A stretch of 64,000 bases of DNA, from the IMG/VR virus record IMGVR_UViG_3300021964_009400. One strand, 5' to 3'. Each line of letters begins with the position of its first letter. Within the stretch, counting starts at the first letter, position 1. Source of the stretch: a virus (Duplodnaviria; Caudoviricetes). Positions 1 to 64,000 of the stretch are shown here, piece after piece. The position numbers and the translations under genes are program-made. The notes under the pieces are model-generated. The model was not told where the DNA came from. It ran no database searches and saw only the letters and a list, made by a program, of their open reading frames with translations.

Positions 1-1
1 A

Positions 2-3000
2 GCAGAAAAAGATTTCTTTTTAGGACAGTTTTCTAAAACAGGCAATGCAAGATTTACAGTTGAAGATGTTTTAAGAGCTGCGAAAAGACAGTTTGATGAA
101 GATGATAACATATTACAATTCCAATTATTCTTAATACCATTTAATGCACAAGGAGATGAATTAACTTCTGGTAAAGTAGAAAAGATAACAATTACTTTTG
201 ATAAAGGAGATTTAACTTTAAGAAGGGGAGATGTTATTGGTGATATTAGAAAAGCGTTTGAATATTGTTTTGATTATTCAACCTTTGATGAAAGCACATC
301 AACTCTTTTAACTCATTATTTACATCTTGGAGAAGGTGATAATAAATTAATATCAACTTATGGTATTGATACAGAAACATTTTCAGAGTACGAATTTATA
401 AACGATACAAATGAAAGAAAAAAGATAAAAGAATCTAAATCCATTGTTTTAAAACTATACGAACCACTAGATGGTGCAATCGATGTAAATGATAAGATAT
501 GGATTTCTAAAATTCAATCTATACCATTAATAGACCAGATAACAATTATAGATGATGTAACTACAAATTGTATTCCTCTAACACCAAATTTAAGTTTAGA
601 GTTAAACGATGATATTGGTTATCAAATTTATGATGAATTGGTTGCAAGTGGTTCGACATCATCAGAATCAGTAATACAAGAATTTGTATCAGGTAGTGGA
701 TTTTCATTAGATACACTTCAGTTAGAATATACATCGGGTAGTGCAATACAATGGGGTAATTTTGTAAAATATTCATCTGCAAAAGAAAGAGTTGCAAACT
801 TCTATTACAAAATCAAGTTATTAGAATCATATAGAAGTAAACACGAGTTACTAGCAACTGCAACTGGTTCTGCAGGCTCAGTTTCAAGTCAAAACGAACA
901 AAAAAGAATACTTGGAAAGATATCAGAAATTAAACAAAACTTCGATGCATTTGAAAAACATCTTTATACAGTAAGTGGTTCATTACAATATCCAAAAAGT
1001 GGAAGTGTTGTTGGTGATATTAAACTTACTAATACTGGTAGTTTATTAAATCCAACTGGCTCTGATGCAATTAATTGGTATAACGATACTTATGCAACTG
1101 CATCTTTATATGATAGAAATAATACAGAAAGATTAGTAAATAATTTGCCTATTCATATACAAGAAGATGATAAAGGACAAGAGTTTGTTTTATTCTTTGA
1201 TATGATTGGACAGCATTTTGATATTTTATATCACTATATTAATAGATTATCAAAATCTAAAAAAGCTGAAAATAAATTTAAAGATGGAATTATAAGTGAT
1301 TTAATGTATGAAATGTTAAGTTCACTTGGTTGGGATGCTGATTTAGGAATATCATCTGAAACTCTTTGGGAATATGCATTTGGTGAACATTCAGATGGTA
1401 CTCAAGTTTCTACAATGTCAGGTAAAGATAGACAACAAGAAACATGGAGAAGAATTTTAAATAACTTACCTTATCTATATAAACACAAAGGTACTAAGAG
1501 GGCAATTCATGCAGCATTATCGATATATGGAATTCCAAATTCTATGTTAACAATAATGGAATTTGGTGGACCAAAAGATAACACCACTTCAAGATTAGTT
1601 AAATATACATACGATGATACAACATCTGCATTAAATATTTCTGGTTCTCAACAACTTATTATTCCTTGGAAAGCATATACTGGTTCTTTGTATCCAAGTT
1701 CTGTTGAAGTAAGAGTTGAAACTAATACAAAACAATCTCAAACATTACTTTCAAGTAGTGGTTGGAGTTTAGATTTAAATTACATATCGGGTTCAGATGC
1801 AAAATTACAATTAAATGTATTATCTGGTTCAACTTACTATTCAGAATCAACAGACCAATTTCCTTATTTTAATCAAGATTATACACAGATAGTTGTAAAT
1901 AAAACATCTGGTTCATCTACCACATTTGAAGTATTTGCAAAAGAAGGATTCCAAGAAAGAATTAGAAATCAAGTAAGTGCATCACTTACACTTACAAATC
2001 ATAGTTGGGATACCGGTACAGAATTATTAATTGGTGGTTTGGGTGTTAGTGGTAGTTCATTTACTGGTTCAGTAGATGAAATTAGATTATGGAAAACTCC
2101 ACTATCACAATCAAGAATTGATAATCATGCATTGAATGGAGATGCAATAGATGGTAACCATTCATCTTCCTCAACTGAAGATTTATTATTAAGAGTTGAT
2201 TTTGAACATCCACGAAATTTAGATTCAACTGGTAGTAATTGGAGAAACACACTTGTTTCAGCATCTATGGTTTCGGATGGATTAAGTTCATTATCAGGTT
2301 CATTAGAAAGTGTTTCCCCAATAACAACTTATGCAAACTTTATAACTGCATCTAATTTCCCATCTGCTTCATATCCATATGGATTTACATTTTATGATAG
2401 AAAAAATACATCAAATGTACCAAGTGTTGGTTTAAGTGTTGGTGATAAAATTAGGTTTGAAACACAAACTTTAGAATCAGATTTAAATTACAGAAGTAGA
2501 GCAACTAAAAAATCATATGACCAATCACCATTAGACTCGGATAAATTAGGATTATTCTTCTCACCAGCAAAAGAATTAAATCTTGACATTGTAAAAACAA
2601 TAGGAGATTTTAGTATAGATGATTTAATCGGTGACCCAAGTGATTATTATGAAGATAGTTATTCATCATTAAATAATTTTAGAAATTACTATTTTAGTAG
2701 ATATAATGTAAACTTCTCTGAATATATTCAATTAGTAAAGTATATTGATAAATCCTTATTTAAACTTTTAGAATCTCTTGTACCTGCAAGAGCCAAAGTT
2801 ACAACTGGTTTATTGATAGAACCTCACATGCTAGAGAGAAGTAAAATTAAAAGAACAAAACCTACTGCAGAAAATAAACAATATGAAACTTCAATTGGTA
2901 TTCAAGATAATTTAGTTGTAACATCATCAAAAGATGATTACTTAGTTGAACTTGATTTAAAAGAAGAAGTGTTCTTAAGTGGTTCAAAGGATTCATATGA

Positions 3001-3715
3001 AGTTGAAATACAAAATGTAGTAAGTAGTAGTTTGGTAGGAACAAACGATACCTACGAAAGCATAATTTCAGCATCAGATAATTATGTTACTACTGGTGAT
3101 ATTACTAGAAACTCTGGTTCAGATATGGCAGGATTTGATATTACAATCGAAGCAACAATATCTCAATCAGTACAAGGTGAGTATGATTCAACTGCATATG
3201 AACAAATAGGAATGGAACCAGACTCATTAACAGTAGCTGGCTTTGGTTTATATGGTAGTGGTTCACATACAATTATTACAAAATTAGATAAAAACAATAA
3301 CTTTGTTAGAGAAAGAGCTAAAGTATTTTTAATTAAAGAATCATATACAGTTAATGTACCAAAATTATTAAATTCAGCATCTTTATATACAGAATTGGAA
3401 ACAGTAACTAAGTTTAGACATAAAGTAAATATTTTACCATTTACTGGCTCTGATGGAAATGAAACATCTGGCTCAGTTGTAGGTGGTAATATTGTAGAGG
3501 TAACTCCATTAAATGGTGCATTTCCAACACATTATATAACCACTGGTGATTTAACAACTGGTCTAGAAAATTCATTCTTTAATGGTTCAAAACAAACTGC
3601 AGCAACTACATTAGATGGTAGTTCACCAGTTCAATCATTTACTACAAACCCAAATACATTAAAAGTTTCTGATAGTGGTAGAGGTAGTGGAGAGCCAATT
3701 TTAGAGGTAGAATAG
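2..3715 (+). CDS. Large virion structural protein (baseplate/tail-associated, LamG-like domain); 5'-truncated by window edge
   Basis: Frame of ORF 638..3715 is open back to base 2 (AEKDFFLGQF...), so the 638 TTG is not the start. LamG-like motif SFTGSVDEIRLWKTPLS; baseplate-wedge-like 'LYKHKGTKRAI'; Ser/Gly-rich; followed by structural genes. Confidence 0.65.
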   Translation, partial: AEKDFFLGQFSKTGNARFTVEDVLRAAKRQFDEDDNILQFQLFLIPFNAQGDELTSGKVEKITITFDKGDLTLRRGDVIGDIRKAFEYCFDYSTFDESTSTLLTHYLHLGEGDNKLISTYGIDTETFSEYEFINDTNERKKIKESKSIVLKLYEPLDGAIDVNDKIWISKIQSIPLIDQITIIDDVTTNCIPLTPNLSLELNDDIGYQIYDELVASGSTSSESVIQEFVSGSGFSLDTLQLEYTSGSAIQWGNFVKYSSAKERVANFYYKIKLLESYRSKHELLATATGSAGSVSSQNEQKRILGKISEIKQNFDAFEKHLYTVSGSLQYPKSGSVVGDIKLTNTGSLLNPTGSDAINWYNDTYATASLYDRNNTERLVNNLPIHIQEDDKGQEFVLFFDMIGQHFDILYHYINRLSKSKKAENKFKDGIISDLMYEMLSSLGWDADLGISSETLWEYAFGEHSDGTQVSTMSGKDRQQETWRRILNNLPYLYKHKGTKRAIHAALSIYGIPNSMLTIMEFGGPKDNTTSRLVKYTYDDTTSALNISGSQQLIIPWKAYTGSLYPSSVEVRVETNTKQSQTLLSSSGWSLDLNYISGSDAKLQLNVLSGSTYYSESTDQFPYFNQDYTQIVVNKTSGSSTTFEVFAKEGFQERIRNQVSASLTLTNHSWDTGTELLIGGLGVSGSSFTGSVDEIRLWKTPLSQSRIDNHALNGDAIDGNHSSSSTEDLLLRVDFEHPRNLDSTGSNWRNTLVSASMVSDGLSSLSGSLESVSPITTYANFITASNFPSASYPYGFTFYDRKNTSNVPSVGLSVGDKIRFETQTLESDLNYRSRATKKSYDQSPLDSDKLGLFFSPAKELNLDIVKTIGDFSIDDLIGDPSDYYEDSYSSLNNFRNYYFSRYNVNFSEYIQLVKYIDKSLFKLLESLVPARAKVTTGLLIEPHMLERSKIKRTKPTAENKQYETSIGIQDNLVVTSSKDDYLVELDLKEEVFLSGSKDSYEVEIQNVVSSSLVGTNDTYESIISASDNYVTTGDITRNSGSDMAGFDITIEATISQSVQGEYDSTAYEQIGMEPDSLTVAGFGLYGSGSHTIITKLDKNNNFVRERAKVFLIKESYTVNVPKLLNSASLYTELETVTKFRHKVNILPFTGSDGNETSGSVVGGNIVEVTPLNGAFPTHYITTGDLTTGLENSFFNGSKQTAATTLDGSSPVQSFTTNPNTLKVSDSGRGSGEPILEVE

Positions 3716-3755
3716 TATTTATAGGTAATAAAAATTATTAAAAATATAAATCGTT

Positions 3756-3764
3756 ATATTTATA
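3756..3764 (+). promoter_or_regulatory. Putative late promoter motif ATATTTATA
   Basis: Exact motif 26 nt upstream of ATG 3791; recurs upstream of at least 11 structural-region genes. Confidence 0.6.
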
Positions 3765-3790
3765 TATTGTAACATAATAGGGAAAAAACT

Positions 3791-4414
3791 ATGGCATATT
3801 TAGATAATACAGAAATAACAGTAGATGCAATTCTTACTAAAAAAGGTAGAGAGAAACTTGCATCGGGTGAAGGTCTTAATATCACCAAGTTCGCTTTAGG
3901 TGATGATGAGATTGATTACACATTATACGAACCGGCACACCCAAAAGGTTCAGCATACTATGATGCAGCAATTAAAGCAATACCAATAACTGAAGCATCG
4001 CCAGATGAAACGCAAATTTTAAGATATAAATTAGTTACTCTTCCAAAGGGTACTACAAAAATTCCAAAGGTAGAATTTGGTGTACCATCTATTTCTGTAA
4101 ATCAGAATTCAGGTCAAGTTTCCCTTACACCAACTACATCACCAAGTGGAAATACACAAAGTGGATATACCGTAGTTTTATCAAATAAAAATGCAGGTAG
4201 TATTGTTGGAGCAGGTTTATCGGGTGTTGCAAGTTCAGTACCAACATTCTTAGGAGATGAAATAACTGCAACAGCAGCAATAGAGACAGGATTAACATTT
4301 ACATTTATACCTAATCCAAATATAACTGCTACAATTGCAACAACAATTACAGTATATGGTAATGAAACTGGAGGTTCAGCAACGATACCAGTAACAATAA
4401 CATATGTATCATAA
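3791..4414 (+). CDS. Virion structural protein, tail-collar-fibre-like N-terminus
   Basis: ILTKKGREKLASG..NITKFALGD resembles the N-terminus of phage tail-collar fibre proteins; Thr-rich C-terminus. Confidence 0.55.
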   Translation: MAYLDNTEITVDAILTKKGREKLASGEGLNITKFALGDDEIDYTLYEPAHPKGSAYYDAAIKAIPITEASPDETQILRYKLVTLPKGTTKIPKVEFGVPSISVNQNSGQVSLTPTTSPSGNTQSGYTVVLSNKNAGSIVGAGLSGVASSVPTFLGDEITATAAIETGLTFTFIPNPNITATIATTITVYGNETGGSATIPVTITYVS

Positions 4415-4434
4415 TTTAAAGAGGAAATAATAAA

Positions 4435-5664
4435 ATGGCACAAATACAAGGACAAGCAGGAGTAAATTTGACACAAGAGTTGGCAAATTATTTAGATGCC
4501 AGTGGTGGTAGTCTTACTTCAGAACAATTATCAACGATTATCAACCAATATCTTTCAGGTGGTGATAAACTAGGTGCAACTGGTGGTTCAATTTCAAATG
4601 GTATATATAAAAGATTTGGAGAATTTGACCAAGTAAGTGGAAAAGTACAAGTTGTAACTACTGGTCTTTGGAGTGGAGATACTGGTTCCTTAACTACATT
4701 TTTTACTTCATCTACACAAGCTTCAGCAAATAGTTCAAATTATTATGTAAATGTATATGATACTGCAGCTAATGATAATGTACAATTTGCAGTTGCATAT
4801 GGACATAAATTTGGTAGTGGTTCAGTATCACTTGCAAATGATGATACATCTACTTTAGCAACTAAAGCAACTTACGCACAATATAAATCAATTCTTTTAG
4901 ACCAAGATGATACTAAATTTGTAGTTCCTAACATTTCTGGTTCAACTCAAGAAATAGATGATATCTTTGTTATTAACTTATCAAGAGCAAGATACAAAGA
5001 GAAAATGGATGCAGGAAACTGGTCATTAACATTAAATGGAGAAAGTGGTTCATTTACATTCATTGATGATAGTGGAAAGAAATTTTCAGATACAGTTGGA
5101 AAAGCAGGTAGAGTATTTGATGTAGTAAAGGGTTCACTAAACTTAGGTTCAGAAAACGAAGCAACAATTGAATCAAAATATGCAAGTGGTTCCGATGCAC
5201 AAGGACAAGGATTTGGTAAATTTTATCCAGACCAAGGAATTATAATTCTCAACCCAAAGGCTATTCAAGATGAACTAAAAACATTTCCAAGAAATGCAGC
5301 AGGTGCAGTATCACAATCGTTATCATATGGAATTGCATCAGAAGCAAAAAATCATTTCTTATTAGAAAGTGCAATTTCAGGTGGAGGAGATTTTGAAGCA
5401 AGAAGAACAGAAAATGTTTCTACATCACACTATTTTGTAAGAGCAACGAATAGAGAATTTAACTTCTCAAATAACCCAACATTTGTAAGTGGTTCAGATA
5501 ATTCATTTGCTGAATCATCTTTTGAAAAAGACCCAAAAACATTTATTACAACTATTGGATTATATAGTGATTCAAACGAAATATTAGCAGTGGCTAAAAC
5601 ATCACAACCAATCGCTAAATCATTTGATAAAGAAGTATTAATCAAAGTAAAACTTGATTTCTAA
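4435..5664 (+). CDS. Virion structural protein (tail/baseplate)
   Basis: Ser/Gly-rich; C-terminal ITTIGLYSDSNEILAVAK..PIAK shared with the next gene; GAGG RBS; followed by terminator. Confidence 0.6.
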   Translation: MAQIQGQAGVNLTQELANYLDASGGSLTSEQLSTIINQYLSGGDKLGATGGSISNGIYKRFGEFDQVSGKVQVVTTGLWSGDTGSLTTFFTSSTQASANSSNYYVNVYDTAANDNVQFAVAYGHKFGSGSVSLANDDTSTLATKATYAQYKSILLDQDDTKFVVPNISGSTQEIDDIFVINLSRARYKEKMDAGNWSLTLNGESGSFTFIDDSGKKFSDTVGKAGRVFDVVKGSLNLGSENEATIESKYASGSDAQGQGFGKFYPDQGIIILNPKAIQDELKTFPRNAAGAVSQSLSYGIASEAKNHFLLESAISGGGDFEARRTENVSTSHYFVRATNREFNFSNNPTFVSGSDNSFAESSFEKDPKTFITTIGLYSDSNEILAVAKTSQPIAKSFDKEVLIKVKLDF

Positions 5665-5684
5665 AATTATTAAACTTTAATAAG

Positions 5685-5710
5685 AACCCCACTTCGAGTG
5701 GGGTTTTTTG
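5685..5710 (+). terminator. Rho-independent terminator
   Basis: Stem AACCCCACT-tcg-AGTGGGGTT followed by a T-run, just after stop 5664. Confidence 0.85.
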
Positions 5711-5717
5711 TTTTAAT

Positions 5718-5726
5718 ATATTTATA
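5718..5726 (+). promoter_or_regulatory. Putative late promoter motif ATATTTATA
   Basis: Immediately after the terminator, 18 nt upstream of ATG 5745. Confidence 0.6.
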
Positions 5727-5744
5727 TAGAGGAGCAATACTATC

Positions 5745-6884
5745 ATGTTAAAACCAATACCTAAATCGAGTATAAATCAAAGAACTTTTAAAGTTCACAA
5801 AAAGTTTATACAAACAGATGCAACTAATCCAATTTATATTGGTGCTTTATCTAGTGGTAGTGCATACGATTCTGGTTCAGAGGCAACTACAAATGGTGTT
5901 TCTAATCATTCTTTATATGCATCTATAAAATCTAAATATTATAGAAATGATGGTAATATATTTACCACCTATGGTAATTATGGTAATTTAGGACAAATTT
6001 CACAAGAAAGAATTATTGGTGGTCAAATTAGAGTTATTACAATTCCACAAAATAAAAAAGGATTAGGAATTAAAAAAGGTAGTGTACTTTTAACAGATAT
6101 AGATACATCAACTGTTTACAGAGATACTGGTGAAGGAAATATAGCATCTCTAACACCACGATACACCTTAACAGAACTTGATTTTAATACTGGTGTTATA
6201 ACAATTACTGATGCAGATGACCAGAATTTTACTGGTACCATAACAAGTATCGATTTTAATACAGGTAACTCAGTATTAACATTTGGAGTAGAAACCAAAG
6301 ATGTTACAATTACTCAACTTGATTTTAATACAGGTATTTTATTGACAGCTGAACCTTTAGATTTTGATGGTTTGGATATCGATGAGGCAAGATATGGAAA
6401 TATATTTTATTCAGATGGATTAATAGTTTTATCAGATGTTACAAGTTTAGTTTCATATAGTTTAGAGTATCGTTCAACTGAAACAATAACAGAACAAGAA
6501 GTTTTACTTACTGCAAAAGCAGGAGAGTTTAACTATTCTCAAAACCCATCGGCAGTTGAATCACAATTAAGTGGTTCATATGATTTTACAACTACTGCAA
6601 TACCAAATGTTTCTTCGGCAAGAACAAGAAAAATAAAAGAGTATAGTGATATAAAACGAAGAGAATTTTTCTCTGGTTCTTTTAACTCAACAATAAGTGG
6701 TAGTTGGGATGATTATTATGCATCTGCATCAGTAGATACAACTGGTTCATATTTATCAACATATATTAGTACAATTGGATTATATGATAAAAGTGGAGAT
6801 ATGGTAGCCGTTGCTAAACTACCAAAACCAATAAAGAATTTACCAGACTACGATGTAAATTTTATAGTAAGATTTGATGTATAA
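5745..6884 (+). CDS. Virion structural protein, paralogue of 4435..5664
   Basis: C-terminal ISTIGLYDKSGDMVAVAKLPKPIK..VRFDV parallels the preceding gene; internal LDFNTG repeats. Confidence 0.6.
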   Translation: MLKPIPKSSINQRTFKVHKKFIQTDATNPIYIGALSSGSAYDSGSEATTNGVSNHSLYASIKSKYYRNDGNIFTTYGNYGNLGQISQERIIGGQIRVITIPQNKKGLGIKKGSVLLTDIDTSTVYRDTGEGNIASLTPRYTLTELDFNTGVITITDADDQNFTGTITSIDFNTGNSVLTFGVETKDVTITQLDFNTGILLTAEPLDFDGLDIDEARYGNIFYSDGLIVLSDVTSLVSYSLEYRSTETITEQEVLLTAKAGEFNYSQNPSAVESQLSGSYDFTTTAIPNVSSARTRKIKEYSDIKRREFFSGSFNSTISGSWDDYYASASVDTTGSYLSTYISTIGLYDKSGDMVAVAKLPKPIKNLPDYDVNFIVRFDV

Positions 6885-6896
6885 CTAAAATTTGTT

Positions 6897-6905
6897 ATAT
6901 TTATA
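6897..6905 (+). promoter_or_regulatory. Putative late promoter motif ATATTTATA
   Basis: 19 nt upstream of ATG 6925. Confidence 0.55.
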
Positions 6906-6924
6906 TAAAAACAAAGATAATATT

Positions 6925-7143
6925 ATGGCTTATCAAATTTTAAAAGTGAATAAAGAAGTAGTAGAAGATAACCTAGAGTTAACTGATGAACAAATACAAG
7001 AGTATTTTGCATCAGAAGAATTCAATTACTTTATTTATGATAGTTACGAAGATGATACAGATATCTTTTCTGCACTTTTAGAAGAAAAAGGTGAAGCAGG
7101 TTGTGAAGATATTAGAATAATAAAACCAATAATAGAGGAGTAA
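6925..7143 (+). CDS. Small acidic hypothetical protein (72 aa)
   Basis: ATG 6925 preferred over TTG 6892, which overlaps the promoter motif; about 21 D/E versus 5 K/R. Confidence 0.6.
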   Translation: MAYQILKVNKEVVEDNLELTDEQIQEYFASEEFNYFIYDSYEDDTDIFSALLEEKGEAGCEDIRIIKPIIEE

Positions 7144-7148
7144 AAATT

Positions 7149-7352
7149 ATGGCATTACAATATAATATTTGTGATATTGATGGAAACATTATAGATGAAA
7201 ATGTTTCAATTGATATAATCAACGAAAAACTTGAAGGAGATGTAAATATATTTTGGGACGATGAAGGATTAGTTGAAAGACTAAAAGAAGGAGACGAAGA
7301 TGTTTCAGAACATTTACTTATTAAAACAATAGAAATAGACGAAGAGGAATAA
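7149..7352 (+). CDS. Small acidic hypothetical protein (67 aa)
   Basis: GGAG RBS 8 nt upstream; about 22 D/E versus 4 K/R. Confidence 0.6.
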   Translation: MALQYNICDIDGNIIDENVSIDIINEKLEGDVNIFWDDEGLVERLKEGDEDVSEHLLIKTIEIDEEE

Positions 7353-7355
7353 GAT

Positions 7356-7544
7356 ATGGCTTCACTTGAAGAATTATATAATAAATCTGAGTTTTCTAAA
7401 TTAGGAAAATCTAACAAAGATAAAACACCTTTATCAGCTGGCGATTACGAAGTTTCTGGTTTGCAAAAAAATGAAAAGCAACTTAACAAAGCCAGAGGTG
7501 GAAAGCTTAATTTAAAGAAATATTCTGATTCTGTAAAACTATAA
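7356..7544 (+). CDS. Small basic hypothetical protein (62 aa)
   Basis: Tightly packed ORF in the operon with GAGG-like RBS. Confidence 0.55.
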   Translation: MASLEELYNKSEFSKLGKSNKDKTPLSAGDYEVSGLQKNEKQLNKARGGKLNLKKYSDSVKL

Positions 7545-7554
7545 ATTCTCTAAT

Positions 7555-8136
7555 TTGAGTTTACTTATAAACCATTACTCAAAATGGGCATTCGTTCATA
7601 TACCAAAAACTGGTGGAACATCATTAACAAACATTTTATTAAAAGATAAAAATACCGAACAAGTTTCGGTGCACGATTCTTTAAGAATGTTAGATGCTGA
7701 TTCCTCTTACTATATTTTTACAATAGTAAGAAATCCATTTACTCGAATATGTAGTGCTTTTGAAGATGAGTATAGAAAAGGAAATACCAAACACGATTTT
7801 AGCTTTTATCTAAAAAATATTGACGAAACAAATGTTTGGTTGTTACCTCAAAGTTACTTTATTGAGGCGGGAAAAACAAAAAATAAAAAAGTTTCATTCA
7901 TAGGAAGATATGAAAACTATGATACTGATTGTAATCAAATTTTACAAAAATTAAAATATTCAGAAAAAATTCCGCATCTTAACCGAAATCCAATATATGA
8001 TAGACATCCAAATTTAAATCAAGAACAGTATTATAGTAAAATATATTACACAGAAGATTGGATGATAGATTGGGTAAAAGAAAGGTACGAAAATGATTTT
8101 AAAATTCTTAACTATGGCATGGAATTACCAAGGTAG
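7555..8136 (+). CDS. Carbohydrate sulfotransferase (sulfotransferase family 2-like)
   Basis: 5'-PSB motif FVHIPKTGGTSL, 3'-PB motif VRNPFTRICSAF, FIGRYEN; TTG start. Confidence 0.8.
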   Translation: MSLLINHYSKWAFVHIPKTGGTSLTNILLKDKNTEQVSVHDSLRMLDADSSYYIFTIVRNPFTRICSAFEDEYRKGNTKHDFSFYLKNIDETNVWLLPQSYFIEAGKTKNKKVSFIGRYENYDTDCNQILQKLKYSEKIPHLNRNPIYDRHPNLNQEQYYSKIYYTEDWMIDWVKERYENDFKILNYGMELPR

Positions 8137-8560
8137 AACAATAACAGAAATTTCTGATATGCCCGAGGGGACTATCGGATTTATATACAAAATAACAAAT
8201 CACCAAACAGGTCAATACTATATAGGGAAAAAATCTTTATATGCAAAAAGAACACTACCACCACTAAAAGGGTATAAAAGAAAACGAAAGGTAATCAAAG
8301 AATCCAAATGGATAGATTATCGTTCTTCAAATCCATCAGTACAATTATGGTTTCATGAACACGAGGCTGCAAAATTAGATGGTAATCGAGATAAAATAAA
8401 TGATAGTTTGGAGTTAAAAATACTTAGATTTTGTAAAACACCAAAATCATTAACTTATTATGAAGTAGAAGAATTGTTTCAAAATAAGGTTTTAGAAGAT
8501 AAATTATCGTTAAATGATAATATATTAGGCAAATTTTTTAGAAAAGATTTGGATATTTAA
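8114..8560 (+). CDS. GIY-YIG-family nuclease-like protein
   Basis: GFIYKITNHQTGQYYIGKK motif; ATG 8114 (MAWNYQG) preferred as start. Confidence 0.6.
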   Translation: MAWNYQGRTITEISDMPEGTIGFIYKITNHQTGQYYIGKKSLYAKRTLPPLKGYKRKRKVIKESKWIDYRSSNPSVQLWFHEHEAAKLDGNRDKINDSLELKILRFCKTPKSLTYYEVEELFQNKVLEDKLSLNDNILGKFFRKDLDI

Positions 8561-8579
8561 ATTATTTTTCGTATATTTG
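8548..8579 (+). promoter_or_regulatory. Bacteroidota-type housekeeping promoter (-33 TTTG / -7 TAnnTTTG)
   Basis: TTTG 8548-8551, 20-nt spacer, TATATTTG 8572-8579, 20 nt before the primase ATG. Confidence 0.7.
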
Positions 8580-8599
8580 TATAGTTTTAAGTAGTAACC

Positions 8600-9544
8600 A
8601 TGCTTTCACAACACGATAAACAACAAGTTATAACAATATTAGATGAGGTATTGGGTGTAGGTACATCCATGAAAGGAGATGAACAGGCTCACTATTGTCC
8701 TTTCTGTCATCATCATAAGAAAAAGTTACAAGTTAATTTGATAAATCAATATTGGCATTGTTGGGTTTGTGATGCAAAAGGAAGAAAGATACAGAGGTTA
8801 TTAAAACGACTTCATGTAGATTCTCGCAAATTAAAGAAAATATATGAAATCTATGGAGATGATTATGTAGTTTATTCTAAAGATACCGAAGATGAAAAGG
8901 TAGAATTGAGGTTACCTAACGAGTTTCAGTCACTTTTAAAGATACCAAAGGGTAAAGTTAACCCTTTATATAGAAAGGCATTAAAATATGCAGACGAACG
9001 AGGAATTACTAAAGAAGATATTAGAAGATATAATATCGGTTATTGTGATTCTGGTCATTATGCCAATCGTATTATTATTCCTTCTTATGATAGAGATAAC
9101 AGACTCAATTACTTCATCGCGAGGTCTGTATTTAGTGAGGAGAAATTTAAATACAAAAATCCACCAGTTTCGAAAAATGTTATCATGTTCGAAAACCAAA
9201 TAAATTGGAATGAACCAATAACATTAGTAGAAGGTGTATTTGATGCATTGACAGTTAAACGAAACGCAATACCAATACTAGGAAAATTCATACCAAAAAA
9301 ATTATCCGATGCGATACTTAAAAATGGAGTAAGTAGTATTAATATTTTATTAGATGAAGACGCACAACAAGAAGCATTAAGATATACTATGCAATTTAGT
9401 AATCAAGGCATTAGTACAAAAAACATAATTCCATCAGATAAAGATGCATCTGAAATGGGTTTTAAAGAAGTAAACGAAAAACTAAAACAAACAAAAGAGA
9501 CTGGTTTTGAAGATATCATATTACAAAAATTAAAAGGATTATGA
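8600..9544 (+). CDS. DNA primase (DnaG/T4 gp61-like)
   Basis: Zn finger CPFC...HCWVC; RIIIP; TOPRIM motifs LVEGVFDAL and LLDED. Confidence 0.9.
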   Translation: MLSQHDKQQVITILDEVLGVGTSMKGDEQAHYCPFCHHHKKKLQVNLINQYWHCWVCDAKGRKIQRLLKRLHVDSRKLKKIYEIYGDDYVVYSKDTEDEKVELRLPNEFQSLLKIPKGKVNPLYRKALKYADERGITKEDIRRYNIGYCDSGHYANRIIIPSYDRDNRLNYFIARSVFSEEKFKYKNPPVSKNVIMFENQINWNEPITLVEGVFDALTVKRNAIPILGKFIPKKLSDAILKNGVSSINILLDEDAQQEALRYTMQFSNQGISTKNIIPSDKDASEMGFKEVNEKLKQTKETGFEDIILQKLKGL

Positions 9545-10683
9545 TTCATGTAATACCACATCATATTGGAAAAGGTTCATACGCTGCATGGTATGATGTT
9601 ATAGATTTTGAAACAGAAACTCAAGAAGTTAAATTTCATAAGTTTGATAATAGTGTTTCTATTGAAGATAAATACATTTTTGAAGAACAACCACCAAACA
9701 ATGATTATTTTAAATTATTAGAATCACATATACAAGAAATAAAACCAAAACCAAATGATTGGATTGTTTGTGATTTTCAATATTTAAATTACCAAGAACA
9801 ACCTGATAATGAAATAATTAAATTAGCAGAAAAATATAAAGTTAAATTTGTTTTCATAGATGATGATAATTATCAATGTTTTATGGATACTAAATATTTT
9901 ACATTTCACTCTAATAAATTTTATTTAAAGGATTCAACAAAGGTTTTCAACTATTACAGATATAGAATACCACACACAGATTTTTATAAAAATCTTGATA
10001 CTATTCACATTCCATTTTTTGATAACATAAGAGAAAAAAAATTAAATATGTTTGTTGGTGTGGATAAAAAAGAAAGATTTGAAGTATTTAAGCATATACA
10101 TAATATAGGTTTAGATAAGGATTCATATCTTGCATATAGTGCATTTACAAGCAATTATTCAGATGATGAGTTATCTTCGGATTTATTAAAATGGAAAAAA
10201 CAATATATACCAAAAATATTAGATACACCACTTAAAAAAAGCTCTCATGGTGGAGTAAATCCAGACATACCACCATTACCATATTGTATGAATAGTTATG
10301 TTTCTTGTATATTAGAAACACAACTAATGATTGATACTGATAATATAGAAATACACTTAAGTGAAAAAAGTTGGAATCCTTTTGCATCATTTAATATACC
10401 ACTTTATCTATGTGCACATGGAACTCGTAGATATTTAAAAAGACATGGATTTTGGTTGGCATCTGATTTATTTGATACAACTGAAAAAAACTCAAGAAGA
10501 GAAATAATTGAACAATTTAAATCTAATTTAGATATTATAAATAAAATGTCTAAGGAAGAACTACGAAAATATTATACAAATAATTGGAATAAAATCCAAA
10601 ACAATTATAATAAGTTGATGAAACAAAAATTTACATTTAGTAAAAAAAATTATATTCAACCAAAATATAAAACAATTTTATGA
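9541..10683 (+). CDS. Putative glycosyltransferase (GT10-like family, paralogue 1 of 4)
   Basis: C-terminal SCILET..HLSEKSWNPF..HGF motif shared with 30994, 34574 and 38243; 4-nt overlaps with both neighbours. Confidence 0.45.
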   Translation: MIHVIPHHIGKGSYAAWYDVIDFETETQEVKFHKFDNSVSIEDKYIFEEQPPNNDYFKLLESHIQEIKPKPNDWIVCDFQYLNYQEQPDNEIIKLAEKYKVKFVFIDDDNYQCFMDTKYFTFHSNKFYLKDSTKVFNYYRYRIPHTDFYKNLDTIHIPFFDNIREKKLNMFVGVDKKERFEVFKHIHNIGLDKDSYLAYSAFTSNYSDDELSSDLLKWKKQYIPKILDTPLKKSSHGGVNPDIPPLPYCMNSYVSCILETQLMIDTDNIEIHLSEKSWNPFASFNIPLYLCAHGTRRYLKRHGFWLASDLFDTTEKNSRREIIEQFKSNLDIINKMSKEELRKYYTNNWNKIQNNYNKLMKQKFTFSKKNYIQPKYKTIL

Positions 10684-13600
10684 TTATAAATAAGGTTTAT
10701 CATTTGGCAGATTTGCATATTAGAAATCTCCAAAGACATAAAGAATATCGTTTAGTATTCAAAAAGTTTTTAAAACAAGTTAAACAAGATAAAATAGAAG
10801 ATTCGGTTATTTATATCGCTGGTGATATTGCACATGCTAAAACAGAGATGTCACCAGAGTTAATAAAAGAAATTTCATGGTTTCTAACAGAATGTTCTAA
10901 ATTAAGAGAAACTATAATAATTACAGGTAATCACGATTGTAATTTAAACAATTCACATAGATTGGATGTTTTATCACCCATCGTTGAGAATTTAAATAAT
11001 CCAAGAATACATTACTTAAAAGATACTGGTGTTTATAATATCCATAATCTTACTTTCTGTGTGTATTCTATTTTAGATGATAAAGAAAACTGGCCAAAAG
11101 GAAAAGATGTAAATGGAGAAAATACAATCTGTTTATTTCATGGACCAGTAAACAAAGCACAAACTGATATTGGATATACAGTTTCCTCTAATTCATTCCA
11201 AGTGGATATGTTTGATGGATTCGATATGGCAATGTTAGGTGATATTCACAAGAGACAAACATTTGGTAAAGGATACGAGTGGGTTGCCTACGCAGGTTCA
11301 ATGATTCAACAGAATCATGGAGAACTACTCGAAAATCATGGTTACTTATTATGGGATATTCCCACTCGAACCTTTACTGAACATCATATACACAATGATT
11401 ATGGATTCTTAACAGTTGATGTAGTAAATGGTAAGATACCTCAATGGGTGTATGATGAAGTTGGTACTAAACTTCCAAAGTATCCAAGATTAAGATTGAG
11501 ATTCACAAGAACAGAAGCTTCTGATATGAAAAGAAGAATAACTGAACTAAAAAAGTTATTCAAAGTTGCTGAAGTTACTGTAACGAGAACCGATACAATC
11601 GGACAATTAAAAACAAATCAAAAGGTAAATAAAAACATTGTTGGTGATGTTAAAAATGAAACATTTCAAAACTCACTCATTCGAGATTACTTAGAAAGAC
11701 AGTATCTATTAGAAAACGAAGAATTAGATAAGATACAAGAAATAAATTCAGAATTAAATTCACAGATAGATGATTCAGATTCAATGGGTAATATTCTGTG
11801 GACACCAAAAACTTTTGAATTCTCTAATATGTTTTCATATGGAGAAAATAATTTAGTTCGATTTGATAAAGCACAAGGTATTATGGGTATCTTTGCTCCC
11901 AACGCATCAGGTAAATCTTCTATGTGGGATGCTTTATCTTTCTGTATCTATGATAAAACTTCTCGTACAACCTCATCTAAAAACATTTTAAATAATCGTA
12001 GGGATAACTTTTATTGTAAGTTTAACTTTGAGATAGATGGAATAAATTACTTTATTGAAAGACGTGCTAAGTGGACAAGAAAGCAAACCAATCTTAAAGT
12101 AGATGTATCTTTTTGGAGAGAAACTGGTGGAGTTATAGAATCACTCAATGGAGAACAACGAAGAGAAACTAACAAGAACATTGAAAAGTATTTAGGTAAG
12201 TTTGAGGATTTTGTACTAACAACACTTTCACTACAAGGAAATAATGCTTTATTTATTGATAAATCACAATCGGAAAGAAAAGAAATTCTTTCTCAATTTA
12301 TTGGAGTAGATATCTTTGATAAATTATATCAAAAGGCAAGTGATGAAAATAGGGATAATGCAACACTTATCAGAAAATTCAAGTCTGATGATTTTACACA
12401 AAAATTAGCGGACATCGACACTGATTTAAAAGAAAACAAAAATGAATATAAATTAATAGAATTAAGTCAAAAAGCATTAAAAGAAGAAGAAGAACTTTTA
12501 AACAAAAAGATTATATCCCTAAACGAGAAAATCGTTAAGTTGAATGCTGATAGTGGAGTTTCAATCGAAGAATTAGAAAAGAGATTAGGAATCCTCGAAA
12601 ATAAAAAAGGAGATATTGAAACCTCGAAAAGTTCTATACAAGATAGGATTACTCATAGAGAAGAATTACAAATTCAATTAGAAGAAATCTTAGATAAATT
12701 TGATGAAGAAGATTTAGAAGAAGGAATTACAAAATTAAAAATATTTAAAAAAGATTTATCTAACAATGATTTAGAAATTCAAAAAATTTCTATTAAACTA
12801 GAAACATTATACGAAAGAAAAGACCATTTAGATTCTCACAAATATAATGAAGATTGTGATGTTTGTATGGAAAATTCTAAATCTATTTTAGAAACAAAAG
12901 ATGAAGTTAATACTAAAATAAAAGAAAATGAAGAAACTCTACAAGAGTTTGAAAAGCAAAAGTTAAATTTAAATATTGAAATAGATTCTTTAAAAGATTA
13001 CGAAAAAGAATGGAGTAATTTCCAAGAAGCAAAAGAAAAAGAAGATAAGATAGATAGAGAGATATCTCAACTTATTAACAAGTTATCAACAATTGAAACT
13101 GAAGAATTACGAAATTCACAACAGATTACCCAGCAAGACCAACTTATAAATGAATATTATAAGAACGAAGAACAGATTATTAAGAATAAAGAAATAAGAA
13201 ATGAAATCAAAGGAGTACGAGAAAAACTAAATCTTGTAAAAGATGAATTAAAAGATGTAAACTCAAATATTCTTAAATTAAATGGTAAAGTATCAGCATT
13301 ACAAAATCAAAAAGAAACAATCGAAGATAGAATACAAGAAGTAAAAAATTTAGAAGAACAATCTAAGTTATTTGATTTTTACTTAAATGCACTTTCAAAA
13401 GATGGTGTATCTTATGAGTTGATTGAAAAATCATTACCGATGATTGAAGGTGAGGTAAATAATATCCTTGCGCAAATTGTAGAGTTTGGAATGCAACTTG
13501 AAATGGATGGTAAGAACATTAATGCATATCTTGTGTATGGTGACCAAAGATGGAGTTTGGAAATGTGTAGTGGTATGGAAAGGTTTATTAGTGGTTTGGC

Positions 13601-13838
13601 AATCAGAGTTGCTCTAATCAACGTATGTAACCTTCCAAGACCAAATTTCCTTGTTATAGATGAAGGATTTGGTACATTGGATAGTGAGAACCTACAATCT
13701 TTATTTATGTTGTTTACATACCTTAAAACTCAGTTTGATTTCGTTATGGTGATTTCACACATTGACTCGATGAGAGATGTTGTAGATGGTCTTATAGAGA
13801 TTAAAAAAGAAAAAGGATTTTCCCAAGTTAAGTTTTAA
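10680..13838 (+). CDS. Fused SbcD-SbcC (Mre11-Rad50; T4 gp47-gp46-like) recombination nuclease
   Basis: Metallophosphoesterase motifs DLH, GD, GNHD, FHG, GDIH. Then Walker A APNASGKSS, coiled coil with CDVC zinc hook, signature CSGME and Walker B VIDEGFGTLD, all in one frame. Confidence 0.9.
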   Translation: MIINKVYHLADLHIRNLQRHKEYRLVFKKFLKQVKQDKIEDSVIYIAGDIAHAKTEMSPELIKEISWFLTECSKLRETIIITGNHDCNLNNSHRLDVLSPIVENLNNPRIHYLKDTGVYNIHNLTFCVYSILDDKENWPKGKDVNGENTICLFHGPVNKAQTDIGYTVSSNSFQVDMFDGFDMAMLGDIHKRQTFGKGYEWVAYAGSMIQQNHGELLENHGYLLWDIPTRTFTEHHIHNDYGFLTVDVVNGKIPQWVYDEVGTKLPKYPRLRLRFTRTEASDMKRRITELKKLFKVAEVTVTRTDTIGQLKTNQKVNKNIVGDVKNETFQNSLIRDYLERQYLLENEELDKIQEINSELNSQIDDSDSMGNILWTPKTFEFSNMFSYGENNLVRFDKAQGIMGIFAPNASGKSSMWDALSFCIYDKTSRTTSSKNILNNRRDNFYCKFNFEIDGINYFIERRAKWTRKQTNLKVDVSFWRETGGVIESLNGEQRRETNKNIEKYLGKFEDFVLTTLSLQGNNALFIDKSQSERKEILSQFIGVDIFDKLYQKASDENRDNATLIRKFKSDDFTQKLADIDTDLKENKNEYKLIELSQKALKEEEELLNKKIISLNEKIVKLNADSGVSIEELEKRLGILENKKGDIETSKSSIQDRITHREELQIQLEEILDKFDEEDLEEGITKLKIFKKDLSNNDLEIQKISIKLETLYERKDHLDSHKYNEDCDVCMENSKSILETKDEVNTKIKENEETLQEFEKQKLNLNIEIDSLKDYEKEWSNFQEAKEKEDKIDREISQLINKLSTIETEELRNSQQITQQDQLINEYYKNEEQIIKNKEIRNEIKGVREKLNLVKDELKDVNSNILKLNGKVSALQNQKETIEDRIQEVKNLEEQSKLFDFYLNALSKDGVSYELIEKSLPMIEGEVNNILAQIVEFGMQLEMDGKNINAYLVYGDQRWSLEMCSGMERFISGLAIRVALINVCNLPRPNFLVIDEGFGTLDSENLQSLFMLFTYLKTQFDFVMVISHIDSMRDVVDGLIEIKKEKGFSQVKF

Positions 13839-13989
13839 CCCTTAATACATTACTTGGCTTTGGTTGATTAATTCTTTGTTTAATCAATCTTTCTATCAAT
13901 CCACTTTTGGTATATCCATTCTCACAACAGTAATCGTGTAATTCCTTATATAATTCCCTTTTAACTTGTATCGTAGTATATTTTCCCAT
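13828..13989 (-). CDS. 53-aa ribbon-helix-helix-like DNA-binding protein (not in ORF track)
   Basis: Manual translation MGKYTTIQVKRELYKELHDYCCENGYTKSGLIERLIKQRINQPKPSNVLRVKT*. Beta-strand TTIQV, helix, G turn, then SGLIERLI, as in CopG/Arc folds. TATTTATA lies 29 nt upstream on the - strand. Confidence 0.65.
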   Translation of the reverse strand: MGKYTTIQVKRELYKELHDYCCENGYTKSGLIERLIKQRINQPKPSNVLRVKT

Positions 13990-14013
13990 AATCTATATAA
14001 TTCTATATAATAT

Positions 14014-14045
14014 ATATTTATAAATATTATTTGAAGATATTTATA
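14014..14045. promoter_or_regulatory. Divergent promoter region: palindromic TATTTATAAATA plus second ATATTTATA
   Basis: Palindrome 14015-14026 gives the motif on both strands; second copy 14037-14045 is 21 nt before ATG 14067. Confidence 0.6.
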
Positions 14046-14066
14046 TAAAGAAATTAGAAAATCTTT

Positions 14067-17000
14067 ATGGCAATAATAAAATCATTTGCACCATTCCAAA
14101 ATCTAACGAACTTTCAAGTGTTCGAAAATGATACTTTGTCTACCTCTGAATATTTTAGAATTACAGAATTAAGCGAAACTTTAACAGGTGGAAAAAATGG
14201 ATTTTTAATTGAAGGTTCTGAATTTTTAAAAGAAACAACAGAGGTAAAAATAGAAATACTTGATGTTGAAGGAAATCCAATATATTTTGAGCCAGGAAAG
14301 GGTGCACCTGATTATTATGAAGGAAACTCTACATTAGTTTCTGTTCATGTGTATGATGATACACCAATTGGTATTGGAAAAATTACAATTTTAGGTGAAT
14401 TAAAAAGTGTTTTAGGAGAGGAGAATGCAGTTGTTGATATACCCCAAGAATGGAAGGGTGTATATAATGTCAAATGGGAACGACAAATACAAATAAATAA
14501 AAATATTGCAAATGAAACAATTGTAAGATTTTATAAAAGACCATTAGTAACGATTTCAGAAATAGTAAAACCAGTATTTAGTAAAACAATAAATGATACA
14601 ACAGATACTGGTAGTGTAAATGGATTTCCTTTACAACCACCATTAGGTCAAAACTTATCAGAGTGGAGAGCGGGTACAAATTATTTATTACAAAGAACAT
14701 CAGGTAGTTGGGATAGTGATGTTGATGAAAATGTTATAAATATTACTATAACTAAAGATGGTAATGGAGATGTTTACAATAATGAAACTGGTTCTATATA
14801 CACGGCATCTCAATTTCCAAATCAAACTCCAGCTACACAATCAGTACTTAGTGCAACAATTATAGAAGTTCTAAATGATACAGATGTAATAATTGATATT
14901 CCATATGTTAGTTCAAGTTTAGTACAAAATATTTCTGATGAGGCATTTTCAGTATCATATCAAGATATAGAAAACGAAACAACAAGTGAAACTGCTATTA
15001 CAGGTTCTTTTGCAAAGATTGATATTACACAACTAAAAACATTTGTTGGTGATGTTGCAAGAGTAAAGATATTTAGAAAATCAAGAAACGCAGTTGGTGA
15101 TTTCCAATTTGTACAAGAAGCGAAATTAGAATCTCAAGAATTACTAAGAGATGTAACAACTACAACAGATACAGAAGTATTTTATGGAAGATTATCAACC
15201 GATAACCTTTCTACATATTGGGAAACTTCAAATAGTGACCATCCAATAACAGTTGATTCTTCTCAGCTATTTAGAGCTGCAAAAATAGATTACAATAATG
15301 ATAGTGGTAGTGTACAACAATTAATAACTTCTCAATCAATAAATGTATCAAAAGATGTTGAATATACATTAGAATTCAAAACTCTTTTAAGTGGTTCAAT
15401 AGATGATTCAAATAAATCTATAAGAGCATTTTTTAGTGCATCAAACTTTACACAAGATTTTTTAACAGTAAGTGGTTCTGCAATTTACCAATCAAGACAA
15501 GATATATCACAAAATATAATATTACAAAATTCAGGTAGTGCAAAATTAGTTTTTGAAGTTCAAGGAGATGATTGGTACATATCAAATATATCTTTAAGAA
15601 ACGCACAAGATACTTCATTCTCACCAGATGAGTTTACAATCATACAAGATATACCGAGAAAAACTGCAACTGAAACTTTTGATTTTAGATTTGAGTTTTA
15701 TGATATAAATAATAATTTTATACCAGTAGAAGTAAAAGCAACAAAAGAATTTGATGGTGGTAACGATTTTCCAACGAGTGGTAAATTATTTACTTTTGAA
15801 TCAGATAGAAACGCATTTAGATTTTCAAGTGGTTCAATAGGTAATCCACCATTTCAACAAATACAATTTAAAACATCACAACAAAACCTTACAGGCACAA
15901 CAACTTACGCATCTGCTGCATTTGATGAAGATGGTAATTATATAGACCCAAGTTCTTATGGTGGTGATTATCCTGGTGGTTTAACAAGTATTACTCCAGC
16001 AGGTTCTATAATTACAATAGCAAACTTTAGTGGTAGTGAAGATGATGTTGTAGTTGGTTCTATTATTTATACTGCTTCACTAGATGGATTAGAAGAATTT
16101 GAAACTGTATATAGATTAGAAGATGGTGATAATGCACCTCAACTTATAGTAACTTCTAATGCAAATCAATTTATATACGAACCAACAACTCTTTCACCAA
16201 AACCAAGTGGACAAAGTATAACTGTAAGAGCACAGAGAAAAAACTTAGCATCTTTAGTAACTCCTATAACTGTTAATAGTGGTAGTAATAAACCAGCGTT
16301 AACATTTGTAGATACAGTAAATGGAATAGATACTTATACTATCTCTGCAACTCAATTTTCATCTAACTCATTTGAATCTAATTCATTTGAGGAAGTAACA
16401 TATGAATTTACTGGTTCAGATATTTTTGGAAACGAACAAACAGATGAAATAACATTATCTAAGGTAATAAATTTTGATGCAGTTTCTATTGTTTTAACAA
16501 ATGAATCAACATCTTTTCCAGCAAAATCAACTGGTGAAATTTTAGGAGATTTAATACCATCAAGTGGTTCGGTACAAATGTTTATTGGTGGAAATCAAAT
16601 TGAACATGATGATGAAATTGGTGATAGAACAAAAAATACATTTAACATAACATCTTCAATTGGTGATAATGTAACTCCAACAGATACAACTCCAAATACT
16701 TCAAATTATTCTATATCAGCATTTGAAACTACAAAAGATAGTGGTTCATTAACATTAACAATTGATTATCTTGCTGGAGATGGTATTACATCACAATCAT
16801 TTCAAAAGATTGTTTCATATACAAAATCTAAAAAAGCAGTTCCAACTGTCTTAACAAAAGTATCACCATCAACACAAACGATTAATTCAAGTTCTGCCTT
16901 ATTTGAAACTCCTCAAACTATGGAGGTAATTGTTCAAGAAGGTGGTGATGAGTATTCTTATGATAGTAGTTTAACAGGTGGTGGTGATATAAACGCAAGA

Positions 17001-20000
17001 AAATTTGTAATAGATTCATTATCTGTTAATGTTGGTTCTGCCTCTTTTGATGATAATATTATTACTTTATTTACAACATCGACTGTAGATGATATTCCAG
17101 AATTTACTGATGTAACTAATGGATTAACTGGTTCTGCATTTCTTAATTATGTAAATTCTGAAGGAACTTATGTAACTGGTTCAAGAGTTAGATTTGATTT
17201 ATCAGTTTCTAAAATTGGGGTTGATGGTGTAAATGGTGCAAGTGGTTCAAATGCAAGAGCAGTATCTCTTTCATCAGATAAATACGCAATAGTATATGAT
17301 GGTGATGGTAATCTACATCCATCAAATCAAAACTTTACACTTAATGGTTCTGCACAAAACTTTAACACACCTGAATTCCAATTCTTAAGTGGTGGAGCAG
17401 TAATACACGATTTCGCAACTACTTCTGAAGTTGTAATATCATCTTCTGGTTATCCATCAGCTGGAACTTCAATTATTTATGAAGTAAGAACAAGAGAACA
17501 AGGTGGTTCTTATGAAGGTGTGTTTGATAATATAGATGTGTTTGCAGTTCAATCTGGTTCTGATGCTTTCACAGTATTTTTAACTAATGAAGCCCATGTA
17601 TTCTCTGCAACATCAGAATCGGTAGTAACAAGTGATTTATCAGATGGTGCATTTGAGGTTAGATTTTTTAGAGGAGGAGAACAATATAATAGTGGTTCAA
17701 CTGGTAAAACATATAGCGTTTCAGCAACTACATCAAATATAATATTATCAGAGTCACTTGAATCAAATAATCAAGCTAAATTTACTCCAACATCTATAAG
17801 TGGAGATAGTGGTAGTGCATCGATTACAATTACAGATAATAACACATCAAAAACATTTGATAAACAATATTCATTTACATTATCAAAAGAAGGTATTGCT
17901 GGACAAGATGGACAAGATGGTTCAGCAGGAGAAGATTTTAAAGCAGTAAAACTAACTTCTGCAAACTACATTATTTCATATAATGCAGCAGGCAGTTCAC
18001 CATCACCAAGTGGTACAATAACATTAACTGCAACTTCACAAAACTTTACAAATGCATTTTTTAAATTTACAGGCGAAGGTATAACAGATGAAACTTCTTA
18101 TACAGATGGTAGTGGAGCAAACTCCGATACATTCGATTTTTCAGTACCTTCATCATATTTTTCAACTCCAAAAGATATTAGAGTTGGTGTAGCAGAAGGA
18201 AATCAATCTGAATTAGCATTTGATACAATTACAATTACTGCAGTTCAGCCTGGTTCAGATGGACAAGATGGAGACCCTGGCGATGCTGGTGCTGATGCAT
18301 ATACTGTTATTGTTACAAATGAAGCCCATACACTTCCAACTACAAATACTGGTACCGTAACCTACACTGGTTCGGGCACTTCGATTATAGTTTATAAAGG
18401 TGCAACTGAATTAAATAGTGTAACAAGTACACCAACTAGTGGACAATTTAAAGTAACTGCAACTGCAACAAATATTACTGCAGGTTCACAAACTGTAACT
18501 GGTAATCCATCGGTATTTGCAAATGCAAGTTCAATTACTTCTACTACCGCACAAATTTCATTTGCAATTAATATTGAAAATCAAGTAACTATTACAAAAA
18601 TACAAACTTTTAGTAAATCAATACAAGGAGACGATGGAGAAGATGGAGAAGATGGACAAGATGGACAAGATGGTGGAACTGGACCTCAAGGAGATGCTGG
18701 TTTAAGAACTGCACAAGGTATGGTACATTATAATACTACTTCAGCTACTGCACCAAGTAGTCCTAATGATGGTACAACTTCATTTAATTTTAGTACTGGT
18801 GTAATGAGTGGTATGAGAAGTGGGTGGCAAATGGGTACACCTACTTATGAAGCTGGTAACTCAAATAAATATTGGTATGCAACCTTTACTTCAGTAGAAA
18901 ATTCATCTGGTGCAGGAGTTGGTACAAATTCTAATAACTCATTTGGTACAGTAACACAAGCAATTAACTTTACTGGTTTAGTTTCATTTACTGCAACAGA
19001 TACAATTGGTGATGGTACTGATAATTTATCTTTTGGTGTTGCAGGTTCAACTTTAATTAATGGTGATAACATTTCAACTGGTCGAATTATATCTACAAAT
19101 TATGTAACTGGTTCTGGCGATGGGTTTACAAATACTGGTACAGAATTTAGTTTAGATGAAGGATTACTTGCTTCTAAAAACTTTACAATAAAACCAAACG
19201 GTAGTGCTTTCTTTAAAGGAGATTTGACTGGTGCAAGTGGTACATTCTCTGGTACTGTTCAAGTTGGTGGAACTACTTTAACAACTGGTAATACATTAAA
19301 TTCTAACACAACTAAAGACGATGTAAATTTAGGTAATGTAGATAATCAATCTGCAGCAACAATACAAGCAGGGACAACTGCTGCTAATGTTGGTTTAGGT
19401 AATGTTCAAGACTTAAATGCTCAAAACCAAGCACAGACAGGATTAATAGCAGGTACTACAATTACTGGTGGTGGTATAACATTAAATGCTGGTGGTAACA
19501 TAAAAGGTGGACAAACTGCATTTAATACTGGTACTGGTTTCTTTTTAGGATATAGTAGTGGATATAAATTTTCAATCGGAGATGGTTCTACTAAGGGTAT
19601 AACTTGGGATGGAAGTACTTTAACTATTGGTGGTAATGCACAGATTGGTGTAGATTCTATTTCTACTATACAATCAAATGCAAATAGTGCCTTACAAAGT
19701 GGAGATAATATTTCAGTATTAACTAATAATTCAGGCTACCAAAATAATAGTGCTGCAAAAACTGCAGGAAGTGTTGGTGGTTGGACAATTGATTCAAATG
19801 CAATTTATAGAGGAACCGAATTAGCAGATAATACTTATGGAACTTCAACTGGTCAAATAACTTTAGGTGCAGGTTTTATAGGTGCAAAAGAATTTAAAAT
19901 CAGCGCAGCTGGTGTTGCTTCATTTAAGGGTGGAGTTGAAAATGGTGCAACATTAGGTAATTGGAGTGTAAGTGGTGGGGATTTAGTAGATTCTACTGGT

Positions 20001-21359
20001 GTAATACAGTTAGACCCGAATGATAAGGCTATTAGATTAAAAGAAACAGATGGAACTGTTAGAGTAACATTAAGTTCAGCTGATTTAGCAAATATATCAC
20101 CAACTAGAGATATTGATGCGAGTAACGCTGCACTTAATGAAGAATTAATATTTAATTCTAATTCAACTTATTCAGGTCTAAATACATCATTTAATGGTGG
20201 TTCTTCATTGAGTTATAGTCAATTGACGATAGGAACAAGTGCAAAAACTTATGGTGCTACAAATAAAGAATTAAATGAAGCAACTAGTAGTGCATATACA
20301 CATGGTGGAGGGGGGTTACCAATTATAATACCAATTGGAAGTTCTGATAGGTCATCTAATAACCACACAGGTAGAATAGAAATTAATGCACCAACTGCTT
20401 CTCCTTCTTATTATCTATACTTTGATGAAGCAGAAATGACATCAACTTTAAAATTAAAATATGAAGTTCTATTAAAAAATACAGGTGGTTCATCAGCTGG
20501 GGCATTTTCACCAACTGGTAGTGCAGTTACAATTGATGTTGCTTCAATAAATACGACAGGTGGTGATGAATTAGTAGTTAGAAAAGGAGATTTTGTAAGC
20601 ATTGGTCAACCTGCTGGAGCTAATTATCAAGCAATAAAATATTGGGAAGATTATGGGTTTGAATGGAATGATTTCACAATAGAAACCACAGTAGCAGATG
20701 CTGCAGCTGGAGATTATAAAGTAAGATTAACATGGTTTATAGATTATGAACTTTCTGTTAAAGCAACCCAAACAGTAAATCCTTTGACATATCCTGGTCC
20801 TTATATGCAAGTTGAAGTTGATGTATTTGTACAAGATTTAAGTAATACACCTGTTACATTTGGTACATTTAATCAAGAAGTTGCAGTTGGATTAAATGGA
20901 GTACAAGTTTCGGGTGTATCGGGTTCAGTTTTAATAGGAGAAGTAAATGATTCAGGTGTAATGTCAGTTTATGGTAATGCCCTTGTGACTGGTAAATTAA
21001 CTGCCAATACAACTGCTTTATCTGATGAAAGATTAAAAAGTAATATACAAGATATACCAAATCCACTTGATATAATTGATAGTATTCAACCTCGTTCATT
21101 TAAATGGAGAAACAATGTAAATCCAGATGAATTTAGAGAAAACTCTTTTGGATTTATTGCACAAGAGATGACAGGTAGTTTACCACAATTTGTTAGCGTA
21201 GAACACCAACCAATAGGATATATAGAAAATATATTAACAATAGACCAAACTCCTTTAATAGCATTAAATACTGCTGGTATAAAAGAATTGGTAACTAAAA
21301 TAAGTTCATTAGAAACTAAAATAGAACAACTAGAGGCACAGATAAGTGGTTCTGAATAG
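14067..21359 (+). CDS. Long tail fibre/spike protein with collagen-like linkers and C-terminal intramolecular chaperone (peptidase S74)
   Basis: Repeated modules starting (A/S)DA(F/Y)TV.(L/V)TNEAH; Gly-X-Y tracts; Gly/Thr-rich distal region; C-terminal SDERLKSNI...GFIAQE...coiled coil. Confidence 0.8.
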   Translation: MAIIKSFAPFQNLTNFQVFENDTLSTSEYFRITELSETLTGGKNGFLIEGSEFLKETTEVKIEILDVEGNPIYFEPGKGAPDYYEGNSTLVSVHVYDDTPIGIGKITILGELKSVLGEENAVVDIPQEWKGVYNVKWERQIQINKNIANETIVRFYKRPLVTISEIVKPVFSKTINDTTDTGSVNGFPLQPPLGQNLSEWRAGTNYLLQRTSGSWDSDVDENVINITITKDGNGDVYNNETGSIYTASQFPNQTPATQSVLSATIIEVLNDTDVIIDIPYVSSSLVQNISDEAFSVSYQDIENETTSETAITGSFAKIDITQLKTFVGDVARVKIFRKSRNAVGDFQFVQEAKLESQELLRDVTTTTDTEVFYGRLSTDNLSTYWETSNSDHPITVDSSQLFRAAKIDYNNDSGSVQQLITSQSINVSKDVEYTLEFKTLLSGSIDDSNKSIRAFFSASNFTQDFLTVSGSAIYQSRQDISQNIILQNSGSAKLVFEVQGDDWYISNISLRNAQDTSFSPDEFTIIQDIPRKTATETFDFRFEFYDINNNFIPVEVKATKEFDGGNDFPTSGKLFTFESDRNAFRFSSGSIGNPPFQQIQFKTSQQNLTGTTTYASAAFDEDGNYIDPSSYGGDYPGGLTSITPAGSIITIANFSGSEDDVVVGSIIYTASLDGLEEFETVYRLEDGDNAPQLIVTSNANQFIYEPTTLSPKPSGQSITVRAQRKNLASLVTPITVNSGSNKPALTFVDTVNGIDTYTISATQFSSNSFESNSFEEVTYEFTGSDIFGNEQTDEITLSKVINFDAVSIVLTNESTSFPAKSTGEILGDLIPSSGSVQMFIGGNQIEHDDEIGDRTKNTFNITSSIGDNVTPTDTTPNTSNYSISAFETTKDSGSLTLTIDYLAGDGITSQSFQKIVSYTKSKKAVPTVLTKVSPSTQTINSSSALFETPQTMEVIVQEGGDEYSYDSSLTGGGDINARKFVIDSLSVNVGSASFDDNIITLFTTSTVDDIPEFTDVTNGLTGSAFLNYVNSEGTYVTGSRVRFDLSVSKIGVDGVNGASGSNARAVSLSSDKYAIVYDGDGNLHPSNQNFTLNGSAQNFNTPEFQFLSGGAVIHDFATTSEVVISSSGYPSAGTSIIYEVRTREQGGSYEGVFDNIDVFAVQSGSDAFTVFLTNEAHVFSATSESVVTSDLSDGAFEVRFFRGGEQYNSGSTGKTYSVSATTSNIILSESLESNNQAKFTPTSISGDSGSASITITDNNTSKTFDKQYSFTLSKEGIAGQDGQDGSAGEDFKAVKLTSANYIISYNAAGSSPSPSGTITLTATSQNFTNAFFKFTGEGITDETSYTDGSGANSDTFDFSVPSSYFSTPKDIRVGVAEGNQSELAFDTITITAVQPGSDGQDGDPGDAGADAYTVIVTNEAHTLPTTNTGTVTYTGSGTSIIVYKGATELNSVTSTPTSGQFKVTATATNITAGSQTVTGNPSVFANASSITSTTAQISFAINIENQVTITKIQTFSKSIQGDDGEDGEDGQDGQDGGTGPQGDAGLRTAQGMVHYNTTSATAPSSPNDGTTSFNFSTGVMSGMRSGWQMGTPTYEAGNSNKYWYATFTSVENSSGAGVGTNSNNSFGTVTQAINFTGLVSFTATDTIGDGTDNLSFGVAGSTLINGDNISTGRIISTNYVTGSGDGFTNTGTEFSLDEGLLASKNFTIKPNGSAFFKGDLTGASGTFSGTVQVGGTTLTTGNTLNSNTTKDDVNLGNVDNQSAATIQAGTTAANVGLGNVQDLNAQNQAQTGLIAGTTITGGGITLNAGGNIKGGQTAFNTGTGFFLGYSSGYKFSIGDGSTKGITWDGSTLTIGGNAQIGVDSISTIQSNANSALQSGDNISVLTNNSGYQNNSAAKTAGSVGGWTIDSNAIYRGTELADNTYGTSTGQITLGAGFIGAKEFKISAAGVASFKGGVENGATLGNWSVSGGDLVDSTGVIQLDPNDKAIRLKETDGTVRVTLSSADLANISPTRDIDASNAALNEELIFNSNSTYSGLNTSFNGGSSLSYSQLTIGTSAKTYGATNKELNEATSSAYTHGGGGLPIIIPIGSSDRSSNNHTGRIEINAPTASPSYYLYFDEAEMTSTLKLKYEVLLKNTGGSSAGAFSPTGSAVTIDVASINTTGGDELVVRKGDFVSIGQPAGANYQAIKYWEDYGFEWNDFTIETTVADAAAGDYKVRLTWFIDYELSVKATQTVNPLTYPGPYMQVEVDVFVQDLSNTPVTFGTFNQEVAVGLNGVQVSGVSGSVLIGEVNDSGVMSVYGNALVTGKLTANTTALSDERLKSNIQDIPNPLDIIDSIQPRSFKWRNNVNPDEFRENSFGFIAQEMTGSLPQFVSVEHQPIGYIENILTIDQTPLIALNTAGIKELVTKISSLETKIEQLEAQISGSE
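18627..18698 (+). repeat. Collagen-like 9-nt repeat (GDDGEDGEDGQDGQDGGTGPQGDA)
   Basis: In-frame ggaXaagat repeats within the tail fibre; shorter tracts near 17900 and 18260. Confidence 0.8.
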
Positions 21360-21366
21360 GTAGAAT

Positions 21367-22398
21367 ATGAAAATAATACAAACATTAGCAACAGATACAT
21401 GGGTAAATTTAAGTGAAAGAAATATTACTAATAGATTATTATGGCATTTCATAAGTGCTACAACAATTAGAAAAACTTATGGGATAGACCAAGAGATGAT
21501 TTTAATTAGTGATACTAAAGGTAAACAAATAATAGAAGAACTTGGTTGTTTTCCTTATGATACAATTACTAATGATTTAGATAACTTTCCTTATACAAGA
21601 CCACACATACCAGTTGGATATAAATTATATTGTTTTGAATTATATCCAAATGATGATGTTGTACATATAGATAATGATGTACTTATAAAAAATCAGCTAC
21701 CAAGTTTTACAGATACCATAGTACAAAGCAATGATGGAGATTGGATTATGTATGATATTGACGAAGATTGGTTTTTTGGAAATTTAGATTTATGGACGTT
21801 CCCCCCTTCTATTGTTTCAGATGGTAGAGTTAATTTAACTAATTCATATAATCCTGGTGTATTAGGATTTAAATCAAATTCTACAATTAAAGAACAGTAT
21901 GTTTCGGATTATTATGAATATTTACAAATTAATACTAATATGTTAAATCAATTAAAAATTGATGATTTAGAAACTTATAATACTATTTCTGATAAACACA
22001 AGCAGGGAGTAAATACTATTTTAGAAGAAGGATATCTTTATCATTTATGTGAAACAAATGGGGTAAATGTAGTAGAAGTATTGGATTCAAACATTGTTCC
22101 AAGTGTACCACAATTTTTACCCAATGGAAATGCTGAGTTAGAACGAAAAAAAATACATCAAAGATATTTTAATCATTATGTAGAATTAGGATACATTCAC
22201 TTTTCTATGGCATCAAAGGGCAACAAAAGTTGGTTATACGATACGATAGGTAATCTAGATACCGATTCTAATACTACATTTATTCCTTATATTTCTGATG
22301 AAATAAAACAATTTTTAAATACAAGAGTGGGTTTACCAAAAAATCCTATAAATCAATTTGTGAATATATTAATTAAAGATATAATTGAAAAATATTAA
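21367..22398 (+). CDS. Putative nucleotide-diphospho-sugar transferase (GT-A-like)
   Basis: VVHIDNDV DxD motif; N.GVLG motif; first gene of the glycan island. Confidence 0.45.
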   Translation: MKIIQTLATDTWVNLSERNITNRLLWHFISATTIRKTYGIDQEMILISDTKGKQIIEELGCFPYDTITNDLDNFPYTRPHIPVGYKLYCFELYPNDDVVHIDNDVLIKNQLPSFTDTIVQSNDGDWIMYDIDEDWFFGNLDLWTFPPSIVSDGRVNLTNSYNPGVLGFKSNSTIKEQYVSDYYEYLQINTNMLNQLKIDDLETYNTISDKHKQGVNTILEEGYLYHLCETNGVNVVEVLDSNIVPSVPQFLPNGNAELERKKIHQRYFNHYVELGYIHFSMASKGNKSWLYDTIGNLDTDSNTTFIPYISDEIKQFLNTRVGLPKNPINQFVNILIKDIIEKY

Positions 22399-22410
22399 AA
22401 AAACAAGGTT

Positions 22411-23601
22411 ATGGCAATTCTAAAAGATAAAGAAAAAGATGATATTAAAAGTAGTATTGTCAATTATTTATTACATTGTAATAAAGAAGTTGATACTAAT
22501 ATTTTAGTAAATAAAATAAATAGTTACTTACCTTTTGAAGAAAAACTAAAAGACCCAAAATCATTTTCATCAAGTATGAATGTATTAGTTACTACTGGTG
22601 CAGGTAATACAATTCAAGGTGGGGCTGATATATGGACAAATCACTTTTTAAAATTAATCTGGCCACATTTACCAAAAAGAAAAAATTGGAGATTATTAAT
22701 CGATTCAAAAAGACCTACTAATTTTGATGAAAATTCTTTACCAGAAGGATTAGTTTTTCACTTCCATGGAGATGACCCAAACAAAACAGAAAAATGGTTA
22801 TCAGAATGTATGGGGATTCATTTTTTACATTCACATTATCATAAAAGAGACCATGTTTGGAAATGGGAAAGTAAATTTAAAACTATTTTTGTTCATGCGT
22901 ATCCAAAAGAAATGGAAGAAGTTGTTAACAAATTACCAGAATTAAAAAGATTACAATTTAATACAAAAGTTGAAAGTAAATTTTACAACGAATTTTTACA
23001 AACATTTAAAAAACGAATATGGATTGGAAATAATCCAAGTGAGGTACTAACAGATTTCCCAAATTACACATATACAATACCAAACTTTTATGAGTTTAAA
23101 CACAACTTACTTCCACCTAAAGAAATAAACAATACAATTGGATTTGCATCAAGAGCGGAATCAAGAAAGTGTTTACATTGGATACATGGTCATAACGGAT
23201 ATGTTTTAACAAACAAATATGATTTTCAAAATTTAAAAGATACCACAACATATACTTTTCCTAATATAAAGTTTTTTCAATGGGATTCTTCTATACACGA
23301 TAGTTTTATGAAAAAAGATTTTAGTATATTTCATGGAGCATACTTTAAAGAACCATTTGGATATTCTATATTTCAAGCAGTTGATTATGGTAAAATTCCA
23401 ATTATCCATACTAATTGGGCAACTGAAGTAGATTACAAATATAGAGCCTCTAATAAAAATGAATTTGATAAGATGGTTAAAAAAATAGTAGGTGATGATA
23501 ACAATACAAGATTTGAAGAATTTATAAAATTGAAAACTTATATGATGACTTTTGATAATACAAAAAATTGGACATCAAAAATATTAGAAAAATTTATTTA
23601 A
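22411..23601 (+). CDS. Glycosyltransferase, GT-B/GT4-like
   Basis: C-terminal EPFGYSIFQAVDYGKIPII (ExFG...A..G.P) and IGFASR. Confidence 0.65.
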   Translation: MAILKDKEKDDIKSSIVNYLLHCNKEVDTNILVNKINSYLPFEEKLKDPKSFSSSMNVLVTTGAGNTIQGGADIWTNHFLKLIWPHLPKRKNWRLLIDSKRPTNFDENSLPEGLVFHFHGDDPNKTEKWLSECMGIHFLHSHYHKRDHVWKWESKFKTIFVHAYPKEMEEVVNKLPELKRLQFNTKVESKFYNEFLQTFKKRIWIGNNPSEVLTDFPNYTYTIPNFYEFKHNLLPPKEINNTIGFASRAESRKCLHWIHGHNGYVLTNKYDFQNLKDTTTYTFPNIKFFQWDSSIHDSFMKKDFSIFHGAYFKEPFGYSIFQAVDYGKIPIIHTNWATEVDYKYRASNKNEFDKMVKKIVGDDNNTRFEEFIKLKTYMMTFDNTKNWTSKILEKFI

Positions 23602-23602
23602 T

Positions 23603-23611
23603 ATATTTATA
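23603..23611 (+). promoter_or_regulatory. Putative late promoter motif ATATTTATA
   Basis: 15 nt upstream of ATG 23627, inside the glycan island. Confidence 0.5.
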
Positions 23612-23626
23612 TATACAAGAGATACT

Positions 23627-24403
23627 ATGTCTATTATTAACTATATCTTAGTTAAAGAGTTTTTTACCAACAACTTCAAGATAAAAAAAGATACAAACCA
23701 AAAAGAGTTCAAAGAATTTACACCTGTAAAATACAGATGGACACATGGGGCTACTGATTTTCATCTTGGAGATGGTTTGCTCATTTATTCAGCTATTCAG
23801 TATATGAGAGCCAAGACTTGTGTCTGTTTAGGAAGTGGTGGTGGATTTATTCCAAGAATAATGTCACAAGCAAGAATGGATTTACATGACCAAGGTATAT
23901 TTGAAGGAGAAAAAAATATGGAATGGGGAGATGTAGGAACAACAATTTTAGTTGATGCATCAAATGGAGTTGGTGGTTTTACTGATTGGGTTGAAAAAGA
24001 TTCTTTTTATCGAACACATTTTCCAAGTAGAGTTATATTAGATACAACAGAAAATGCATATTATAATTTTTTTGTTAAAGAGGATATACAAATTGACTAT
24101 TTACATATTGATGCAGGACACTCATACGAAGATGTAAAAAAAGATTTTGAATTATATTCAAAAGTATTATCACCAAATGGAATTATATCTATTCACGATA
24201 CTGATGAAAGTTTTGAAAAAGAACATATCATTACTGATGATATATTAGATGATTTTCATCAAGAATATGCTAATGGACCAGCACAATTTATAAAAGAATT
24301 AAAAGAAAACAAAGAGTGGGAAGTATTTAACTTCTTTAATAATGGTATTTTAAGAGATAAGCCATCTTCTACTGGTCTAACATTTATTAGAAAAAATGCA
24401 TAA
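23627..24403 (+). CDS. Class I SAM-dependent methyltransferase (Methyltransf_24-like)
   Basis: CLGSGGG motif I; IDYLHIDAGHSYEDVKKDF...LSPNGIISIHD. Confidence 0.8.
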   Translation: MSIINYILVKEFFTNNFKIKKDTNQKEFKEFTPVKYRWTHGATDFHLGDGLLIYSAIQYMRAKTCVCLGSGGGFIPRIMSQARMDLHDQGIFEGEKNMEWGDVGTTILVDASNGVGGFTDWVEKDSFYRTHFPSRVILDTTENAYYNFFVKEDIQIDYLHIDAGHSYEDVKKDFELYSKVLSPNGIISIHDTDESFEKEHIITDDILDDFHQEYANGPAQFIKELKENKEWEVFNFFNNGILRDKPSSTGLTFIRKNA

Positions 24404-25250
24404 GATAAATTTAGTAACTGTTGTGGGACATAATATAACAATGTTACCACATATGTTAAATCATTATAAAGATATAGTAAACGAAGTATATGTAGTTGTT
24501 TACAGACAACATGAAGATGATGGTATAGTTAATGAAATAAAAAAATTAGGTATAACTCCATATAAGATTGTAACTGAACCAAAATTTAATTGGGAAAAGG
24601 TTACTGAGTTATACAACGAAGTAAAAAAAACAAAACCAAACGAATGGTGGGTGGTTTCGGACGATGATGAATTCCATGTGTATCCTAAACCTTTACAAGA
24701 AATGATAAATGATTGTGAAGAAAATGGTTGGGAGTTTATAACAGGTGGATTCATCGATAGGATAGGAGAGGATGGTACATTTCCAAAAGTTTATAATAAA
24801 ACTAATATATGGAAAAAATTTCCTTATGGTGGATTTTTTAGATATCCACTTTCTCAAGCTTGTCCAAATAAATGTTGTGTTATGAAGGGGAGAGTAAGAG
24901 TAACACACGGACAACATTATGGTATTATTAAAAATAAACATATTTGGGGAAAAGAAAATTTAAATCATCCTCTTCGATATCCACCGGGTAGAGGAGAAGG
25001 GTTTATACAAGTACACCACTTTAAGTGGGATTCGACTGTTTTAGAAAGATTAAAAGAAGTTTCTGAAACAAAAAATGATTACACTTTTTGGGAAGAATAC
25101 CAAAAAATGTATGATGCAATAAAAGATTCTGATTGGAAAATTGATATTTTAAATGAAGAATTTTTTATGGAACGATTACATAAAAATCCAAGTGAACATT
25201 GGGAATATTCAAAATGGAATCGTTTGTTAAAAAAAATTATTATTGTTTAA
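24396..25250 (+). CDS. Glycosyltransferase family 2-like
   Basis: MLPHMLNHY; WWVVSDDDEF; VTHGQH; VHHFKW pattern of GT2-like (Glyco_tranf_2_4) proteins. Confidence 0.65.
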   Translation: MHKINLVTVVGHNITMLPHMLNHYKDIVNEVYVVVYRQHEDDGIVNEIKKLGITPYKIVTEPKFNWEKVTELYNEVKKTKPNEWWVVSDDDEFHVYPKPLQEMINDCEENGWEFITGGFIDRIGEDGTFPKVYNKTNIWKKFPYGGFFRYPLSQACPNKCCVMKGRVRVTHGQHYGIIKNKHIWGKENLNHPLRYPPGRGEGFIQVHHFKWDSTVLERLKEVSETKNDYTFWEEYQKMYDAIKDSDWKIDILNEEFFMERLHKNPSEHWEYSKWNRLLKKIIIV

Positions 25251-25261
25251 TAAATTTTTAT

Positions 25262-25270
25262 ATATTTATA
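25262..25270 (+). promoter_or_regulatory. Putative late promoter motif ATATTTATA
   Basis: 30 nt upstream of ATG 25301. Confidence 0.5.
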
Positions 25271-25300
25271 TATGTATTGAAAAACATAAATTAAAAAGTT

Positions 25301-25486
25301 ATGGCAACTAAAAAAGACGAAACAGCAAAAATCTTAGAAGAAAGAAAAGTTAAAGCTCTTGAAAAGATAGGAAATTCACTTGATGCTCTTACTTTATGGT
25401 TTGAAGAAATCGATAAAGAAGAATGGGGACCAAGATTAGAATGGTATCTTTCAGAGTGGTACGAAAATAAAATTAAAAAAGACTAA
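25301..25486 (+). CDS. Small hypothetical protein (61 aa)
   Basis: ORF filling the gap between promoter motif and GT7 gene. Confidence 0.55.
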   Translation: MATKKDETAKILEERKVKALEKIGNSLDALTLWFEEIDKEEWGPRLEWYLSEWYENKIKKD

Positions 25487-25489
25487 TAT

Positions 25490-26911
25490 ATGTCTAAAAT
25501 CGGTATCATTGTTCCATACAGAAACCGAAGAACACACTTAAATCATTTTACTACTGCAATTAAAAATCATTTTCTTAATTCAAAAATAGATTATGAATTA
25601 ATTATTGTCGAGCAGGCAGATAAAAAATCGTTCAATCGAGGTTCATTACTAAATATTGGTGTATTAAAAGCAAAAGAACTCAAATGTACTTATGTTGCAC
25701 TACATGATGTTGATATGATACCTTCTGATGTTGATTATTCTGAAGTAAGTGTTCCTACCCATCTTGCAACAAATTTCATTTCACATAATGGTAAAATGAA
25801 ACGAGTTGTATTTGATGAGTACTTTGGTGGCGTTACCTTATTCCCAATAAATGATTATTTTCATGTTAATGGATATTCAAACAAATATTGGGGTTGGGGT
25901 TATGAAGATGATGACCTATTGTGGAGATGTAAAGAAAACTTTTTTGATTTTAACACAAAACAATTACCAACAAAAGCACATAGTAGTGTGGGTTTATATT
26001 TTAATGGACATACTAGTCAAGTTACAATTCCAAAATCATTCAAGTTAAAAAATTATACAATGTTTTGTTCATTTAATCCTTCAGAAATTGAATGTAATGA
26101 CGGGTATATGTTTGATGAATATAATGTGGTTGCCATACCAGGCATGGATACTGGCTTTACTTATAATTCTTATAAAAGATACAAATTTGAAACTTGGACT
26201 AGTCAAAAAGAATGTATAAGTTTAAAATCAAATATTACTCCACCAAAACAAACTACTTTATGTGCAACTATAAATTCAGATGATAATGTAGTAAAATTTT
26301 ATCATGATGGTGAACTTGTTGATGAGACAAAATACGATGGAAGGGTTCTTCATTATTTAAATGAAAAACAAATTTATCTTGGAAACTCACCATCATTAAA
26401 ACATAATCAAAGGAGACCATTTAAAGGAACGATTGATTATTTTGCATTATTTAATCATTCCTTAGAAGAAGGTCAAGTAAAAGAAATTTCAAAAAATGAA
26501 GGAATGGGATTGACTGAATCTTATGGCGATTATGTTGCACCACACACTTTGGAAATGTGTTATGATATGAAAAACTCTACATTTTCAGAACTTTATGATA
26601 CTTCACACAGAAGAGAAATTGCAGAAATAAAAGATTGTGATAGGCATCAAATAAATCAAGCAAATGAATTTATTGAAATACCAATACCTTGGAGAAGAGA
26701 ATCAACATTTGAACTATTATATCACAAGGAAAATGGATTTTATGAAAACAAATGGACTTGGACAGAAACACGAAAAAATCAACTTCATTTTTATAATAAA
26801 GTTCTAAAAGGAAAATCTGATTATAAAAGAGATGGTATAGATAATGTTAGATACGATTTATTATCCGATACAAAAATGGAGGATTATCACTTTATATCAG
26901 TAGAACTATGA
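25490..26911 (+). CDS. GT7 (beta-1,4-galactosyltransferase-like) with inserted LamG domain
   Basis: IIVPYRNR, FNRGSLLNIG, HDVDMIP, YFGGV, NGYSNKYWGWGYEDDD; LamG PFKGTIDYFALFN; resumed GT7 tail H..N..DGIDNVRY. Confidence 0.8.
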   Translation: MSKIGIIVPYRNRRTHLNHFTTAIKNHFLNSKIDYELIIVEQADKKSFNRGSLLNIGVLKAKELKCTYVALHDVDMIPSDVDYSEVSVPTHLATNFISHNGKMKRVVFDEYFGGVTLFPINDYFHVNGYSNKYWGWGYEDDDLLWRCKENFFDFNTKQLPTKAHSSVGLYFNGHTSQVTIPKSFKLKNYTMFCSFNPSEIECNDGYMFDEYNVVAIPGMDTGFTYNSYKRYKFETWTSQKECISLKSNITPPKQTTLCATINSDDNVVKFYHDGELVDETKYDGRVLHYLNEKQIYLGNSPSLKHNQRRPFKGTIDYFALFNHSLEEGQVKEISKNEGMGLTESYGDYVAPHTLEMCYDMKNSTFSELYDTSHRREIAEIKDCDRHQINQANEFIEIPIPWRRESTFELLYHKENGFYENKWTWTETRKNQLHFYNKVLKGKSDYKRDGIDNVRYDLLSDTKMEDYHFISVEL

Positions 26912-27318
26912 TGAGTATGTATAAAATAGGAGTAATTGCAGGAAACTTTGATGTTATACATCCAGGTTATATTAAAATGTTTAAAGAATGTAAATCATAT
27001 TGTGAAAACTTTATAATTCTTTTACACACCGACCCATCAATAGAAAGACCAGAAAAATTAAAACCAATTTTATCAAAAGAAGAAAGAACAGAAGTTTTAA
27101 CTTCAATAAAATGGATAGATTCAATTGCTTATTATACTTATGAAAAAGAGTTGGTAGAACTACTAAAAGGATTAGAACCAGATATCAGATTTTTGGGTGA
27201 TGATTATCGAGGTAAAACATATACAGGTTTCGAATTAGATATACCAGTTCATTATTTAAACAGAGACCATGGTTGGAGTACAACAAAATTTAAAAAACTA
27301 ATTGCTGATACGATATGA
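26908..27318 (+). CDS. Cytidylyltransferase (glycerol-3-phosphate/RfaE2-like)
   Basis: HIGH-like GNFDVIHPGY; ERTEVL; GDDY; WSTTK. Confidence 0.8.
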   Translation: MMSMYKIGVIAGNFDVIHPGYIKMFKECKSYCENFIILLHTDPSIERPEKLKPILSKEERTEVLTSIKWIDSIAYYTYEKELVELLKGLEPDIRFLGDDYRGKTYTGFELDIPVHYLNRDHGWSTTKFKKLIADTI

Positions 27319-28784
27319 AGTTAGGGGTATGTGTACCATATAGAAATAGAGAAACTCACTTAAAAGAGTTTATACCAACTGTTAGTAAATATTTAGAATC
27401 ACAAGGTATTGAGTATGGTATTTATTTTGGACATCAAGTTGATGATAAATTATTTAATAGAGGGGCCACTAAAAATGTAGCAGCAAAACATGCATTTGAA
27501 GATGGTTGTGATTATATTGTATGGCATGATATCGATATGATACCAGAAGAAGGTTGTGATTATTCTTTTCCAAAAAAACATCCCATACACATTGCAACAA
27601 ATATATCTCAAATGGATTACAAACTAAAGTATGAGGAATACTTTGGTGGTGCAGTTTTGTTTTCAAAAGAACAAGTTGAAAAAACCAATGGATATTCAAA
27701 TGATTATTGGGATTGGGGAATGGAAGATGATGATTTGTTTTGGAGATGTGTTCTTGAAGGATATGCAAATACATCTTATATGGACTATCCTACTGAAAAA
27801 CAAAGTTATTTAAATTTCAATGGACAAAATTCATTTATTAAAATAGGTAAAGATTCAAAATTAAGAAACATCACATCTCGTTCTCATACAGTTTCAGTTT
27901 TAGTTCGTGCCTATCAACAAGAAGATAAAGTAAACATTTGGTTAGTAGGTGATGAAGAAAGAAGATTTTGTGAATATCCAATAATTCGTAGACCAGGATA
28001 TGATTGGGGATTGAGTTATAATAATTCAAGAGCATATACAGCACAACTTTGGGATAATCAACGAAATCATTTATATCAATGGATAAAAAGATATGAAGGA
28101 CAATGGACATGGGTTACTTTAAGTGTTGATACTGCAAATCAAAAAATTCATTTTTATTTAAATGGTAAAGAATCAGATGCAAGACATGGTCATGGTACAC
28201 AATCTCCTTTACATTATGAGAATAGATTAAAATCATATGGATTAGATGATTGGTATATAGGAACAACTACTTCTGCACGAAAAAATGATATTAATCGTTG
28301 GTTGAAAGGAGATATTGGAAAAGTATATATTTGGAATAGAGTATTAAGTGAAGAAGAAATACAAAATGTACACAAATCAGTACCAAAAAATAATTTAGTT
28401 TTACAATATGATTTTAATTCTGATTTACAAAAAAATTCTCCATACACCGCAGTTGATTTAAGTGGAAACGAATTACATGGTAGTATTAGAAATTGTGAAT
28501 TGCATGAGGGAGAAATTAAAATTCCATACACAGTTTTACCCCACAGAATACCTGGTAGATTAAAGTGTTTACCACACAAAGATGAGGGTTTAGTAACAAA
28601 CGAAGATGGTAAACAGGTTTGGGCAAAGGGAGAAACTACTGCTAGAAACGAAAGAAGATATGTTCTTCAAATGCAACAAGGTACATGGGATTATAAATCA
28701 GATGGTATAAAACAACTAAAATATGAATTGGTTGGAATTGAAGAAATAGCACCCAATGTAAAACTAATAAATGTTAAATTTTAA
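27315..28784 (+). CDS. Second GT7 with inserted LamG domain
   Basis: VPYRNR, FNRGATKN, HDIDMIP, YFGGA, NGYSNDYWDWGMEDDD; LamG WLKGDIGKVYIWNRVLS; tail LPH...DGIKQLKY. Confidence 0.8.
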   Translation: MKLGVCVPYRNRETHLKEFIPTVSKYLESQGIEYGIYFGHQVDDKLFNRGATKNVAAKHAFEDGCDYIVWHDIDMIPEEGCDYSFPKKHPIHIATNISQMDYKLKYEEYFGGAVLFSKEQVEKTNGYSNDYWDWGMEDDDLFWRCVLEGYANTSYMDYPTEKQSYLNFNGQNSFIKIGKDSKLRNITSRSHTVSVLVRAYQQEDKVNIWLVGDEERRFCEYPIIRRPGYDWGLSYNNSRAYTAQLWDNQRNHLYQWIKRYEGQWTWVTLSVDTANQKIHFYLNGKESDARHGHGTQSPLHYENRLKSYGLDDWYIGTTTSARKNDINRWLKGDIGKVYIWNRVLSEEEIQNVHKSVPKNNLVLQYDFNSDLQKNSPYTAVDLSGNELHGSIRNCELHEGEIKIPYTVLPHRIPGRLKCLPHKDEGLVTNEDGKQVWAKGETTARNERRYVLQMQQGTWDYKSDGIKQLKYELVGIEEIAPNVKLINVKF

Positions 28785-28808
28785 TATATATTAATACAAA
28801 GATATTCA

Positions 28809-30257
28809 ATGGCAGATTTAATAGCAAAACAAGAAGAGAAAAAAAGAAAAATTAATATTGATGATGATAGTCCATTTTATGTGGATATTAGAACATCATT
28901 AAATGACCAAGGACCTGGGTTTTGTTTAGCAAAGTGGACACAAGTTACAATGCATTTACAATTAGGTCATACTCATTCTTGTCATCACCCTAAAACACAT
29001 CAAGTTCCTTTAAGAGAATTAAAAAGAAATCCAACTGCTCTTCACAATACAATGTACAAGAAAAGAAGAAGAAAAGAAATGTTGGAAGGACAAAGACCAG
29101 ATGAATGTGATTATTGTTGGAATGTAGAAGATAGTTCAAATAGATTTTCAGATAGAACTTTTAAATCTGCAGAGAACTGGTCATATCCTTATATGGATGA
29201 AATTAAATCATTGGGTTGGAGAGATGATTATAATCCAAAGTATGTTGAGGTTTCATTTTCAAATGCATGTAATTTTAAATGTTCTTATTGTGGACCAGCA
29301 TTTTCTACAAAATGGATGGAAGAAGCTGAAAAATTCGGAGCATATCCAACAACAGATGCTTTTAATGATTTAACTTATTTAAAAGACGAAGGTAAAATGC
29401 CAATGCCAGTAACCCAAGTAAATCCATATGTAGATGCATTTTGGAAATGGTGGCCGGATTTATATAAAGATTTACATACTTTTAGAATTACAGGTGGTGA
29501 ACCTTTAATGTCACAAGATACTTGGAAAGTTTTAGATTATATAATAGAACATCCAAATCCAAACAGAGAACTCAACCTTGCGATTAATTCAAATCTAGGA
29601 GTACCTGATAAATTAATTGATAAGTTTATTGATAAAGTTTCTAGAATATGTGATGAGAATAGAGTAAAAGAATTTGTAATATTTACATCAGTTGATAGTT
29701 GGGGTAAACAAGCAGAATATATTAGAAATGGTTTAGAATTTAATAGATTTTGGGACAACTGTCATAAAGTTTTGCAAAAATGTCCAAAGGTTATTTTAAC
29801 TTACATGGTTACATATAATGCATTATCAGTTCCAAACTATCATAAACTTATTAGAGGTGTTTATGACCTAAAAACTACTTATGGTTCTGATGATAGATAT
29901 TGGAATTCAGCAACCTTTTTAGATACATCTTATTTAAGACACCCAACACACCAAACAGTTCAAGTTTTAGAACCACATTGGGCGGATAAAATTTATCAAG
30001 ATGCTCAATTGGTTGATTTTTTAGGAGTTCCATTATTTGAAAAAGAATATATTGGTTATTCTGATGTAGAAATACAAAAACTTAAAAGAACATACGATTG
30101 GATGAAATCACCAATTGATGAAAAAAGATTACAAACTCAAAGAAGAAATTTTGGATATTATTTTAGAGCACATGATGAAAGACGAGGAACTGATTTCTGT
30201 GCAACCTTTCCTGAATTAGAAGAATTTTATAGAAAATGTTTAGAAATTAAGATATGA
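28809..30257 (+). CDS. Radical SAM protein with twitch/SPASM-like Cys cluster
   Basis: CNFKCSYC; ITGGEPL; N-terminal C..HSCHH..CDYC. Confidence 0.8.
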   Translation: MADLIAKQEEKKRKINIDDDSPFYVDIRTSLNDQGPGFCLAKWTQVTMHLQLGHTHSCHHPKTHQVPLRELKRNPTALHNTMYKKRRRKEMLEGQRPDECDYCWNVEDSSNRFSDRTFKSAENWSYPYMDEIKSLGWRDDYNPKYVEVSFSNACNFKCSYCGPAFSTKWMEEAEKFGAYPTTDAFNDLTYLKDEGKMPMPVTQVNPYVDAFWKWWPDLYKDLHTFRITGGEPLMSQDTWKVLDYIIEHPNPNRELNLAINSNLGVPDKLIDKFIDKVSRICDENRVKEFVIFTSVDSWGKQAEYIRNGLEFNRFWDNCHKVLQKCPKVILTYMVTYNALSVPNYHKLIRGVYDLKTTYGSDDRYWNSATFLDTSYLRHPTHQTVQVLEPHWADKIYQDAQLVDFLGVPLFEKEYIGYSDVEIQKLKRTYDWMKSPIDEKRLQTQRRNFGYYFRAHDERRGTDFCATFPELEEFYRKCLEIKI

Positions 30258-30988
30258 TAGAACTTAAAGGAGATAATGCTTTTTTTATTCCACCAAAAAA
30301 TAGATATGGATTATCTAAAAAAGAAACTTTCGATTTAACAGAAAAAGATTTTTCTATTTGTGTTAAAGTAAAAATTGATTGGGATTCAATGATACCAGGT
30401 ACTCCAACACATGAGGGTGGTATTGTTGCAAAAAATGGTAGACATTGTGGATTGAGTGCACTAAAATTAAATGAAAATCAATGTTATATAAAAGCACAAT
30501 TTTGGACATGGGTAAGTAGAGAAGTTGGTGTTGAATTTCATGATACATGGATTGATATTAAAGAAAAAAAAGATTGGATGTCAATCGCAATGATTCACGA
30601 AAAAAATAAAAAAATAATCACTTGTTATGTTGACGGTGAAGTATCAAAAATATCATATACAGGTGAAATTATAGATTACAGAGATTCTTGGATTTGGGTT
30701 GGTTGTAATAACTCACTTGATAGTTGTGCACCGGAACATAGAGGATTTATGAAAGGTAGTATTAAACATATATCAATTTTTGAATCTGCGTTATCACTAG
30801 AATCCATTGAAGAAACTTTTAAAATACAAAATACAGATGATGTAGATTTTGAAAAAAACCCTTGTGGTATTTATTCTTTTAATCCAGAATGGCAAACTCC
30901 ATATAAAATTATGGATATTACTCACAATGGTAATTCAATGATTTTATTTGATAAAAAATGGATGGCAGAAGAAACAAAATTAATGTAG
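30254..30988 (+). CDS. Stand-alone LamG/concanavalin-A-like lectin-domain protein
   Basis: FSICVKVK...WMSIAM..CYVDG..IWVG..FMKGSIKHISIFESAL. Confidence 0.65.
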   Translation: MIELKGDNAFFIPPKNRYGLSKKETFDLTEKDFSICVKVKIDWDSMIPGTPTHEGGIVAKNGRHCGLSALKLNENQCYIKAQFWTWVSREVGVEFHDTWIDIKEKKDWMSIAMIHEKNKKIITCYVDGEVSKISYTGEIIDYRDSWIWVGCNNSLDSCAPEHRGFMKGSIKHISIFESALSLESIEETFKIQNTDDVDFEKNPCGIYSFNPEWQTPYKIMDITHNGNSMILFDKKWMAEETKLM

Positions 30989-30993
30989 TTTAA

Positions 30994-32418
30994 ATGAAAA
31001 AACATATTCACTTTGTATATGATTTTAAATTTCCAAATGGGTATCTACAATTTGGATATGATAAAAGTACCATAAGAAATAACTTTTTTCATCAACTTGA
31101 AAGTGATTTAATAGAATCTATTATTTTACCAAATCCACATAATCCATCTGTTCTAACAGAACAAAGTGGTATGTTTGCTGATGAATATATTAGTACAAAT
31201 GTAAATTGGAATAAATTAGGAGTTAATCAAATTCAAGATGTACTCGATAGAAAACATTATAATAATACACAAAATTATTTTATAATTTGTTTAGAGGCAA
31301 CAAATAATTCATCGTTCTTTGAATATTATTCAAATCCAAATATTAATTTTGATAATTTATTTTCTCCAAAACTTTTAGATTTTTTTAAAAAAAGACAAGA
31401 ATTTAAATTGGTATTACTTGATAATAGAGAAGGAAGTTACTATCATGACCCGGCATTGTTTACAAAAATAAGTAAATGGTTGGATAAGAATAATATAGTA
31501 GGTAAAAATAAAGTTATTGTTTCTACTTGTAATGAAAAAATAAATGATATACCTATAAAGGATAACAGAATCAAAACTTACAATAATGATTATTATTTAT
31601 ATTATTCAGGTAAATTTATAGTAGAATGTGAAGAACGAAATAATCTAATTACAGAAGATGGTAAAGATTATCAGTATTCATTACAAGATAAAATAAAATT
31701 TAATAAAAGAGAAAAGTATTTTTTAAATTATAATAGAAACTCTGGTAGATTTCATAGACCATTTTTAATAAATAAATTATATAATAAAAATATTTTAGAT
31801 AAAGGTATAGTATCATTACTCAAAACTAATGAATTTGATAGTATCATTAATGATATAAAAAATAATTTAAAAGATTATAATCCAGATTTTGGTTTAGATT
31901 TACAAAATGAAGATTATAAAACGATATATTTAAATCACAAAAATTGGTATCCATTGGTAATTGATAATGAGAATGAAGAAGAAGTGGCATGGTACCATAA
32001 TTTTTTAAGTAGAAAAGATGAATACGAAAAAACATATTTTTCAATAGTTTCTGAGACAAATGCAGAAGATATATATTTATTTATAACAGAAAAAACTTTA
32101 AAACCAATAATGAATTTGCATCCATTTTTAATAAATGGTAATCCATATACATTAAGACACTTAAAAAGTTTAGGGTTTCAAACATTTGAAAAATGGTGGG
32201 ATGAGAGTTATGATACTGAAACTAATTTTAAAAAAAGAATTTTATTATTAGTAGAACAAATAAATATTCTCTGTAATAAAACACATGAAGAATGGATAAA
32301 AATGTTAGAAGAAATGCAACCAATTTTGCATTATAATAAAAATCTTCTAAAACAAAAATATACAAGTAAAAAATTTGAAGATAATTTCTTAAAACAATTT
32401 CAAATTGAGTTATTATAA
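30994..32418 (+). CDS. Putative glycosyltransferase (GT10-like, paralogue 2)
   Basis: FLNYNR..HR; YFSIVSET..FITEKTLKPIMNLHPF..LGFQTF..WDESYD. Confidence 0.5.
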   Translation: MKKHIHFVYDFKFPNGYLQFGYDKSTIRNNFFHQLESDLIESIILPNPHNPSVLTEQSGMFADEYISTNVNWNKLGVNQIQDVLDRKHYNNTQNYFIICLEATNNSSFFEYYSNPNINFDNLFSPKLLDFFKKRQEFKLVLLDNREGSYYHDPALFTKISKWLDKNNIVGKNKVIVSTCNEKINDIPIKDNRIKTYNNDYYLYYSGKFIVECEERNNLITEDGKDYQYSLQDKIKFNKREKYFLNYNRNSGRFHRPFLINKLYNKNILDKGIVSLLKTNEFDSIINDIKNNLKDYNPDFGLDLQNEDYKTIYLNHKNWYPLVIDNENEEEVAWYHNFLSRKDEYEKTYFSIVSETNAEDIYLFITEKTLKPIMNLHPFLINGNPYTLRHLKSLGFQTFEKWWDESYDTETNFKKRILLLVEQINILCNKTHEEWIKMLEEMQPILHYNKNLLKQKYTSKKFEDNFLKQFQIELL

Positions 32419-32427
32419 AAAAAAGTT

Positions 32428-33393
32428 ATGAAAATATTAATTACAGGTGGTTCTGGTTATTTAGGTTCAGTTATTACAGAAAAATTACTAAACAAAAACT
32501 ATAAAGTTACTGTTTTGGATAATTTGATGTATAATCAAACCTCATCAATTATTTTTGCACACAATCCTAATTTTGATTTTATATATGGGGATGTTAGAGA
32601 TAAATCACTACTTAAATCTTTAGTAAATGATTTCGATGTAATTATTCCTCTAGCAGCAATAGTAGGATTTCCAGCTTGTGATAAAGATAAAGATTTAGCA
32701 ACTGCAATTAATTATGAACACGTCCGCTACATTTGTGAGTTAGTAAAAGATTCTGATATACGAATAGTTTACCCAAATACAAATAGTGGATATGGGATAG
32801 GAGAGAATGGAGAGTGTACTGAAGAAAGCCCACTTAATCCAATATCACATTATGGGGTAACAAAAGTCAAAGCAGAGAGTGAGGTTTTGAGTATTGGTGG
32901 AATATCTGTAAGATTAGCAACAGTATTTGGCTCTTCCCCAAGAATGAGAATGGATTTATTGGTAAACGAATTTGTTTACAAGGCATTAACAGATAAATAC
33001 ATTACAATCTTTGAAAAGAATTTTGTAAGAAATTACATACACATTAGAGATGTTGCAAATGTATTTTTGTTTATGATTGAAAATTATGAAACTCATAGTG
33101 GGGAGGTTTTCAATGTAGGTTTATCAGATGCTAATTTATCTAAACAACAATTAGTAGAAAAAATACAAGAATATGTACCAGATTTTGCAATCACATATTC
33201 TGATTATTATGAGGATCCTGATAAAAGAGATTATATAGTTTCTAATGATAAAATTGAATCAACAGGTTGGAAGCCTGAATTTTCATTAGATACTGGTATT
33301 GAAGAATTAATTAAAACATATACCATTCTTATACAAGATTTAAGTTCAAAGTATAGAAATGGGTTTCCATTAGGTTATGGCAAAAGGACATAG
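32428..33393 (+). CDS. NAD-dependent sugar epimerase/dehydratase (extended SDR)
   Basis: ITGGSGYLG; YGVTK (YxxxK); RLATVFG; HIRD. Confidence 0.9.
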   Translation: MKILITGGSGYLGSVITEKLLNKNYKVTVLDNLMYNQTSSIIFAHNPNFDFIYGDVRDKSLLKSLVNDFDVIIPLAAIVGFPACDKDKDLATAINYEHVRYICELVKDSDIRIVYPNTNSGYGIGENGECTEESPLNPISHYGVTKVKAESEVLSIGGISVRLATVFGSSPRMRMDLLVNEFVYKALTDKYITIFEKNFVRNYIHIRDVANVFLFMIENYETHSGEVFNVGLSDANLSKQQLVEKIQEYVPDFAITYSDYYEDPDKRDYIVSNDKIESTGWKPEFSLDTGIEELIKTYTILIQDLSSKYRNGFPLGYGKRT

Positions 33394-33961
33394 TATATTT
33401 TATAAACAAAGAGACTGGGATGATTTTCATTTCTATCATGGTTCTAAGTTAAATGAAGTAAAGGTTATACAACCCTCGGTTTATTATGAACAAAGAGGTT
33501 CTATATCTACAACTTATCATACAGATTATTACGATAGAATCTTGCCTGCTGAGGAAAGGACTAAGGGATTAAAATTTAAACATGATAGATTTTCTAAATC
33601 TAAACAAAATGTACTCAGAGGATTACACTATGATGATAAAACATGGAAGTTAGTAAGTTGTTTACATGGTAAAATTTATTTAGTAGTTTTAGATTTAAGA
33701 CAAAAACAAGATAACTATGGAAAATGGGAATCTTTTATTCTTTCACCAGAAACAACAACACAGGTATTAATACCACCAATGTTTGCTAATGGACATTATG
33801 TATATGAAGATGATTCAATTTTTTATTATAAAATGGCATATCATGGTGAATACAATGATGAAAATAAACAACAAACAATTAAATGGGATAGTAAAAAGTT
33901 TAACATAGAATGGCCTTGTACAAATCCTATAATTTCAAAAAGAGATGCAAATGGAAATTAA
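33377..33961 (+). CDS. rmlC: dTDP-4-dehydrorhamnose 3,5-epimerase-like
   Basis: RG, SKSKQNVLRGLHY, KLVSCLHGKIYLVVLDLR, IPPMFANGH. Confidence 0.85.
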   Translation: MAKGHSIFYKQRDWDDFHFYHGSKLNEVKVIQPSVYYEQRGSISTTYHTDYYDRILPAEERTKGLKFKHDRFSKSKQNVLRGLHYDDKTWKLVSCLHGKIYLVVLDLRQKQDNYGKWESFILSPETTTQVLIPPMFANGHYVYEDDSIFYYKMAYHGEYNDENKQQTIKWDSKKFNIEWPCTNPIISKRDANGN

Positions 33962-34589
33962 AAATTTAGATTATCACGAAAATCGATGGGTTGATGGAAA
34001 CTATTCAAAAGAAGAATTAATTGCTTTTGAAGATGATATTATAACACATTGGGAAGGTGGAGATATTAGAGGACCAATTCATTTATCTAATGGAAACGAA
34101 AAACAACTTATAGAAATATTTAAAAAAATTGGAATAAGTGATTGGGTATTTTCAACTTGGAGGTCACATTATCATGCTTTATTACATGGAGTAGACCCAA
34201 AGTATTTAAAACAAAAGATTTTAGAAGGTAAATCAATAACTATTATAGATAAATCATCTAATTTTTATTCTTCGGCAATAGTAACTGGTATTTTACCAAT
34301 TGCATTGGGAGTTGCAAAAGGTTTAAAAGAAAAAGGAAGTGATGAAAAGGTTTGGTGTTTCATTGGTGATATGACTTTTGAAACTGGTATCTTTTACGAG
34401 GTACACAAATATGCAAGAAACTTTGATTTACCAATTTATTTTGTAGTGGAGGATAACGAAGTATCAACAAACACACCTACTGGTGCAACTTGGAATAATA
34501 TTCAGAGAGAAATACCAGAAGATGTAATATATTACAAATATAAATCAAAATATCCCCATTATGGGACAGGAAAATGGGTAGTATTTTAA
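33945..34589 (+). CDS. Short ThDP-dependent dehydrogenase E1 alpha-like subunit
   Basis: GPIHLSNGNE, STWRSHYHAL, GDMT..GIFYE..N..VVEDN (GDx..N ThDP motif variant); 212-214 aa. Confidence 0.8.
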   Translation: MQMEIKNLDYHENRWVDGNYSKEELIAFEDDIITHWEGGDIRGPIHLSNGNEKQLIEIFKKIGISDWVFSTWRSHYHALLHGVDPKYLKQKILEGKSITIIDKSSNFYSSAIVTGILPIALGVAKGLKEKGSDEKVWCFIGDMTFETGIFYEVHKYARNFDLPIYFVVEDNEVSTNTPTGATWNNIQREIPEDVIYYKYKSKYPHYGTGKWVVF

Positions 34590-35761
34590 ATTTTGTTTCT
34601 TTATTTGGAGAGGACGATAGACCAGATTGGGTTATAAGAGGTCCTCTAACTGATTATCTTGAAAATAATTACAAACATACAATTGGAATTGATTTCGATA
34701 ATAGTTTAAACAATATTATTGTATTAGAAACAGTAGAACATTTTAAAGGTTGTTTCCAAAATCTTCGAACCAAGTTTTCAGGCACATCATTAGTTGAAAT
34801 ATTAAAAAACAATGATATAAAAATAATATTTGGGTCAATTGCAGACCCTTCCAGTCGTATTGATAAAAACAAATTAATGAATCAAATCGAACTATTAAAT
34901 TTAACAGATAAAGTTTACTATTTAGATAGTGTTATAAATCATCAAGAAGATAAAAATACTTTTTGTTATCATCATTTTTTAGAAGAACCTGGTATTCATT
35001 ATGAAAACTTTGGAAACTATAATTTTTTTGAAGAAATTAATGATTTAGGTTATAAAAGTAAAGATATAGATGAAACTGAAATAGATACATTTAGAGAAAA
35101 AAAGTTTTTATCATTTAACAGAACCGTAGATAAAGATAATCGATTAAGTTTATATCACACTTATTTAGAAAACGATTTTTCAGATTCATATTTTAGTTTC
35201 TTAAATATGTCAAGTGATTATAATGATGATATGGACGGTTGTAATTTTTTTACAAGTACACCAAAATTGAGTTATAGTAGTTATAAAGATAAATTGCCAA
35301 TTGAACTTGATACAAAAGATATTGATGTAAATTTGTGTAATTTTAAAACAAGTAATACATTTAAAAAAAAATTATTTTTAAATTCTTGTATTAACATCGT
35401 AACAGAAACATCATTTAGCACTAATAGTATTTTTATATCAGAAAAAATTATAAAACCAATTTTATGTTTTCAACCCTTTTTAGTTTTAGGACCACAGTAC
35501 TATCTTAAAGAATTAAAAAAATTGGGTTACAAAACTTTCTCTGAATTTTGGGATGAAAGTTATGATGAAATAAAGAGTGGTGCACAAAGATATTTTGCAA
35601 TAGAAAAAATAATATTAGAATTAAATAATAAAACAATTGAAGAAATAAATGAACTTTATCAGAAAACTAAAAATATATGTATATATAATAGGAAAGTATT
35701 TGATAATTTTAGACAAAATTCAATTCCACAAATAATAAAACAAATAGAAAATGAAGGATAA
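34574..35761 (+). CDS. Putative glycosyltransferase (GT10-like, paralogue 3)
   Basis: FLSFNR; INIVTET..FISEKIIKPILCFQPF..LGYKTFSEFWDESYD. Confidence 0.5.
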   Translation: MGSILNFVSLFGEDDRPDWVIRGPLTDYLENNYKHTIGIDFDNSLNNIIVLETVEHFKGCFQNLRTKFSGTSLVEILKNNDIKIIFGSIADPSSRIDKNKLMNQIELLNLTDKVYYLDSVINHQEDKNTFCYHHFLEEPGIHYENFGNYNFFEEINDLGYKSKDIDETEIDTFREKKFLSFNRTVDKDNRLSLYHTYLENDFSDSYFSFLNMSSDYNDDMDGCNFFTSTPKLSYSSYKDKLPIELDTKDIDVNLCNFKTSNTFKKKLFLNSCINIVTETSFSTNSIFISEKIIKPILCFQPFLVLGPQYYLKELKKLGYKTFSEFWDESYDEIKSGAQRYFAIEKIILELNNKTIEEINELYQKTKNICIYNRKVFDNFRQNSIPQIIKQIENEG

Positions 35762-36716
35762 AAAGGTTTTGATAACAGGTGCCAATGGATTGGTTGGTAA
35801 CTATATGGTTCAAAAATGTATCGATAAAGGTGCATTTGTTACTGCGGTTGATATTAAACAACCAGACAATCAAATTCAAAAATATAAAGATGAAAACTAT
35901 CAATTCATCAAGGCAGATTTAAGAGAGTTCTCTTCTTGTAAAAGAGTTGTAGAAGGTCAAGATATCATATTTCATATTGCAGGTGTTAAAGGTTCTCCTA
36001 AGAGGGCTATGGAACAACCCGCTGATTACTTTGTACCGATGTTACAATTCAATACTAATATGATGGAGGCGGCTCGATTGGAAGATGTTGAATGGTATGT
36101 TTACACATCAACAGTTGGAGTTTATCAACCAGCTGAAGTATTTTACGAAGATGATGTATGGAAAACCTTCCCATCAGAAAAAGATAAGTATGCTGGATGG
36201 GCAAAGAGATTAGGTGAATTACAAGCTGAAGTTTATTCTGTATCATTCGATTGGAACAAAGCATCAGTTGTAAGACCAGCAAACATTTATGGTAGACACG
36301 ATAACTTCGGACCAGAATCAACAGTAATCGCATCACTTATCAAAAGATTATTTGGTGAAAAAGAACATCCACTAATTTGTTGGGGAGATGGTTCACCAAT
36401 TAGAGATTTTATTTACGCTGGTGATGTTGCTGATGGAATCATAAAAGCATATGAACAAAAATTAACACAACCAATCAACTTAGGTAGTGGTACTGGTGTT
36501 ACCATTAGAGAACTTGCTGAAACTCTTGTAGATATCTACGAAGAAATGTATGGAGTTAAAGTTGGTATCGAATGGGATAGTACAAAACCAAATGGAGATG
36601 CAAAAAGATTAATGAGCACAGAAAGAGCTGAATCTTTCGGAGTTATTCAACAGGTATCTCTTAGAGAAGGATTAAAAGAAACAATAGATTATTATTTAAA
36701 CGAATTTACAAAATGA
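35751..36716 (+). CDS. NAD-dependent epimerase/reductase (GDP-fucose-synthase-like)
   Basis: ITGANGLVG; YAGWAK; RPANIYG; WGDGSPIRDFIY. Confidence 0.85.
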   Translation: MKDKKVLITGANGLVGNYMVQKCIDKGAFVTAVDIKQPDNQIQKYKDENYQFIKADLREFSSCKRVVEGQDIIFHIAGVKGSPKRAMEQPADYFVPMLQFNTNMMEAARLEDVEWYVYTSTVGVYQPAEVFYEDDVWKTFPSEKDKYAGWAKRLGELQAEVYSVSFDWNKASVVRPANIYGRHDNFGPESTVIASLIKRLFGEKEHPLICWGDGSPIRDFIYAGDVADGIIKAYEQKLTQPINLGSGTGVTIRELAETLVDIYEEMYGVKVGIEWDSTKPNGDAKRLMSTERAESFGVIQQVSLREGLKETIDYYLNEFTK

Positions 36717-37705
36717 AAAAAACAGACAAAATTTTAGTTACAGGCGCAAGTGGATTTATAGGTTCACGATTAATTAAGATGTTATACGAATTAGGTTACA
36801 CTAACTTAAGAGCAACATCTTGGAGTAGAGATTTAAGAAACGATTTCGAAGGATGTGAAAATATAGAACATATCAAAGGTAATTTACAAGATGCAGATTT
36901 TTGTGAGATTGTATCAAAAGATTGTAATGTTGTAATTCATGCAGCTGCTAATACATCTAATGCATTAGATACACGATTTAATCCTTTACTTCATGTTACA
37001 CCAAATGTAGAGATGAATGTAAACCTTATGGAACAATCATGGAAACATAAAGTAAGAAAATTTATTTTTATATCTTCGAATACAACTTATCCTGATAAAG
37101 GAGATGTTCCTTGTACTGAAGATATGGAAGTACAAACATCTGATATCGTACCAGTTTACAAAGCAGTAGGTTGGATGAAAAGATATTGTGAAACTCTTTG
37201 TGATTTCTTTTCAAACCAAATTCATGACCCAATGCAATGTGTAATCATCAGACCTTCAAATGCATTCGGACCAAACGATAAGTATGATTTTGAAAAATGT
37301 CATGTAACTCCAGCTAATATCAGAAAAGTTGCAGATAACTTAAACCCAATACCAGTTTGGGGTGATGGTACTGAAGTAAGAGATGTTATTCATGTTGATG
37401 ATATGGTAAGTGGATTTATAACAGTTGCTGAAAAAGTTGATACATACGATATTTACAATGTATCTTATGGTGAAGGATATACTGTTATGGAAGTGCTTGA
37501 TAAAATTAAAGAAATCGAAGGAAACACAAACCCAGTCGAATTCGTAAACAACAAGGCACCAATGATACCAGTTAGATTATTAGATAATACAAAATTAAAA
37601 GCACTTGGTTGGAAACCTAAATATGATTTAGAAAGTGGTTTAAGAGATGCACTTTCTTGGTATAAAGAAAACAAAGACCAATTTAATCCTAATTCAAAAC
37701 CATAA
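36713..37705 (+). CDS. NAD-dependent epimerase/reductase (GDP-fucose-synthase-like)
   Basis: VTGASGFIG; VGWMK; RPSNAFGP; WGDGTEVRD. Confidence 0.85.
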   Translation: MKKTDKILVTGASGFIGSRLIKMLYELGYTNLRATSWSRDLRNDFEGCENIEHIKGNLQDADFCEIVSKDCNVVIHAAANTSNALDTRFNPLLHVTPNVEMNVNLMEQSWKHKVRKFIFISSNTTYPDKGDVPCTEDMEVQTSDIVPVYKAVGWMKRYCETLCDFFSNQIHDPMQCVIIRPSNAFGPNDKYDFEKCHVTPANIRKVADNLNPIPVWGDGTEVRDVIHVDDMVSGFITVAEKVDTYDIYNVSYGEGYTVMEVLDKIKEIEGNTNPVEFVNNKAPMIPVRLLDNTKLKALGWKPKYDLESGLRDALSWYKENKDQFNPNSKP

Positions 37706-38253
37706 TGGCAGAACCAAAGTTTACACCTTATTTAGATGCATTAACAGAGGCAATGAAACTTTGTATGGAAGATGATAAAACAATATTCATCGGACAACAG
37801 ATAGTTTATTATGGAAACCCAATGAGTAAAACTATTGAGGGATTGCCAAAAGAAAGAATGATAGAAACACCAGTAATGGAAGAAACCCAAATGGGAATGT
37901 CATTGGGTTTAGCAATGAGTGGATATAGTGTAGTAAGTTTTTATCCAAGATGGGATTTTGTAATTTGTGCAGGAAATCAACTCATAAATCATCTAGATAA
38001 AATTAATGTAATGTCTGATGGTGCATGGAATCCTAATATAATTATTAGAGTTGGTAAAGGTTCTGATACTCCATTAGACCCTGGTCATCAACATAAGGCA
38101 GATTATACAGAAGAATTTAAAACAATTTTAAAACATATAAATGTGATAAAACTTGATTCTCATGAAAAAATACTTCCTGCTTATAAAGATGCACTAAAAA
38201 AAGGTGGTATATGGTTGATGGTTGAATATCCTCAATTATATTATGAAAATTAA
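37705..38253 (+). CDS. Short ThDP-dependent E1 beta/transketolase pyrimidine-binding subunit
   Basis: IETPVMEETQMGMSLGLA; GNQLINHL; GHQH; 182 aa, lacks the C-terminal domain. Confidence 0.8.
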   Translation: MAEPKFTPYLDALTEAMKLCMEDDKTIFIGQQIVYYGNPMSKTIEGLPKERMIETPVMEETQMGMSLGLAMSGYSVVSFYPRWDFVICAGNQLINHLDKINVMSDGAWNPNIIIRVGKGSDTPLDPGHQHKADYTEEFKTILKHINVIKLDSHEKILPAYKDALKKGGIWLMVEYPQLYYEN

Positions 38254-39697
38254 TAGAGTATTTGATGTTATAGGTCCTAGAGGACCAGTTCCCAATGGAT
38301 TAAATTGGAATTATACCGATACTTTTTGGGATTATAATTTTTACATTTATCATAAACTTATAGATGCGTTTAATAAAAAATATACACAACTATCAGTTTA
38401 CGATTGTAATTTAAATCTACCAGGTGATAGTACAAAAACCTATCATATTAGTGATTTACATTTTGATGAATCAAAAAAATTAATCACAAATAATAATGAA
38501 AAATATTTCTATACCATACATCCATTTGGAAATGTTCATTTATCTACTGGTTTAGATATATCATATCATCAAGGAAAGCATAGTTTTGATTTTATATCAA
38601 AGAAAGCAAAAATATATTCAGAAGCAACAAACTTTTGGTTTATATATGATTATAGTAGTGAGGGAGATATTAATGAGTATATATTTGAATCACTACATGA
38701 ATCATGTAAGCGTACTAATATAAATCCTTCAAAAATTATTGTTATTACTGGTGCAGAAAATACATCTGATATTTATAAAAGTTTTTTAGAAAAAAATCCA
38801 CAAGATAATTTATTTTATACTGCATTTTATCCTTGGTCTCTTCTTGGAAAAGCGAAAGATACACAATCTATTTTGTTCGAAAGAAAAAGAATAAATTTTA
38901 ATGGTTTTAATAATGAAAATTCATTGATGTTAGATGATGAGTTTGATAAATTAACTCAAAGAGAATCTTATGCACTTTGTTTAAATAGAAGATTGGCACC
39001 ACATAGAATAATTTTAATTAGTTGGTTATTTGAAAACAATTTATTTGATAAAACAAAAACTTCTTATGATATAGAACTTTTACATAGAGATGATGCAGGA
39101 TTGGATTTAGTATCTGGTAGTGGTCACGATGGAGAAAGTTACTTATTAAATCAAGATACCAAGAATCAGATAATGAGTGGTTACAGAAAAATGATACAAA
39201 AAGAAAAAAATATAATTGATTTCAAAGATATTAAAAATGTGTGGGGATTTGCATTTGAAAAATCAGAAAATTACAAATCTACATATTTTTCAATTGTAAC
39301 AGAAACTTTGTTTTATGAGTATGGAAATTATTTATCTGAAAAAACATGGAAACCAATTGCACATTTGCATCCATTTGTATTAATTAGTAGACCAGGTATG
39401 TTGAAGTTTTTACATAGTTTAGGATTTAAAACATTTTCTGAATTTTGGGATGAAAGTTATGATACTATTGAATCAAATCCTAAAAGAATGGAAAAAATAC
39501 TTAAAGTATTAACAGATTTATTATCTAAAAGTAAAGATGAATGGGATGAGTTAAATAAAAAATTAAAACCAATACTTATTTATAATAGAAACTTACTTTT
39601 ATCGTTTCAAGAAAAAAAAGTAGGTAATGCTTATAAAAATAAATTATTTAATTTAATTGAAAATGAACCCAATCAAGAAAATTATTACTTACTTTAA
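38243..39697 (+). CDS. Putative glycosyltransferase (GT10-like, paralogue 4)
   Basis: LCLNRR..HR; YFSIVTET..YLSEKTWKPIAHLHPF..LGFKTFSEFWDESYD; ATG 38243 preferred over TTG 38222. Confidence 0.5.
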   Translation: MKINRVFDVIGPRGPVPNGLNWNYTDTFWDYNFYIYHKLIDAFNKKYTQLSVYDCNLNLPGDSTKTYHISDLHFDESKKLITNNNEKYFYTIHPFGNVHLSTGLDISYHQGKHSFDFISKKAKIYSEATNFWFIYDYSSEGDINEYIFESLHESCKRTNINPSKIIVITGAENTSDIYKSFLEKNPQDNLFYTAFYPWSLLGKAKDTQSILFERKRINFNGFNNENSLMLDDEFDKLTQRESYALCLNRRLAPHRIILISWLFENNLFDKTKTSYDIELLHRDDAGLDLVSGSGHDGESYLLNQDTKNQIMSGYRKMIQKEKNIIDFKDIKNVWGFAFEKSENYKSTYFSIVTETLFYEYGNYLSEKTWKPIAHLHPFVLISRPGMLKFLHSLGFKTFSEFWDESYDTIESNPKRMEKILKVLTDLLSKSKDEWDELNKKLKPILIYNRNLLLSFQEKKVGNAYKNKLFNLIENEPNQENYYLL

Positions 39698-39779
39698 AAA
39701 TAAAAAAAGAGAAAAACTTTATAAAAAAAAGTTAGAAGAACTTCGTAAAAGAGACCCATTCATTTACAAAAACCACTAA
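39663..39779 (+). CDS. 38-aa basic peptide (not in ORF track)
   Basis: MNPIKKIITYFKNKKREKLYKKKLEELRKRDPFIYKNH*; fills an otherwise empty gap and overlaps the upstream gene by 35 nt. Confidence 0.45.
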   Translation: MNPIKKIITYFKNKKREKLYKKKLEELRKRDPFIYKNH

Positions 39780-39793
39780 TTCTTTTTTCTTCC

Positions 39794-39802
39794 ATATTTA
39801 TA
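39794..39802 (+). promoter_or_regulatory. Putative late promoter motif ATATTTATA
   Basis: 22 nt upstream of the polyprotein ATG 39825. Confidence 0.6.
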
Positions 39803-39824
39803 TACTGATAAGGTATATTGGAAT

Positions 39825-42800
39825 ATGAACAAACTTTCACAATTTCTCGTAGAGAGTATATTGGAGGACAAAAGTCCTATTAAGAAGGTGGTAGTAATTT
39901 ATGGTGGTAGATTTCAACCATTCCATAAAGGACACTACGGCACATACCAACACCTTGTCAAAAAATTCGGTAAAAATAATGTTTTTATCAGTACTTCCAA
40001 CAAAGTAGAAAAACCAAAATCACCTTTTAACTTTAAAGAGAAGGTGAAAATCATGACTACGATGTTCAATATACCTAAATCAAAAATAGTACAGGTAAAA
40101 AACAATTATGCTCCAACCGAAATCCTCAAAAAATACGATAAAAACACAACCGCCTTCATAGCCGTTGTTGGTGAAAAAGATTCCAATAGATTCCTTGGTG
40201 GAAAATATTTCAAACCATGGAAAGGGCATGCTGAAGTTGGTTATGAGGATGGTGGTTATGTTTATGCTGCTCCATCAAGTGGTGGTGGTATTAGTGGAAC
40301 TGAAACTCGAAATGGTTTATCAGTTGGTTCTGATGACCAGAAGAAGTCTTTCTTTAAATCTCGTGCATATGGAAAGTTCAATGCAACGATTTTTAATATG
40401 ATTACTGATAAACTTAATGAAGGGGTAATCGAGATTTCTAAAGAAAGGATAGAAGAATGGCTCATCAACGAGAGTTCGGTGATGAGTTCAGGTCAAGTGG
40501 ATGATGGGCCAAACTTCTTTATTCCAAACTACGATATATTTCAACGAGTATCTGCTAAAAGAGCAGCAAAGATTGGATATGAGGTTGTAAATATGATTAC
40601 TTCTAAAGAAATCGAAGATTACTATGACCATCCAAATTATCCTGATGGACCAGTAAAAGCAGTTACTTATTTCCCTGCTGGTGTTTTGGGTGCAAAAACC
40701 GCAACCAACCAAGTTGATATCTACTCATCTAAAGCATATTCGAATTGGTACAAACATATTACTCGTAAGGCATCAATGGTAGGTTATGAGTTGGTTAAAT
40801 CACTTGCAAGTAAAGAAGATTTAAAACAAGATAAGGAACAATCAGTAGATGATGCAAAAGGAGATAAGGTTTCTCAGAAAGAATACGAAGCATCTTTAAA
40901 TGAGGCAATCAATCTACCAGTAGAAGTTGGTGATACTATCTTAATGGGTAGATTTAAAAACAAAAAGGTTAAAGTAAAAACTATTGGTAAAGATGAACAT
41001 GGAATGCCAACTATCAATGGAAAAAAGGTTGTAACTTTCCGACTAATGAAAGAAGGTTTCGTAACCGAGCTCGCGGGAACTGAAGTAAAATGTGAAAAAT
41101 GTAATCATTCTTGGGATATAGAAGAAGATGATACAGAAAAGTACCTTTGCCACTCCTGTGGTTGGGATTCACAACAACAAGAATATGATTATGCGGCATT
41201 TGATTCTTGGCAAGAAAAAATGGGTATATCTGAAGATGTGGATATAGATGAAAGAAGTAAGGGTAGATTAAGACCAGCAGATTTATTGAGAAGAAAAGCA
41301 GCGATGGCTGGTAAACGAGCTCAAATTGCAAGAAGAAGAAAAAGAACAATGATGAGGAGAAAACCTCTTTCCAAGCTTAAAAAGATTGCATACAAAAAAG
41401 CATACCTACAAGTTTATGATGAGTTTATGCAGGATTTATTTCCTGGTATTGCTAAAAAAGATTTATCAATTCAACAAGCAAAGATAGTTCATAAGAATGT
41501 ATTAAGAAAAAAGAAAAGAGTTCTTAAAAGAGCAAGATTTAGATTCTTACCAGCATTAAGAGATAAAGAAGCAGAAAAGTTTGGTGGTAAAAATAATACA
41601 AACGAATTAATGATTGGATATGCAGGACCTGAAGATATGAAAAGGTTTGCAAAGAGAAATAAAGAATATAGAAAAGATGCTGAATCAAGTAAAGAGTATC
41701 AATACGAACCAATCAAAGAACAATCAGATAAAAAAACACAATGTATCAATAACTTTGTAGAATATGCTTGTAAAAGATTAAAACTTGATGGTAATCCGAA
41801 GATTTCATTAATGAGTGGTACAGAATATTCAGATACTCACAAAAGTTTAGGTGGTTTCAATCCACAAACAAAAGAAATCTATGTTGCAACTGAAAATAGA
41901 TTAACTGCTGATATTTGTAGAACTATTGCACATGAATTAGTTCATAGAAAACAAGATGAGATGGGATTATTAAAAGACCCAATCAAAGATGGAGCAGATG
42001 GTTCACCGATTGAAAACCAAGCTCATGCAGTAGCAGGTATTATTATGAGAGAATATGGTAGAATTGATGATACAATCTACCAAGAAGAAATTAACTCTTT
42101 TTATTACGATGATTTAGCAAAGTATGTTTACAAAAAAAGAGGAGTGATAAATAAATTGTTCAAAAACTTATCTGATGAGAAAAAGGCTGAGTATTTAGAA
42201 AAACTTTACATCAAATTATTCCAAGGACCAACTTCAAGAATGGTTCACAGAGATATCAAAGGTAAAGGTGGTGATTTATTGAAGATGTTAAGAAAAGATA
42301 GAAGATTAAAAGAAGGTAATGAACTTAAAAAATTAGAAATTACCGATTTTAAATCCCTCTTTAAGAAAATGCCAAGTGATTTACAAAAGAGAGTTTACAA
42401 TTTAAAGAACTTTGGACAGAGAGCAGATAAACATCCAGAGGGTAATGTACTTAAACACACAATCACAGTTGTAAATCGTTCAATCAAAGAAGATGATATT
42501 GATATTGCAATCGCAGCAATGTTCCACGATATAGGAAAAGATGAAACTGCTGGTATTCATCCAAAGAAAGGACACATTACACACTTTGGACATGAGAAAG
42601 TATCAGCATCTTTAGTAAAGAAGTATAAAAAGTTTATAGAATCAGTTGGTGGTAATCCAGCAAATGTATTTTACATTGTTAAAAACCATATGAGATATAA
42701 ACAACTATCTGTAATGACACCTAAAAAAGTAAATAAACTAAAATCATTCAGAGCATTCGATAAATTAGGTAAATTCTCTAAACACGATAGAGCAGGGTTA

Positions 42801-45182
42801 GATGAAAACAAAGCAACAAGAACAAAGTTCAATTTAACCATACCTTCTGATATTAAAAAACTTCAAAAGGCATTTAAAAAAGATAAAAAACAACTTTATG
42901 TAGTTGGTGGAGCAGTAAGAGATGCACTTGTTGGTAAGAAACCAAAAGATTTTGATTTAACAACAGATGCAACACCAGAAGAAATGATTAAGATTGCTAA
43001 AAAAGGTAATTTTAAACATTCTACAAATAATATAAACACAAATCTTGATTTAGGAAGTATAGCAATCAATGGACATGAAGTAACTACCTTCAGACAAGAT
43101 GTTGGTAAAGGTAGGAGACCAGATAAAGTAGTTTATTGTGATATTTCAACAGATTCGAAAAGAAGAGATTTAACTTGTAACTCTTTATACTACGATATTG
43201 AGAAAAAAGAGATTATTGATTTCCATGGTGGTGTAGAAGATATGAAAAAGGGAGTTATCAGAACAGTTGGTAAACCAGCGGAAAGATTTGATGAGGACCC
43301 ATTAAGAAAATTAAGAGCAGTAAGATTCGAAACTCGAATGAATGCTAAATTGGATAAAGAAACTTTAGATGCACTTAAAAAAGATAACAACATATCACAA
43401 CTTACAGGTGATAGAATAATGAGAGAGTTTAGAAGTGCAATTAAACAATCAAAAAATACTAAAGTTTATTTAGAAAGATGTGATGAAATTGGATTTACTA
43501 AACAAATCCTACCAGGTCTTAAAGTAAGTAAACCATATCCACACGATAATAACTATCTTACATTTATTGCATTTATCCTAAGAGATAATGACCCAAATAA
43601 TGTAGGAAAAGTATTAAATAAAATTGAGTATAGTAATGATGATAGAGATGATATCAAATTTTTAATATCACTAAAGAATTTTACACCTGATAAAATTATA
43701 CAATTTAAAAAACTACATAATAATGTAAAAAAACTCAAAGATAAAGATATAGTAGAGTTTGGTAAACGAATTGGTAAAAAACTTGATAAGTTTGTAAAAT
43801 TTAAACTATCAGTAAGTGGTAACGATGCACCAAAAGATTTAAAAGGACCTGAAATTGGATTGTGGTTAAAAAATCAAGAAAAGGAAAAGTTTATGAAAGA
43901 AATTGATGATTTAGTAAACGATATTGATAAAAAGATAGTTGAGATGTTTTTTCCAACTACTGAAATACCAAAACCAATAAACGAAGGTGGTGCGTATGGA
44001 CATATGTCTCACCCATTTGATACTGATATCAATTTAACCTTTGGACAACTTAAAGATATCGTAAATCGTGCACTCGAAGGTACACTTGAGTTCACAAGAG
44101 AGAAAACAGATGGTCAAGCACTAGCTATTTCATGGAGAGATGGTAGGTTAGTAGCAGCGAGGAACAAAGGACACCTAAAGAACAGAGGTGAGAACGCTTT
44201 AGATATCAAAGGTGTATCAGATAAGTTCCAAGGTAGGGGTGGGTTAAGTGATGCATATAATTATGCAATGAAAGACCTCTCAAATGCAATCAAATCACTT
44301 AACGATAAACAAAGAGATAAGATTTTTAAACAAGGTGCGTGTTTTATGAACCTTGAAGTGATATATCCAACATCAGTTAATGTGATTCCTTATGGACAGG
44401 CGCTACTTGTGTTTCATGGTACTATGGAATATGATATGGAAGGTAAAGCAATAGGTGAAAATGGAGAAGCAGCAAGAATATTGGCAGGTATGATTAAACA
44501 AGTCAATAAAGATGTACAAGATAATTACACAATTCAAGGACCTCCTGTTGTAAAATTACCAAAATCTCAAGACCTTTCTAAGAAAAGAAGTAAATACTCA
44601 TCAAAAATCTCAAAATTACAAAAAGAATTTGGATTAAAGGATACTGATGGTGTTGCAAACTATCACCAAGGGTGGTGGGAACAATGGGTTGATAAAAATT
44701 CACCATCAACACTTGATAACAAAACCAAAATGGGGTTAGTTAAGAGATGGGCATTCATGGATAAGAGTTTTAGATTAGATAATAAGAATATTTCTGATTC
44801 TAAAACACTTGAATGGGCTAAAAAGACAGATAAAGAGGACCAAAAGAAAATTTCCAAACAAAATTTAATGAAGTTTGAAGAGATTTTTCTTGGTCTTGGA
44901 GCAGAAGTATTGGAATTCACCTCATCAGCACTAACAGTTAATGCAGATTCTGCAGTTCGTGATATAAAGAAACGAATTGATAAAACAATTAAAGATGTTA
45001 AAAAATCAGGTGACCCAAAAAAGATAGAAAAACTTAAATTAGAACTTGAAAGATTAAATTCTATTGGTGGTTCTAAAAAAATTGTACCAAATGAAGGTAT
45101 AGTTTTCTTATATAAAGGAAATACTTTTAAACTTACAGGTACATTTGCATCAGTAAACCAAATACTTGGTATTTTCTTCTAA
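39825..45182 (+). CDS. 1785-aa multidomain polyprotein: NMNAT/HIGH nucleotidyltransferase, Zn ribbon, basic segment, zincin, HD, CCA-adding/poly(A) polymerase, ATP-dependent ligase-like
   Basis: GRFQPFHKGH and ISGTETR; CEKC..CHSC; AHELVH; HPEG..HT..FHDIGK..HFGHE..HM; GGAVRD..DFD..RRD..EDPLR; EKTDG..EGIV..K. Confidence 0.8.
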   Translation: MNKLSQFLVESILEDKSPIKKVVVIYGGRFQPFHKGHYGTYQHLVKKFGKNNVFISTSNKVEKPKSPFNFKEKVKIMTTMFNIPKSKIVQVKNNYAPTEILKKYDKNTTAFIAVVGEKDSNRFLGGKYFKPWKGHAEVGYEDGGYVYAAPSSGGGISGTETRNGLSVGSDDQKKSFFKSRAYGKFNATIFNMITDKLNEGVIEISKERIEEWLINESSVMSSGQVDDGPNFFIPNYDIFQRVSAKRAAKIGYEVVNMITSKEIEDYYDHPNYPDGPVKAVTYFPAGVLGAKTATNQVDIYSSKAYSNWYKHITRKASMVGYELVKSLASKEDLKQDKEQSVDDAKGDKVSQKEYEASLNEAINLPVEVGDTILMGRFKNKKVKVKTIGKDEHGMPTINGKKVVTFRLMKEGFVTELAGTEVKCEKCNHSWDIEEDDTEKYLCHSCGWDSQQQEYDYAAFDSWQEKMGISEDVDIDERSKGRLRPADLLRRKAAMAGKRAQIARRRKRTMMRRKPLSKLKKIAYKKAYLQVYDEFMQDLFPGIAKKDLSIQQAKIVHKNVLRKKKRVLKRARFRFLPALRDKEAEKFGGKNNTNELMIGYAGPEDMKRFAKRNKEYRKDAESSKEYQYEPIKEQSDKKTQCINNFVEYACKRLKLDGNPKISLMSGTEYSDTHKSLGGFNPQTKEIYVATENRLTADICRTIAHELVHRKQDEMGLLKDPIKDGADGSPIENQAHAVAGIIMREYGRIDDTIYQEEINSFYYDDLAKYVYKKRGVINKLFKNLSDEKKAEYLEKLYIKLFQGPTSRMVHRDIKGKGGDLLKMLRKDRRLKEGNELKKLEITDFKSLFKKMPSDLQKRVYNLKNFGQRADKHPEGNVLKHTITVVNRSIKEDDIDIAIAAMFHDIGKDETAGIHPKKGHITHFGHEKVSASLVKKYKKFIESVGGNPANVFYIVKNHMRYKQLSVMTPKKVNKLKSFRAFDKLGKFSKHDRAGLDENKATRTKFNLTIPSDIKKLQKAFKKDKKQLYVVGGAVRDALVGKKPKDFDLTTDATPEEMIKIAKKGNFKHSTNNINTNLDLGSIAINGHEVTTFRQDVGKGRRPDKVVYCDISTDSKRRDLTCNSLYYDIEKKEIIDFHGGVEDMKKGVIRTVGKPAERFDEDPLRKLRAVRFETRMNAKLDKETLDALKKDNNISQLTGDRIMREFRSAIKQSKNTKVYLERCDEIGFTKQILPGLKVSKPYPHDNNYLTFIAFILRDNDPNNVGKVLNKIEYSNDDRDDIKFLISLKNFTPDKIIQFKKLHNNVKKLKDKDIVEFGKRIGKKLDKFVKFKLSVSGNDAPKDLKGPEIGLWLKNQEKEKFMKEIDDLVNDIDKKIVEMFFPTTEIPKPINEGGAYGHMSHPFDTDINLTFGQLKDIVNRALEGTLEFTREKTDGQALAISWRDGRLVAARNKGHLKNRGENALDIKGVSDKFQGRGGLSDAYNYAMKDLSNAIKSLNDKQRDKIFKQGACFMNLEVIYPTSVNVIPYGQALLVFHGTMEYDMEGKAIGENGEAARILAGMIKQVNKDVQDNYTIQGPPVVKLPKSQDLSKKRSKYSSKISKLQKEFGLKDTDGVANYHQGWWEQWVDKNSPSTLDNKTKMGLVKRWAFMDKSFRLDNKNISDSKTLEWAKKTDKEDQKKISKQNLMKFEEIFLGLGAEVLEFTSSALTVNADSAVRDIKKRIDKTIKDVKKSGDPKKIEKLKLELERLNSIGGSKKIVPNEGIVFLYKGNTFKLTGTFASVNQILGIFF

Positions 45183-45206
45183 AAAATTCGTTTTCTTTAA
45201 TTTGAT

Positions 45207-45215
45207 ATATTTATA
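45207..45215 (+). promoter_or_regulatory. Putative late promoter motif ATATTTATA
   Basis: 26 nt upstream of ATG 45242. Confidence 0.55.
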
Positions 45216-45241
45216 TATAAATCATAACCTAATATGTAACA

Positions 45242-45901
45242 ATGGGTAAAGAATTTAAAAAGAAATATATGCACCCAACTCGTAGAAAGTTGGTTGATAT
45301 GATTAAAACTGGTGAGTATCAATCAAATACTACTATTGGTTATGAATCTACAAAAGAAAATCGTAAAATAGGTGATATTTGGGAAGATGAGCATCACAAA
45401 TATGAAAAAAAGGAAGGATTTATTTTAAAAACTTCTAAAAACCACGAACAGTACCAAGAAATTAGAAAATATTTAGAAAAAAAAGCACAATGCAAAAATT
45501 CTGAATGTAAAACCATCAAAATAACTAAAAAAGATAAATCTTTTATAGAAAGAGGAGGGTTTTGTATGGATTGTACTATCGATAGAGAACATCAGTTGAG
45601 AGTAGCAGGTGTTTTTGAAGATTATTCTAATTACAAGTTGTGGACAAAGATGATTTTCTTTGGTAAAAATAAAATTGAACAATATAAACAATCAATTGAT
45701 GATTTACGAGAAGAATATCAGATGCATAATGACCAAGGTGAAGTTACTGAAACTTGGAAGTTACCAAAACCAATTGATGAGATAAAAGCTGAAATAAATG
45801 AACTCATTGAATATGGTGAAATTGAACTCAAAGAGTTAGAAGAGAAAAGGCAAGTTGCTTTTGATAAAATAAAGGAAAAAAATTATGAACATTTTATTTA
45901 A
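45242..45901 (+). CDS. Hypothetical protein with Cys cluster
   Basis: CKNSEC..FCMDC; helical C-terminus; upstream of terminase. Confidence 0.6.
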   Translation: MGKEFKKKYMHPTRRKLVDMIKTGEYQSNTTIGYESTKENRKIGDIWEDEHHKYEKKEGFILKTSKNHEQYQEIRKYLEKKAQCKNSECKTIKITKKDKSFIERGGFCMDCTIDREHQLRVAGVFEDYSNYKLWTKMIFFGKNKIEQYKQSIDDLREEYQMHNDQGEVTETWKLPKPIDEIKAEINELIEYGEIELKELEEKRQVAFDKIKEKNYEHFI

Positions 45902-46574
45902 TTTAGTTTTTAAAAGATGGAAAGAGATTCTTATCCTTCTTTTAATTGGTGTTATATTCTTAATGAGAGGATGTGGGCCTGATTTAAGCGATAAAGAAAT
46001 CATCAATGTAGATGGTGAGGATTTTGAATTACTTAAAAAAGAAATAGATACAGTTTTTGTAGAAAAAGAAGTTAAAGTAACGAAGTATGTACCAAAGTAC
46101 ATTACAAAAGAAGTAATTAAGGAAGTTGAAATACCAGTAGATGTAGATTCACTTGCAATCATTAAAGATTACTTCTCAAAAGTAACAGTTAAAGATACAT
46201 TAAATCTTGCATACGATTTTCCAGAGGTAGTTACTGATTCATTAGGTAACAAACCAAGTGGAGATTTAGGATTTGGTATTCTTACTGATGTTATTTCACA
46301 AAACAGAATCGAATCAAGAGAAATTGATTGGTTCTTTAAAATACCAACTGTTTACAATACTACAATTGTAAAAGAGTTACCTAAAAATGAATTCTACTAT
46401 GGATTAGGACTTGGTGTTGACCAAGTAAATGGTTTTGGTAGTTTTAGTGTTAATGGATTGTTAAAAACCAAGAAAATGAATATCTATGGATTAAATGTAG
46501 GTATGTCAAATCAACTCGGTGAATACAAACCATTCGTTGGAACATCATTATATTGGAAAATAGGTAAAAAATAA
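45885..46574 (+). CDS. Membrane-anchored protein (possible lysis accessory/spanin-like)
   Basis: Hydrophobic ILILLLIGVIFLM then RGC (possible lipobox); C-terminal amphipathic beta-strand pattern ending LYWKIGKK. Confidence 0.4.
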   Translation: MNILFNLVFKRWKEILILLLIGVIFLMRGCGPDLSDKEIINVDGEDFELLKKEIDTVFVEKEVKVTKYVPKYITKEVIKEVEIPVDVDSLAIIKDYFSKVTVKDTLNLAYDFPEVVTDSLGNKPSGDLGFGILTDVISQNRIESREIDWFFKIPTVYNTTIVKELPKNEFYYGLGLGVDQVNGFGSFSVNGLLKTKKMNIYGLNVGMSNQLGEYKPFVGTSLYWKIGKK

Positions 46575-48167
46575 ATGGCTAAAGCTTCTTTAAAGGATAT
46601 AATTAAACTTGAGTATCAGAAATGTGCTGGAGACCCAATCTACTTTATGAAAAAGTATTGTATGATTCAACATCCTGTGCGTGGTAAGATTCCTTTTCAC
46701 TTATATCAATTTCAAGAAAGAACTTTAGAAGAATTTACAGAACATCGTTATAACATTATCCTTAAATCTCGACAAACAGGTATCTCAACCTTAACTGCGG
46801 GATTTTCTCTTTGGAAAATGTTATTCAATCAAGATTTTAATGTATTAGTAATTGCAACTAAACAAGAAGTTGCTAAGAACCTTGTAACGAAGGTTCGTGT
46901 GATGAATCAATACTTACCATCGTGGTTAAAACAAACAACAGTAGAGGATAACAAGTTATCTCTGAGATACTCGAATGGTTCTCAGATAAAAGCAACATCA
47001 GCTGCTGGAGATGCTGGTCGTTCTGAAGCACTATCCTTATTAGTATTTGATGAGGCAGCATTCATTGATAAGATTGAAGATATATGGGTATCGGCACAAT
47101 CTACCTTATCTACTGGTGGTAACGCAATTATCCTTTCAACACCAAATGGTGTAGGAAACTTCTTTCACAAAACTTGGGTAGGTGCTGAAGAAGAAACAAA
47201 TACATTCAATACAATTAGATTACATTGGTCAGTACATCCAGAAAGAGACCAAAGTTGGAGAGATGAACAAGAGGTACTATTAGGACCAAAGGGAGCAGCA
47301 CAAGAATGTGATTGTGATTTTGTTTCTTCTGGTGATACTGTAATAGACCCACAACTCTTACAATTCTATAAAGAATCATTTGTACAAGAACCAATGGAGA
47401 AAACAGGTTTCGATGGAAACTTGTGGAAATGGGAATATCCAAACTATAATAAATCTTATATGGTAGTTGCCGATGTTGCTCGTGGAGATTCAACCGATTA
47501 TTCAGCATGTCATGTAATTGATATTGAAAATGCATCACAAGTAGCAGAATATAAAGGTAAATTAGATACAAAAGATTTTGGAAACTTTTTAGTTTCACTT
47601 TCAACTGATTATAATAATGCATTGTTAGTAGTTGAGAACGCAAACATTGGTTGGGCAGTAATACAACAAGTAATTGATAGAGGATATGGAAATCTTTTTT
47701 ATATGAGTAAGGATTTAAAGTATGTAGATGTAGAAAATCAATTAACAAACAAATACAGAGCACAAGATAGAGGATTAGTTGCAGGATTTAGTACAACATC
47801 TAAAACTCGACCTTTGATTATATCAAAGTTGGAACAATACATAAGAGAAAAATCTGTAACCATTCGTTCATCAAGAACCATAGATGAATTATTTACATTT
47901 ATATGGAGTGGGAATCGAGCAGAAGCAATGAGAGGATATAATGATGATTTAACAATGTCATTATCTATTGGATTGTGGGTTAGAGATACCGCATTGAGAT
48001 TAAGACAAGAAGGAATTGATTTAACAAAACAAGCATTGGGTGGTATTGGAGCACACCAATTAGATATTGCAGGTATGGGATTCGGTGGAAACACTCAGTT
48101 AGAAGAAAACCCATGGAAACAACGAGTAGGGGATAGAGATGAGGATTTAACTTGGTTAATTAAATAA
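46575..48167 (+). CDS. terL: Terminase large subunit (T4 gp17-like)
   Basis: KSRQTGIST Walker A; LLVFDEAAF Walker B; ILSTPNG; YMVVADVARG and NDDL nuclease motifs. Confidence 0.95.
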   Translation: MAKASLKDIIKLEYQKCAGDPIYFMKKYCMIQHPVRGKIPFHLYQFQERTLEEFTEHRYNIILKSRQTGISTLTAGFSLWKMLFNQDFNVLVIATKQEVAKNLVTKVRVMNQYLPSWLKQTTVEDNKLSLRYSNGSQIKATSAAGDAGRSEALSLLVFDEAAFIDKIEDIWVSAQSTLSTGGNAIILSTPNGVGNFFHKTWVGAEEETNTFNTIRLHWSVHPERDQSWRDEQEVLLGPKGAAQECDCDFVSSGDTVIDPQLLQFYKESFVQEPMEKTGFDGNLWKWEYPNYNKSYMVVADVARGDSTDYSACHVIDIENASQVAEYKGKLDTKDFGNFLVSLSTDYNNALLVVENANIGWAVIQQVIDRGYGNLFYMSKDLKYVDVENQLTNKYRAQDRGLVAGFSTTSKTRPLIISKLEQYIREKSVTIRSSRTIDELFTFIWSGNRAEAMRGYNDDLTMSLSIGLWVRDTALRLRQEGIDLTKQALGGIGAHQLDIAGMGFGGNTQLEENPWKQRVGDRDEDLTWLIK

Positions 48168-48171
48168 ATCT

Positions 48172-48180
48172 ATATTTATA
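48172..48180 (+). promoter_or_regulatory. Putative late promoter motif ATATTTATA
   Basis: 18 nt upstream of ATG 48199; followed by AAGGAG RBS. Confidence 0.6.
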
Positions 48181-48198
48181 GTATAAGGAGAAAATATT

Positions 48199-48579
48199 AT
48201 GATTTCAATGAAAAAATTACTTAATGAAAACGAATCTTATTGTAACGAATACTTTGTAGAAAACTATCATGATATAAAAGAATTTTGTGAATTCATGAAA
48301 TCGTATAAATCTGATATCAACGAGGCAGAATATCAAGGAAGAAAAGTAAAACTTGGTAAACCAATGCAGGGTGATGTTAAAAAGTTTAAAGTATATGTTA
48401 AAAATCCCCAAGGTAATGTAGTAAAAGTAAACTTTGGTCATAAAGGAAAAGGTGGAGAGAAAACAATGTCAATCAAAAAGAATAATCCTGAAAGGAGAAA
48501 ATCTTTTAGAGCAAGACATAACTGTGATAACCCAGGTCCAAGACACAAAGCAAGATACTGGTCTTGTAGAAAATGGTAA
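48199..48579 (+). CDS. Putative head-internal protein (acidic leader, basic C-terminal domain)
   Basis: N-terminus MISMKKLLNE; DINE junction; basic domain KFKVYVKNP..RRKSFRARHNC..RYWSC. Confidence 0.55.
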   Translation: MISMKKLLNENESYCNEYFVENYHDIKEFCEFMKSYKSDINEAEYQGRKVKLGKPMQGDVKKFKVYVKNPQGNVVKVNFGHKGKGGEKTMSIKKNNPERRKSFRARHNCDNPGPRHKARYWSCRKW

Positions 48580-48619
48580 AAACAAAACAATAAAGGTTAT
48601 AATTTAAATTAGAAATAAA

Positions 48620-50356
48620 ATGGCAGATACTTCATTTTTTGGTAGATTAACAAAACTATTCAGAGCCCAAGCGGTGGTTACCATCGATAAAAAGGGTAGA
48701 AGAAAAGTAGTTGATACTGATGAAAGACAACAAACGAATTTATCATCTTTAAGAGATAGATATACAAAGATTCAGAAATCTTTCTTTGAACAAGCAGGTG
48801 GTGCACAATCAATGGCATACCAACAAGTTCGTAGAGAAGTTTTTCGTGATTACGATGCAATGGATAACGACCCGATATTAGCATCAGCATTAGATATATA
48901 CGCAGATGAATCAACACTAAAAAACGAATTTGGTGATACTCTAGGAATCGTATCAGATAATGAAAAGATTCAAGAAATATTAAGAAACTTATTTTATGAT
49001 ATCCTTAATGTTGAATTCAACTTATGGCCATGGGTAAGAAATATGTGTAAGTATGGAGATTTCTTCTTAGGTTTAGAAATAGCTGAAGGTAAAGGTATTG
49101 TGAATATTACACCTCACTCTGTTTACAATACAGAAAGATTAGAAAGAACAGACCCAACAAATCCAAATTCAGTAAAGTTTAAAATTACTGAGGACCCGAA
49201 TGGTAAAGAAGAATACGAAAACTTTGAAATTGCTCACTTCAGATTGTTAGCAGATACAAACTGGTTACCTTATGGTAAATCTATGATTGAGAATGGTAGA
49301 AGATTGTGGAAACAATTATCTCTAATGGAAGATGCTATGTTAATCCATAGAATCATGAGAGCACCAGAAAAAAGAGTATTCAAAGTGGATATAGGAAATA
49401 TCCCTCCAACAGAGGTTGATAACTATATGCAGAGAATCATCAATAAAATGAAGAAAGTTCCTTTCGTTGATAGAAATACTGGTGATTACAACTTAAAGTA
49501 CAATATGCAAAATCTAACTGAAGATTTTTACTTACCAGTTAGAGGTGGTGATAGTGGTACAAACATTGAAAACCTTGCAGGTTTAGAATATGCAACTATC
49601 GAAGATATTGATTATTTAAAGAACAAATTATTTGCAGCTCTTAAAATTCCAAAAGCATATTTAGGATACGAAGAACAAGTAAATGGTAAAGCAACACTTG
49701 CAGCAGAAGATGTTAGATTTGCAAGAACAATCGAAAGAATTCAAAGAACAGTAATTTCAGAATTAACTAAAATTGCAATTGTACATTTATACTCACAAGG
49801 TATTACAGATTCAGAAATGACAAACTTTGAATTACAATTAGTAAATCCATCATTTATTTACGAACAAGAAAAAATAAACCTTTGGTCAGAAAAAGTTAGA
49901 TTGGCACAAGATGTGATTGGATTGAATATGTTATCTAAAGATTGGGTATATTCCAATATATTTAAAGTTTCTGATAATGAAAAGGATGATGAACAAACTA
50001 AAATTATTGAAGATATCAAAGATAGATATAGATATAGAATGATTGAAGATGAGGGTAATGACCCTGCATTAGAAGATGAAGAACCAGATGATATCGAAGA
50101 ATCTTTAGAAAAATTAAAAGCAGAAATTAAAGATAAAGGTGGTAGACCAAGAGAAGGAAATACATATGGTAAAGATAAGCATCCTTATGGTAGAGACCCA
50201 CTTGGTGATAAAGAAAGAAAATCTGCAAGAAAAAATACAACTTCCGAAGAAAAAGCAATACAATATGTAAGTGGAATTGCTGCAAAAAGAAAGTATTTAC
50301 ATGAAATGAAAGATATGTTAGATGAGGAAAATATCCTCAAAGATACAGAAAATTAA
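48620..50356 (+). CDS. Portal protein (T4 gp20-like)
   Basis: LMEDAMLIHRIMRAPEKRVFKVDIGNIP; EDFYLPVRGG; LFAALKIP. Confidence 0.95.
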   Translation: MADTSFFGRLTKLFRAQAVVTIDKKGRRKVVDTDERQQTNLSSLRDRYTKIQKSFFEQAGGAQSMAYQQVRREVFRDYDAMDNDPILASALDIYADESTLKNEFGDTLGIVSDNEKIQEILRNLFYDILNVEFNLWPWVRNMCKYGDFFLGLEIAEGKGIVNITPHSVYNTERLERTDPTNPNSVKFKITEDPNGKEEYENFEIAHFRLLADTNWLPYGKSMIENGRRLWKQLSLMEDAMLIHRIMRAPEKRVFKVDIGNIPPTEVDNYMQRIINKMKKVPFVDRNTGDYNLKYNMQNLTEDFYLPVRGGDSGTNIENLAGLEYATIEDIDYLKNKLFAALKIPKAYLGYEEQVNGKATLAAEDVRFARTIERIQRTVISELTKIAIVHLYSQGITDSEMTNFELQLVNPSFIYEQEKINLWSEKVRLAQDVIGLNMLSKDWVYSNIFKVSDNEKDDEQTKIIEDIKDRYRYRMIEDEGNDPALEDEEPDDIEESLEKLKAEIKDKGGRPREGNTYGKDKHPYGRDPLGDKERKSARKNTTSEEKAIQYVSGIAAKRKYLHEMKDMLDEENILKDTEN

Positions 50357-50374
50357 TTAAACTTATATAATTTT

Positions 50375-50383
50375 ATATTTATA
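50375..50383 (+). promoter_or_regulatory. Putative late promoter motif ATATTTATA
   Basis: 40 nt upstream of ATG 50424. Confidence 0.5.
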
Positions 50384-50423
50384 ATAGGGAAAATTTACTA
50401 TATCATAATAGGAAAAAATAACG

Positions 50424-51296
50424 ATGAGAAAAATAAAACATTCAAAATTTAAAAATACTGGTTTTCTTTTTGAACTCCTTACAAGGCAAGTTACCCTTGA
50501 AATAATCAATGGTAGTGAAGAAAAAGCTAAAGGAATTATTAAAGAATTCTATGGTAAAGGTACTGAAATGTCCAAAGAATTGAGATTATTCAACCTTTTA
50601 ATAAATGAAAAATATAATACAGAATCAAAAGCTGAAAAGTTTATTGATGCTATTTTAGAAGCCCATACAAAAATAGATTATAAAAAAATTCAACGAGAAA
50701 AATATAATCTTGTAAAAGCTATCAAGGAAAACTTCGAAATTAACAATTTCTTATCTTCCCCGGTAACAAACTACAAAATTTTAGCTTCAATCCATAAGTT
50801 GTTTGAAGGTAAAAAGAATGATATCCTTGATATTAAAGATGTATTTAATTCAAAACTAACTCTTGTAGAGCATATCTCATCAAATTCCCCATCTACATTA
50901 AAAGAAAAAGAAGATAAGTTAGTAGAAGAATACAGAAAACAAGAGAAAGATTTAAGATTATTGACATACAAAATTCTTGTTGAAACTTTTAACAAAAAAT
51001 ATACAACTCTAGATGAATCACAAAAAGGTTTATTAAGAGAATATATTAATAATGTTAATAACACTTCAAAGTTCAACGAGTATTTCGAATCAGAATTAAT
51101 CAAAACTATTACTGAATTACATACAATGTATAAAGGTATGAAGGATAAGATTACAAAAATCAAGTTGAAAGAAACTATTAATGTTTTAAAAAAGCAAAAA
51201 ATTGGTAAAAAGATTACCGATGAACAAGTTTCAGCTTTGATGATGTCTTATGAATTGATTAAGGAGATAAAAAATGTCAATGGAAAAAAATCTTAA
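50424..51296 (+). CDS. Hypothetical head-module protein (helical)
   Basis: 290-aa ORF directly after the portal; no recognised motif. Confidence 0.6.
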   Translation: MRKIKHSKFKNTGFLFELLTRQVTLEIINGSEEKAKGIIKEFYGKGTEMSKELRLFNLLINEKYNTESKAEKFIDAILEAHTKIDYKKIQREKYNLVKAIKENFEINNFLSSPVTNYKILASIHKLFEGKKNDILDIKDVFNSKLTLVEHISSNSPSTLKEKEDKLVEEYRKQEKDLRLLTYKILVETFNKKYTTLDESQKGLLREYINNVNNTSKFNEYFESELIKTITELHTMYKGMKDKITKIKLKETINVLKKQKIGKKITDEQVSALMMSYELIKEIKNVNGKKS

Positions 51297-52206
51297 AGAA
51301 ATCTTAGATGAAATTCTTGATGAAGTTCAAAAAGAATTAGATGAAGCCACTACAACAGGTAATGTAGATGGTTATCAAACTCCTTACGCATTCTCCAAAG
51401 GAAACAAACACAAAAAAAGAAAAAAGAAAATAGCAACACAACTTGGTTATTCAGTTGTGGGTGGTGATATTGATAATATCAATGAAGCAGCAATAACTTA
51501 TGGTATTGAATATAAATCATCTAAAAAAGATAGAAAATTCAAAAAAGCATCTTTAACAAAAACAACACACAATCCTAATATAGATAAAATGATGATAAAG
51601 GCTATTTCTAAAGATGCCAAATCATTAGCAAAACAAGATGGGTGGGTTGATTATAGAATAACCAAAGATGGTGTACCTGTAAAAGAATCAGTAAACGAGG
51701 GAAAATTCAAACCATCACAAGTTCGTTCAGCAATCTCAAGAGTTAAAAAACAACTAATGAGAAAGTGGAAACAAAAAGGTGGATATGAAAACTTTGGACA
51801 AAAAGAACTTTCTCAAATGAAAGATAAGTTTGATTACAATCCATATGGTTCATCAGATGAAAGACAGATTTCAAAGATGTTAGATGGGTTTGATAATTGG
51901 GCTATGAACTATGATGGTAATATGAGAGAAGATATTAACGAAGCTAAAGTAAAGAGACCAGTAAATCGTTGGTTAGAATTAAAAAACGATGAATCAATGC
52001 ATCCTCATAAGAAGATGGCAATGGGTCTAAAAGAATTAAAGTATCAATTAAGAGAAGTTGAGAAGTTTTTCAATTGGTATAATAAAATCAAAACGATTAA
52101 TGAGTTGGATTCTGATAAGTATTGGAAAAGAACAAATAAACATATTTATACTATAAAAGAGAGATTAATCAAAATAGCAAAAACAATACAGGAGATTGAA
52201 AAATGA
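51274..52206 (+). CDS. Putative modular head-internal protein
   Basis: AAGGAG 7 nt upstream; NLKEILDEILDE leader; segments delimited by LDE, INE, ESVNE and DINE. Confidence 0.6.
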   Translation: MSMEKNLKEILDEILDEVQKELDEATTTGNVDGYQTPYAFSKGNKHKKRKKKIATQLGYSVVGGDIDNINEAAITYGIEYKSSKKDRKFKKASLTKTTHNPNIDKMMIKAISKDAKSLAKQDGWVDYRITKDGVPVKESVNEGKFKPSQVRSAISRVKKQLMRKWKQKGGYENFGQKELSQMKDKFDYNPYGSSDERQISKMLDGFDNWAMNYDGNMREDINEAKVKRPVNRWLELKNDESMHPHKKMAMGLKELKYQLREVEKFFNWYNKIKTINELDSDKYWKRTNKHIYTIKERLIKIAKTIQEIEK

Positions 52207-52529
52207 AAATAACAAGAGAACAATTAAAAAATATAGTCAGAGAAACTTTATTAGAAGAATCTGAATACCAAAAGTTCTTTAAAAAGGCATTAGAAAAGGC
52301 TGGTAAATCATTACCTTCAATGTCCGATGAAGAAAAGAAAGCATTCTTTAACAAAATCCAAAAAACTTGGAAAGGTAGAGGAAAGAAAAATGAAAGATTT
52401 GGCAGAGGTGCAGTAGGACCTACTTTTGGTGGACAAGAAATAGATGAAAAATTAAATTCATCTGAAATTGGTAAAGGTGATAATAAGAAACCATCTAAAG
52501 ATGCTTCTGATTCATCTAATATAAAGTAA
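52203..52529 (+). CDS. Putative prohead core/internal protein
   Basis: MKITREQLKNIVRETLLEE leader; GGAG RBS. Confidence 0.55.
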   Translation: MKITREQLKNIVRETLLEESEYQKFFKKALEKAGKSLPSMSDEEKKAFFNKIQKTWKGRGKKNERFGRGAVGPTFGGQEIDEKLNSSEIGKGDNKKPSKDASDSSNIK

Positions 52530-52533
52530 AAAA

Positions 52534-52710
52534 ATGACCAAAAGAGAATTGTATGATATCATCAATGAAGAAATCGTTAATGTTAAAAAAGGAACTATTA
52601 ACGAAGAACTCACCGAATCTGATAAGGATATAATCCGAAAAATTATCAGACAAGAAGTATCGGCAATCTTTTTTGATTTATTTAAGAAAAGAAAAACTTG
52701 GGGAGCATAA
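52534..52710 (+). CDS. 58-aa putative prohead core protein (not in ORF track)
   Basis: MTKRELYDIINEEIVNVKKGTINEELTESDKDIIRKIIRQEVSAIFFDLFKKRKTWGA*; TAATG-coupled to the protease. Confidence 0.6.
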   Translation: MTKRELYDIINEEIVNVKKGTINEELTESDKDIIRKIIRQEVSAIFFDLFKKRKTWGA

Positions 52711-53303
52711 TGAACAATTTATTAATAGAAACAAGATTATTCGAAGGAAGGGTAAACGAAGATGATAGTGGAAGAACTATCGTTAAGGGTATTCTACAAA
52801 GAGCTGGTGCAGAAAATCAGAATGGTAGAATATATCCTAAACCTATCCTTATGAGAGAGGCAAAGAAATACGAAACACTTATTAAAGAAAGAAGAGCATT
52901 AGGTGAATTAGACCATCCTGATTCTTCTGTAATCAACTTAAAGAATGTATCTCACAATGTAAGAGAAATTCATTGGGATGGTGATGATTTAGTAGGAACA
53001 GTTGAGATTTTACCAACTCCAAGTGGTAACATCTTAAAAGAACTTCTACAAGCAGGTATTCTATTAGGTATATCATCAAGAGGTATGGGTTCAGTAGAAC
53101 CTTTATCAGGTGGTAAAGTTCAAGTAGGTGAAGATTTTGAATTGATTGGTTGGGATTTTGTTTCTAACCCATCTACTCATGGAGCATTTATGGTTCCTAT
53201 GAACGAATCTGTGAACAAACAACTTCAATCACAAACAGCAGTTTGTAATGAATGGTGTAAGGCACAAGATATGATGAGAGAAATTATAACAGAATTAAAT
53301 TAA
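52710..53303 (+). CDS. Prohead core protease (T4 gp21-like)
   Basis: AENQNGRIYP, ALGELDHP, LGISSRGMGS, WDFVSNPST; start ATG 52710, not TTG 52698. Confidence 0.95.
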   Translation: MNNLLIETRLFEGRVNEDDSGRTIVKGILQRAGAENQNGRIYPKPILMREAKKYETLIKERRALGELDHPDSSVINLKNVSHNVREIHWDGDDLVGTVEILPTPSGNILKELLQAGILLGISSRGMGSVEPLSGGKVQVGEDFELIGWDFVSNPSTHGAFMVPMNESVNKQLQSQTAVCNEWCKAQDMMREIITELN

Positions 53304-53307
53304 GGTT

Positions 53308-53493
53308 ATGGGATTTAATGTACAGGACTTTATGTCCAAAAATAAGTTTAAACTTGGAACAGTTGAAAGAGAAGTTGGTTCTAAAACTGCAAAGAGTTAT
53401 AACGATATAAGAAAAACTAATTATGAAGTTAAGTTAACCGAAGATGGTAAACTTGATTTATACACACATAAAAAGGAGAAAAAAGAATTATGA
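53308..53493 (+). CDS. Small hypothetical protein (61 aa)
   Basis: Tightly packed ORF after the protease. Confidence 0.55.
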   Translation: MGFNVQDFMSKNKFKLGTVEREVGSKTAKSYNDIRKTNYEVKLTEDGKLDLYTHKKEKKEL

Positions 53494-54974
53494 TTAAATT
53501 GGGTGGACTTATCGATTTAAAACCTTTACAAGAAGAAAAGGCTTTTACTGCTACAAGTAAAGAAACTGGTAATGTTTCTGTATTTAAAACAAAAGCAGCT
53601 AGAGATGCTGCAATCAAAGCAGGTACTCATGAAAAAAGAAAAACCGATAAAGATACCGCAGTTGATGTTCCTGGTGGAGAAGATAAACCTAAAGTAAACA
53701 TCTTTAAAAGAGATAGTGATAGAGATTCAAAGGAACGCCTAAAGAAAATGAAGGCACAACAAAAATCTGCTGAACCTAAAAAAGAAAGACCTGATGAAGC
53801 TCCAAAGAGACCAGTAGATATGGATGATGAGGAACATGGAGTAGAAGATTTCAGAGAATTTGGTAATTTGTATTCTGATGATATGACACCTGAACAAAAA
53901 GATGAATATGATAGTCTTACTAGTGATTTAGAAATGGCAGATGCTGATTTAATAGATGCACGAGATTTATCTGACCAAGATTTTGAAGAGGCGGCATCTG
54001 AATATAATGAAATCGAATCTAAACTTTACGATTTAATCGATAGTATTTACGAACCTAAATCAGAACCTAAAAATGATAAAGAAGAACCTAAAGCAGAACC
54101 ATCTAAACCTAAATTAGAATCAGACCCTCAGGCTGAAAAAGTTGCTGATAAGATTTCCAAAAAATATGGCATCACTCCTCAAAAAATGGGTGAAGAAGAT
54201 TATAAGGTTGCAATCGGTAGAGCTGTTTATTCGGCATTAACTAACTCTAACTTCCATACTGAAGCAAGAGAGTTAATTGCAGTATTAGAAGATAAACCAG
54301 AACTTGCAAAAAGACCGGAGTATCCTTCAATATCAGATGATGATTACGATACGAAAATGGATGCAATCAGAAAAAAATATGCTTCTACATATAGTGAAAG
54401 AGATGATTATTCATCGGCATTGGGTAGAGAAACTTCAGATGCAGCTGAATGGGATGGAGTTAAATCAGTAGGAACTCTAACTAAACAACTACGAGATAAT
54501 GGTATGAGTGATTTTGCTGATAAAATCGAATCTATCTTTGATAAAAAAGAATATATGAAGAAAGAAGGTAGAATTAGTATTTCAAATCTTGTTAAAGAAA
54601 ATATAATCAACGAAGGAACTCGTTCACAAGTTGGTATCATTGATAGAAGTGGTAAGATTGCATCAGCATATGTTCACTACGATGGTTATCCATCAAATAT
54701 GAAACCAGGTCTTAAAAAACATATGAAGAATGAAAAAGATGTTCTTCAACTTATTAAAAAAGGTGGTGCAAGAGGAATCTATGATGATAAAGATATTGAA
54801 TACTACCAGAAGGGTGGAAAACCAATTAAAGGTAATTCAAAAGATTTTGGTAAATATGTAGATACTGCCGATAGAAATGGTAGTGCTGAATATGTTTACC
54901 TTTACAATATGAAAGATAAGAAGTGGTATTATGCTGATGTATATGGTGATAAAAAATTAAAAAAATTATTTTAA
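53490..54974 (+). CDS. Putative modular head-internal protein
   Basis: Leader MIKLGGLIDLKPLQE; FTAT..RDAAIKAGTHE module; acidic middle; after IINE a GTRSQVG..YVHYDGYP..YVYLY domain. Confidence 0.6.
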   Translation: MIKLGGLIDLKPLQEEKAFTATSKETGNVSVFKTKAARDAAIKAGTHEKRKTDKDTAVDVPGGEDKPKVNIFKRDSDRDSKERLKKMKAQQKSAEPKKERPDEAPKRPVDMDDEEHGVEDFREFGNLYSDDMTPEQKDEYDSLTSDLEMADADLIDARDLSDQDFEEAASEYNEIESKLYDLIDSIYEPKSEPKNDKEEPKAEPSKPKLESDPQAEKVADKISKKYGITPQKMGEEDYKVAIGRAVYSALTNSNFHTEARELIAVLEDKPELAKRPEYPSISDDDYDTKMDAIRKKYASTYSERDDYSSALGRETSDAAEWDGVKSVGTLTKQLRDNGMSDFADKIESIFDKKEYMKKEGRISISNLVKENIINEGTRSQVGIIDRSGKIASAYVHYDGYPSNMKPGLKKHMKNEKDVLQLIKKGGARGIYDDKDIEYYQKGGKPIKGNSKDFGKYVDTADRNGSAEYVYLYNMKDKKWYYADVYGDKKLKKLF

Positions 54975-54975
54975 G

Positions 54976-55185
54976 ATGAAACTAAAAGATTTATTACCAG
55001 AAGGATTTGTAGTAATGTACAAAGTGAGAAAAGACCTTAAGAATGTAAACATAGGTCCAGCTCAAGCATGGTATAAAGATAAATCTGATGCAGAAAAATT
55101 TTTAAAATCGGTTGAGAAAGATGGTGGTAAAGGAATGATTGTAAAGGATAAAGCACCAAAATCAAAAATCGATAGAGGAATATAA
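54976..55185 (+). CDS. Putative head-internal protein (69 aa)
   Basis: Leader MKLKDLLPE. Confidence 0.6.
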   Translation: MKLKDLLPEGFVVMYKVRKDLKNVNIGPAQAWYKDKSDAEKFLKSVEKDGGKGMIVKDKAPKSKIDRGI

Positions 55186-55476
55186 AAGGAGAGAACAATG
55201 AAACTAAAAGATATACTTAACGAAAGCAAAAATAATATTAGTGAGGCAAAAAAAGTTGACCCAAGAATAGCTGGTGATATTTTTGCAAGATATCTTATAG
55301 GAGATAGAACTGATGCAATAAGACAATTAGATAAATTAAAAAAAATTGCAAGTTTTGGAGTAATGGAGACGCCAGGAACAAAAGAATATAACCAACAATT
55401 CGCAGAACTCTCAGATAAAATTACAAAAGTAATTAGAGGAGTAATGTAATATTAAAGGAGAGAACAATGAAACTAA
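55185..55476 (+). repeat. 23-nt direct repeat covering RBS and first codons of adjacent genes
   Basis: AAAGGAGAGAACAATGAAACTAA at 55185-55207 and 55454-55476. Confidence 0.85.
55198..55449 (+). CDS. Putative head-internal protein (83 aa)
   Basis: Leader MKLKDILNE..NISE; AAGGAG RBS. Confidence 0.6.
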   Translation: MKLKDILNESKNNISEAKKVDPRIAGDIFARYLIGDRTDAIRQLDKLKKIASFGVMETPGTKEYNQQFAELSDKITKVIRGVM

Positions 55477-56225
55477 CCCAACTATTAAAAGAAAATGAAG
55501 AAAGACCTCTATCTAATGAGGTTAAAAGACATTTTCTTGAAATTGTTTCAACTTACAACAAGTATCAAGAATCAATGGATAGAAAATCAGATATTACTCA
55601 AGTAGCAGAAACCCTTGGTGGTATTACTGAAGCTGCTAGAACACTTGCAATCAAAGAAGCTGGTGATTGGTTCGATAAACATACTGTAAAGAGAAACATG
55701 AGTGAATTGGATAAGTTGGGTAAACAATTCGATAAAGTTGCTCTTGAGGCTCGTGCACTTGACCAAAGAATGGCAGGATTATACGAGGATATGGGACACA
55801 TCCTATCAAGATACTACAAGTTCGGTGAGATTACTGAAGATGAAATGAAAAACAGATTAGGTATCAACGAATCTAAAAAAGATTGTGGATGTGGATGTGG
55901 TGGAACAACAGTAGGTGGATGCAACGAATCAGTAAACAAAGAAACAATTACAGAACAATCTGTTGTAGTTCACAATAGAACACAAAATGGAAACATAGTT
56001 ACAGTATTAAAAGAATCTGATTTAAACGAAGAAGAAATGAAACTTTATGAGTTTGGTAAAAAAGTAACTCGGTTAATGGAAAAAAGTTGCCCAAATGACC
56101 CTGGTAAATGGGCAGCATCTAAAGCAGCAGCAAAAAAGAAGTTTGATGTATATCCTTCTGCATACGCTAATGGATGGGCTGCAAAAAACTACAAGGGTAA
56201 AGGTGGAACTTGGAAAAACTGTTAA
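55467..56225 (+). CDS. Putative modular head-internal protein
   Basis: Leader MKLTQLLKE; INE then CGCGCGG; ESVN; LME then basic module YPSAYANGW..YKGKGGTW. Confidence 0.6.
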   Translation: MKLTQLLKENEERPLSNEVKRHFLEIVSTYNKYQESMDRKSDITQVAETLGGITEAARTLAIKEAGDWFDKHTVKRNMSELDKLGKQFDKVALEARALDQRMAGLYEDMGHILSRYYKFGEITEDEMKNRLGINESKKDCGCGCGGTTVGGCNESVNKETITEQSVVVHNRTQNGNIVTVLKESDLNEEEMKLYEFGKKVTRLMEKSCPNDPGKWAASKAAAKKKFDVYPSAYANGWAAKNYKGKGGTWKNC

Positions 56226-56234
56226 GGAGAAATT

Positions 56235-57482
56235 ATGGAATTCGTATCTTATATAGAAACAAGAAAAGGTAAAAAATTACTTAAGGTATTTAAATCTAAA
56301 AGAGCAGTAGATATGTTCTTAAAGAAAAATACCGATAAAATTTTATCAAAGAGCGGTATTGAATCAGTTGGTTCAATGTCTAAAAGAGATTGGGATTCTA
56401 AAGAAGCCAAATACGCAGTAAACGAAGTTGGTAAGGGTAGTAATTGGGCAGAAAAATATGTAAATGATACTAATTTATATAAAAAATTAAATTGGTATAT
56501 GAAGATGGGCAAAGGTGTTGAGAAAAAAATCAAAGGTAAAGAATTTGTAATAATGTCCGATGGCAGTGCTCTTATATGGAATGCCAAAACATCTGATTGG
56601 GAATTGTATAAACCAAAAAGAATAGATAAAAAAACAGGTAAACCAATTTATGAATCAGTAAACGAAGGTAAAAAAAGATACTACCAACAAGATAGAGTTG
56701 GTTCAGCAAAATACACAATCTCTTACCACGATGGTAAAAAGAAACATAAAGATGGTAGTGATTTCTTTGATATCCAAACTTTCAGAAACAAAAAAGATTT
56801 AGCAAAATTTGTAAACACTTTACACAAAGGTGGATATGTTTATGGATTTAATGAATCAGTAAACGAAACAAAATATAAAGTAGGTGATACTCTTGCAGAA
56901 GGATTAATAAATCCAAAATCAGGACACGAATACTTTCAACTTACTAAAAACACACCTGTAAAATATATTGCAGGACATTCTGGTTTAGGACTTACAACTC
57001 CTGGAGTTTTATTGAAAAACATACCTGGATTTATTGATGGTAAAAAGGGTGCGTATTTAATTGATTATCATGGTGCACTTTTTTATGTAGATTTAAAAAA
57101 GAAAGTTGCCGTTAGATTAGGATATGATTTAAGTAAACAACCTAAATTAAGGTATAAAACTAATTTTATCAGAGTTCCTCAGGCACCAGAATTTTCAGAT
57201 TGGAAAAGATATTTAAAAGAATCAGAAGATGGTGTACCACAAGGATACAATCCAATGGTAGAATCTAAAACGAAAGAAAGTAAAGTAATTCAAAAAATAC
57301 ACACATACACAAAAACTGAAAAAAAGTTTTATGACGAACTTGCAAAACATGAAGTAAGAATCGGACAAAACGATTATGCTAAATTTATTATTAACGCATT
57401 AAGAGGATTTGGTATCAATCCAAGAGAATTCAAAAGAATACCTGATGCCGAAGAAAAACTCTATCAAATAGTATCAAAATAA
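56235..57482 (+). CDS. Putative polyprotein of small modules
   Basis: Five or six segments separated by AVNE, ESVNE, FNESVNE, LKESE and VES; AAGGAG RBS. Confidence 0.6.
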   Translation: MEFVSYIETRKGKKLLKVFKSKRAVDMFLKKNTDKILSKSGIESVGSMSKRDWDSKEAKYAVNEVGKGSNWAEKYVNDTNLYKKLNWYMKMGKGVEKKIKGKEFVIMSDGSALIWNAKTSDWELYKPKRIDKKTGKPIYESVNEGKKRYYQQDRVGSAKYTISYHDGKKKHKDGSDFFDIQTFRNKKDLAKFVNTLHKGGYVYGFNESVNETKYKVGDTLAEGLINPKSGHEYFQLTKNTPVKYIAGHSGLGLTTPGVLLKNIPGFIDGKKGAYLIDYHGALFYVDLKKKVAVRLGYDLSKQPKLRYKTNFIRVPQAPEFSDWKRYLKESEDGVPQGYNPMVESKTKESKVIQKIHTYTKTEKKFYDELAKHEVRIGQNDYAKFIINALRGFGINPREFKRIPDAEEKLYQIVSK

Positions 57483-57493
57483 AGGAAAAAATT

Positions 57494-58885
57494 ATGAGAC
57501 TCAGAGACTTATTACCAGAACAAGAAACATTCACTGCTACTAACAAAAAGAGTGGAGAAACTGCGGTATTCAAATCTAAAGATTCAAGAGATGCAGCAAT
57601 TAAAGCAGGAACTCACGAACCTATTGAAAAGGGAGGTGATGAAAAATCTGATAAACAGAAATCACCTGGTAAAGTAAGTGGGAAAGATATGTTTAAACAT
57701 GCTTCTGATATCAAAAAAGATAAAGAAGAAACTCCAAAAGATAATCAAAAAGATTGGGATGGGAAAACACTTCCAAAAACTCCAGCTTTTAGTGGAGAAG
57801 AAAAGGTCAATTATTTGAATGATATAACTACTAGCATGGATATGTACAAAAGTGGTAAAGTGAATAGTAGTTGGGAAGCAAGAGATAAATATTTTGATGA
57901 ATTGTATAATAATACTATTTGGTCGTTGGAGGAGTTCATATATCAAACAGGATATAAACAAGGTGATTTTGACATAGATTCACTTCAAAAAAAAGTTGAT
58001 GAATTATATAAAGATGTAATGCGTGGTGCAGAACATACTGATGAAACAATGGGTAGAAAAATCTCACCTTCTCAGAACCAAGAAATTCAAAATGAAATAG
58101 GTAGAATAGCTAAAGAAATTTCTCAAAAAATTGACAACCCAACAGAACATACTCGAAAAGAGTGGGATAGAAGTATGCCAAAAAACTCTGATATGTTTGG
58201 TGGGGATGATAATCAAATAGATTTAGACCAAAAAGAGTTCAACTCAGGAAAAATTTGGTATCGTCAATCTGCTGAAGATATTAATAAAGAAGAAGGTTAT
58301 GATGGTTATATAGGAACTACTCAGAGGGTATATAATCAAATGAGAGATTGGCTTCGTTCCAATGCAAAACTCCATAGAGAAGAAGTATCCGATATGTTGC
58401 AAGGCCTTAGAAACAAAAGTTTGAAAATGCAAAAAGACGCAAAAAGATTTGATAAACTTTCAACCTTTCATAAGAGAGAAGTTGAAGATGAAATAGGTCA
58501 TTTAGCTAATTTAATTGGAAAAAAGTACAAACAACCAAAACCAAAACCTGAACCAAAACCTGAACCAAAATCAGAACCAAAATCAGAGCCAAAATCAGAA
58601 CCAAGGCCTGAACCAAGACCACAACCAAGGACTGAACCATCACCAGAAGAAAAGGCTAAAAAAGAATTAAGTGGTGCAACTGCTTTAGGATTTAGTGATA
58701 TAGAAAAATTAGGTTCTAAAGCTGCTAGTGATATTGATATGGCAGTTAGAAGAGACCCTAATTATACTCGTGGTAGTAGACCTGGTGATGATGATAGATT
58801 AAGAGCTAAAAAAGCAAAAGAATTAGGATATATAGATGAAGTTAAATCAATGAAACTAATAGATTTATTACCTAATGTAAAATAA
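57494..58885 (+). CDS. Putative modular head-internal protein
   Basis: Leader MRLRDLLPE; FTAT..RDAAIKAGTHE module; PEPK repeats; C-terminal IDE-VKSMKLIDLLP. Confidence 0.6.
   Translation: MRLRDLLPEQETFTATNKKSGETAVFKSKDSRDAAIKAGTHEPIEKGGDEKSDKQKSPGKVSGKDMFKHASDIKKDKEETPKDNQKDWDGKTLPKTPAFSGEEKVNYLNDITTSMDMYKSGKVNSSWEARDKYFDELYNNTIWSLEEFIYQTGYKQGDFDIDSLQKKVDELYKDVMRGAEHTDETMGRKISPSQNQEIQNEIGRIAKEISQKIDNPTEHTRKEWDRSMPKNSDMFGGDDNQIDLDQKEFNSGKIWYRQSAEDINKEEGYDGYIGTTQRVYNQMRDWLRSNAKLHREEVSDMLQGLRNKSLKMQKDAKRFDKLSTFHKREVEDEIGHLANLIGKKYKQPKPKPEPKPEPKSEPKSEPKSEPRPEPRPQPRTEPSPEEKAKKELSGATALGFSDIEKLGSKAASDIDMAVRRDPNYTRGSRPGDDDRLRAKKAKELGYIDEVKSMKLIDLLPNVK
58535..58639 (+). repeat. 12-nt tandem coding repeat (PEPK/SEPK/PEPR)
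   Basis: ccaaaacctgaa / ccaaaatcagaa units in frame. Confidence 0.85.
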
Positions 58886-59253
58886 TGCAACTCCAAGAAC
58901 TATGTAAGGAAATTATAGAAGAAAACAGATGTATCCATTGTGGAAACATTGTTAACGAAGATTTGCGTAATTGGTTCAAATCAAAGTGGGTTAACATTGG
59001 TAAGAAAGATAAAAGTGGAAAACACCCACCATGTGGAACAAGTGGTGATAAGAGTGGATATGCTAAATGTGTTCCAGCTTCAAAAGCTAAATCTATGAGT
59101 AAAAAAGAAAAAGAATCTGCAACTCGTAGAAAGAGGACAGCACAAAACAAGGCAAATCGTGGTGGTAAGGCATCGAGAGGTCAAGGAAAGAAACCTATAA
59201 ATGTTTCTACCCATACTGGTGGAAAAAAGAGTGGGACCGGAAAAGGTTCATAA
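58885..59253 (+). CDS. Putative head-internal basic protein
   Basis: Leader MQLQELCKEIIEE; CIHC; VNE then DLRNWFKSKWVNIG..CG..KCVP basic domain. Confidence 0.55.
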   Translation: MQLQELCKEIIEENRCIHCGNIVNEDLRNWFKSKWVNIGKKDKSGKHPPCGTSGDKSGYAKCVPASKAKSMSKKEKESATRRKRTAQNKANRGGKASRGQGKKPINVSTHTGGKKSGTGKGS

Positions 59254-59256
59254 TAT

Positions 59257-59265
59257 ATACTTATA
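59257..59265 (+). promoter_or_regulatory. Variant late promoter motif ATACTTATA
   Basis: One mismatch to the motif, 29 nt upstream of the bS21 ATG. Confidence 0.4.
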
Positions 59266-59294
59266 TAAAACAAGTTACACTTAAATAAAAGAGA

Positions 59295-59618
59295 ATGAGT
59301 AAACACCCAAAATTAGTATCTGTACAAGTTAAGCACAAAGATATTAATAAAGCACTAAAAATTTTAAAAAGAAGAATCAACGATTCAGGTCATCTACAAG
59401 AGTTAAGAGATAGAAAGTATTTTGAAAAACCATCTGTTGTTAAAAGAAAAGCAAATCAACAAGCTAGAAGAGAACAAGAAAGAGAAACTATTTTAGAAAA
59501 AATAGAAAATGGTAATACAACAGTCAGATTAAAAACTCGTAAAAAAAGAAAAATAAAATCAAAAAATAATGATTCTAAAAAGAAAGAAGATAAAAATTCT
59601 TCAAAATTAATTTCATAA
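59295..59618 (+). CDS. rpsU: Phage-encoded ribosomal protein bS21 with basic C-terminal extension
   Basis: INKALKILKRR...G.LQELRDRKYFEKPSVVKR..Q.ARR is the bS21 pattern; 107 aa. Confidence 0.85.
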   Translation: MSKHPKLVSVQVKHKDINKALKILKRRINDSGHLQELRDRKYFEKPSVVKRKANQQARREQERETILEKIENGNTTVRLKTRKKRKIKSKNNDSKKKEDKNSSKLIS

Positions 59619-59644
59619 AAAACATTGTTTTAAATATATATTCT

Positions 59645-59791
59645 ATATTTATTAGTAATAATCCACAGGTGTGGATTCATTTTATGGTTTATGAATACCC
59701 ACGAGTTCTTATGTGAGGTGACCAAACCTAAAATTAATTCTTATTGAAAATCCCTTAATATTTTCACGATAACAAACGAAAGGTTTAAAAA
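59645..59791 (+). promoter_or_regulatory. Variant late promoter (ATATTTATT) and ~140-nt structured 5' leader of the scaffold-capsid operon
   Basis: Longest non-coding gap in the head module; hairpins AATCCAC-aggt-GTGGATT (59660-59677) and TGAAAAT-8-ATTTTCA (59745-59766). Confidence 0.45.
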
Positions 59792-61018
59792 ATGGCAAAT
59801 TCAAATTTATTGAAAGAAGCTATTGCTGATGCTAAAGCTGTTAGAGAAACTGCTATTGCTAATGCTAAAATCGCTCTTGAAGAAGCTTTCACTCCAAGAC
59901 TACAATCTATCCTTTCTCAAAAACTTCAACAAGAAATTGAAGGAGAAGATGAGGAAGAAGAATCAGTAGAAGAGGGAACTTATAACGCTGACGGTGAGGA
60001 AGAAATTACTGCTGAAGGTGAAGATAAGGAAGACGAGGAAGTTAATGAAGAGTACGATAAAGATGATGCTCCTGATGCAGGTGCTTCTGATATCGGTGAT
60101 GGAGACAACAAGCAACCAGCAGATGATGCTAATAGTTCATCAGATGTAGCTCAAGGAAACCCTGATACGGATGTTGAATCTAGTGAAGTAGGTTCTGAGG
60201 ATGAAAATTCTGAGAAAGCTGCTGAAATTAGTGAAAACGAAGAATCAGAAGAAGAAGATTCAGTAGAAGAAAACTACATGGAAGATTCTCACGAAGAAGA
60301 ATCAGACGAAGAAGAACTTGATTTGGAATCAATCATTAAGGAACTAGAGGCTGAACTTTCTGGAGAAGAAGGTGCAGACCACGAAGAAGAACTTGATGCT
60401 GAGGAAAAAGAAGAAGTTGAAGATATCGCTGATGACGCTGTCGGTTCTCATGAAGATGAGAAACACGATGAAGTGGAAGAAGAAATGTATTCTGAAGAAG
60501 AATCTGAAGAAGAAGATTTAGATGATGAAATTGATTTAGAAGAAATCCTAAGAGAAATGGGATATGGTTCTGATGAAGTTTCTGAAGGTGAAGATTCTGA
60601 AGAAGAAAAAGAAGAGGTTGAAGAAAACAACGAATTAGAAGAAACTAAAGCAGAACTAAGTGATGCAATTTCTACTATTAAAGAGTTGAAGTCTACAATC
60701 AATGAAGTAAATCTATTAAACGCTAAATTACTTTACACTAACAAATTGTTCAGAGCTTATGAACTAAACAACGACCAAAAACACAAAGTTGTTGAAACAT
60801 TAGACAGAACTAAAAATGTTAGAGAAGTAAAATTAGTATTCTCAACATTAGCTGAGAGTTTTAAAATAGGTGGAACTTCAAAAAAACAAAAACAAGCTAA
60901 AATCAACGAATCATTCGCATCTAAACCAGTTGCAAGTACTGCTCCTAAAAAGGAAGTAATTACTGAATCAACTAACACGATGGCTGATAGATTTAAGAAA
61001 TTAGCAAATATTAACTAA
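59792..61018 (+). CDS. Prohead core scaffolding protein (T4 gp22-like)
   Basis: Extremely acidic centre, coiled-coil ends; position directly upstream of the major capsid gene. Confidence 0.8.
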   Translation: MANSNLLKEAIADAKAVRETAIANAKIALEEAFTPRLQSILSQKLQQEIEGEDEEEESVEEGTYNADGEEEITAEGEDKEDEEVNEEYDKDDAPDAGASDIGDGDNKQPADDANSSSDVAQGNPDTDVESSEVGSEDENSEKAAEISENEESEEEDSVEENYMEDSHEEESDEEELDLESIIKELEAELSGEEGADHEEELDAEEKEEVEDIADDAVGSHEDEKHDEVEEEMYSEEESEEEDLDDEIDLEEILREMGYGSDEVSEGEDSEEEKEEVEENNELEETKAELSDAISTIKELKSTINEVNLLNAKLLYTNKLFRAYELNNDQKHKVVETLDRTKNVREVKLVFSTLAESFKIGGTSKKQKQAKINESFASKPVASTAPKKEVITESTNTMADRFKKLANIN

Positions 61019-61048
61019 TTATTAACAAAATTTTAAGGAGAGATAAAA

Positions 61049-62659
61049 ATGGCAAATTTTGATTTATCTAAACTTATGGAAGGAAAGAACCCACAACAAG
61101 TTATGCTTGCTGAGACAAGAGAACTTAAGTCAAAGTGGGATAGAACTGGACTTCTAGAAGGTTTAAACGAGAGAGAGCAATCTCAAATTTCTGTACTTCT
61201 TGAGAACCAAGCAAAACAATTACTTGATGAGGCAACTCAAACAGGTACTTCAGCTGGTTCAGAAGAATGGAGTGGTGTTGCTCTTCCTTTGGTAAGAAGG
61301 ATTTTTGGTGAAATAGCATCAAAAGAATTCGTTAGCGTTCAGCCAATGAACTTACCATCTGGTCTAATATTCTATTTAGACTTTAAATATGGAACTGCTC
61401 AACCAGGAAATCCTGGATTTAGCGGAAAATCACTTTTCGGTGGAACAGGTTCGGACTTAGGTTCAACTGACTCTGCAGTAAATGGTCTTTATGGAGAAGG
61501 AAGATTCGGATATTCAGTAAATGATGTATCTGATTCAGTTGCTTCAGGAGACATAACACTAGCATCAGCTTCATGGGCAGATGTACAATATGATGCATCA
61601 TTATCATCATCAGTTGCTGATGGTTCATTAGCAAAATTTACTTTCGCTCATAACGAACTAGTAAGACCTGATTTAGATGCAGTAAGAAGTTTTTACATTT
61701 CTTCATCAGATTTCGCTACTGCTGATGCATTTTACCCAGCACATTCAAAAGTATCTGGTGCTAACATTATAGTATTCGCTAAAACAAGTGGATTACCACT
61801 TGCTGATAGCTTAACTGTAAAGCATTCACAACAACCAGTTGCTGAAAACAGAGGTGACTTTGAAGATGGAAACGCTGGTGGTGTTTCTTCAGTAGGTGAA
61901 GATTTAGGTATTCCAGAAGTAGACCTAGAGTTAAAGTCTGAAGCAATCGTTGCTAAGACTAGAAAACTAAAGGCTGTATGGACACCTGAATTGGCTCAAG
62001 ACCTTAATGCTTACCACTCAATCGATGCTGAAGCTGAATTAACTTCTATGTTATCTGAGTACATCTCATTAGAGATTGACCTAGAAATCTTAGATATGTT
62101 AAAATCAAACGCTTTAACATCTGAATACTGGTCAGTAACTTTAGGTGAAGAGTATGATTCAAACAATACATCATGGGTAGCTGGAAGTAATTCTGCTGCT
62201 TACACTAAAAACTCTTGGTTCCAAACACTTGGTGCTAAGATTAATAAAGTAAGTAACAAGATTCACCAGTTAACTTTAAGAGGTGGAGCAAACTTTATTG
62301 TTGCTTCTCCAGATGTTTGTACGATTTTAGAATCAATCCCAGGATTTACAGTTTCTGCTGATAAAGATGCTTCATCTTTCGCAGCTGGTGTAACTACTGT
62401 TGGTTCTTTATCTAACAGATATACTGTGTACAAAAACCCTTATATGACTTCTAACGAAATCTTATTAGGATTTAAAGGTTCAAACTTCCTAGAAACAGGA
62501 GCAGTTTATGCACCTTATGTACCATTAATCATGACACCTCTTGTATATGACCCAACTAACTTTACACCAAGAAGAGGTGTAATGACTAGATACGCTAAGA
62601 AAATGGTAAGACCAGAATTCTATGGTAAAATCTATGTTAAAGATTTAGCTAACCTATAA
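61049..62659 (+). CDS. Major capsid protein (T4 gp23-like)
   Basis: PLVRRIFG..VSVQPMNLPSGLIFYL; KTRKLKAVWTPELAQDLNAYHSIDAEAEL; YAPYVPL; F.PRRGVMTRY. Confidence 0.97.
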   Translation: MANFDLSKLMEGKNPQQVMLAETRELKSKWDRTGLLEGLNEREQSQISVLLENQAKQLLDEATQTGTSAGSEEWSGVALPLVRRIFGEIASKEFVSVQPMNLPSGLIFYLDFKYGTAQPGNPGFSGKSLFGGTGSDLGSTDSAVNGLYGEGRFGYSVNDVSDSVASGDITLASASWADVQYDASLSSSVADGSLAKFTFAHNELVRPDLDAVRSFYISSSDFATADAFYPAHSKVSGANIIVFAKTSGLPLADSLTVKHSQQPVAENRGDFEDGNAGGVSSVGEDLGIPEVDLELKSEAIVAKTRKLKAVWTPELAQDLNAYHSIDAEAELTSMLSEYISLEIDLEILDMLKSNALTSEYWSVTLGEEYDSNNTSWVAGSNSAAYTKNSWFQTLGAKINKVSNKIHQLTLRGGANFIVASPDVCTILESIPGFTVSADKDASSFAAGVTTVGSLSNRYTVYKNPYMTSNEILLGFKGSNFLETGAVYAPYVPLIMTPLVYDPTNFTPRRGVMTRYAKKMVRPEFYGKIYVKDLANL

Positions 62660-62709
62660 TCGGTTAATTAAATTTTAGTAGTAAGTGATTACAAAGTAAT
62701 GATAAAATT

Positions 62710-62742
62710 AAGAGGGATTCCGAAAGGTTTCCCTCTTTTTTT
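62710..62742 (+). terminator. Rho-independent terminator after capsid gene
   Basis: AAGAGGGATTCC-gaaa-GGTTTCCCTCTT (internal mismatch) followed by a T-run. Confidence 0.8.
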
Positions 62743-62772
62743 GTGTTTTATAGTTTCGTTTTTAATTAATTT

Positions 62773-62781
62773 ATATTTATA
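62773..62781 (+). promoter_or_regulatory. Putative late promoter motif ATATTTATA
   Basis: After the terminator, 33 nt upstream of ATG 62815. Confidence 0.6.
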
Positions 62782-62814
62782 AGAGTATAATTGATTAATT
62801 AAGGAGAAAAATAT

Positions 62815-63966
62815 ATGTCTCAAGCAAGGATTTGGACAGGTTCAGCAGACTTTACCTCAGGCTCATCAACCCCATTCGGTACATATGATACAGATTCCTC
62901 TTTTCAAACAGATGCACCAAAAGTTGCATCATGGTGTGCGAAAAGATTAGGATATCCAATTATTGATATAGAATTACAAGGTGAAAACTTCTTCGCAGTG
63001 TTTGAAGAAGCAGTGAGTGAATACTCATCTCAAGTAAACCAGTTTAATATAAGAAATAACCTCGGTTCTTTAGAAGGACAAGCAACAGGTTCAAACTATA
63101 CTGGTCAATCAGTATTAGGTTCAGAACTTAATAATATAACAACAATTGCAGAAACCTATGGTAATTTTGCAAATGTTGGTGGTAGAACTGATATAAAGAA
63201 AGATTATATTACAGTTAATACTGATTCTCAAGAATACGATTTACAAACCCTATTTGCAGATGTTTCTGAAAGTGGAGAAAGAATTGATGTAACTAAAGTA
63301 TTTTACGAATCATCTCCAGCTATTCAAAGATTCTTTGACCCTTATTCTGTAAGTGGACAAGGAACACTTAACTTAGTTGATGAATTTGGATTTGGTTCAT
63401 TCTCACCAGCTGCACAATTTATTTTGATGCCAATCTATGAGGATATGTTAAGAATTCAACAAATTGAATTTAATGACCAAATCAGAAAATCAGCACATAC
63501 ATTTAATATAGTAAACAACAAAATACAAATATTTCCAAAACCAACAACAGAATACAAACTTTGGTTTGAATATCAAGTTGTAAAAGATAGAAGAGAAAAT
63601 TCTACTATCATAACTCCTAATGTAGTATCAGATTACTCAAATGTAGGATATAACTTTGCAGAATATCAAAAAATCAACGATGTTGGTAAACAATGGATTA
63701 GAAAATATACACTCGCTTTGGCAAAAGAAATGTTGGGTGCAATTAGAGAAAAGTATAATACAGTACCAATTCCTGGTTCAGAAGTTTCTTTAGATGGTGC
63801 AGCATTAAGAGCTGAAGCACAAACAGAAAAAGATGCTCTCATAGAACAACTAAGAGAAAATCTTAACGAAGTAAGTAAAAAAACAAGAATGGAGAATGAA
63901 GCAGCTATGGTTGAACAACAACAACAAGTAATGACTCGAGTTCCATTAAACATTTATGTAGGATAA
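62815..63966 (+). CDS. Neck/head-completion protein (T4 gp13-like)
   Basis: RLGYPIIDIEL N-terminus; WIRKYTLALAKEMLG.IREKY..PG..LDG motif; position after MCP. Confidence 0.7.
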   Translation: MSQARIWTGSADFTSGSSTPFGTYDTDSSFQTDAPKVASWCAKRLGYPIIDIELQGENFFAVFEEAVSEYSSQVNQFNIRNNLGSLEGQATGSNYTGQSVLGSELNNITTIAETYGNFANVGGRTDIKKDYITVNTDSQEYDLQTLFADVSESGERIDVTKVFYESSPAIQRFFDPYSVSGQGTLNLVDEFGFGSFSPAAQFILMPIYEDMLRIQQIEFNDQIRKSAHTFNIVNNKIQIFPKPTTEYKLWFEYQVVKDRRENSTIITPNVVSDYSNVGYNFAEYQKINDVGKQWIRKYTLALAKEMLGAIREKYNTVPIPGSEVSLDGAALRAEAQTEKDALIEQLRENLNEVSKKTRMENEAAMVEQQQQVMTRVPLNIYVG

Positions 63967-63970
63967 TATT

Positions 63971-64000
63971 ATGCCAAAGTTCTTCAATGCAAAAGATTTA
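63971..64000 (+). CDS. Start of next gene (MPKFFNAKDL...), truncated by window end
   Basis: ATG 4 nt after the previous stop; open to the window edge. Confidence 0.4.
   Translation, partial: MPKFFNAKDL

What the first reader, a model, noticed from the sequence alone, without database searches (positions are those of the whole stretch)
51685..56866. DNA-conserved ESVNE linker separating unrelated mini-domains: possible cassette-shuffling junction
GAATCAGTAAACGA is identical at 51685, 56652 and 56853, with a 12-nt match at 55926, in three different genes. It always lies between compositionally different 60-120-aa segments. Exact synonymous-site identity suggests recent recombination or duplication through the linker, letting effector modules be swapped while keeping a protease site. 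The 23-nt RBS+leader repeat (55185, 55454) would do the same for whole genes. The T-even internal-protein locus is a known hypervariable precedent.
Basis: partly seen in the sequence, partly recalled or inferred. Interest (0 to 1): 0.7.

Follow-up and report, generated by a model that had tools for sequence, protein, structure and literature searches.

The report
Swap joint in phage head proteins
A marine T4-like phage builds its head-region proteins from small unrelated modules joined by one 15-base linker (Glu-Ser-Val-Asn-Glu) that is frozen at the DNA level, and related wild phages swap, gain and lose modules exactly at that linker, which also looks like a cutting site for the phage's head protease.

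Summary

What is in the window:
- GAATCAGTAAACGA is exact at 51685, 56652 and 56853, and 13/14 at 55926, in three + strand genes flanking a T4 gp21-type prohead protease.

What 80 related viral contigs show:
- 160 inter-module ESVNx linkers join 62 kinds of upstream end to 63 kinds of downstream start, in 102 combinations.
- DNA identity falls from about 0.9 to background exactly at the 15-mer.
- 134 of the 160 linkers are GAATCAGTAAACGAA, where codon usage predicts about 4%.
- The same four residues in the protease's own C-terminus drift freely: 16 DNA variants in 76 copies.
- All 132 exact copies are on the forward strand and in frame.
- Some cassettes are 96-99.5% identical between genomes whose proteases are 82-88% identical.

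Other support:
- Contigs from estuary and marine runs show cassette deletions, and whole-gene deletions between the 23-nt RBS+leader repeats.
- The modules are small (median 77 aa), basic orphans that fold independently.

Two steps are inferred, not shown. One is cleavage at V-N-E with packaging into the capsid. The other is that the 15-mer itself is the recombination substrate.

This scan's unpublished notes report the same ESVNE linker, and analogous linkers, on other phage DNA. I found no published description.

The parts
48620..50356 (+). T4 gp20-type portal protein (context: head module)
   Evidence: Pfam Portal_T4 E=2.7e-69; PHROG portal
51274..52206 (+). Gene A (310 aa). It has a conserved N-terminal head-module part (residues 1-72), then three cassettes joined by DNINE (51472-51486), ESVNE (51685-51699) and EDINE (51928-51942).
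   Evidence: The N-terminal 72 aa are homologous to a stand-alone 73-aa protein at the same place in Flavobacterium phage immuto (45% identity, E=2e-11). Homology breakpoints with relatives cluster at 51474-96, 51682-85 and 51927-48.
51685..51699 (+). ESVNE linker copy 1 (GAATCAGTAAACGAG)
51487..51699 (+). Mobile cassette AAITY...GVPVK-ESVNE. In contig L004 it sits inside the gene F homologue instead.
   Evidence: Window 51481-51705 matches L004 9845-10069 at 98.7%, between F1 and F2, which match at 91-92%. L004's gene A lacks the cassette. The joint 51480->51937 appears in contigs of three runs.
52710..53303 (+). T4 gp21-type prohead serine protease. The probable start is ATG 52710. It has LIE and VNE sites near the N-terminus and MNE|SVNK (53193-53219) near the C-terminus.
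   Evidence: Pfam Peptidase_S77 E=3e-26; PHROG head maturation protease E=7e-49; sites
53205..53216 (+). ESVN inside the protease, used as a natural control. The peptide is the same but synonymous sites drift freely.
   Evidence: 16 DNA variants in 76 copies (TCT 57, GTG 33, GTT 30)
54976..55185 (+). Gene C (69 aa), leader MKLKDLLPE. A whole-gene cassette.
   Evidence: Absent from L004, with breakpoints at 54975/55452. Joint 54972->55186. A homologue sits at another position in L052.
55198..55449 (+). Gene D (83 aa), leader MKLKDILNE. A whole-gene cassette.
   Evidence: Joint 55182->55453 in run X5; absent from L004
55185..55207 (+). 23-nt RBS+leader repeat, copy 1
   Evidence: exact match; alignment
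55454..55476 (+). 23-nt RBS+leader repeat, copy 2
   Evidence: exact match; 41 homology ends at 55440-55467
55467..56225 (+). Gene E (252 aa): leader MKLTQLLKE, an N-terminal module, ESVNK (55926-55940, a one-base variant of the linker) and a C-terminal module
   Evidence: L004 has ESVNE at the homologous place, with a different downstream module.
56235..57482 (+). Gene F (415 aa): F1, ESVNE, F2, ESVNE, F3. F3 contains a decayed linker, KESEDG (57216-57233).
   Evidence: AF2 gives compact parts at residues 1-58, 145-205 and 350-415. The linkers at 140-144 and 207-211 lie in stretches with pLDDT below 50, and pTM is 0.27.
56652..56666 (+). ESVNE linker copy 2 (GAATCAGTAAACGAA)
   Evidence: 30 homology ends at 56637-56680
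56667..56852 (+). F2 module (62 aa + linker), an autonomous three-strand-plus-helix mini-domain
   Evidence: AF2 on its own gives pLDDT 89. It has 676 relatives among 1.84 billion representatives, at positions 2 to 788 of proteins of 63-1101 aa, including stand-alone proteins of 63-105 aa.
56853..56867 (+). ESVNE linker copy 3 (GAATCAGTAAACGAA)
   Evidence: 25 homology ends at 56867-56913; joint 56867->57234
57494..58885 (+). Gene G (463 aa), leader MRLRDLLPE. Its last 11 codons (58850-58882) are an in-frame leader-like remnant, MKLIDLLPNVK.
   Evidence: (family D7)
58885..59253 (+). Gene H (122 aa), with an IVNE site at 58945-58959 that is a homology breakpoint
   Evidence: 16 homology ends at 58953-58954; site
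59792..61018 (+). Acidic scaffold (gp22-like), the downstream limit of the variable region
   Evidence: Composition and position, and homology to the protein at the same place in phage immuto
61049..62659 (+). gp23-type major capsid protein (context)
   Evidence: tblastn finds 51-57% identity to the major capsid proteins of Flavobacterium phage immuto, Microcystis phage Mel-JY01 and an uncultured 484-kb phage

Best explanation
The genes on both sides of the gp21-type prohead protease encode 'beads-on-a-string' proteins. Each has a conserved N-terminal part (a small head-module protein or a T4-CTS-like leader, MKLxDLLxE). This is followed by one to several unrelated, basic, independently folding mini-proteins of about 55-140 aa.

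The beads are joined by a standard linker, E-S-V-N-E, or less often by x-(I/V/L/M)-N-E. The linker has two roles.

(1) At the DNA level it is a fixed, in-frame 15-16-nt joint, GAATCAGTAAACGAA(G). Ectopic or inter-genome recombination between any two copies, whether by short-homology recombination, annealing or template switching, moves, deletes, duplicates or replaces a module. The reading frame is kept and the linker is regenerated.

(2) At the protein level it most likely presents a V-N-E| site to the prohead protease. The chain would then be carried into the prohead by its N-terminal part and cut into separate small proteins, which are packaged with the DNA and delivered to the host. This is analogous to the T4 internal proteins.

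Because each bead would be released, its neighbours do not matter, so almost any permutation is viable. The 23-nt RBS+leader repeat does the same job for whole small genes.

Shown: the linker's DNA invariance, the combinatorial junctions, the breakpoints at the linker, recent cassette exchange, and the autonomy of the modules. Inferred: cleavage, packaging and injection, and that the 15-mer's identity is itself the recombination substrate.
For: Junctions in relatives.
- Among 160 inter-module ESVNx junctions in 80 related contigs plus the window there are 62 upstream and 63 downstream flank clusters and 102 combinations. One upstream end has 6 partners and one downstream start has 9.
- 33 junction types recur in at least 2 contigs and still show promiscuity.
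- 92 module families form 55 architectures. N-terminal families stay N-terminal.

Breakpoints.
- Identity profiles are step functions: 0.9+ on the shared side, 0.94-1.0 within the 15-mer, about 0.3 on the other side. 4984 junction pairs that share neither flank are still 94-99% identical in the linker.

DNA invariance.
- 134 of 160 linkers are GAATCAGTAAACGAA, against about 4% expected. The protease's own ESVN has 16 spellings in 76 copies. Synonymous diversity at S/V/N is 0.40/0.63/0.39 in the protease and near 0-0.2 in linkers.
- Conservation covers exactly 15 nt plus a following G.
- All 132 exact copies in 894 kb are on the forward strand and in frame.

Recent exchange and independent data.
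- Cassettes in different contexts are 96-99.5% identical where the proteases are 82-88% identical.
- Logan contigs of estuary and marine runs show joints 51480->51937 (three runs), 55182->55453, 54972->55186 and 56867->57234.
- In the 120 best homologues of gene F from the global protein set, ESVNE is the commonest pentapeptide: 212 occurrences, up to 7 per protein, with variants ESINE 32 and ESLNE 16.
- The F2 module occurs at any position in proteins of 63-1101 aa, and the residue before it is nearly always Glu.

Protease-site reading.
- The adjacent gene is a Peptidase_S77 protease.
- T4 gp21 removes short N-terminal targeting peptides and undergoes C-terminal processing, and related proteases cut after Glu at short motifs (PMC9026906 and PMC5694885). 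That T4 cuts after Glu at (L/I)-x-E is from my own knowledge.
- The protease here carries LIE and VNE near its N-terminus and MNE|S near its C-terminus.
- The linkers lie in low-confidence stretches between confident mini-domains.
- 90% of module families have pI above 8.5.
Against: - No proteomic or biochemical evidence shows cleavage, packaging or injection.
- Gene F has no Phi-x-E leader in its first 40 residues, so how it would be targeted is unknown.
- 15-16 nt is short for classical T4-type homologous recombination (own knowledge). Selection on in-frame products could therefore contribute to the sharp breakpoints.
- Several boundaries (DNINE, EDINE, IINE, AVNE) work as breakpoints with little DNA identity, so exact identity is not strictly required.
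- Junction counts are not phylogenetically independent.
- Nearly all modules lack any functional annotation, so 'effector' is an analogy.
- The rare linker variants are all transitions and cannot tell recurrent mutation from spread.
Confidence: 0.66

Rival explanations
1. The filter-only model. Illegitimate recombination happens anywhere, and only in-frame joins at domain boundaries survive. The 15-mer is kept because each cassette carries its own linker along and the peptide is constrained. On this view the DNA identity has no role in the exchange itself.
For: Boundaries with little DNA identity (DNINE/EDINE, IINE, AVNE, IVNE) are also breakpoints. 15 nt is short for homologous recombination (own knowledge).
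Against: - Peptide constraint alone leaves codons free, as the protease copy shows.
- Junctions are seamless: no partial or scarred linkers appeared among 160, apart from one tandem ESVNE-ESINE and one decayed KESEDG.
- Linkers between entirely unrelated flanks are 94-99% identical.
- Hitch-hiking does not explain why the spelling stays the same across 102 unrelated contexts in genomes whose proteases differ by up to 18% in DNA.
Confidence: 0.17
2. The 15-mer is the recognition site of a dedicated enzyme, such as a homing or nicking endonuclease or a site-specific recombinase, which drives cassette movement. Alternatively it has an RNA-level role, and that is why the DNA is frozen.
For: The conserved block is sharp-edged, 15-16 nt long and has one orientation only. 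T4-like phages often carry homing endonucleases (own knowledge).
Against: No recombinase or endonuclease was found in the locus. One module among 89 gave a weak PHROG 'integrase' hit. The motif never occurs outside the ESVNE frame or on the other strand. Related lineages use ESINE or ESLNE instead, which fits drifting peptide-plus-homology better than a fixed enzyme site.
Confidence: 0.07
3. ESVNE is only a flexible inter-domain linker that is not cleaved, and the multi-module chains act as intact multidomain proteins. The shuffling is then ordinary domain shuffling.
For: Cleavage has not been shown. AF2 only shows flexibility at the linker.
Against: - The motif matches the Phi-x-Glu specificity of the adjacent protease family.
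- The residue before a module is almost always Glu, even where the rest of the linker differs.
- The same modules exist as stand-alone proteins of 63-105 aa.
- Module order is free, which is not expected for cooperating domains.
- The protease has like sites where T4 gp21 and SPN3US gp245 process themselves.
Confidence: 0.1
4. Artefact. The mosaic junctions are chimeric metagenome assemblies formed at the repeat, or the identity reflects codon bias.
For: All comparison data are metagenomic contigs.
Against: The shared core of 15-16 nt is shorter than usual assembler k-mers (inference). 33 junction types recur in at least 2 contigs and 13 in at least 3. The 51480->51937 joint recurs in three runs. 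Codon bias predicts about 4% where 84% is observed.
Confidence: 0.02

Closest known systems
Phage T4 internal proteins IPI, IPII, IPIII and Alt, with the capsid targeting sequence (CTS) and gp21 processing (PMC3012670, PMC9026906)
   Same: - A T4-type head module with a gp21-family protease.
- Short N-terminal leaders ending in L-x-E (MKLKDLLPE here; T4's CTS is 10 residues).
- Small basic mature products (median 77 aa here; IPI* is 76 aa).
- A highly variable, orphan gene content in which only the targeting and processing signal is conserved.
   Different: - Here several unrelated cargo units are strung in one ORF and separated by internal sites.
- The signal between units is frozen at the DNA level and is the demonstrated breakpoint of exchange.
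- The genes flank the protease inside the head module.
- There is no sequence homology to the T4 IPs (no PHROG or Pfam hit).
- Processing and packaging are not shown.
Recombination between conserved motifs in T-even tail-fibre adhesins: gp38 glycine-rich motifs separating hypervariable segments, and gp37 motifs (PMC3157838, citing Tetart et al. 1996, 1998)
   Same: Short conserved in-frame motifs separate variable segments inside a gene, and exchanges occur within or near those motifs to give chimeras.
   Different: There the motifs form the structural core of one domain, the segments are loops of one fold, and order and number are fixed. Here the units are whole unrelated mini-proteins whose number and order are free, and the motif doubles as a presumed protease site.
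PeSLs, the mobile promoter/stem-loop cassettes that mediate modular shuffling of genes in T4-type hyperplastic regions (PMC2839356, PMC4122927)
   Same: Short repeated sequences flank optional genes, and insertions, deletions and replacements break at them. The 23-nt RBS+leader repeat here behaves this way for genes C and D.
   Different: PeSLs are intergenic early promoter plus terminator elements. The repeat here is an RBS plus the first codons of a targeting leader, and the main ESVNE joint is intragenic and translated.
Processed ejection and inner-body proteins of phiKZ-like giant phages (phiKZ gp175, SPN3US gp245; cleavage after Glu at S/A-x-E) (PMC5694885, PMC9026906)
   Same: A gp21-related protease cuts many head-internal proteins after Glu at a three-residue motif. 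There are multiple sites per precursor, the protease auto-processes its C-terminus, and paralogue numbers vary between phages.
   Different: In those phages the sites remove propeptides from paralogous proteins. No DNA-frozen linker and no cassette permutation at the sites has been described.

Membership tests
T4-type internal (capsid-cargo) proteins | Encoded by a phage with T4-type prohead assembly, including a gp21-family protease | tested here: met
   Peptidase_S77 (E=3e-26) and Portal_T4 (E=3e-69); gp23-type major capsid protein
T4-type internal (capsid-cargo) proteins | N-terminal capsid targeting sequence of about 10 aa ending in (L/I)-x-E | tested here: inconclusive
   Genes C, D, E and G start with MKLKDLLPE, MKLKDILNE, MKLTQLLKE and MRLRDLLPE. 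Gene A has LKE at residues 7-9. Gene F has no Phi-x-E in its first 40 aa. Targeting itself cannot be tested here.
T4-type internal (capsid-cargo) proteins | Cleaved by the prohead protease and present in the mature capsid, then injected | not testable with these tools
   This needs virion proteomics or cleavage assays. Only motif, position and predicted flexibility support it.
T4-type internal (capsid-cargo) proteins | Small basic mature products | tested here: met
   Internal modules have a median of 77 aa. Median pI is 9.6, and 90% of families are above 8.5.
T4-type internal (capsid-cargo) proteins | Sequence homology to T4 IPI, IPII, IPIII or Alt | tested here: not met
   No PHROG or Pfam internal-protein family matched the window genes or the 89 module representatives.
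Motif-mediated modular shuffling (gp38 GRM type, intragenic) | Short conserved in-frame motif separating variable segments | tested here: met
   A 15-16-nt conserved core with unconserved flanks
Motif-mediated modular shuffling (gp38 GRM type, intragenic) | Exchange breakpoints coincide with the motif | tested here: met
   Step-function identity profiles and base-level junctions; clustering of HSP ends
Motif-mediated modular shuffling (gp38 GRM type, intragenic) | Fixed number and order of motifs forming one structural domain | tested here: not met
   1-4 linkers per ORF in the loci and up to 7 in database homologues, with free order
PeSL regulatory cassettes | Intergenic promoter plus stem-loop element flanking optional genes | tested here: not met
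   The ESVNE joint is translated and lies inside ORFs. The RBS+leader repeat spans the RBS and the first codons. Promoter and stem-loop content were not examined.
Site-specific inversion or cassette systems (shufflon-like, integron-like) | Inverted or recombinase-specific sites with an adjacent recombinase | tested here: not met
   All 132 copies are direct and in frame, with none on the reverse strand. There is no recombinase in the locus.

The most novel reading that the evidence does not exclude
The 15-16-nt ESVNE joint is a standardised 'plug' kept identical at the DNA level because it serves as an in-frame recombination site. On this reading it is a phage counterpart of exon shuffling. 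A prohead-protease site doubles as the crossover point, so that a clade of abundant marine and estuarine T4-like phages continually re-deals a pool of about a hundred or more orphan capsid-delivered mini-proteins, probably counter-defence or take-over factors. Analogous linkers with other spellings, noted elsewhere in this scan, would make this a general design of large T4-like phages.
Probability: 0.5. Interest if true: 0.85.

Novelty: new variant of a known kind. Interest (0 to 1): 0.72.

Why it matters
T4's internal proteins are the textbook case of capsid-delivered anti-defence cargo, but they are single genes with only a conserved leader. Here the cargo appears to be organised as permutable polyproteins with a universal joint.

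If that holds, the joint explains how a phage lineage can change its injected protein set quickly without breaking frames or processing. It gives a simple sequence handle, splitting at the linker, for harvesting hundreds of autonomous orphan mini-proteins from metagenomes for functional screens. It also offers a natural design for loading several foreign proteins into T4-type capsids.

In addition, the linker is a rare, clean natural example in which selection or molecular drive on synonymous sites can be read directly, because the same peptide in the neighbouring protease drifts.

Tried and rejected
- tblastn of gene F against 50,697 phage records gave no match.
- Pfam and PHROG scans of 89 module representatives gave only DUF5872, a sub-threshold Stealth_CR2 hit and three unnamed or weak PHROGs. 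Pfam on single window modules gave nothing above threshold.
- Foldseek of the F2 model against the PDB gave nothing at E<=1e-3. The atlas search gave only shape-level leads: a WGR-like 62-aa family at TM 0.63 and an integrase N-terminal domain at 0.55. I treat these as leads only.
- The cultured relative, Flavobacterium phage immuto, has no expansion between protease and scaffold and no repeated linker. The feature is therefore clade-specific and could not be studied in an annotated genome.
- My first module clustering chained unrelated modules into one family. I replaced it with a clustering requiring 85% mutual coverage.
- The rare linker variants (TCG, AAT) could not separate spread by recombination from recurrent transitions.
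- The paper on T-even ipI-locus polymorphism (Repoila 1994) is not held, so that precedent is cited only through PMC3012670.
- A full-text search for 'ESVNE' found nothing relevant.
- All sequencing runs found are kept as contigs, so read-level frequencies of recombinant junctions could not be measured.
- I did not run a protease-substrate complex prediction. The tool's own guidance says enzyme-substrate pairs are rarely informative.

Full report
**1. The observation**

GAATCAGTAAACGA occurs exactly at 51685, 56652 and 56853, and with one mismatch at 55926. With up to two mismatches there are 8 matches against 0.65 expected, and no shuffle out of 100 reached that number. The whole 84-kb viral record that holds the window has just these three exact copies.

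All four copies encode ESVN(E/K) in + strand ORFs:
- 51274-52206 (gene A, 310 aa);
- 55467-56225 (gene E, 252 aa);
- 56235-57482 (gene F, 415 aa, two copies).

A fifth ESVN lies at 53205 and is spelled GAATCTGTGAAC.

From the window's own codon usage, the spelling GAA-TCA-GTA-AAC is expected for 4.7% of ESVN peptides, and AAC is the minority Asn codon at 28%. Four identical spellings have a probability of about 5e-4. The 23-nt RBS+leader repeat is exact at 55185 and 55454.

**2. Context**

The region is a T4-type head module:
- portal: Portal_T4, E=3e-69, 48620-50356;
- prohead protease: Peptidase_S77, E=3e-26, 52698/52710-53303;
- an acidic scaffold at 59792-61018;
- a gp23-type major capsid protein at 61049-62659. 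Its best named relatives are Flavobacterium phage immuto and Microcystis phage Mel-JY01, at 51-54% identity.

The linker-bearing genes lie on both sides of the protease. Several neighbouring genes begin with a leader of the type MKLKDLLPE (54976, 55198, 55467, 57494). An in-frame remnant of such a leader ends gene G at 58850.

**3. Relatives**

A search of viral contigs with the protease found 504 relatives. The best 80, at 85-100% protease identity, were fetched with flanks. On their + strands there are 231 ESVN motifs, against 11 on the reverse strands.

After setting aside the protease's own copy, 160 inter-module junctions remain (this count includes the window):
- Their upstream 15-residue ends fall into 62 clusters and their downstream starts into 63, forming 102 different combinations.
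- One upstream end (…KQGYKLTN) has six different partners in ten occurrences.
- One downstream start (AKIKRPVN…) has nine different upstream partners.
- Restricting to the 33 junction types seen in at least two contigs leaves the promiscuity intact. Chimeric assembly is therefore not the cause.

Splitting the 89 linker-bearing ORFs at the linker gives 249 modules in 92 families and 55 architectures. A few families always sit at the N-terminus, while internal and C-terminal cassettes vary.

**4. Breakpoints**

blastn of window 50000-61100 against the loci gives 921 informative alignment ends. They pile up at three kinds of place:
- the ESVNE copies;
- other sites of the form x-(I/V)-N-E: DNINE 51472, EDINE 51928, IINE 54600, AVNE 56412, IVNE 58945;
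- gene starts that carry the leader.

For junction pairs that share the upstream module but not the downstream one, per-codon DNA identity is 0.83-0.96 up to the linker, 0.96-1.0 within it, and 0.23-0.46 after it. The mirror-image class behaves symmetrically. 4984 pairs of junction types that share neither flank are still 94-99% identical across the 15 nt.

A worked example follows. The cassette AAITY…GVPVK-ESVNE of window gene A (51481-51705) sits in contig L004 between the homologues of F1 and F2. It is 98.7% identical there, while F1 and F2 are 91-92% identical. L004's gene A joins DNINE directly to AKVKR. All three junctions are seamless and in frame.

**5. The DNA-level freeze**

- Of the 160 linkers, 134 are GAATCAGTAAACGAA. 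Counting one per junction type, 84 of 102 are.
- The conserved block is exactly these 15 nt plus a following G (82%), and the flanks carry no information.
- In the same genomes, the ESVN of the protease C-terminus has 16 spellings in 76 copies: TCT 57, TCA 15; GTG 33, GTT 30, GTA 13; AAC 56, AAT 20.
- Synonymous diversity at S/V/N is 0.40/0.63/0.39 in the protease and near zero in the linkers.
- All 132 exact 15-mers in 894 kb of related DNA are on the forward strand and in the ESVNE frame.

Preferred codons and peptide constraint therefore do not explain the identity. Either the copies are continually re-derived from one another by recombination, or the DNA spelling itself is selected.

**6. 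Recency and independent data**

Modules found in different contexts in two contigs are sometimes far more alike (96-99.5%) than the proteases of the same two contigs (82-88%). This indicates recent cassette transfer between diverged genomes. On average, though, modules diverge faster than the protease.

The stretch is held by estuary, marine and salt-marsh metagenome runs. Contigs of four such runs were laid on the window and show these joints:
- 51480->51937, in three runs, which removes the two middle cassettes of gene A;
- 56867->57234, from a linker to the decayed linker KESEDG;
- 54972->55186 and 55182->55453, which remove genes C and D precisely between the RBS+leader repeats.

Some of these runs may be the sources of the IMG/VR contigs, so their independence is partial.

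**7. The wider database**

Gene F has 821 homologues, mostly covering only 17-68% of it, with lengths of 246-708 aa. In the best 120, ESVNE is the single commonest pentapeptide: 212 occurrences, up to seven per protein, with ESINE (32) and ESLNE (16) as variants. Examples read as clean strings of 52-157-aa units, each ending in the linker.

The 62-aa F2 module has 676 relatives among 1.84 billion cluster representatives. It occupies positions from 2-66 to 722-788 in proteins of 63-1101 aa, including stand-alone proteins of 63-105 aa. It is followed by ESVNE (78), ESINE (15) or ESLNE (4). Even where the linker differs, the residue before it is almost always Glu.

**8. The modules**

Internal modules have a median of 77 aa. 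Median pI is 9.6. Almost none has a Pfam or PHROG match.

AlphaFold of gene F gives pTM 0.27 but confident separate parts at residues 1-58, 145-205 and 350-415. Both linkers lie in stretches with pLDDT below 50. F2 on its own folds at pLDDT 89 as three strands and a helix. It has no significant PDB match and only shape-level resemblance to a WGR-like family and to integrase N-terminal DNA-binding domains.

The N-terminal 72 aa of gene A are homologous to a stand-alone 73-aa protein at the same position in phage immuto. That phage lacks both the cassettes and the linker. A conserved small head-module protein has thus been extended with cargo in this clade.

**9. The protease-site reading (inferred)**

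The literature supports the following:
- T4 gp21 removes 10-residue targeting leaders whose processing determinants are at positions 8 and 10.
- gp21 is processed at its C-terminus.
- The related phiKZ and SPN3US proteases cut after Glu at S/A-x-E, and the SPN3US protease cuts its own C-terminus (PMC9026906; PMC5694885).
- T-even internal proteins are a diverse set sharing only the targeting sequence (PMC3012670).

Here the recurring boundary is (V/I/L/M)-N-E. The protease itself carries LIE and VNE near its N-terminus and MNE|SVNK near its C-terminus. The leaders end in L-x-E. I therefore place the scissile bond after the second Glu of ESVNE. No experiment supports this yet.

**10. Comparison with what is known**

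The arrangement works like the T4 internal-protein/CTS system, but it is not homologous to it. It adds two features I could not find described. Several unrelated cargo units sit in one ORF, and the inter-unit signal is frozen at the DNA level and is the demonstrated exchange point.

The nearest precedents for motif-guided exchange are the conserved motifs of the gp37/gp38 adhesins (PMC3157838) and the intergenic PeSL cassettes (PMC2839356 and PMC4122927). A full-text search for ESVNE gave nothing relevant.

Unpublished notes of this scan report three related things:
- the same ESVNE linker in a lake-water T4-like phage;
- analogous linkers (QGVAEG, ESVV(T/N)E) in other large phages;
- a protease-punctuated 1785-aa polyprotein elsewhere in this same genome.

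These are leads and not independent evidence. My conclusions rest on the calls cited above.

**11. Verdict**

Still inferred are the protease-site and capsid-cargo role and the causal role of the 15-mer's identity in recombination. This is a new variant of a known kind, of clear interest to phage biology.

Noticed in passing
window 58850-58885: Gene G ends with an in-frame leader-like sequence, MKLIDLLPNVK, just before its stop codon. The sequence is 85% identical in DNA to the leader of gene C and is conserved in L013. It looks like the stranded start of a lost or displaced gene.
   Followed up: partly
window 53526-53633 and 57529-57619: Genes B and G share a paralogous N-terminal segment (FTAT(S/N)K..G..(S/A)VFK(T/S)K..RDAAIKAGTHE) just after their leaders. 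Both also carry (E/K)P(K/S) repeat tracts (54051-54099; 58509-58671, 12-nt period).
   Followed up: no
window 52698-52760 and 53193-53219: The protease ORF lists a TTG start at 52698, but the ATG at 52710 (MNNLLIE...) matches the start in phage immuto. The protein has LIE and VNE near its N-terminus and MNE|SVNK 31 residues from its C-terminus. These are candidate self-processing sites like those discussed for T4 gp21 and SPN3US gp245.
   Followed up: partly
window 57216-57233: AAAGAATCAGAAGATGGT (KESEDG) keeps the first 7 nt of the linker. It sits where relatives have a full ESVNE followed by a different module, and it is a homology breakpoint. It looks like a decayed or imprecisely rejoined linker.
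   Followed up: partly
L013 9656-9685: Two linkers in tandem (ESVNE-ESINE) with nothing between them, as if a cassette had been deleted between two joints.
   Followed up: no
window 56667-56852: The widespread F2 mini-domain has conserved G..K.Y.ISYHDGKKKHKDGSDFFDI and ends in KGGY. It resembles a WGR-like 62-aa family in predicted shape (TM 0.63) and integrase N-terminal DNA-binding domains (TM 0.55). It may be a small nucleic-acid-binding unit.
   Followed up: partly
window 56090-56222 and 58885-59253: The C-terminal module of gene E gives a weak DUF5872 match (…YPSAYANGWAAK…). Gene H has Cys-rich motifs typical of widespread small phage proteins. Their function is unknown.
   Followed up: no
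window 59295-59618: A small, very basic ORF between the cargo genes and the scaffold. I did not examine it.
   Followed up: no
P0013, P0037, P0064, P0069-P0077 (homologues of gene F): Some longer homologues carry Pfam PF11450 next to the shared modules. An atlas cluster containing F2 has Zeta_toxin in 38% of its members. Enzyme-sized domains therefore also ride on these chains.
   Followed up: no

What the first reader, a model, noticed from the sequence alone, without database searches (positions are those of the whole stretch)
59295..59618. Phage bS21 plus Shine-Dalgarno sites concentrated on late genes: possible ribosome reprogramming
Seen: AAGGAG/GGAG 5-11 nt before late genes (5745, 7149, 48199, 51274, 52203, 53490, 55198, 55467, 56235, 61049, 62815), but not before primase or SbcCD and not evident before the glycan genes. 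Known: Bacteroidota ribosomes sequester the anti-SD partly via bS21, host mRNAs largely lack SD, and phage bS21 genes near capsid genes have been reported. From my memory of the Flavobacterium sequence (KPSVVKRAQIQKAAY), the anti-SD-contacting Tyr aligns with Arg here (KPSVVKRKANQQARR), and there is a ~40-aa basic tail. Inference: phage bS21 frees the anti-SD to favour late mRNAs.
Basis: partly seen in the sequence, partly recalled or inferred. Interest (0 to 1): 0.72.

Follow-up and report, generated by a model that had tools for sequence, protein, structure and literature searches.

The report
Phage bS21 lacking anti-SD-locking tyrosine
A marine T4-like phage that probably infects Flavobacteria-type bacteria, whose ribosomes ignore Shine-Dalgarno sites, encodes its own ribosomal protein bS21 without the tyrosine that hides the ribosome's reading sequence and puts such sites only on virion genes, which suggests but does not prove that it re-tunes host ribosomes.

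Summary
ORF 59295-59618 is a real bS21 gene in the head module. SD sites precede 21 of 46 virion-module genes and 0 of 29 other genes.

On a gapless alignment with a Flavobacterium bS21, host Tyr54 is Arg59 here. A 38-residue, very basic tail follows.

The host is probably Bacteroidota, judged from a host-type promoter before primase, 18 such promoters in a complete relative, and the labels of genome bins that hold relatives.

Published F. johnsoniae Y54A and C-terminal truncation mutants gain SD-dependent translation, so the mechanism is plausible. A cultured Flavobacterium phage without bS21 has no SD sites.

Three results weaken it:
- A complete close relative with the same Arg-type bS21 has almost no SD sites.
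- Some SD-rich relatives keep the tyrosine.
- Other relatives use sigma-70-type promoters, so different hosts confound the family-wide correlation, which rests on only about three independent contrasts.

This scan has already raised the same idea on other genomes and on other windows of this genome. I found no paper that makes the link. I rate it a new variant of a known kind and a testable hypothesis.

The parts
59295..59618 (+). Phage-encoded ribosomal protein bS21, 107 aa. Its own leader (aaataaaagaga ATG) has no usable SD.
   Evidence: Pfam PF01165 E 2e-13, full-length match. TIGR00030 E 6.8e-12. 109 homologues, all checked ones in T4-like head modules. Leader.
59469..59471 (+). Codon for Arg59, the residue that aligns with Tyr54 of Bacteroidota bS21. 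Tyr54 stacks on A1534 and helps sequester the anti-SD.
   Evidence: Gapless BLASTP against a Flavobacterium-bin bS21 (L161): QQARREQ against QKAAYIQ. Alignment A3. R59 is nearly invariant in the subclade. Role of Tyr54: PMC7797042.
59502..59615 (+). C-terminal extension (residues 70-107) beyond the end of host-type bS21. It is very basic and follows a conserved ILEKIENG...RL...KKRKK block.
   Evidence: Alignments A3 and A4. The region after KPS is 60 aa, net +13, pI 10.7, against 22 aa, net +2, pI 9.5 in the Flavobacterium bin.
59660..59677 (+). Terminator-like hairpin followed by a T-rich tail. bS21 appears to close a head-module transcription unit ahead of the scaffold-MCP unit.
   Evidence: Consensus scan. 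RNA-library contigs begin at about 59792 (contigs only, so weak).
61035..61040 (+). AAGGAG 8 nt before the major capsid protein start (61049).
   Evidence: Conserved at the orthologous gene in L006, G014, L018, L002 and L003; absent in G001, L020, G015 and L025.
62801..62806 (+). AAGGAG 8 nt before the gp13-like neck gene (62815).
56224..56229 (+). AAGGAG 5 nt before head-module gene 56235.
55455..55460 (+). AAGGAG 6 nt before head-module gene 55467.
55186..55191 (+). AAGGAG 6 nt before head-module gene 55198.
53473..53478 (+). AAGGAG 11 nt before head-module gene 53490.
52702..52705 (+). GGAG 4 nt before the ATG at 52710 of the prohead protease.
   Evidence: Protease identified by PHROG 207, E 9e-49. 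Site conserved in relatives.
52190..52194 (+). AGGAG 8 nt before gene 52203.
51261..51266 (+). AAGGAG 7 nt before gene 51274.
48185..48190 (+). AAGGAG 8 nt before gene 48199.
7136..7140 (+). (G)AGGAG 8 nt before the 67-aa ORF at 7149.
5730..5734 (+). AGGAG 10 nt before tail-region gene 5745.
8548..8579 (+). Bacteroidota-type promoter (TTTG, 20 nt, TAtaTTTG, with a TTTTCG extension) 20 nt before primase. This is the evidence on the host in the window itself.
   Evidence: The same extended form precedes the primase orthologue and 17 other intergenic sites in G001. A second copy lies before the first gene of the 84-kb record.
21367..39697 (+). Glycan-biosynthesis block of 19 genes, none with an SD.
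46575..50356 (+). TerL (46575-48167) and portal (48620-50356) are late packaging genes without SD, although the small gene between them (48199) has one.
58885..59253 (+). Basic Cys-containing DUF5872-like protein with a capsid-targeting-like MxLxEL leader. It is the constant upstream neighbour of bS21 in this subclade.

Best explanation
The ORF is a real, late-module, phage-encoded ribosomal protein bS21 in an uncultured marine 'Far-T4' myophage whose host is most likely a Bacteroidota (Flavobacteria-type) bacterium.

Proposed mechanism (inferred, not shown):
1. The gene is translated from an SD-less, A-rich leader by ordinary host ribosomes.
2. The protein binds the 30S platform through its conserved N-terminal bS21 fold, in place of host bS21. 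Host bS21 is a late-assembling protein, and F. johnsoniae ribosomes that lack it remain active (PMC7797042, PMC9976891).
3. The phage protein has Arg instead of the signature Tyr54, and a long hyper-basic C-terminus instead of the short weakly basic Bacteroidota one. It therefore does not hold the 3' tail of 16S rRNA in the bS21/bS18/bS6 pocket.
4. The freed anti-SD can pair with the AAGGAG sites that the phage places 5-11 nt before its abundant virion-protein genes. Those messages gain a several-fold advantage late in infection, while SD-less enzyme genes are unaffected.

Shown here: the identity of the gene, the residue change and the tail, the placement and class restriction of SD sites, and their conservation at orthologous genes in the nearest lineages.

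Inferred: the host phylum, incorporation into host ribosomes, release of the anti-SD, and any effect on translation.
For: Gene identity.

SD sites:
- 21 of 46 virion-module genes have one, against 0 of 29 others (Fisher p = 3.6e-6).
- 12 AAGGAG copies are correctly placed, against 0.44 expected.
- SD sites are kept at the same orthologous genes in WIN, L006, L002, L003 and partly G014 and L018, although the leaders around them have diverged.

Residue and tail:
- R59 aligns with host Y54 without gaps and is nearly invariant in the subclade.
- The C-terminal region carries +13 net charge, against +2 in the host.
- bS21 is the only anti-SD-pocket protein encoded. No bS18 or bS6 was found.

Host:
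- The Bacteroidota-type promoter before primase is orthologous to one of 18 intergenic copies in syntenic G001, with none on the other strand.
- 13-15 of 35 bins holding relatives are labelled Bacteroidota. One is a Flavobacterium bin whose contig has 89% MCP identity and the same bS21 type.
- SD-less leaders are A-rich, with A at 65% at position -3.

Comparators:
- Flavobacterium phage immuto (complete genome, MCP 51.5% identical) has no bS21 and no SD sites.
- Mel-JY01 is an independent lineage that also has Bacteroidota-type promoters. It has a head-module bS21 with Lys at position 54, and GGAG sites concentrated on virion genes: 12 of 40 against 13 of 194, p = 1.3e-4.
- 27 of 28 SD-rich head modules of known status carry bS21.

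Published experiments: Y54A and C-terminally truncated bS21 ribosomes of F. johnsoniae translate strong-SD messages 3-5 fold better in vitro and 1.7-4 fold better in vivo, with little change on SD-less ones (PMC9976891; PMC10798248).
Against: - G001 is complete at 252 kb, syntenic, 76% identical in MCP, and has an Arg-type bS21 behind a late-type promoter. Its SD sites are at background level: 13 of 264 against 4.9%.
- L025 (Arg type) and LR756508 (bS21 in the same position) also have SD-poor head modules.
- SD-rich head modules occur with bS21 that keeps Tyr54 (L058 11/24, L084, L063, L088) or has Leu. Loss of Tyr is therefore neither necessary nor sufficient across the family.
- Hosts differ within the family. 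G013 and G015 use sigma-70-like TTGAC-N17-TAnnnT early promoters and no Bacteroidota motif. The raw association (Mann-Whitney p = 5e-8) is partly an effect of host or clade. Only 3 starred independent pairs exist, and the sign test cannot reach significance.
- Close relatives (88-89% MCP identity: L014, L152) have AAGGAAA instead of AAGGAG before the MCP gene, so the sites change quickly.
- The host is not proven. One cultured relative is deposited with a cyanobacterial host.
- The bS18 and bS6 contacts to the 3' tail would remain in place.
- There are no expression or binding data for this protein.
Confidence: 0.4

Rival explanations
1. The phage bS21 is a general ribosome supplement or take-over factor. 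It keeps 30S subunits complete after host shut-off, or biases them through its N-terminal helix or tail, with no causal tie to the SD sites. On this view the SD sites tune output of abundant virion proteins through the pool of ribosomes that naturally lack bS21. Such ribosomes read SD sites in Flavobacteria.
For: - G001, L025 and LR756508 carry bS21 without SD-led genes.
- Tyr-retaining phage bS21 coexists with SD-rich modules.
- Chen et al. found that all 61 of their phage bS21 keep an aromatic residue, and argued that the anti-SD stays blocked (PMC9723584).
- Ribosomes lacking bS21 already translate SD messages better (PMC9976891).
- bS21 is widespread in phages of SD-using hosts such as Pelagibacter, Methylophilales and Pseudomonas.
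Against: - It does not explain why 27 of 28 SD-rich head modules carry bS21, or why immuto, which lacks bS21, has no SD sites.
- It does not explain why this subclade fixed Arg at the one position whose mutation is known to free the anti-SD.
Confidence: 0.25
2. The host is not SD-blind. It is either not Bacteroidota or an atypical lineage. The SD sites are then ordinary ribosome-binding sites on highly expressed genes, and bS21 is an ordinary auxiliary gene, as in pelagiphages.
For: - Hosts clearly vary in this phage family, with sigma-70-type promoters in G013 and G015.
- G013 has SD sites genome-wide, 74 of 248 genes.
- Mel-JY01 is deposited as a Microcystis phage.
- Bin labels are noisy and include Pelagibacter, Rhodobacterales and even an archaeon.
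- Only two Bacteroidota-type promoters are visible in the 84-kb record.
Against: - The primase promoter is orthologous to a set of 18 Bacteroidota-consensus promoters in syntenic G001.
- None of the 29 non-virion genes has an SD, unlike the genome-wide use in G013.
- Bacteroidota is the commonest bin label, 13 of 35 against roughly a tenth of species by my recollection.
- The nearest binned relative sits in a Flavobacterium bin.
Confidence: 0.17
3. The SD sites are decaying relics, or were imported with structural modules from relatives that infect SD-using hosts. In the present host they have little or no function.
For: - SD state flips between very close relatives: AAGGAG against AAGGAAA at 87-93% MCP identity.
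- Several lineages of the same clade have none.
- The family spans hosts with different promoter types.
Against: - More than 20 sites keep the canonical core at 4-11 nt spacing.
- They persist at the same orthologous genes down to 70% MCP identity, while the flanking leader bases diverge.
- In the 84-kb record they are restricted to the virion modules; the gene products themselves were not identified beyond a few families.
Confidence: 0.1
4. The GGAG motifs serve another purpose, for example as RNA-processing sites (T4 RegB cuts at GGAG) or as binding sites for a phage translational regulator.
For: This rests only on general knowledge of T4 RegB and RegA. No tool result supports it.
Against: - The motifs extend to AAGGAG(G/A), the full complement of the 16S tail, at classic spacing.
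- No RegB-like gene was noticed among the proteins scanned, though the record is only about 41% of the genome.
Confidence: 0.03

Closest known systems
Phage-encoded bS21 of freshwater Bacteroidetes myophages (Chen et al. 2022, ISME Commun, PMC9723584)
   Same: A bS21 gene embedded among TerL, portal, prohead protease and MCP genes of large phages. Probable Bacteroidota hosts. Proposed to replace host bS21 late in infection.
   Different: - Their gene lies on the reverse strand; this one is co-oriented with its neighbours.
- All 61 of their proteins keep Tyr or another aromatic at position 54, and they argue the anti-SD stays blocked. This one has Arg and a 38-residue hyper-basic tail.
- They report no SD partition among phage genes.
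F. johnsoniae bS21 mutants Y54A and C-terminal truncation, and rpsU autoregulation (McNutt et al. 2023, PMC9976891; Naeem et al. 2024, PMC10798248; Jha et al. 2021, PMC7797042)
   Same: The same residue and region are altered. The laboratory mutants free the anti-SD and raise translation of strong-SD messages 2-5 fold. This is the effect proposed for the phage protein.
   Different: - Those are engineered host alleles; this is a natural viral paralogue.
- Host rpsU carries an extended SD (seen here in a Flavobacterium bin), whereas the phage bS21 gene has none.
- The phage protein adds a long basic tail instead of losing its C-terminus.
bS21 of Pelagibacter phage HTVC008M and other marine phages (Mizuno et al. 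2019, PMC6375957)
   Same: A phage-borne bS21. The HTVC008M protein enters E. coli ribosomes in vivo (as cited in PMC9976891), so incorporation of a viral bS21 has a precedent.
   Different: - Those hosts read SD sites normally.
- This bS21 is only 34-38% identical to the Pelagibacter phage Mosig and Methylophilales phage Melnitz bS21, and no pelagiphage was among the 25 best capsid matches.
bS21 paralogues of Francisella tularensis (PMC9578407; PMC13374519)
   Same: Alternative bS21 proteins in one ribosome pool change which messages are translated. This is a precedent for mRNA selectivity set by a bS21 variant.
   Different: A cellular system with chromosomal paralogues. The selectivity is not known to act through release of a sequestered anti-SD.

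Membership tests
Ribosomal protein bS21 (Pfam PF01165 / TIGR00030) | Profile match above the curated cut-off over the whole domain | tested here: met
   50.3 bits against 27, profile positions 1-54 of 55. 45 bits against 28.95.
Ribosomal protein bS21 (Pfam PF01165 / TIGR00030) | Conserved KPS/T motif and a basic helix after it | tested here: met
   K45-P46-S47. K45 and P46 are nearly invariant across 26 phage sequences.
Ribosomal protein bS21 (Pfam PF01165 / TIGR00030) | Assembles into the 30S subunit | not testable with these tools
   Needs ribosome purification and mass spectrometry or cryo-EM.
Bacteroidota-type, anti-SD-sequestering bS21 | Signature Tyr (aromatic) at position 54 | tested here: not met
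   Arg59 aligns with Tyr54 without gaps.
Bacteroidota-type, anti-SD-sequestering bS21 | Short, weakly basic C-terminal domain | tested here: not met
   60 aa, net +13, pI 10.7, against 22 aa, net +2, pI 9.5.
Bacteroidota-type, anti-SD-sequestering bS21 | Extended SD in its own leader (Flavobacteriales rpsU autoregulation) | tested here: not met
   The phage leader is aaataaaagaga ATG. The host-bin rpsU leader has gagaggaggtg.
Chen et al. 2022 bS21-encoding phage clades | bS21 located among TerL, portal, protease and MCP genes | tested here: met
Chen et al. 2022 bS21-encoding phage clades | Gene on the reverse strand relative to the structural genes | tested here: not met
   It is on the same strand as all its neighbours.
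Chen et al. 2022 bS21-encoding phage clades | Aromatic residue at position 54 | tested here: not met
   PMC9723584.
Chen et al. 2022 bS21-encoding phage clades | Bacteroidota host | tested here: inconclusive
   Promoter type and bin labels point that way. There is no spacer or culture evidence.
Functional Shine-Dalgarno sites | Complementary to the CCUCC core of the 16S tail, 4-12 nt before the start, and above chance | tested here: met
Functional Shine-Dalgarno sites | Pairing with the anti-SD raises initiation in the host | not testable with these tools
   Needs reporters, toeprinting or ribosome profiling.

The most novel reading that the evidence does not exclude
A late-expressed viral bS21 that lacks Tyr54 and carries a hyper-basic tail acts as a specificity switch. 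It displaces host bS21 and unlocks the sequestered anti-SD of Bacteroidota ribosomes. This creates a translation channel private to the phage, in which only SD-led virion messages gain. It would be the first natural case of a virus re-enabling a start-site recognition mode that its host has silenced.
Probability: 0.33. Interest if true: 0.85.

Novelty: new variant of a known kind. Interest (0 to 1): 0.62.

Why it matters
Why so many aquatic phages carry bS21 has been an open question since 2019. For Bacteroidota phages, the only published proposal is that the viral protein mimics the host one and keeps the anti-SD blocked.

This phage lineage gives a concrete and cheap experiment with a clear yes-or-no read-out. 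Put this natural Arg-type, long-tailed bS21 into the existing F. johnsoniae reporter and in-vitro systems, and test whether SD-led messages gain.

If the answer is yes, it would show that ribosome specialisation by a single exchangeable protein is used by viruses in nature. It would also explain SD sites in phages of SD-blind hosts, and it would give a tool for orthogonal expression in Bacteroidota.

If the answer is no, the SD partition still needs an explanation.

Tried and rejected
- **Metatranscriptome contigs.** Contigs from four salt-marsh runs cover the scaffold and MCP genes (59792-62700), some pieces without any difference, but hardly touch bS21. Contigs cannot show absence or level, so this says nothing about bS21 expression.
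- **PHROGs.** Scans named few of the SD-led genes. Gene classes were therefore assigned by module position.
- **tRNA scans.** They found none in the window or in G001, so there is no host clue from tRNAs.
- **bS21 in bacterial genomes.** 'relatives' is not available for virus records.
- **Promoters in immuto.** The Bacteroidota promoter motif was not found in 100 kb of immuto. Its absence therefore does not exclude a Bacteroidota host.
- **Window-wide promoter count.** The count of that motif in the window is not above chance (10 against 6.0). Only the position and extended form of the primase copy carry weight.
- **Intergenic RNA.** The 170-nt spacer after bS21 is not unusually structured (z = -0.39).
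- **Phylogenetic correction.** It left too few independent pairs for a test.
- **Upstream neighbour as partner.** I considered the DUF5872-like neighbour as a ribosome-acting partner of bS21, because the two genes moved together in G001 and one orthologue carries an IF2_N-like domain. Its N-terminus looks like the capsid-targeting leader of the other head proteins, so I make no binding claim and ran no complex prediction.
- **Mel-JY01.** No paper on it is held in the library.

Full report
**What is there.** The window is the last 64 kb of an 84,048-bp IMG/VR virus record (30% G+C, about 41% complete). Nearly all genes lie on the plus strand. ORF 59295-59618 encodes a 107-residue protein that matches Pfam Ribosomal_S21 over the whole model (E 2e-13) and TIGR00030.

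It lies in a T4-type head module. TerL is at 46575, portal at 48620, prohead protease at 52710, an acidic scaffold-like gene at 59792, the gp23-type major capsid protein (MCP) at 61049 and a gp13-like gene at 62815. A terminator-like hairpin follows the gene at 59660-59677.

A database search found 109 homologues. All those whose context I inspected sit in the same place in marine or estuarine T4-like contigs.

**The Shine-Dalgarno (SD) pattern.**
- In the 84-kb record, 17 of 75 called starts have a strong duplex with the 16S tail (dG <= -7), against 2.8% of background positions.
- 12 of 44 plus-strand AAGGAG copies sit 5-11 nt before a start, where 0.44 are expected.
- By module, 21 of 46 genes in the tail/baseplate and head modules have a GGAG or GAGG core at 3-12 nt. 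None of the 29 genes elsewhere does. Those 29 are the glycan block (19), primase and SbcCD (3) and others (7). Fisher p = 3.6e-6.

'Late genes' is too broad a description. A family-wide late-type promoter, TATTTATA, has 15 of its 25 copies in the 2.4% of the record that is intergenic. It also precedes the SD-less glycan genes, the giant fibre-like gene and the polyprotein. TerL and portal also lack SD. The SD-led set is a subset of virion proteins. The bS21 gene itself has no usable SD. SD-less leaders are A-rich.

**The protein.** I took host-type bS21 sequences from Bacteroidota-labelled metagenome bins that also hold relatives of this phage. The one from a Flavobacterium bin is 64 residues long, has the KPS...AAY signature, and sits behind the extended SD (gagaggaggtg) described for Flavobacteriales rpsU.
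- BLASTP aligns it to the phage protein without gaps, at 42% identity. Host Tyr54 falls on phage Arg59 (multiple alignment).
- Arg59 is nearly invariant in the subclade.
- The phage protein runs 38 residues past the host C-terminus. A conserved ILEKIENG...RL...KKRKK block precedes this tail.
- The region after KPS has net charge +13 and pI 10.7, against +2 and pI 9.5 in the host.
- No phage bS18 or bS6 was found.

**Host.** MCP relatives include Flavobacterium phage immuto (51.5%), Rhodothermus phage RM378, 'Microcystis' phage Mel-JY01 (54%) and a huge uncultured phage.

G001 is the complete 252,603-bp relative behind locus L019 (MCP 76% identical, largely syntenic). It has 18 plus-strand copies of the Bacteroidota consensus TTTG-N18-21-TAnnTTTG ending in its 5% of intergenic DNA, and none on the other strand. 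All share the form TTTGG...TTTTCGTATATTTG.

The window has the same extended motif 20 nt before primase, at 8548-8579. G001 has one before its primase orthologue. A second copy lies before the first gene of the record.

A scan of species-representative genomes with an MCP alignment found 39 contigs in 35 bins. Of these, 13 are labelled Bacteroidota, or 15 if Ignavibacteria are counted. No other phylum has more than five. A Flavobacterium bin holds the closest contig, with 89% identity over the MCP N-terminus, and that contig carries the same bS21 type. Bin labels are noisy.

I put the chance of a Bacteroidota host at about 0.8.

**Relatives.**
- *Immuto.* It is complete, has no bS21 and no SD sites: 2 of 60 starts, below background. 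Its MCP leader is purely A/C-rich.
- *Raw association.* Among 80 IMG/VR loci, those with a head-module bS21 have a median 25% of genes with a strong SD, against 0% for the others (Mann-Whitney p = 5e-8). With a GGAG criterion, 27 of 28 SD-rich loci of known status carry bS21.
- *After phylogenetic correction.* On an MCP tree the traits are clade-structured. Only 3 well-supported independent pairs exist. SD state never moves the opposite way, but no test is possible.
- *bS21 is not sufficient.* G001 has an Arg-type bS21 behind a late-type promoter. It has moved together with its upstream neighbour to another place. Its SD frequency equals background, at 13 of 264. L025 and LR756508 are also SD-poor.
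- *Loss of Tyr is not necessary.* Position 54 is R, L, K, A, V or Y in different clades. Tyr-type carriers such as L058 (11/24) are SD-rich.
- *Hosts differ.* G013 is complete at 216 kb, and G015 falls inside this phage's own 10-member clade. Both use sigma-70-like TTGAC(A/T)-N17-TAnnnT early promoters and no Bacteroidota motif. G013 has SD sites genome-wide (74/248). G015 has a Tyr-type bS21 and almost none. Much of the family-wide correlation may therefore reflect the host.
- *Phages with a Bacteroidota-type promoter or a known Bacteroidota host.* The picture fits the hypothesis, but n = 4. This phage and Mel-JY01 both have a non-aromatic head-module bS21 and virion-restricted SD sites (Mel-JY01: 12/40 against 13/194, p = 1.3e-4). 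G001 has a relocated bS21 and no SD sites. Immuto has neither.
- *This phage's own clade.* SD sites persist at the same orthologous genes down to 70% MCP identity (WIN, L006, L002, L003; more weakly G014 and L018). They are absent in G001, L020, G015 and L025. Very close relatives can differ by the single G that makes AAGGAG.

**Mechanistic plausibility from the literature.**
- Tyr54 of bS21 stacks on A1534 where the 16S tail turns into the bS18/bS6 pocket. Bacteroidota bS21 C-termini are unusually non-basic (PMC7797042).
- F. johnsoniae strains with bS21 Y54A or a C-terminal truncation make 1.7-4 fold more protein from strong-SD reporters in vivo. Their ribosomes make 3-5 fold more in vitro, with little change on SD-less templates (PMC9976891). 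They also raise SD-dependent prfB frameshifting (PMC10798248).
- Chen et al. found an aromatic residue at position 54 in all 61 of their phage bS21, and concluded that those proteins keep the anti-SD blocked (PMC9723584).
- Two full-text searches found no paper linking phage bS21 to SD use.

**Reading.** The best-supported mechanism is that this bS21 replaces host bS21 late in infection, fails to lock the anti-SD, and so favours SD-led virion messages. I give this 0.4. The rivals, with my estimates:
- General supplementation or take-over, with SD sites read by ribosomes that naturally lack bS21 (0.25).
- A host that reads SD sites anyway (0.17).
- Relic or imported SD sites (0.1).
- Another role for GGAG (0.03).

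The version that depends specifically on the tyrosine is weaker than the general link between a phage bS21 and SD-led virion genes.

**Prior notes.** This scan had already raised the same idea on several other genomes and on two other windows of this genome. I treated those notes as leads. My tests agree with the pattern.

**Limits.** Gene calls and starts come from a simple ORF rule. SD thresholds are arbitrary but were applied equally to all genomes. Most related records are fragments. Host assignment is indirect.

Noticed in passing
window 58885-59253; L094 1133-1468; L006 9590-9955; L002 5621-5962: A basic, Cys-containing DUF5872-like protein always sits 3-39 nt upstream of bS21 in this subclade. 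It moved together with bS21 in G001 and is never seen without it in the loci examined. The database holds 696 homologues. The G014 orthologue (P0194) carries an extra N-terminal DUF5661/IF2_N-like domain (28.1 bits against a cut-off of 25.3). Its own N-terminus looks like the capsid-targeting leader of the neighbouring head proteins.
   Followed up: partly
L036, L041, L046, L052, L054, L057, L062, L067, L070, L071, L073, L078 (bS21 genes): In the Leu-type clade, the phage bS21 gene itself starts with TTG or GTG 4-5 nt after a GAGGT/GGAGGT/GGGGGA motif. This recalls the SD-led rpsU of Flavobacteriales. The Arg-type genes start with ATG and have no usable SD.
   Followed up: no
G013 (L172-L182) and G015 (L195-L201): Two relatives, one inside this phage's own clade, use families of sigma-70-like early promoters (TTGACTcGTATgGTCC...TATgAT, and cTTGACATTA...TACATTATAA) instead of the Bacteroidota motif. 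This points to host shifts across phyla within one capsid lineage.
   Followed up: partly
L108, L112-L121 (Microcystis phage Mel-JY01, PP395634.1): The record names a cyanobacterial host. The genome nevertheless has four intergenic Bacteroidota-type promoters with the same TCGTAnnTTTG extension as G001. The true host may be a Bacteroidota companion of the culture.
   Followed up: partly
G001 57061, 107361, 246938, 247443, and their orthologues in the 84-kb record (window 62815; three lie upstream of the window): Four orthologous genes keep strong SD sites (up to AAAGGAGG) even in G001, which is otherwise SD-free.
   Followed up: no
window, 15 intergenic copies, e.g. 5719, 14015, 23604, 39795, 48173, 62774: TATTTATA (usually ATATTTATA) is enriched 8-25 fold in intergenic DNA of all five related genomes examined. 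It is probably the family's late promoter. It drives both SD-led and SD-less genes.
   Followed up: partly
window 59792-61018 and 57494-58885: The scaffold-like protein is extremely acidic. In RNA-library contigs it varies by GAA-codon insertions and deletions. The neighbouring 463-aa protein has a (K/E/R)P(E/S)P repeat tract.
   Followed up: no
L123, L140, L151 (bin 'Flavobacteriales bacterium NAT55'): One metagenome bin holds three different Far-T4 phage contigs: two with bS21 and SD sites, and one with neither.
   Followed up: no
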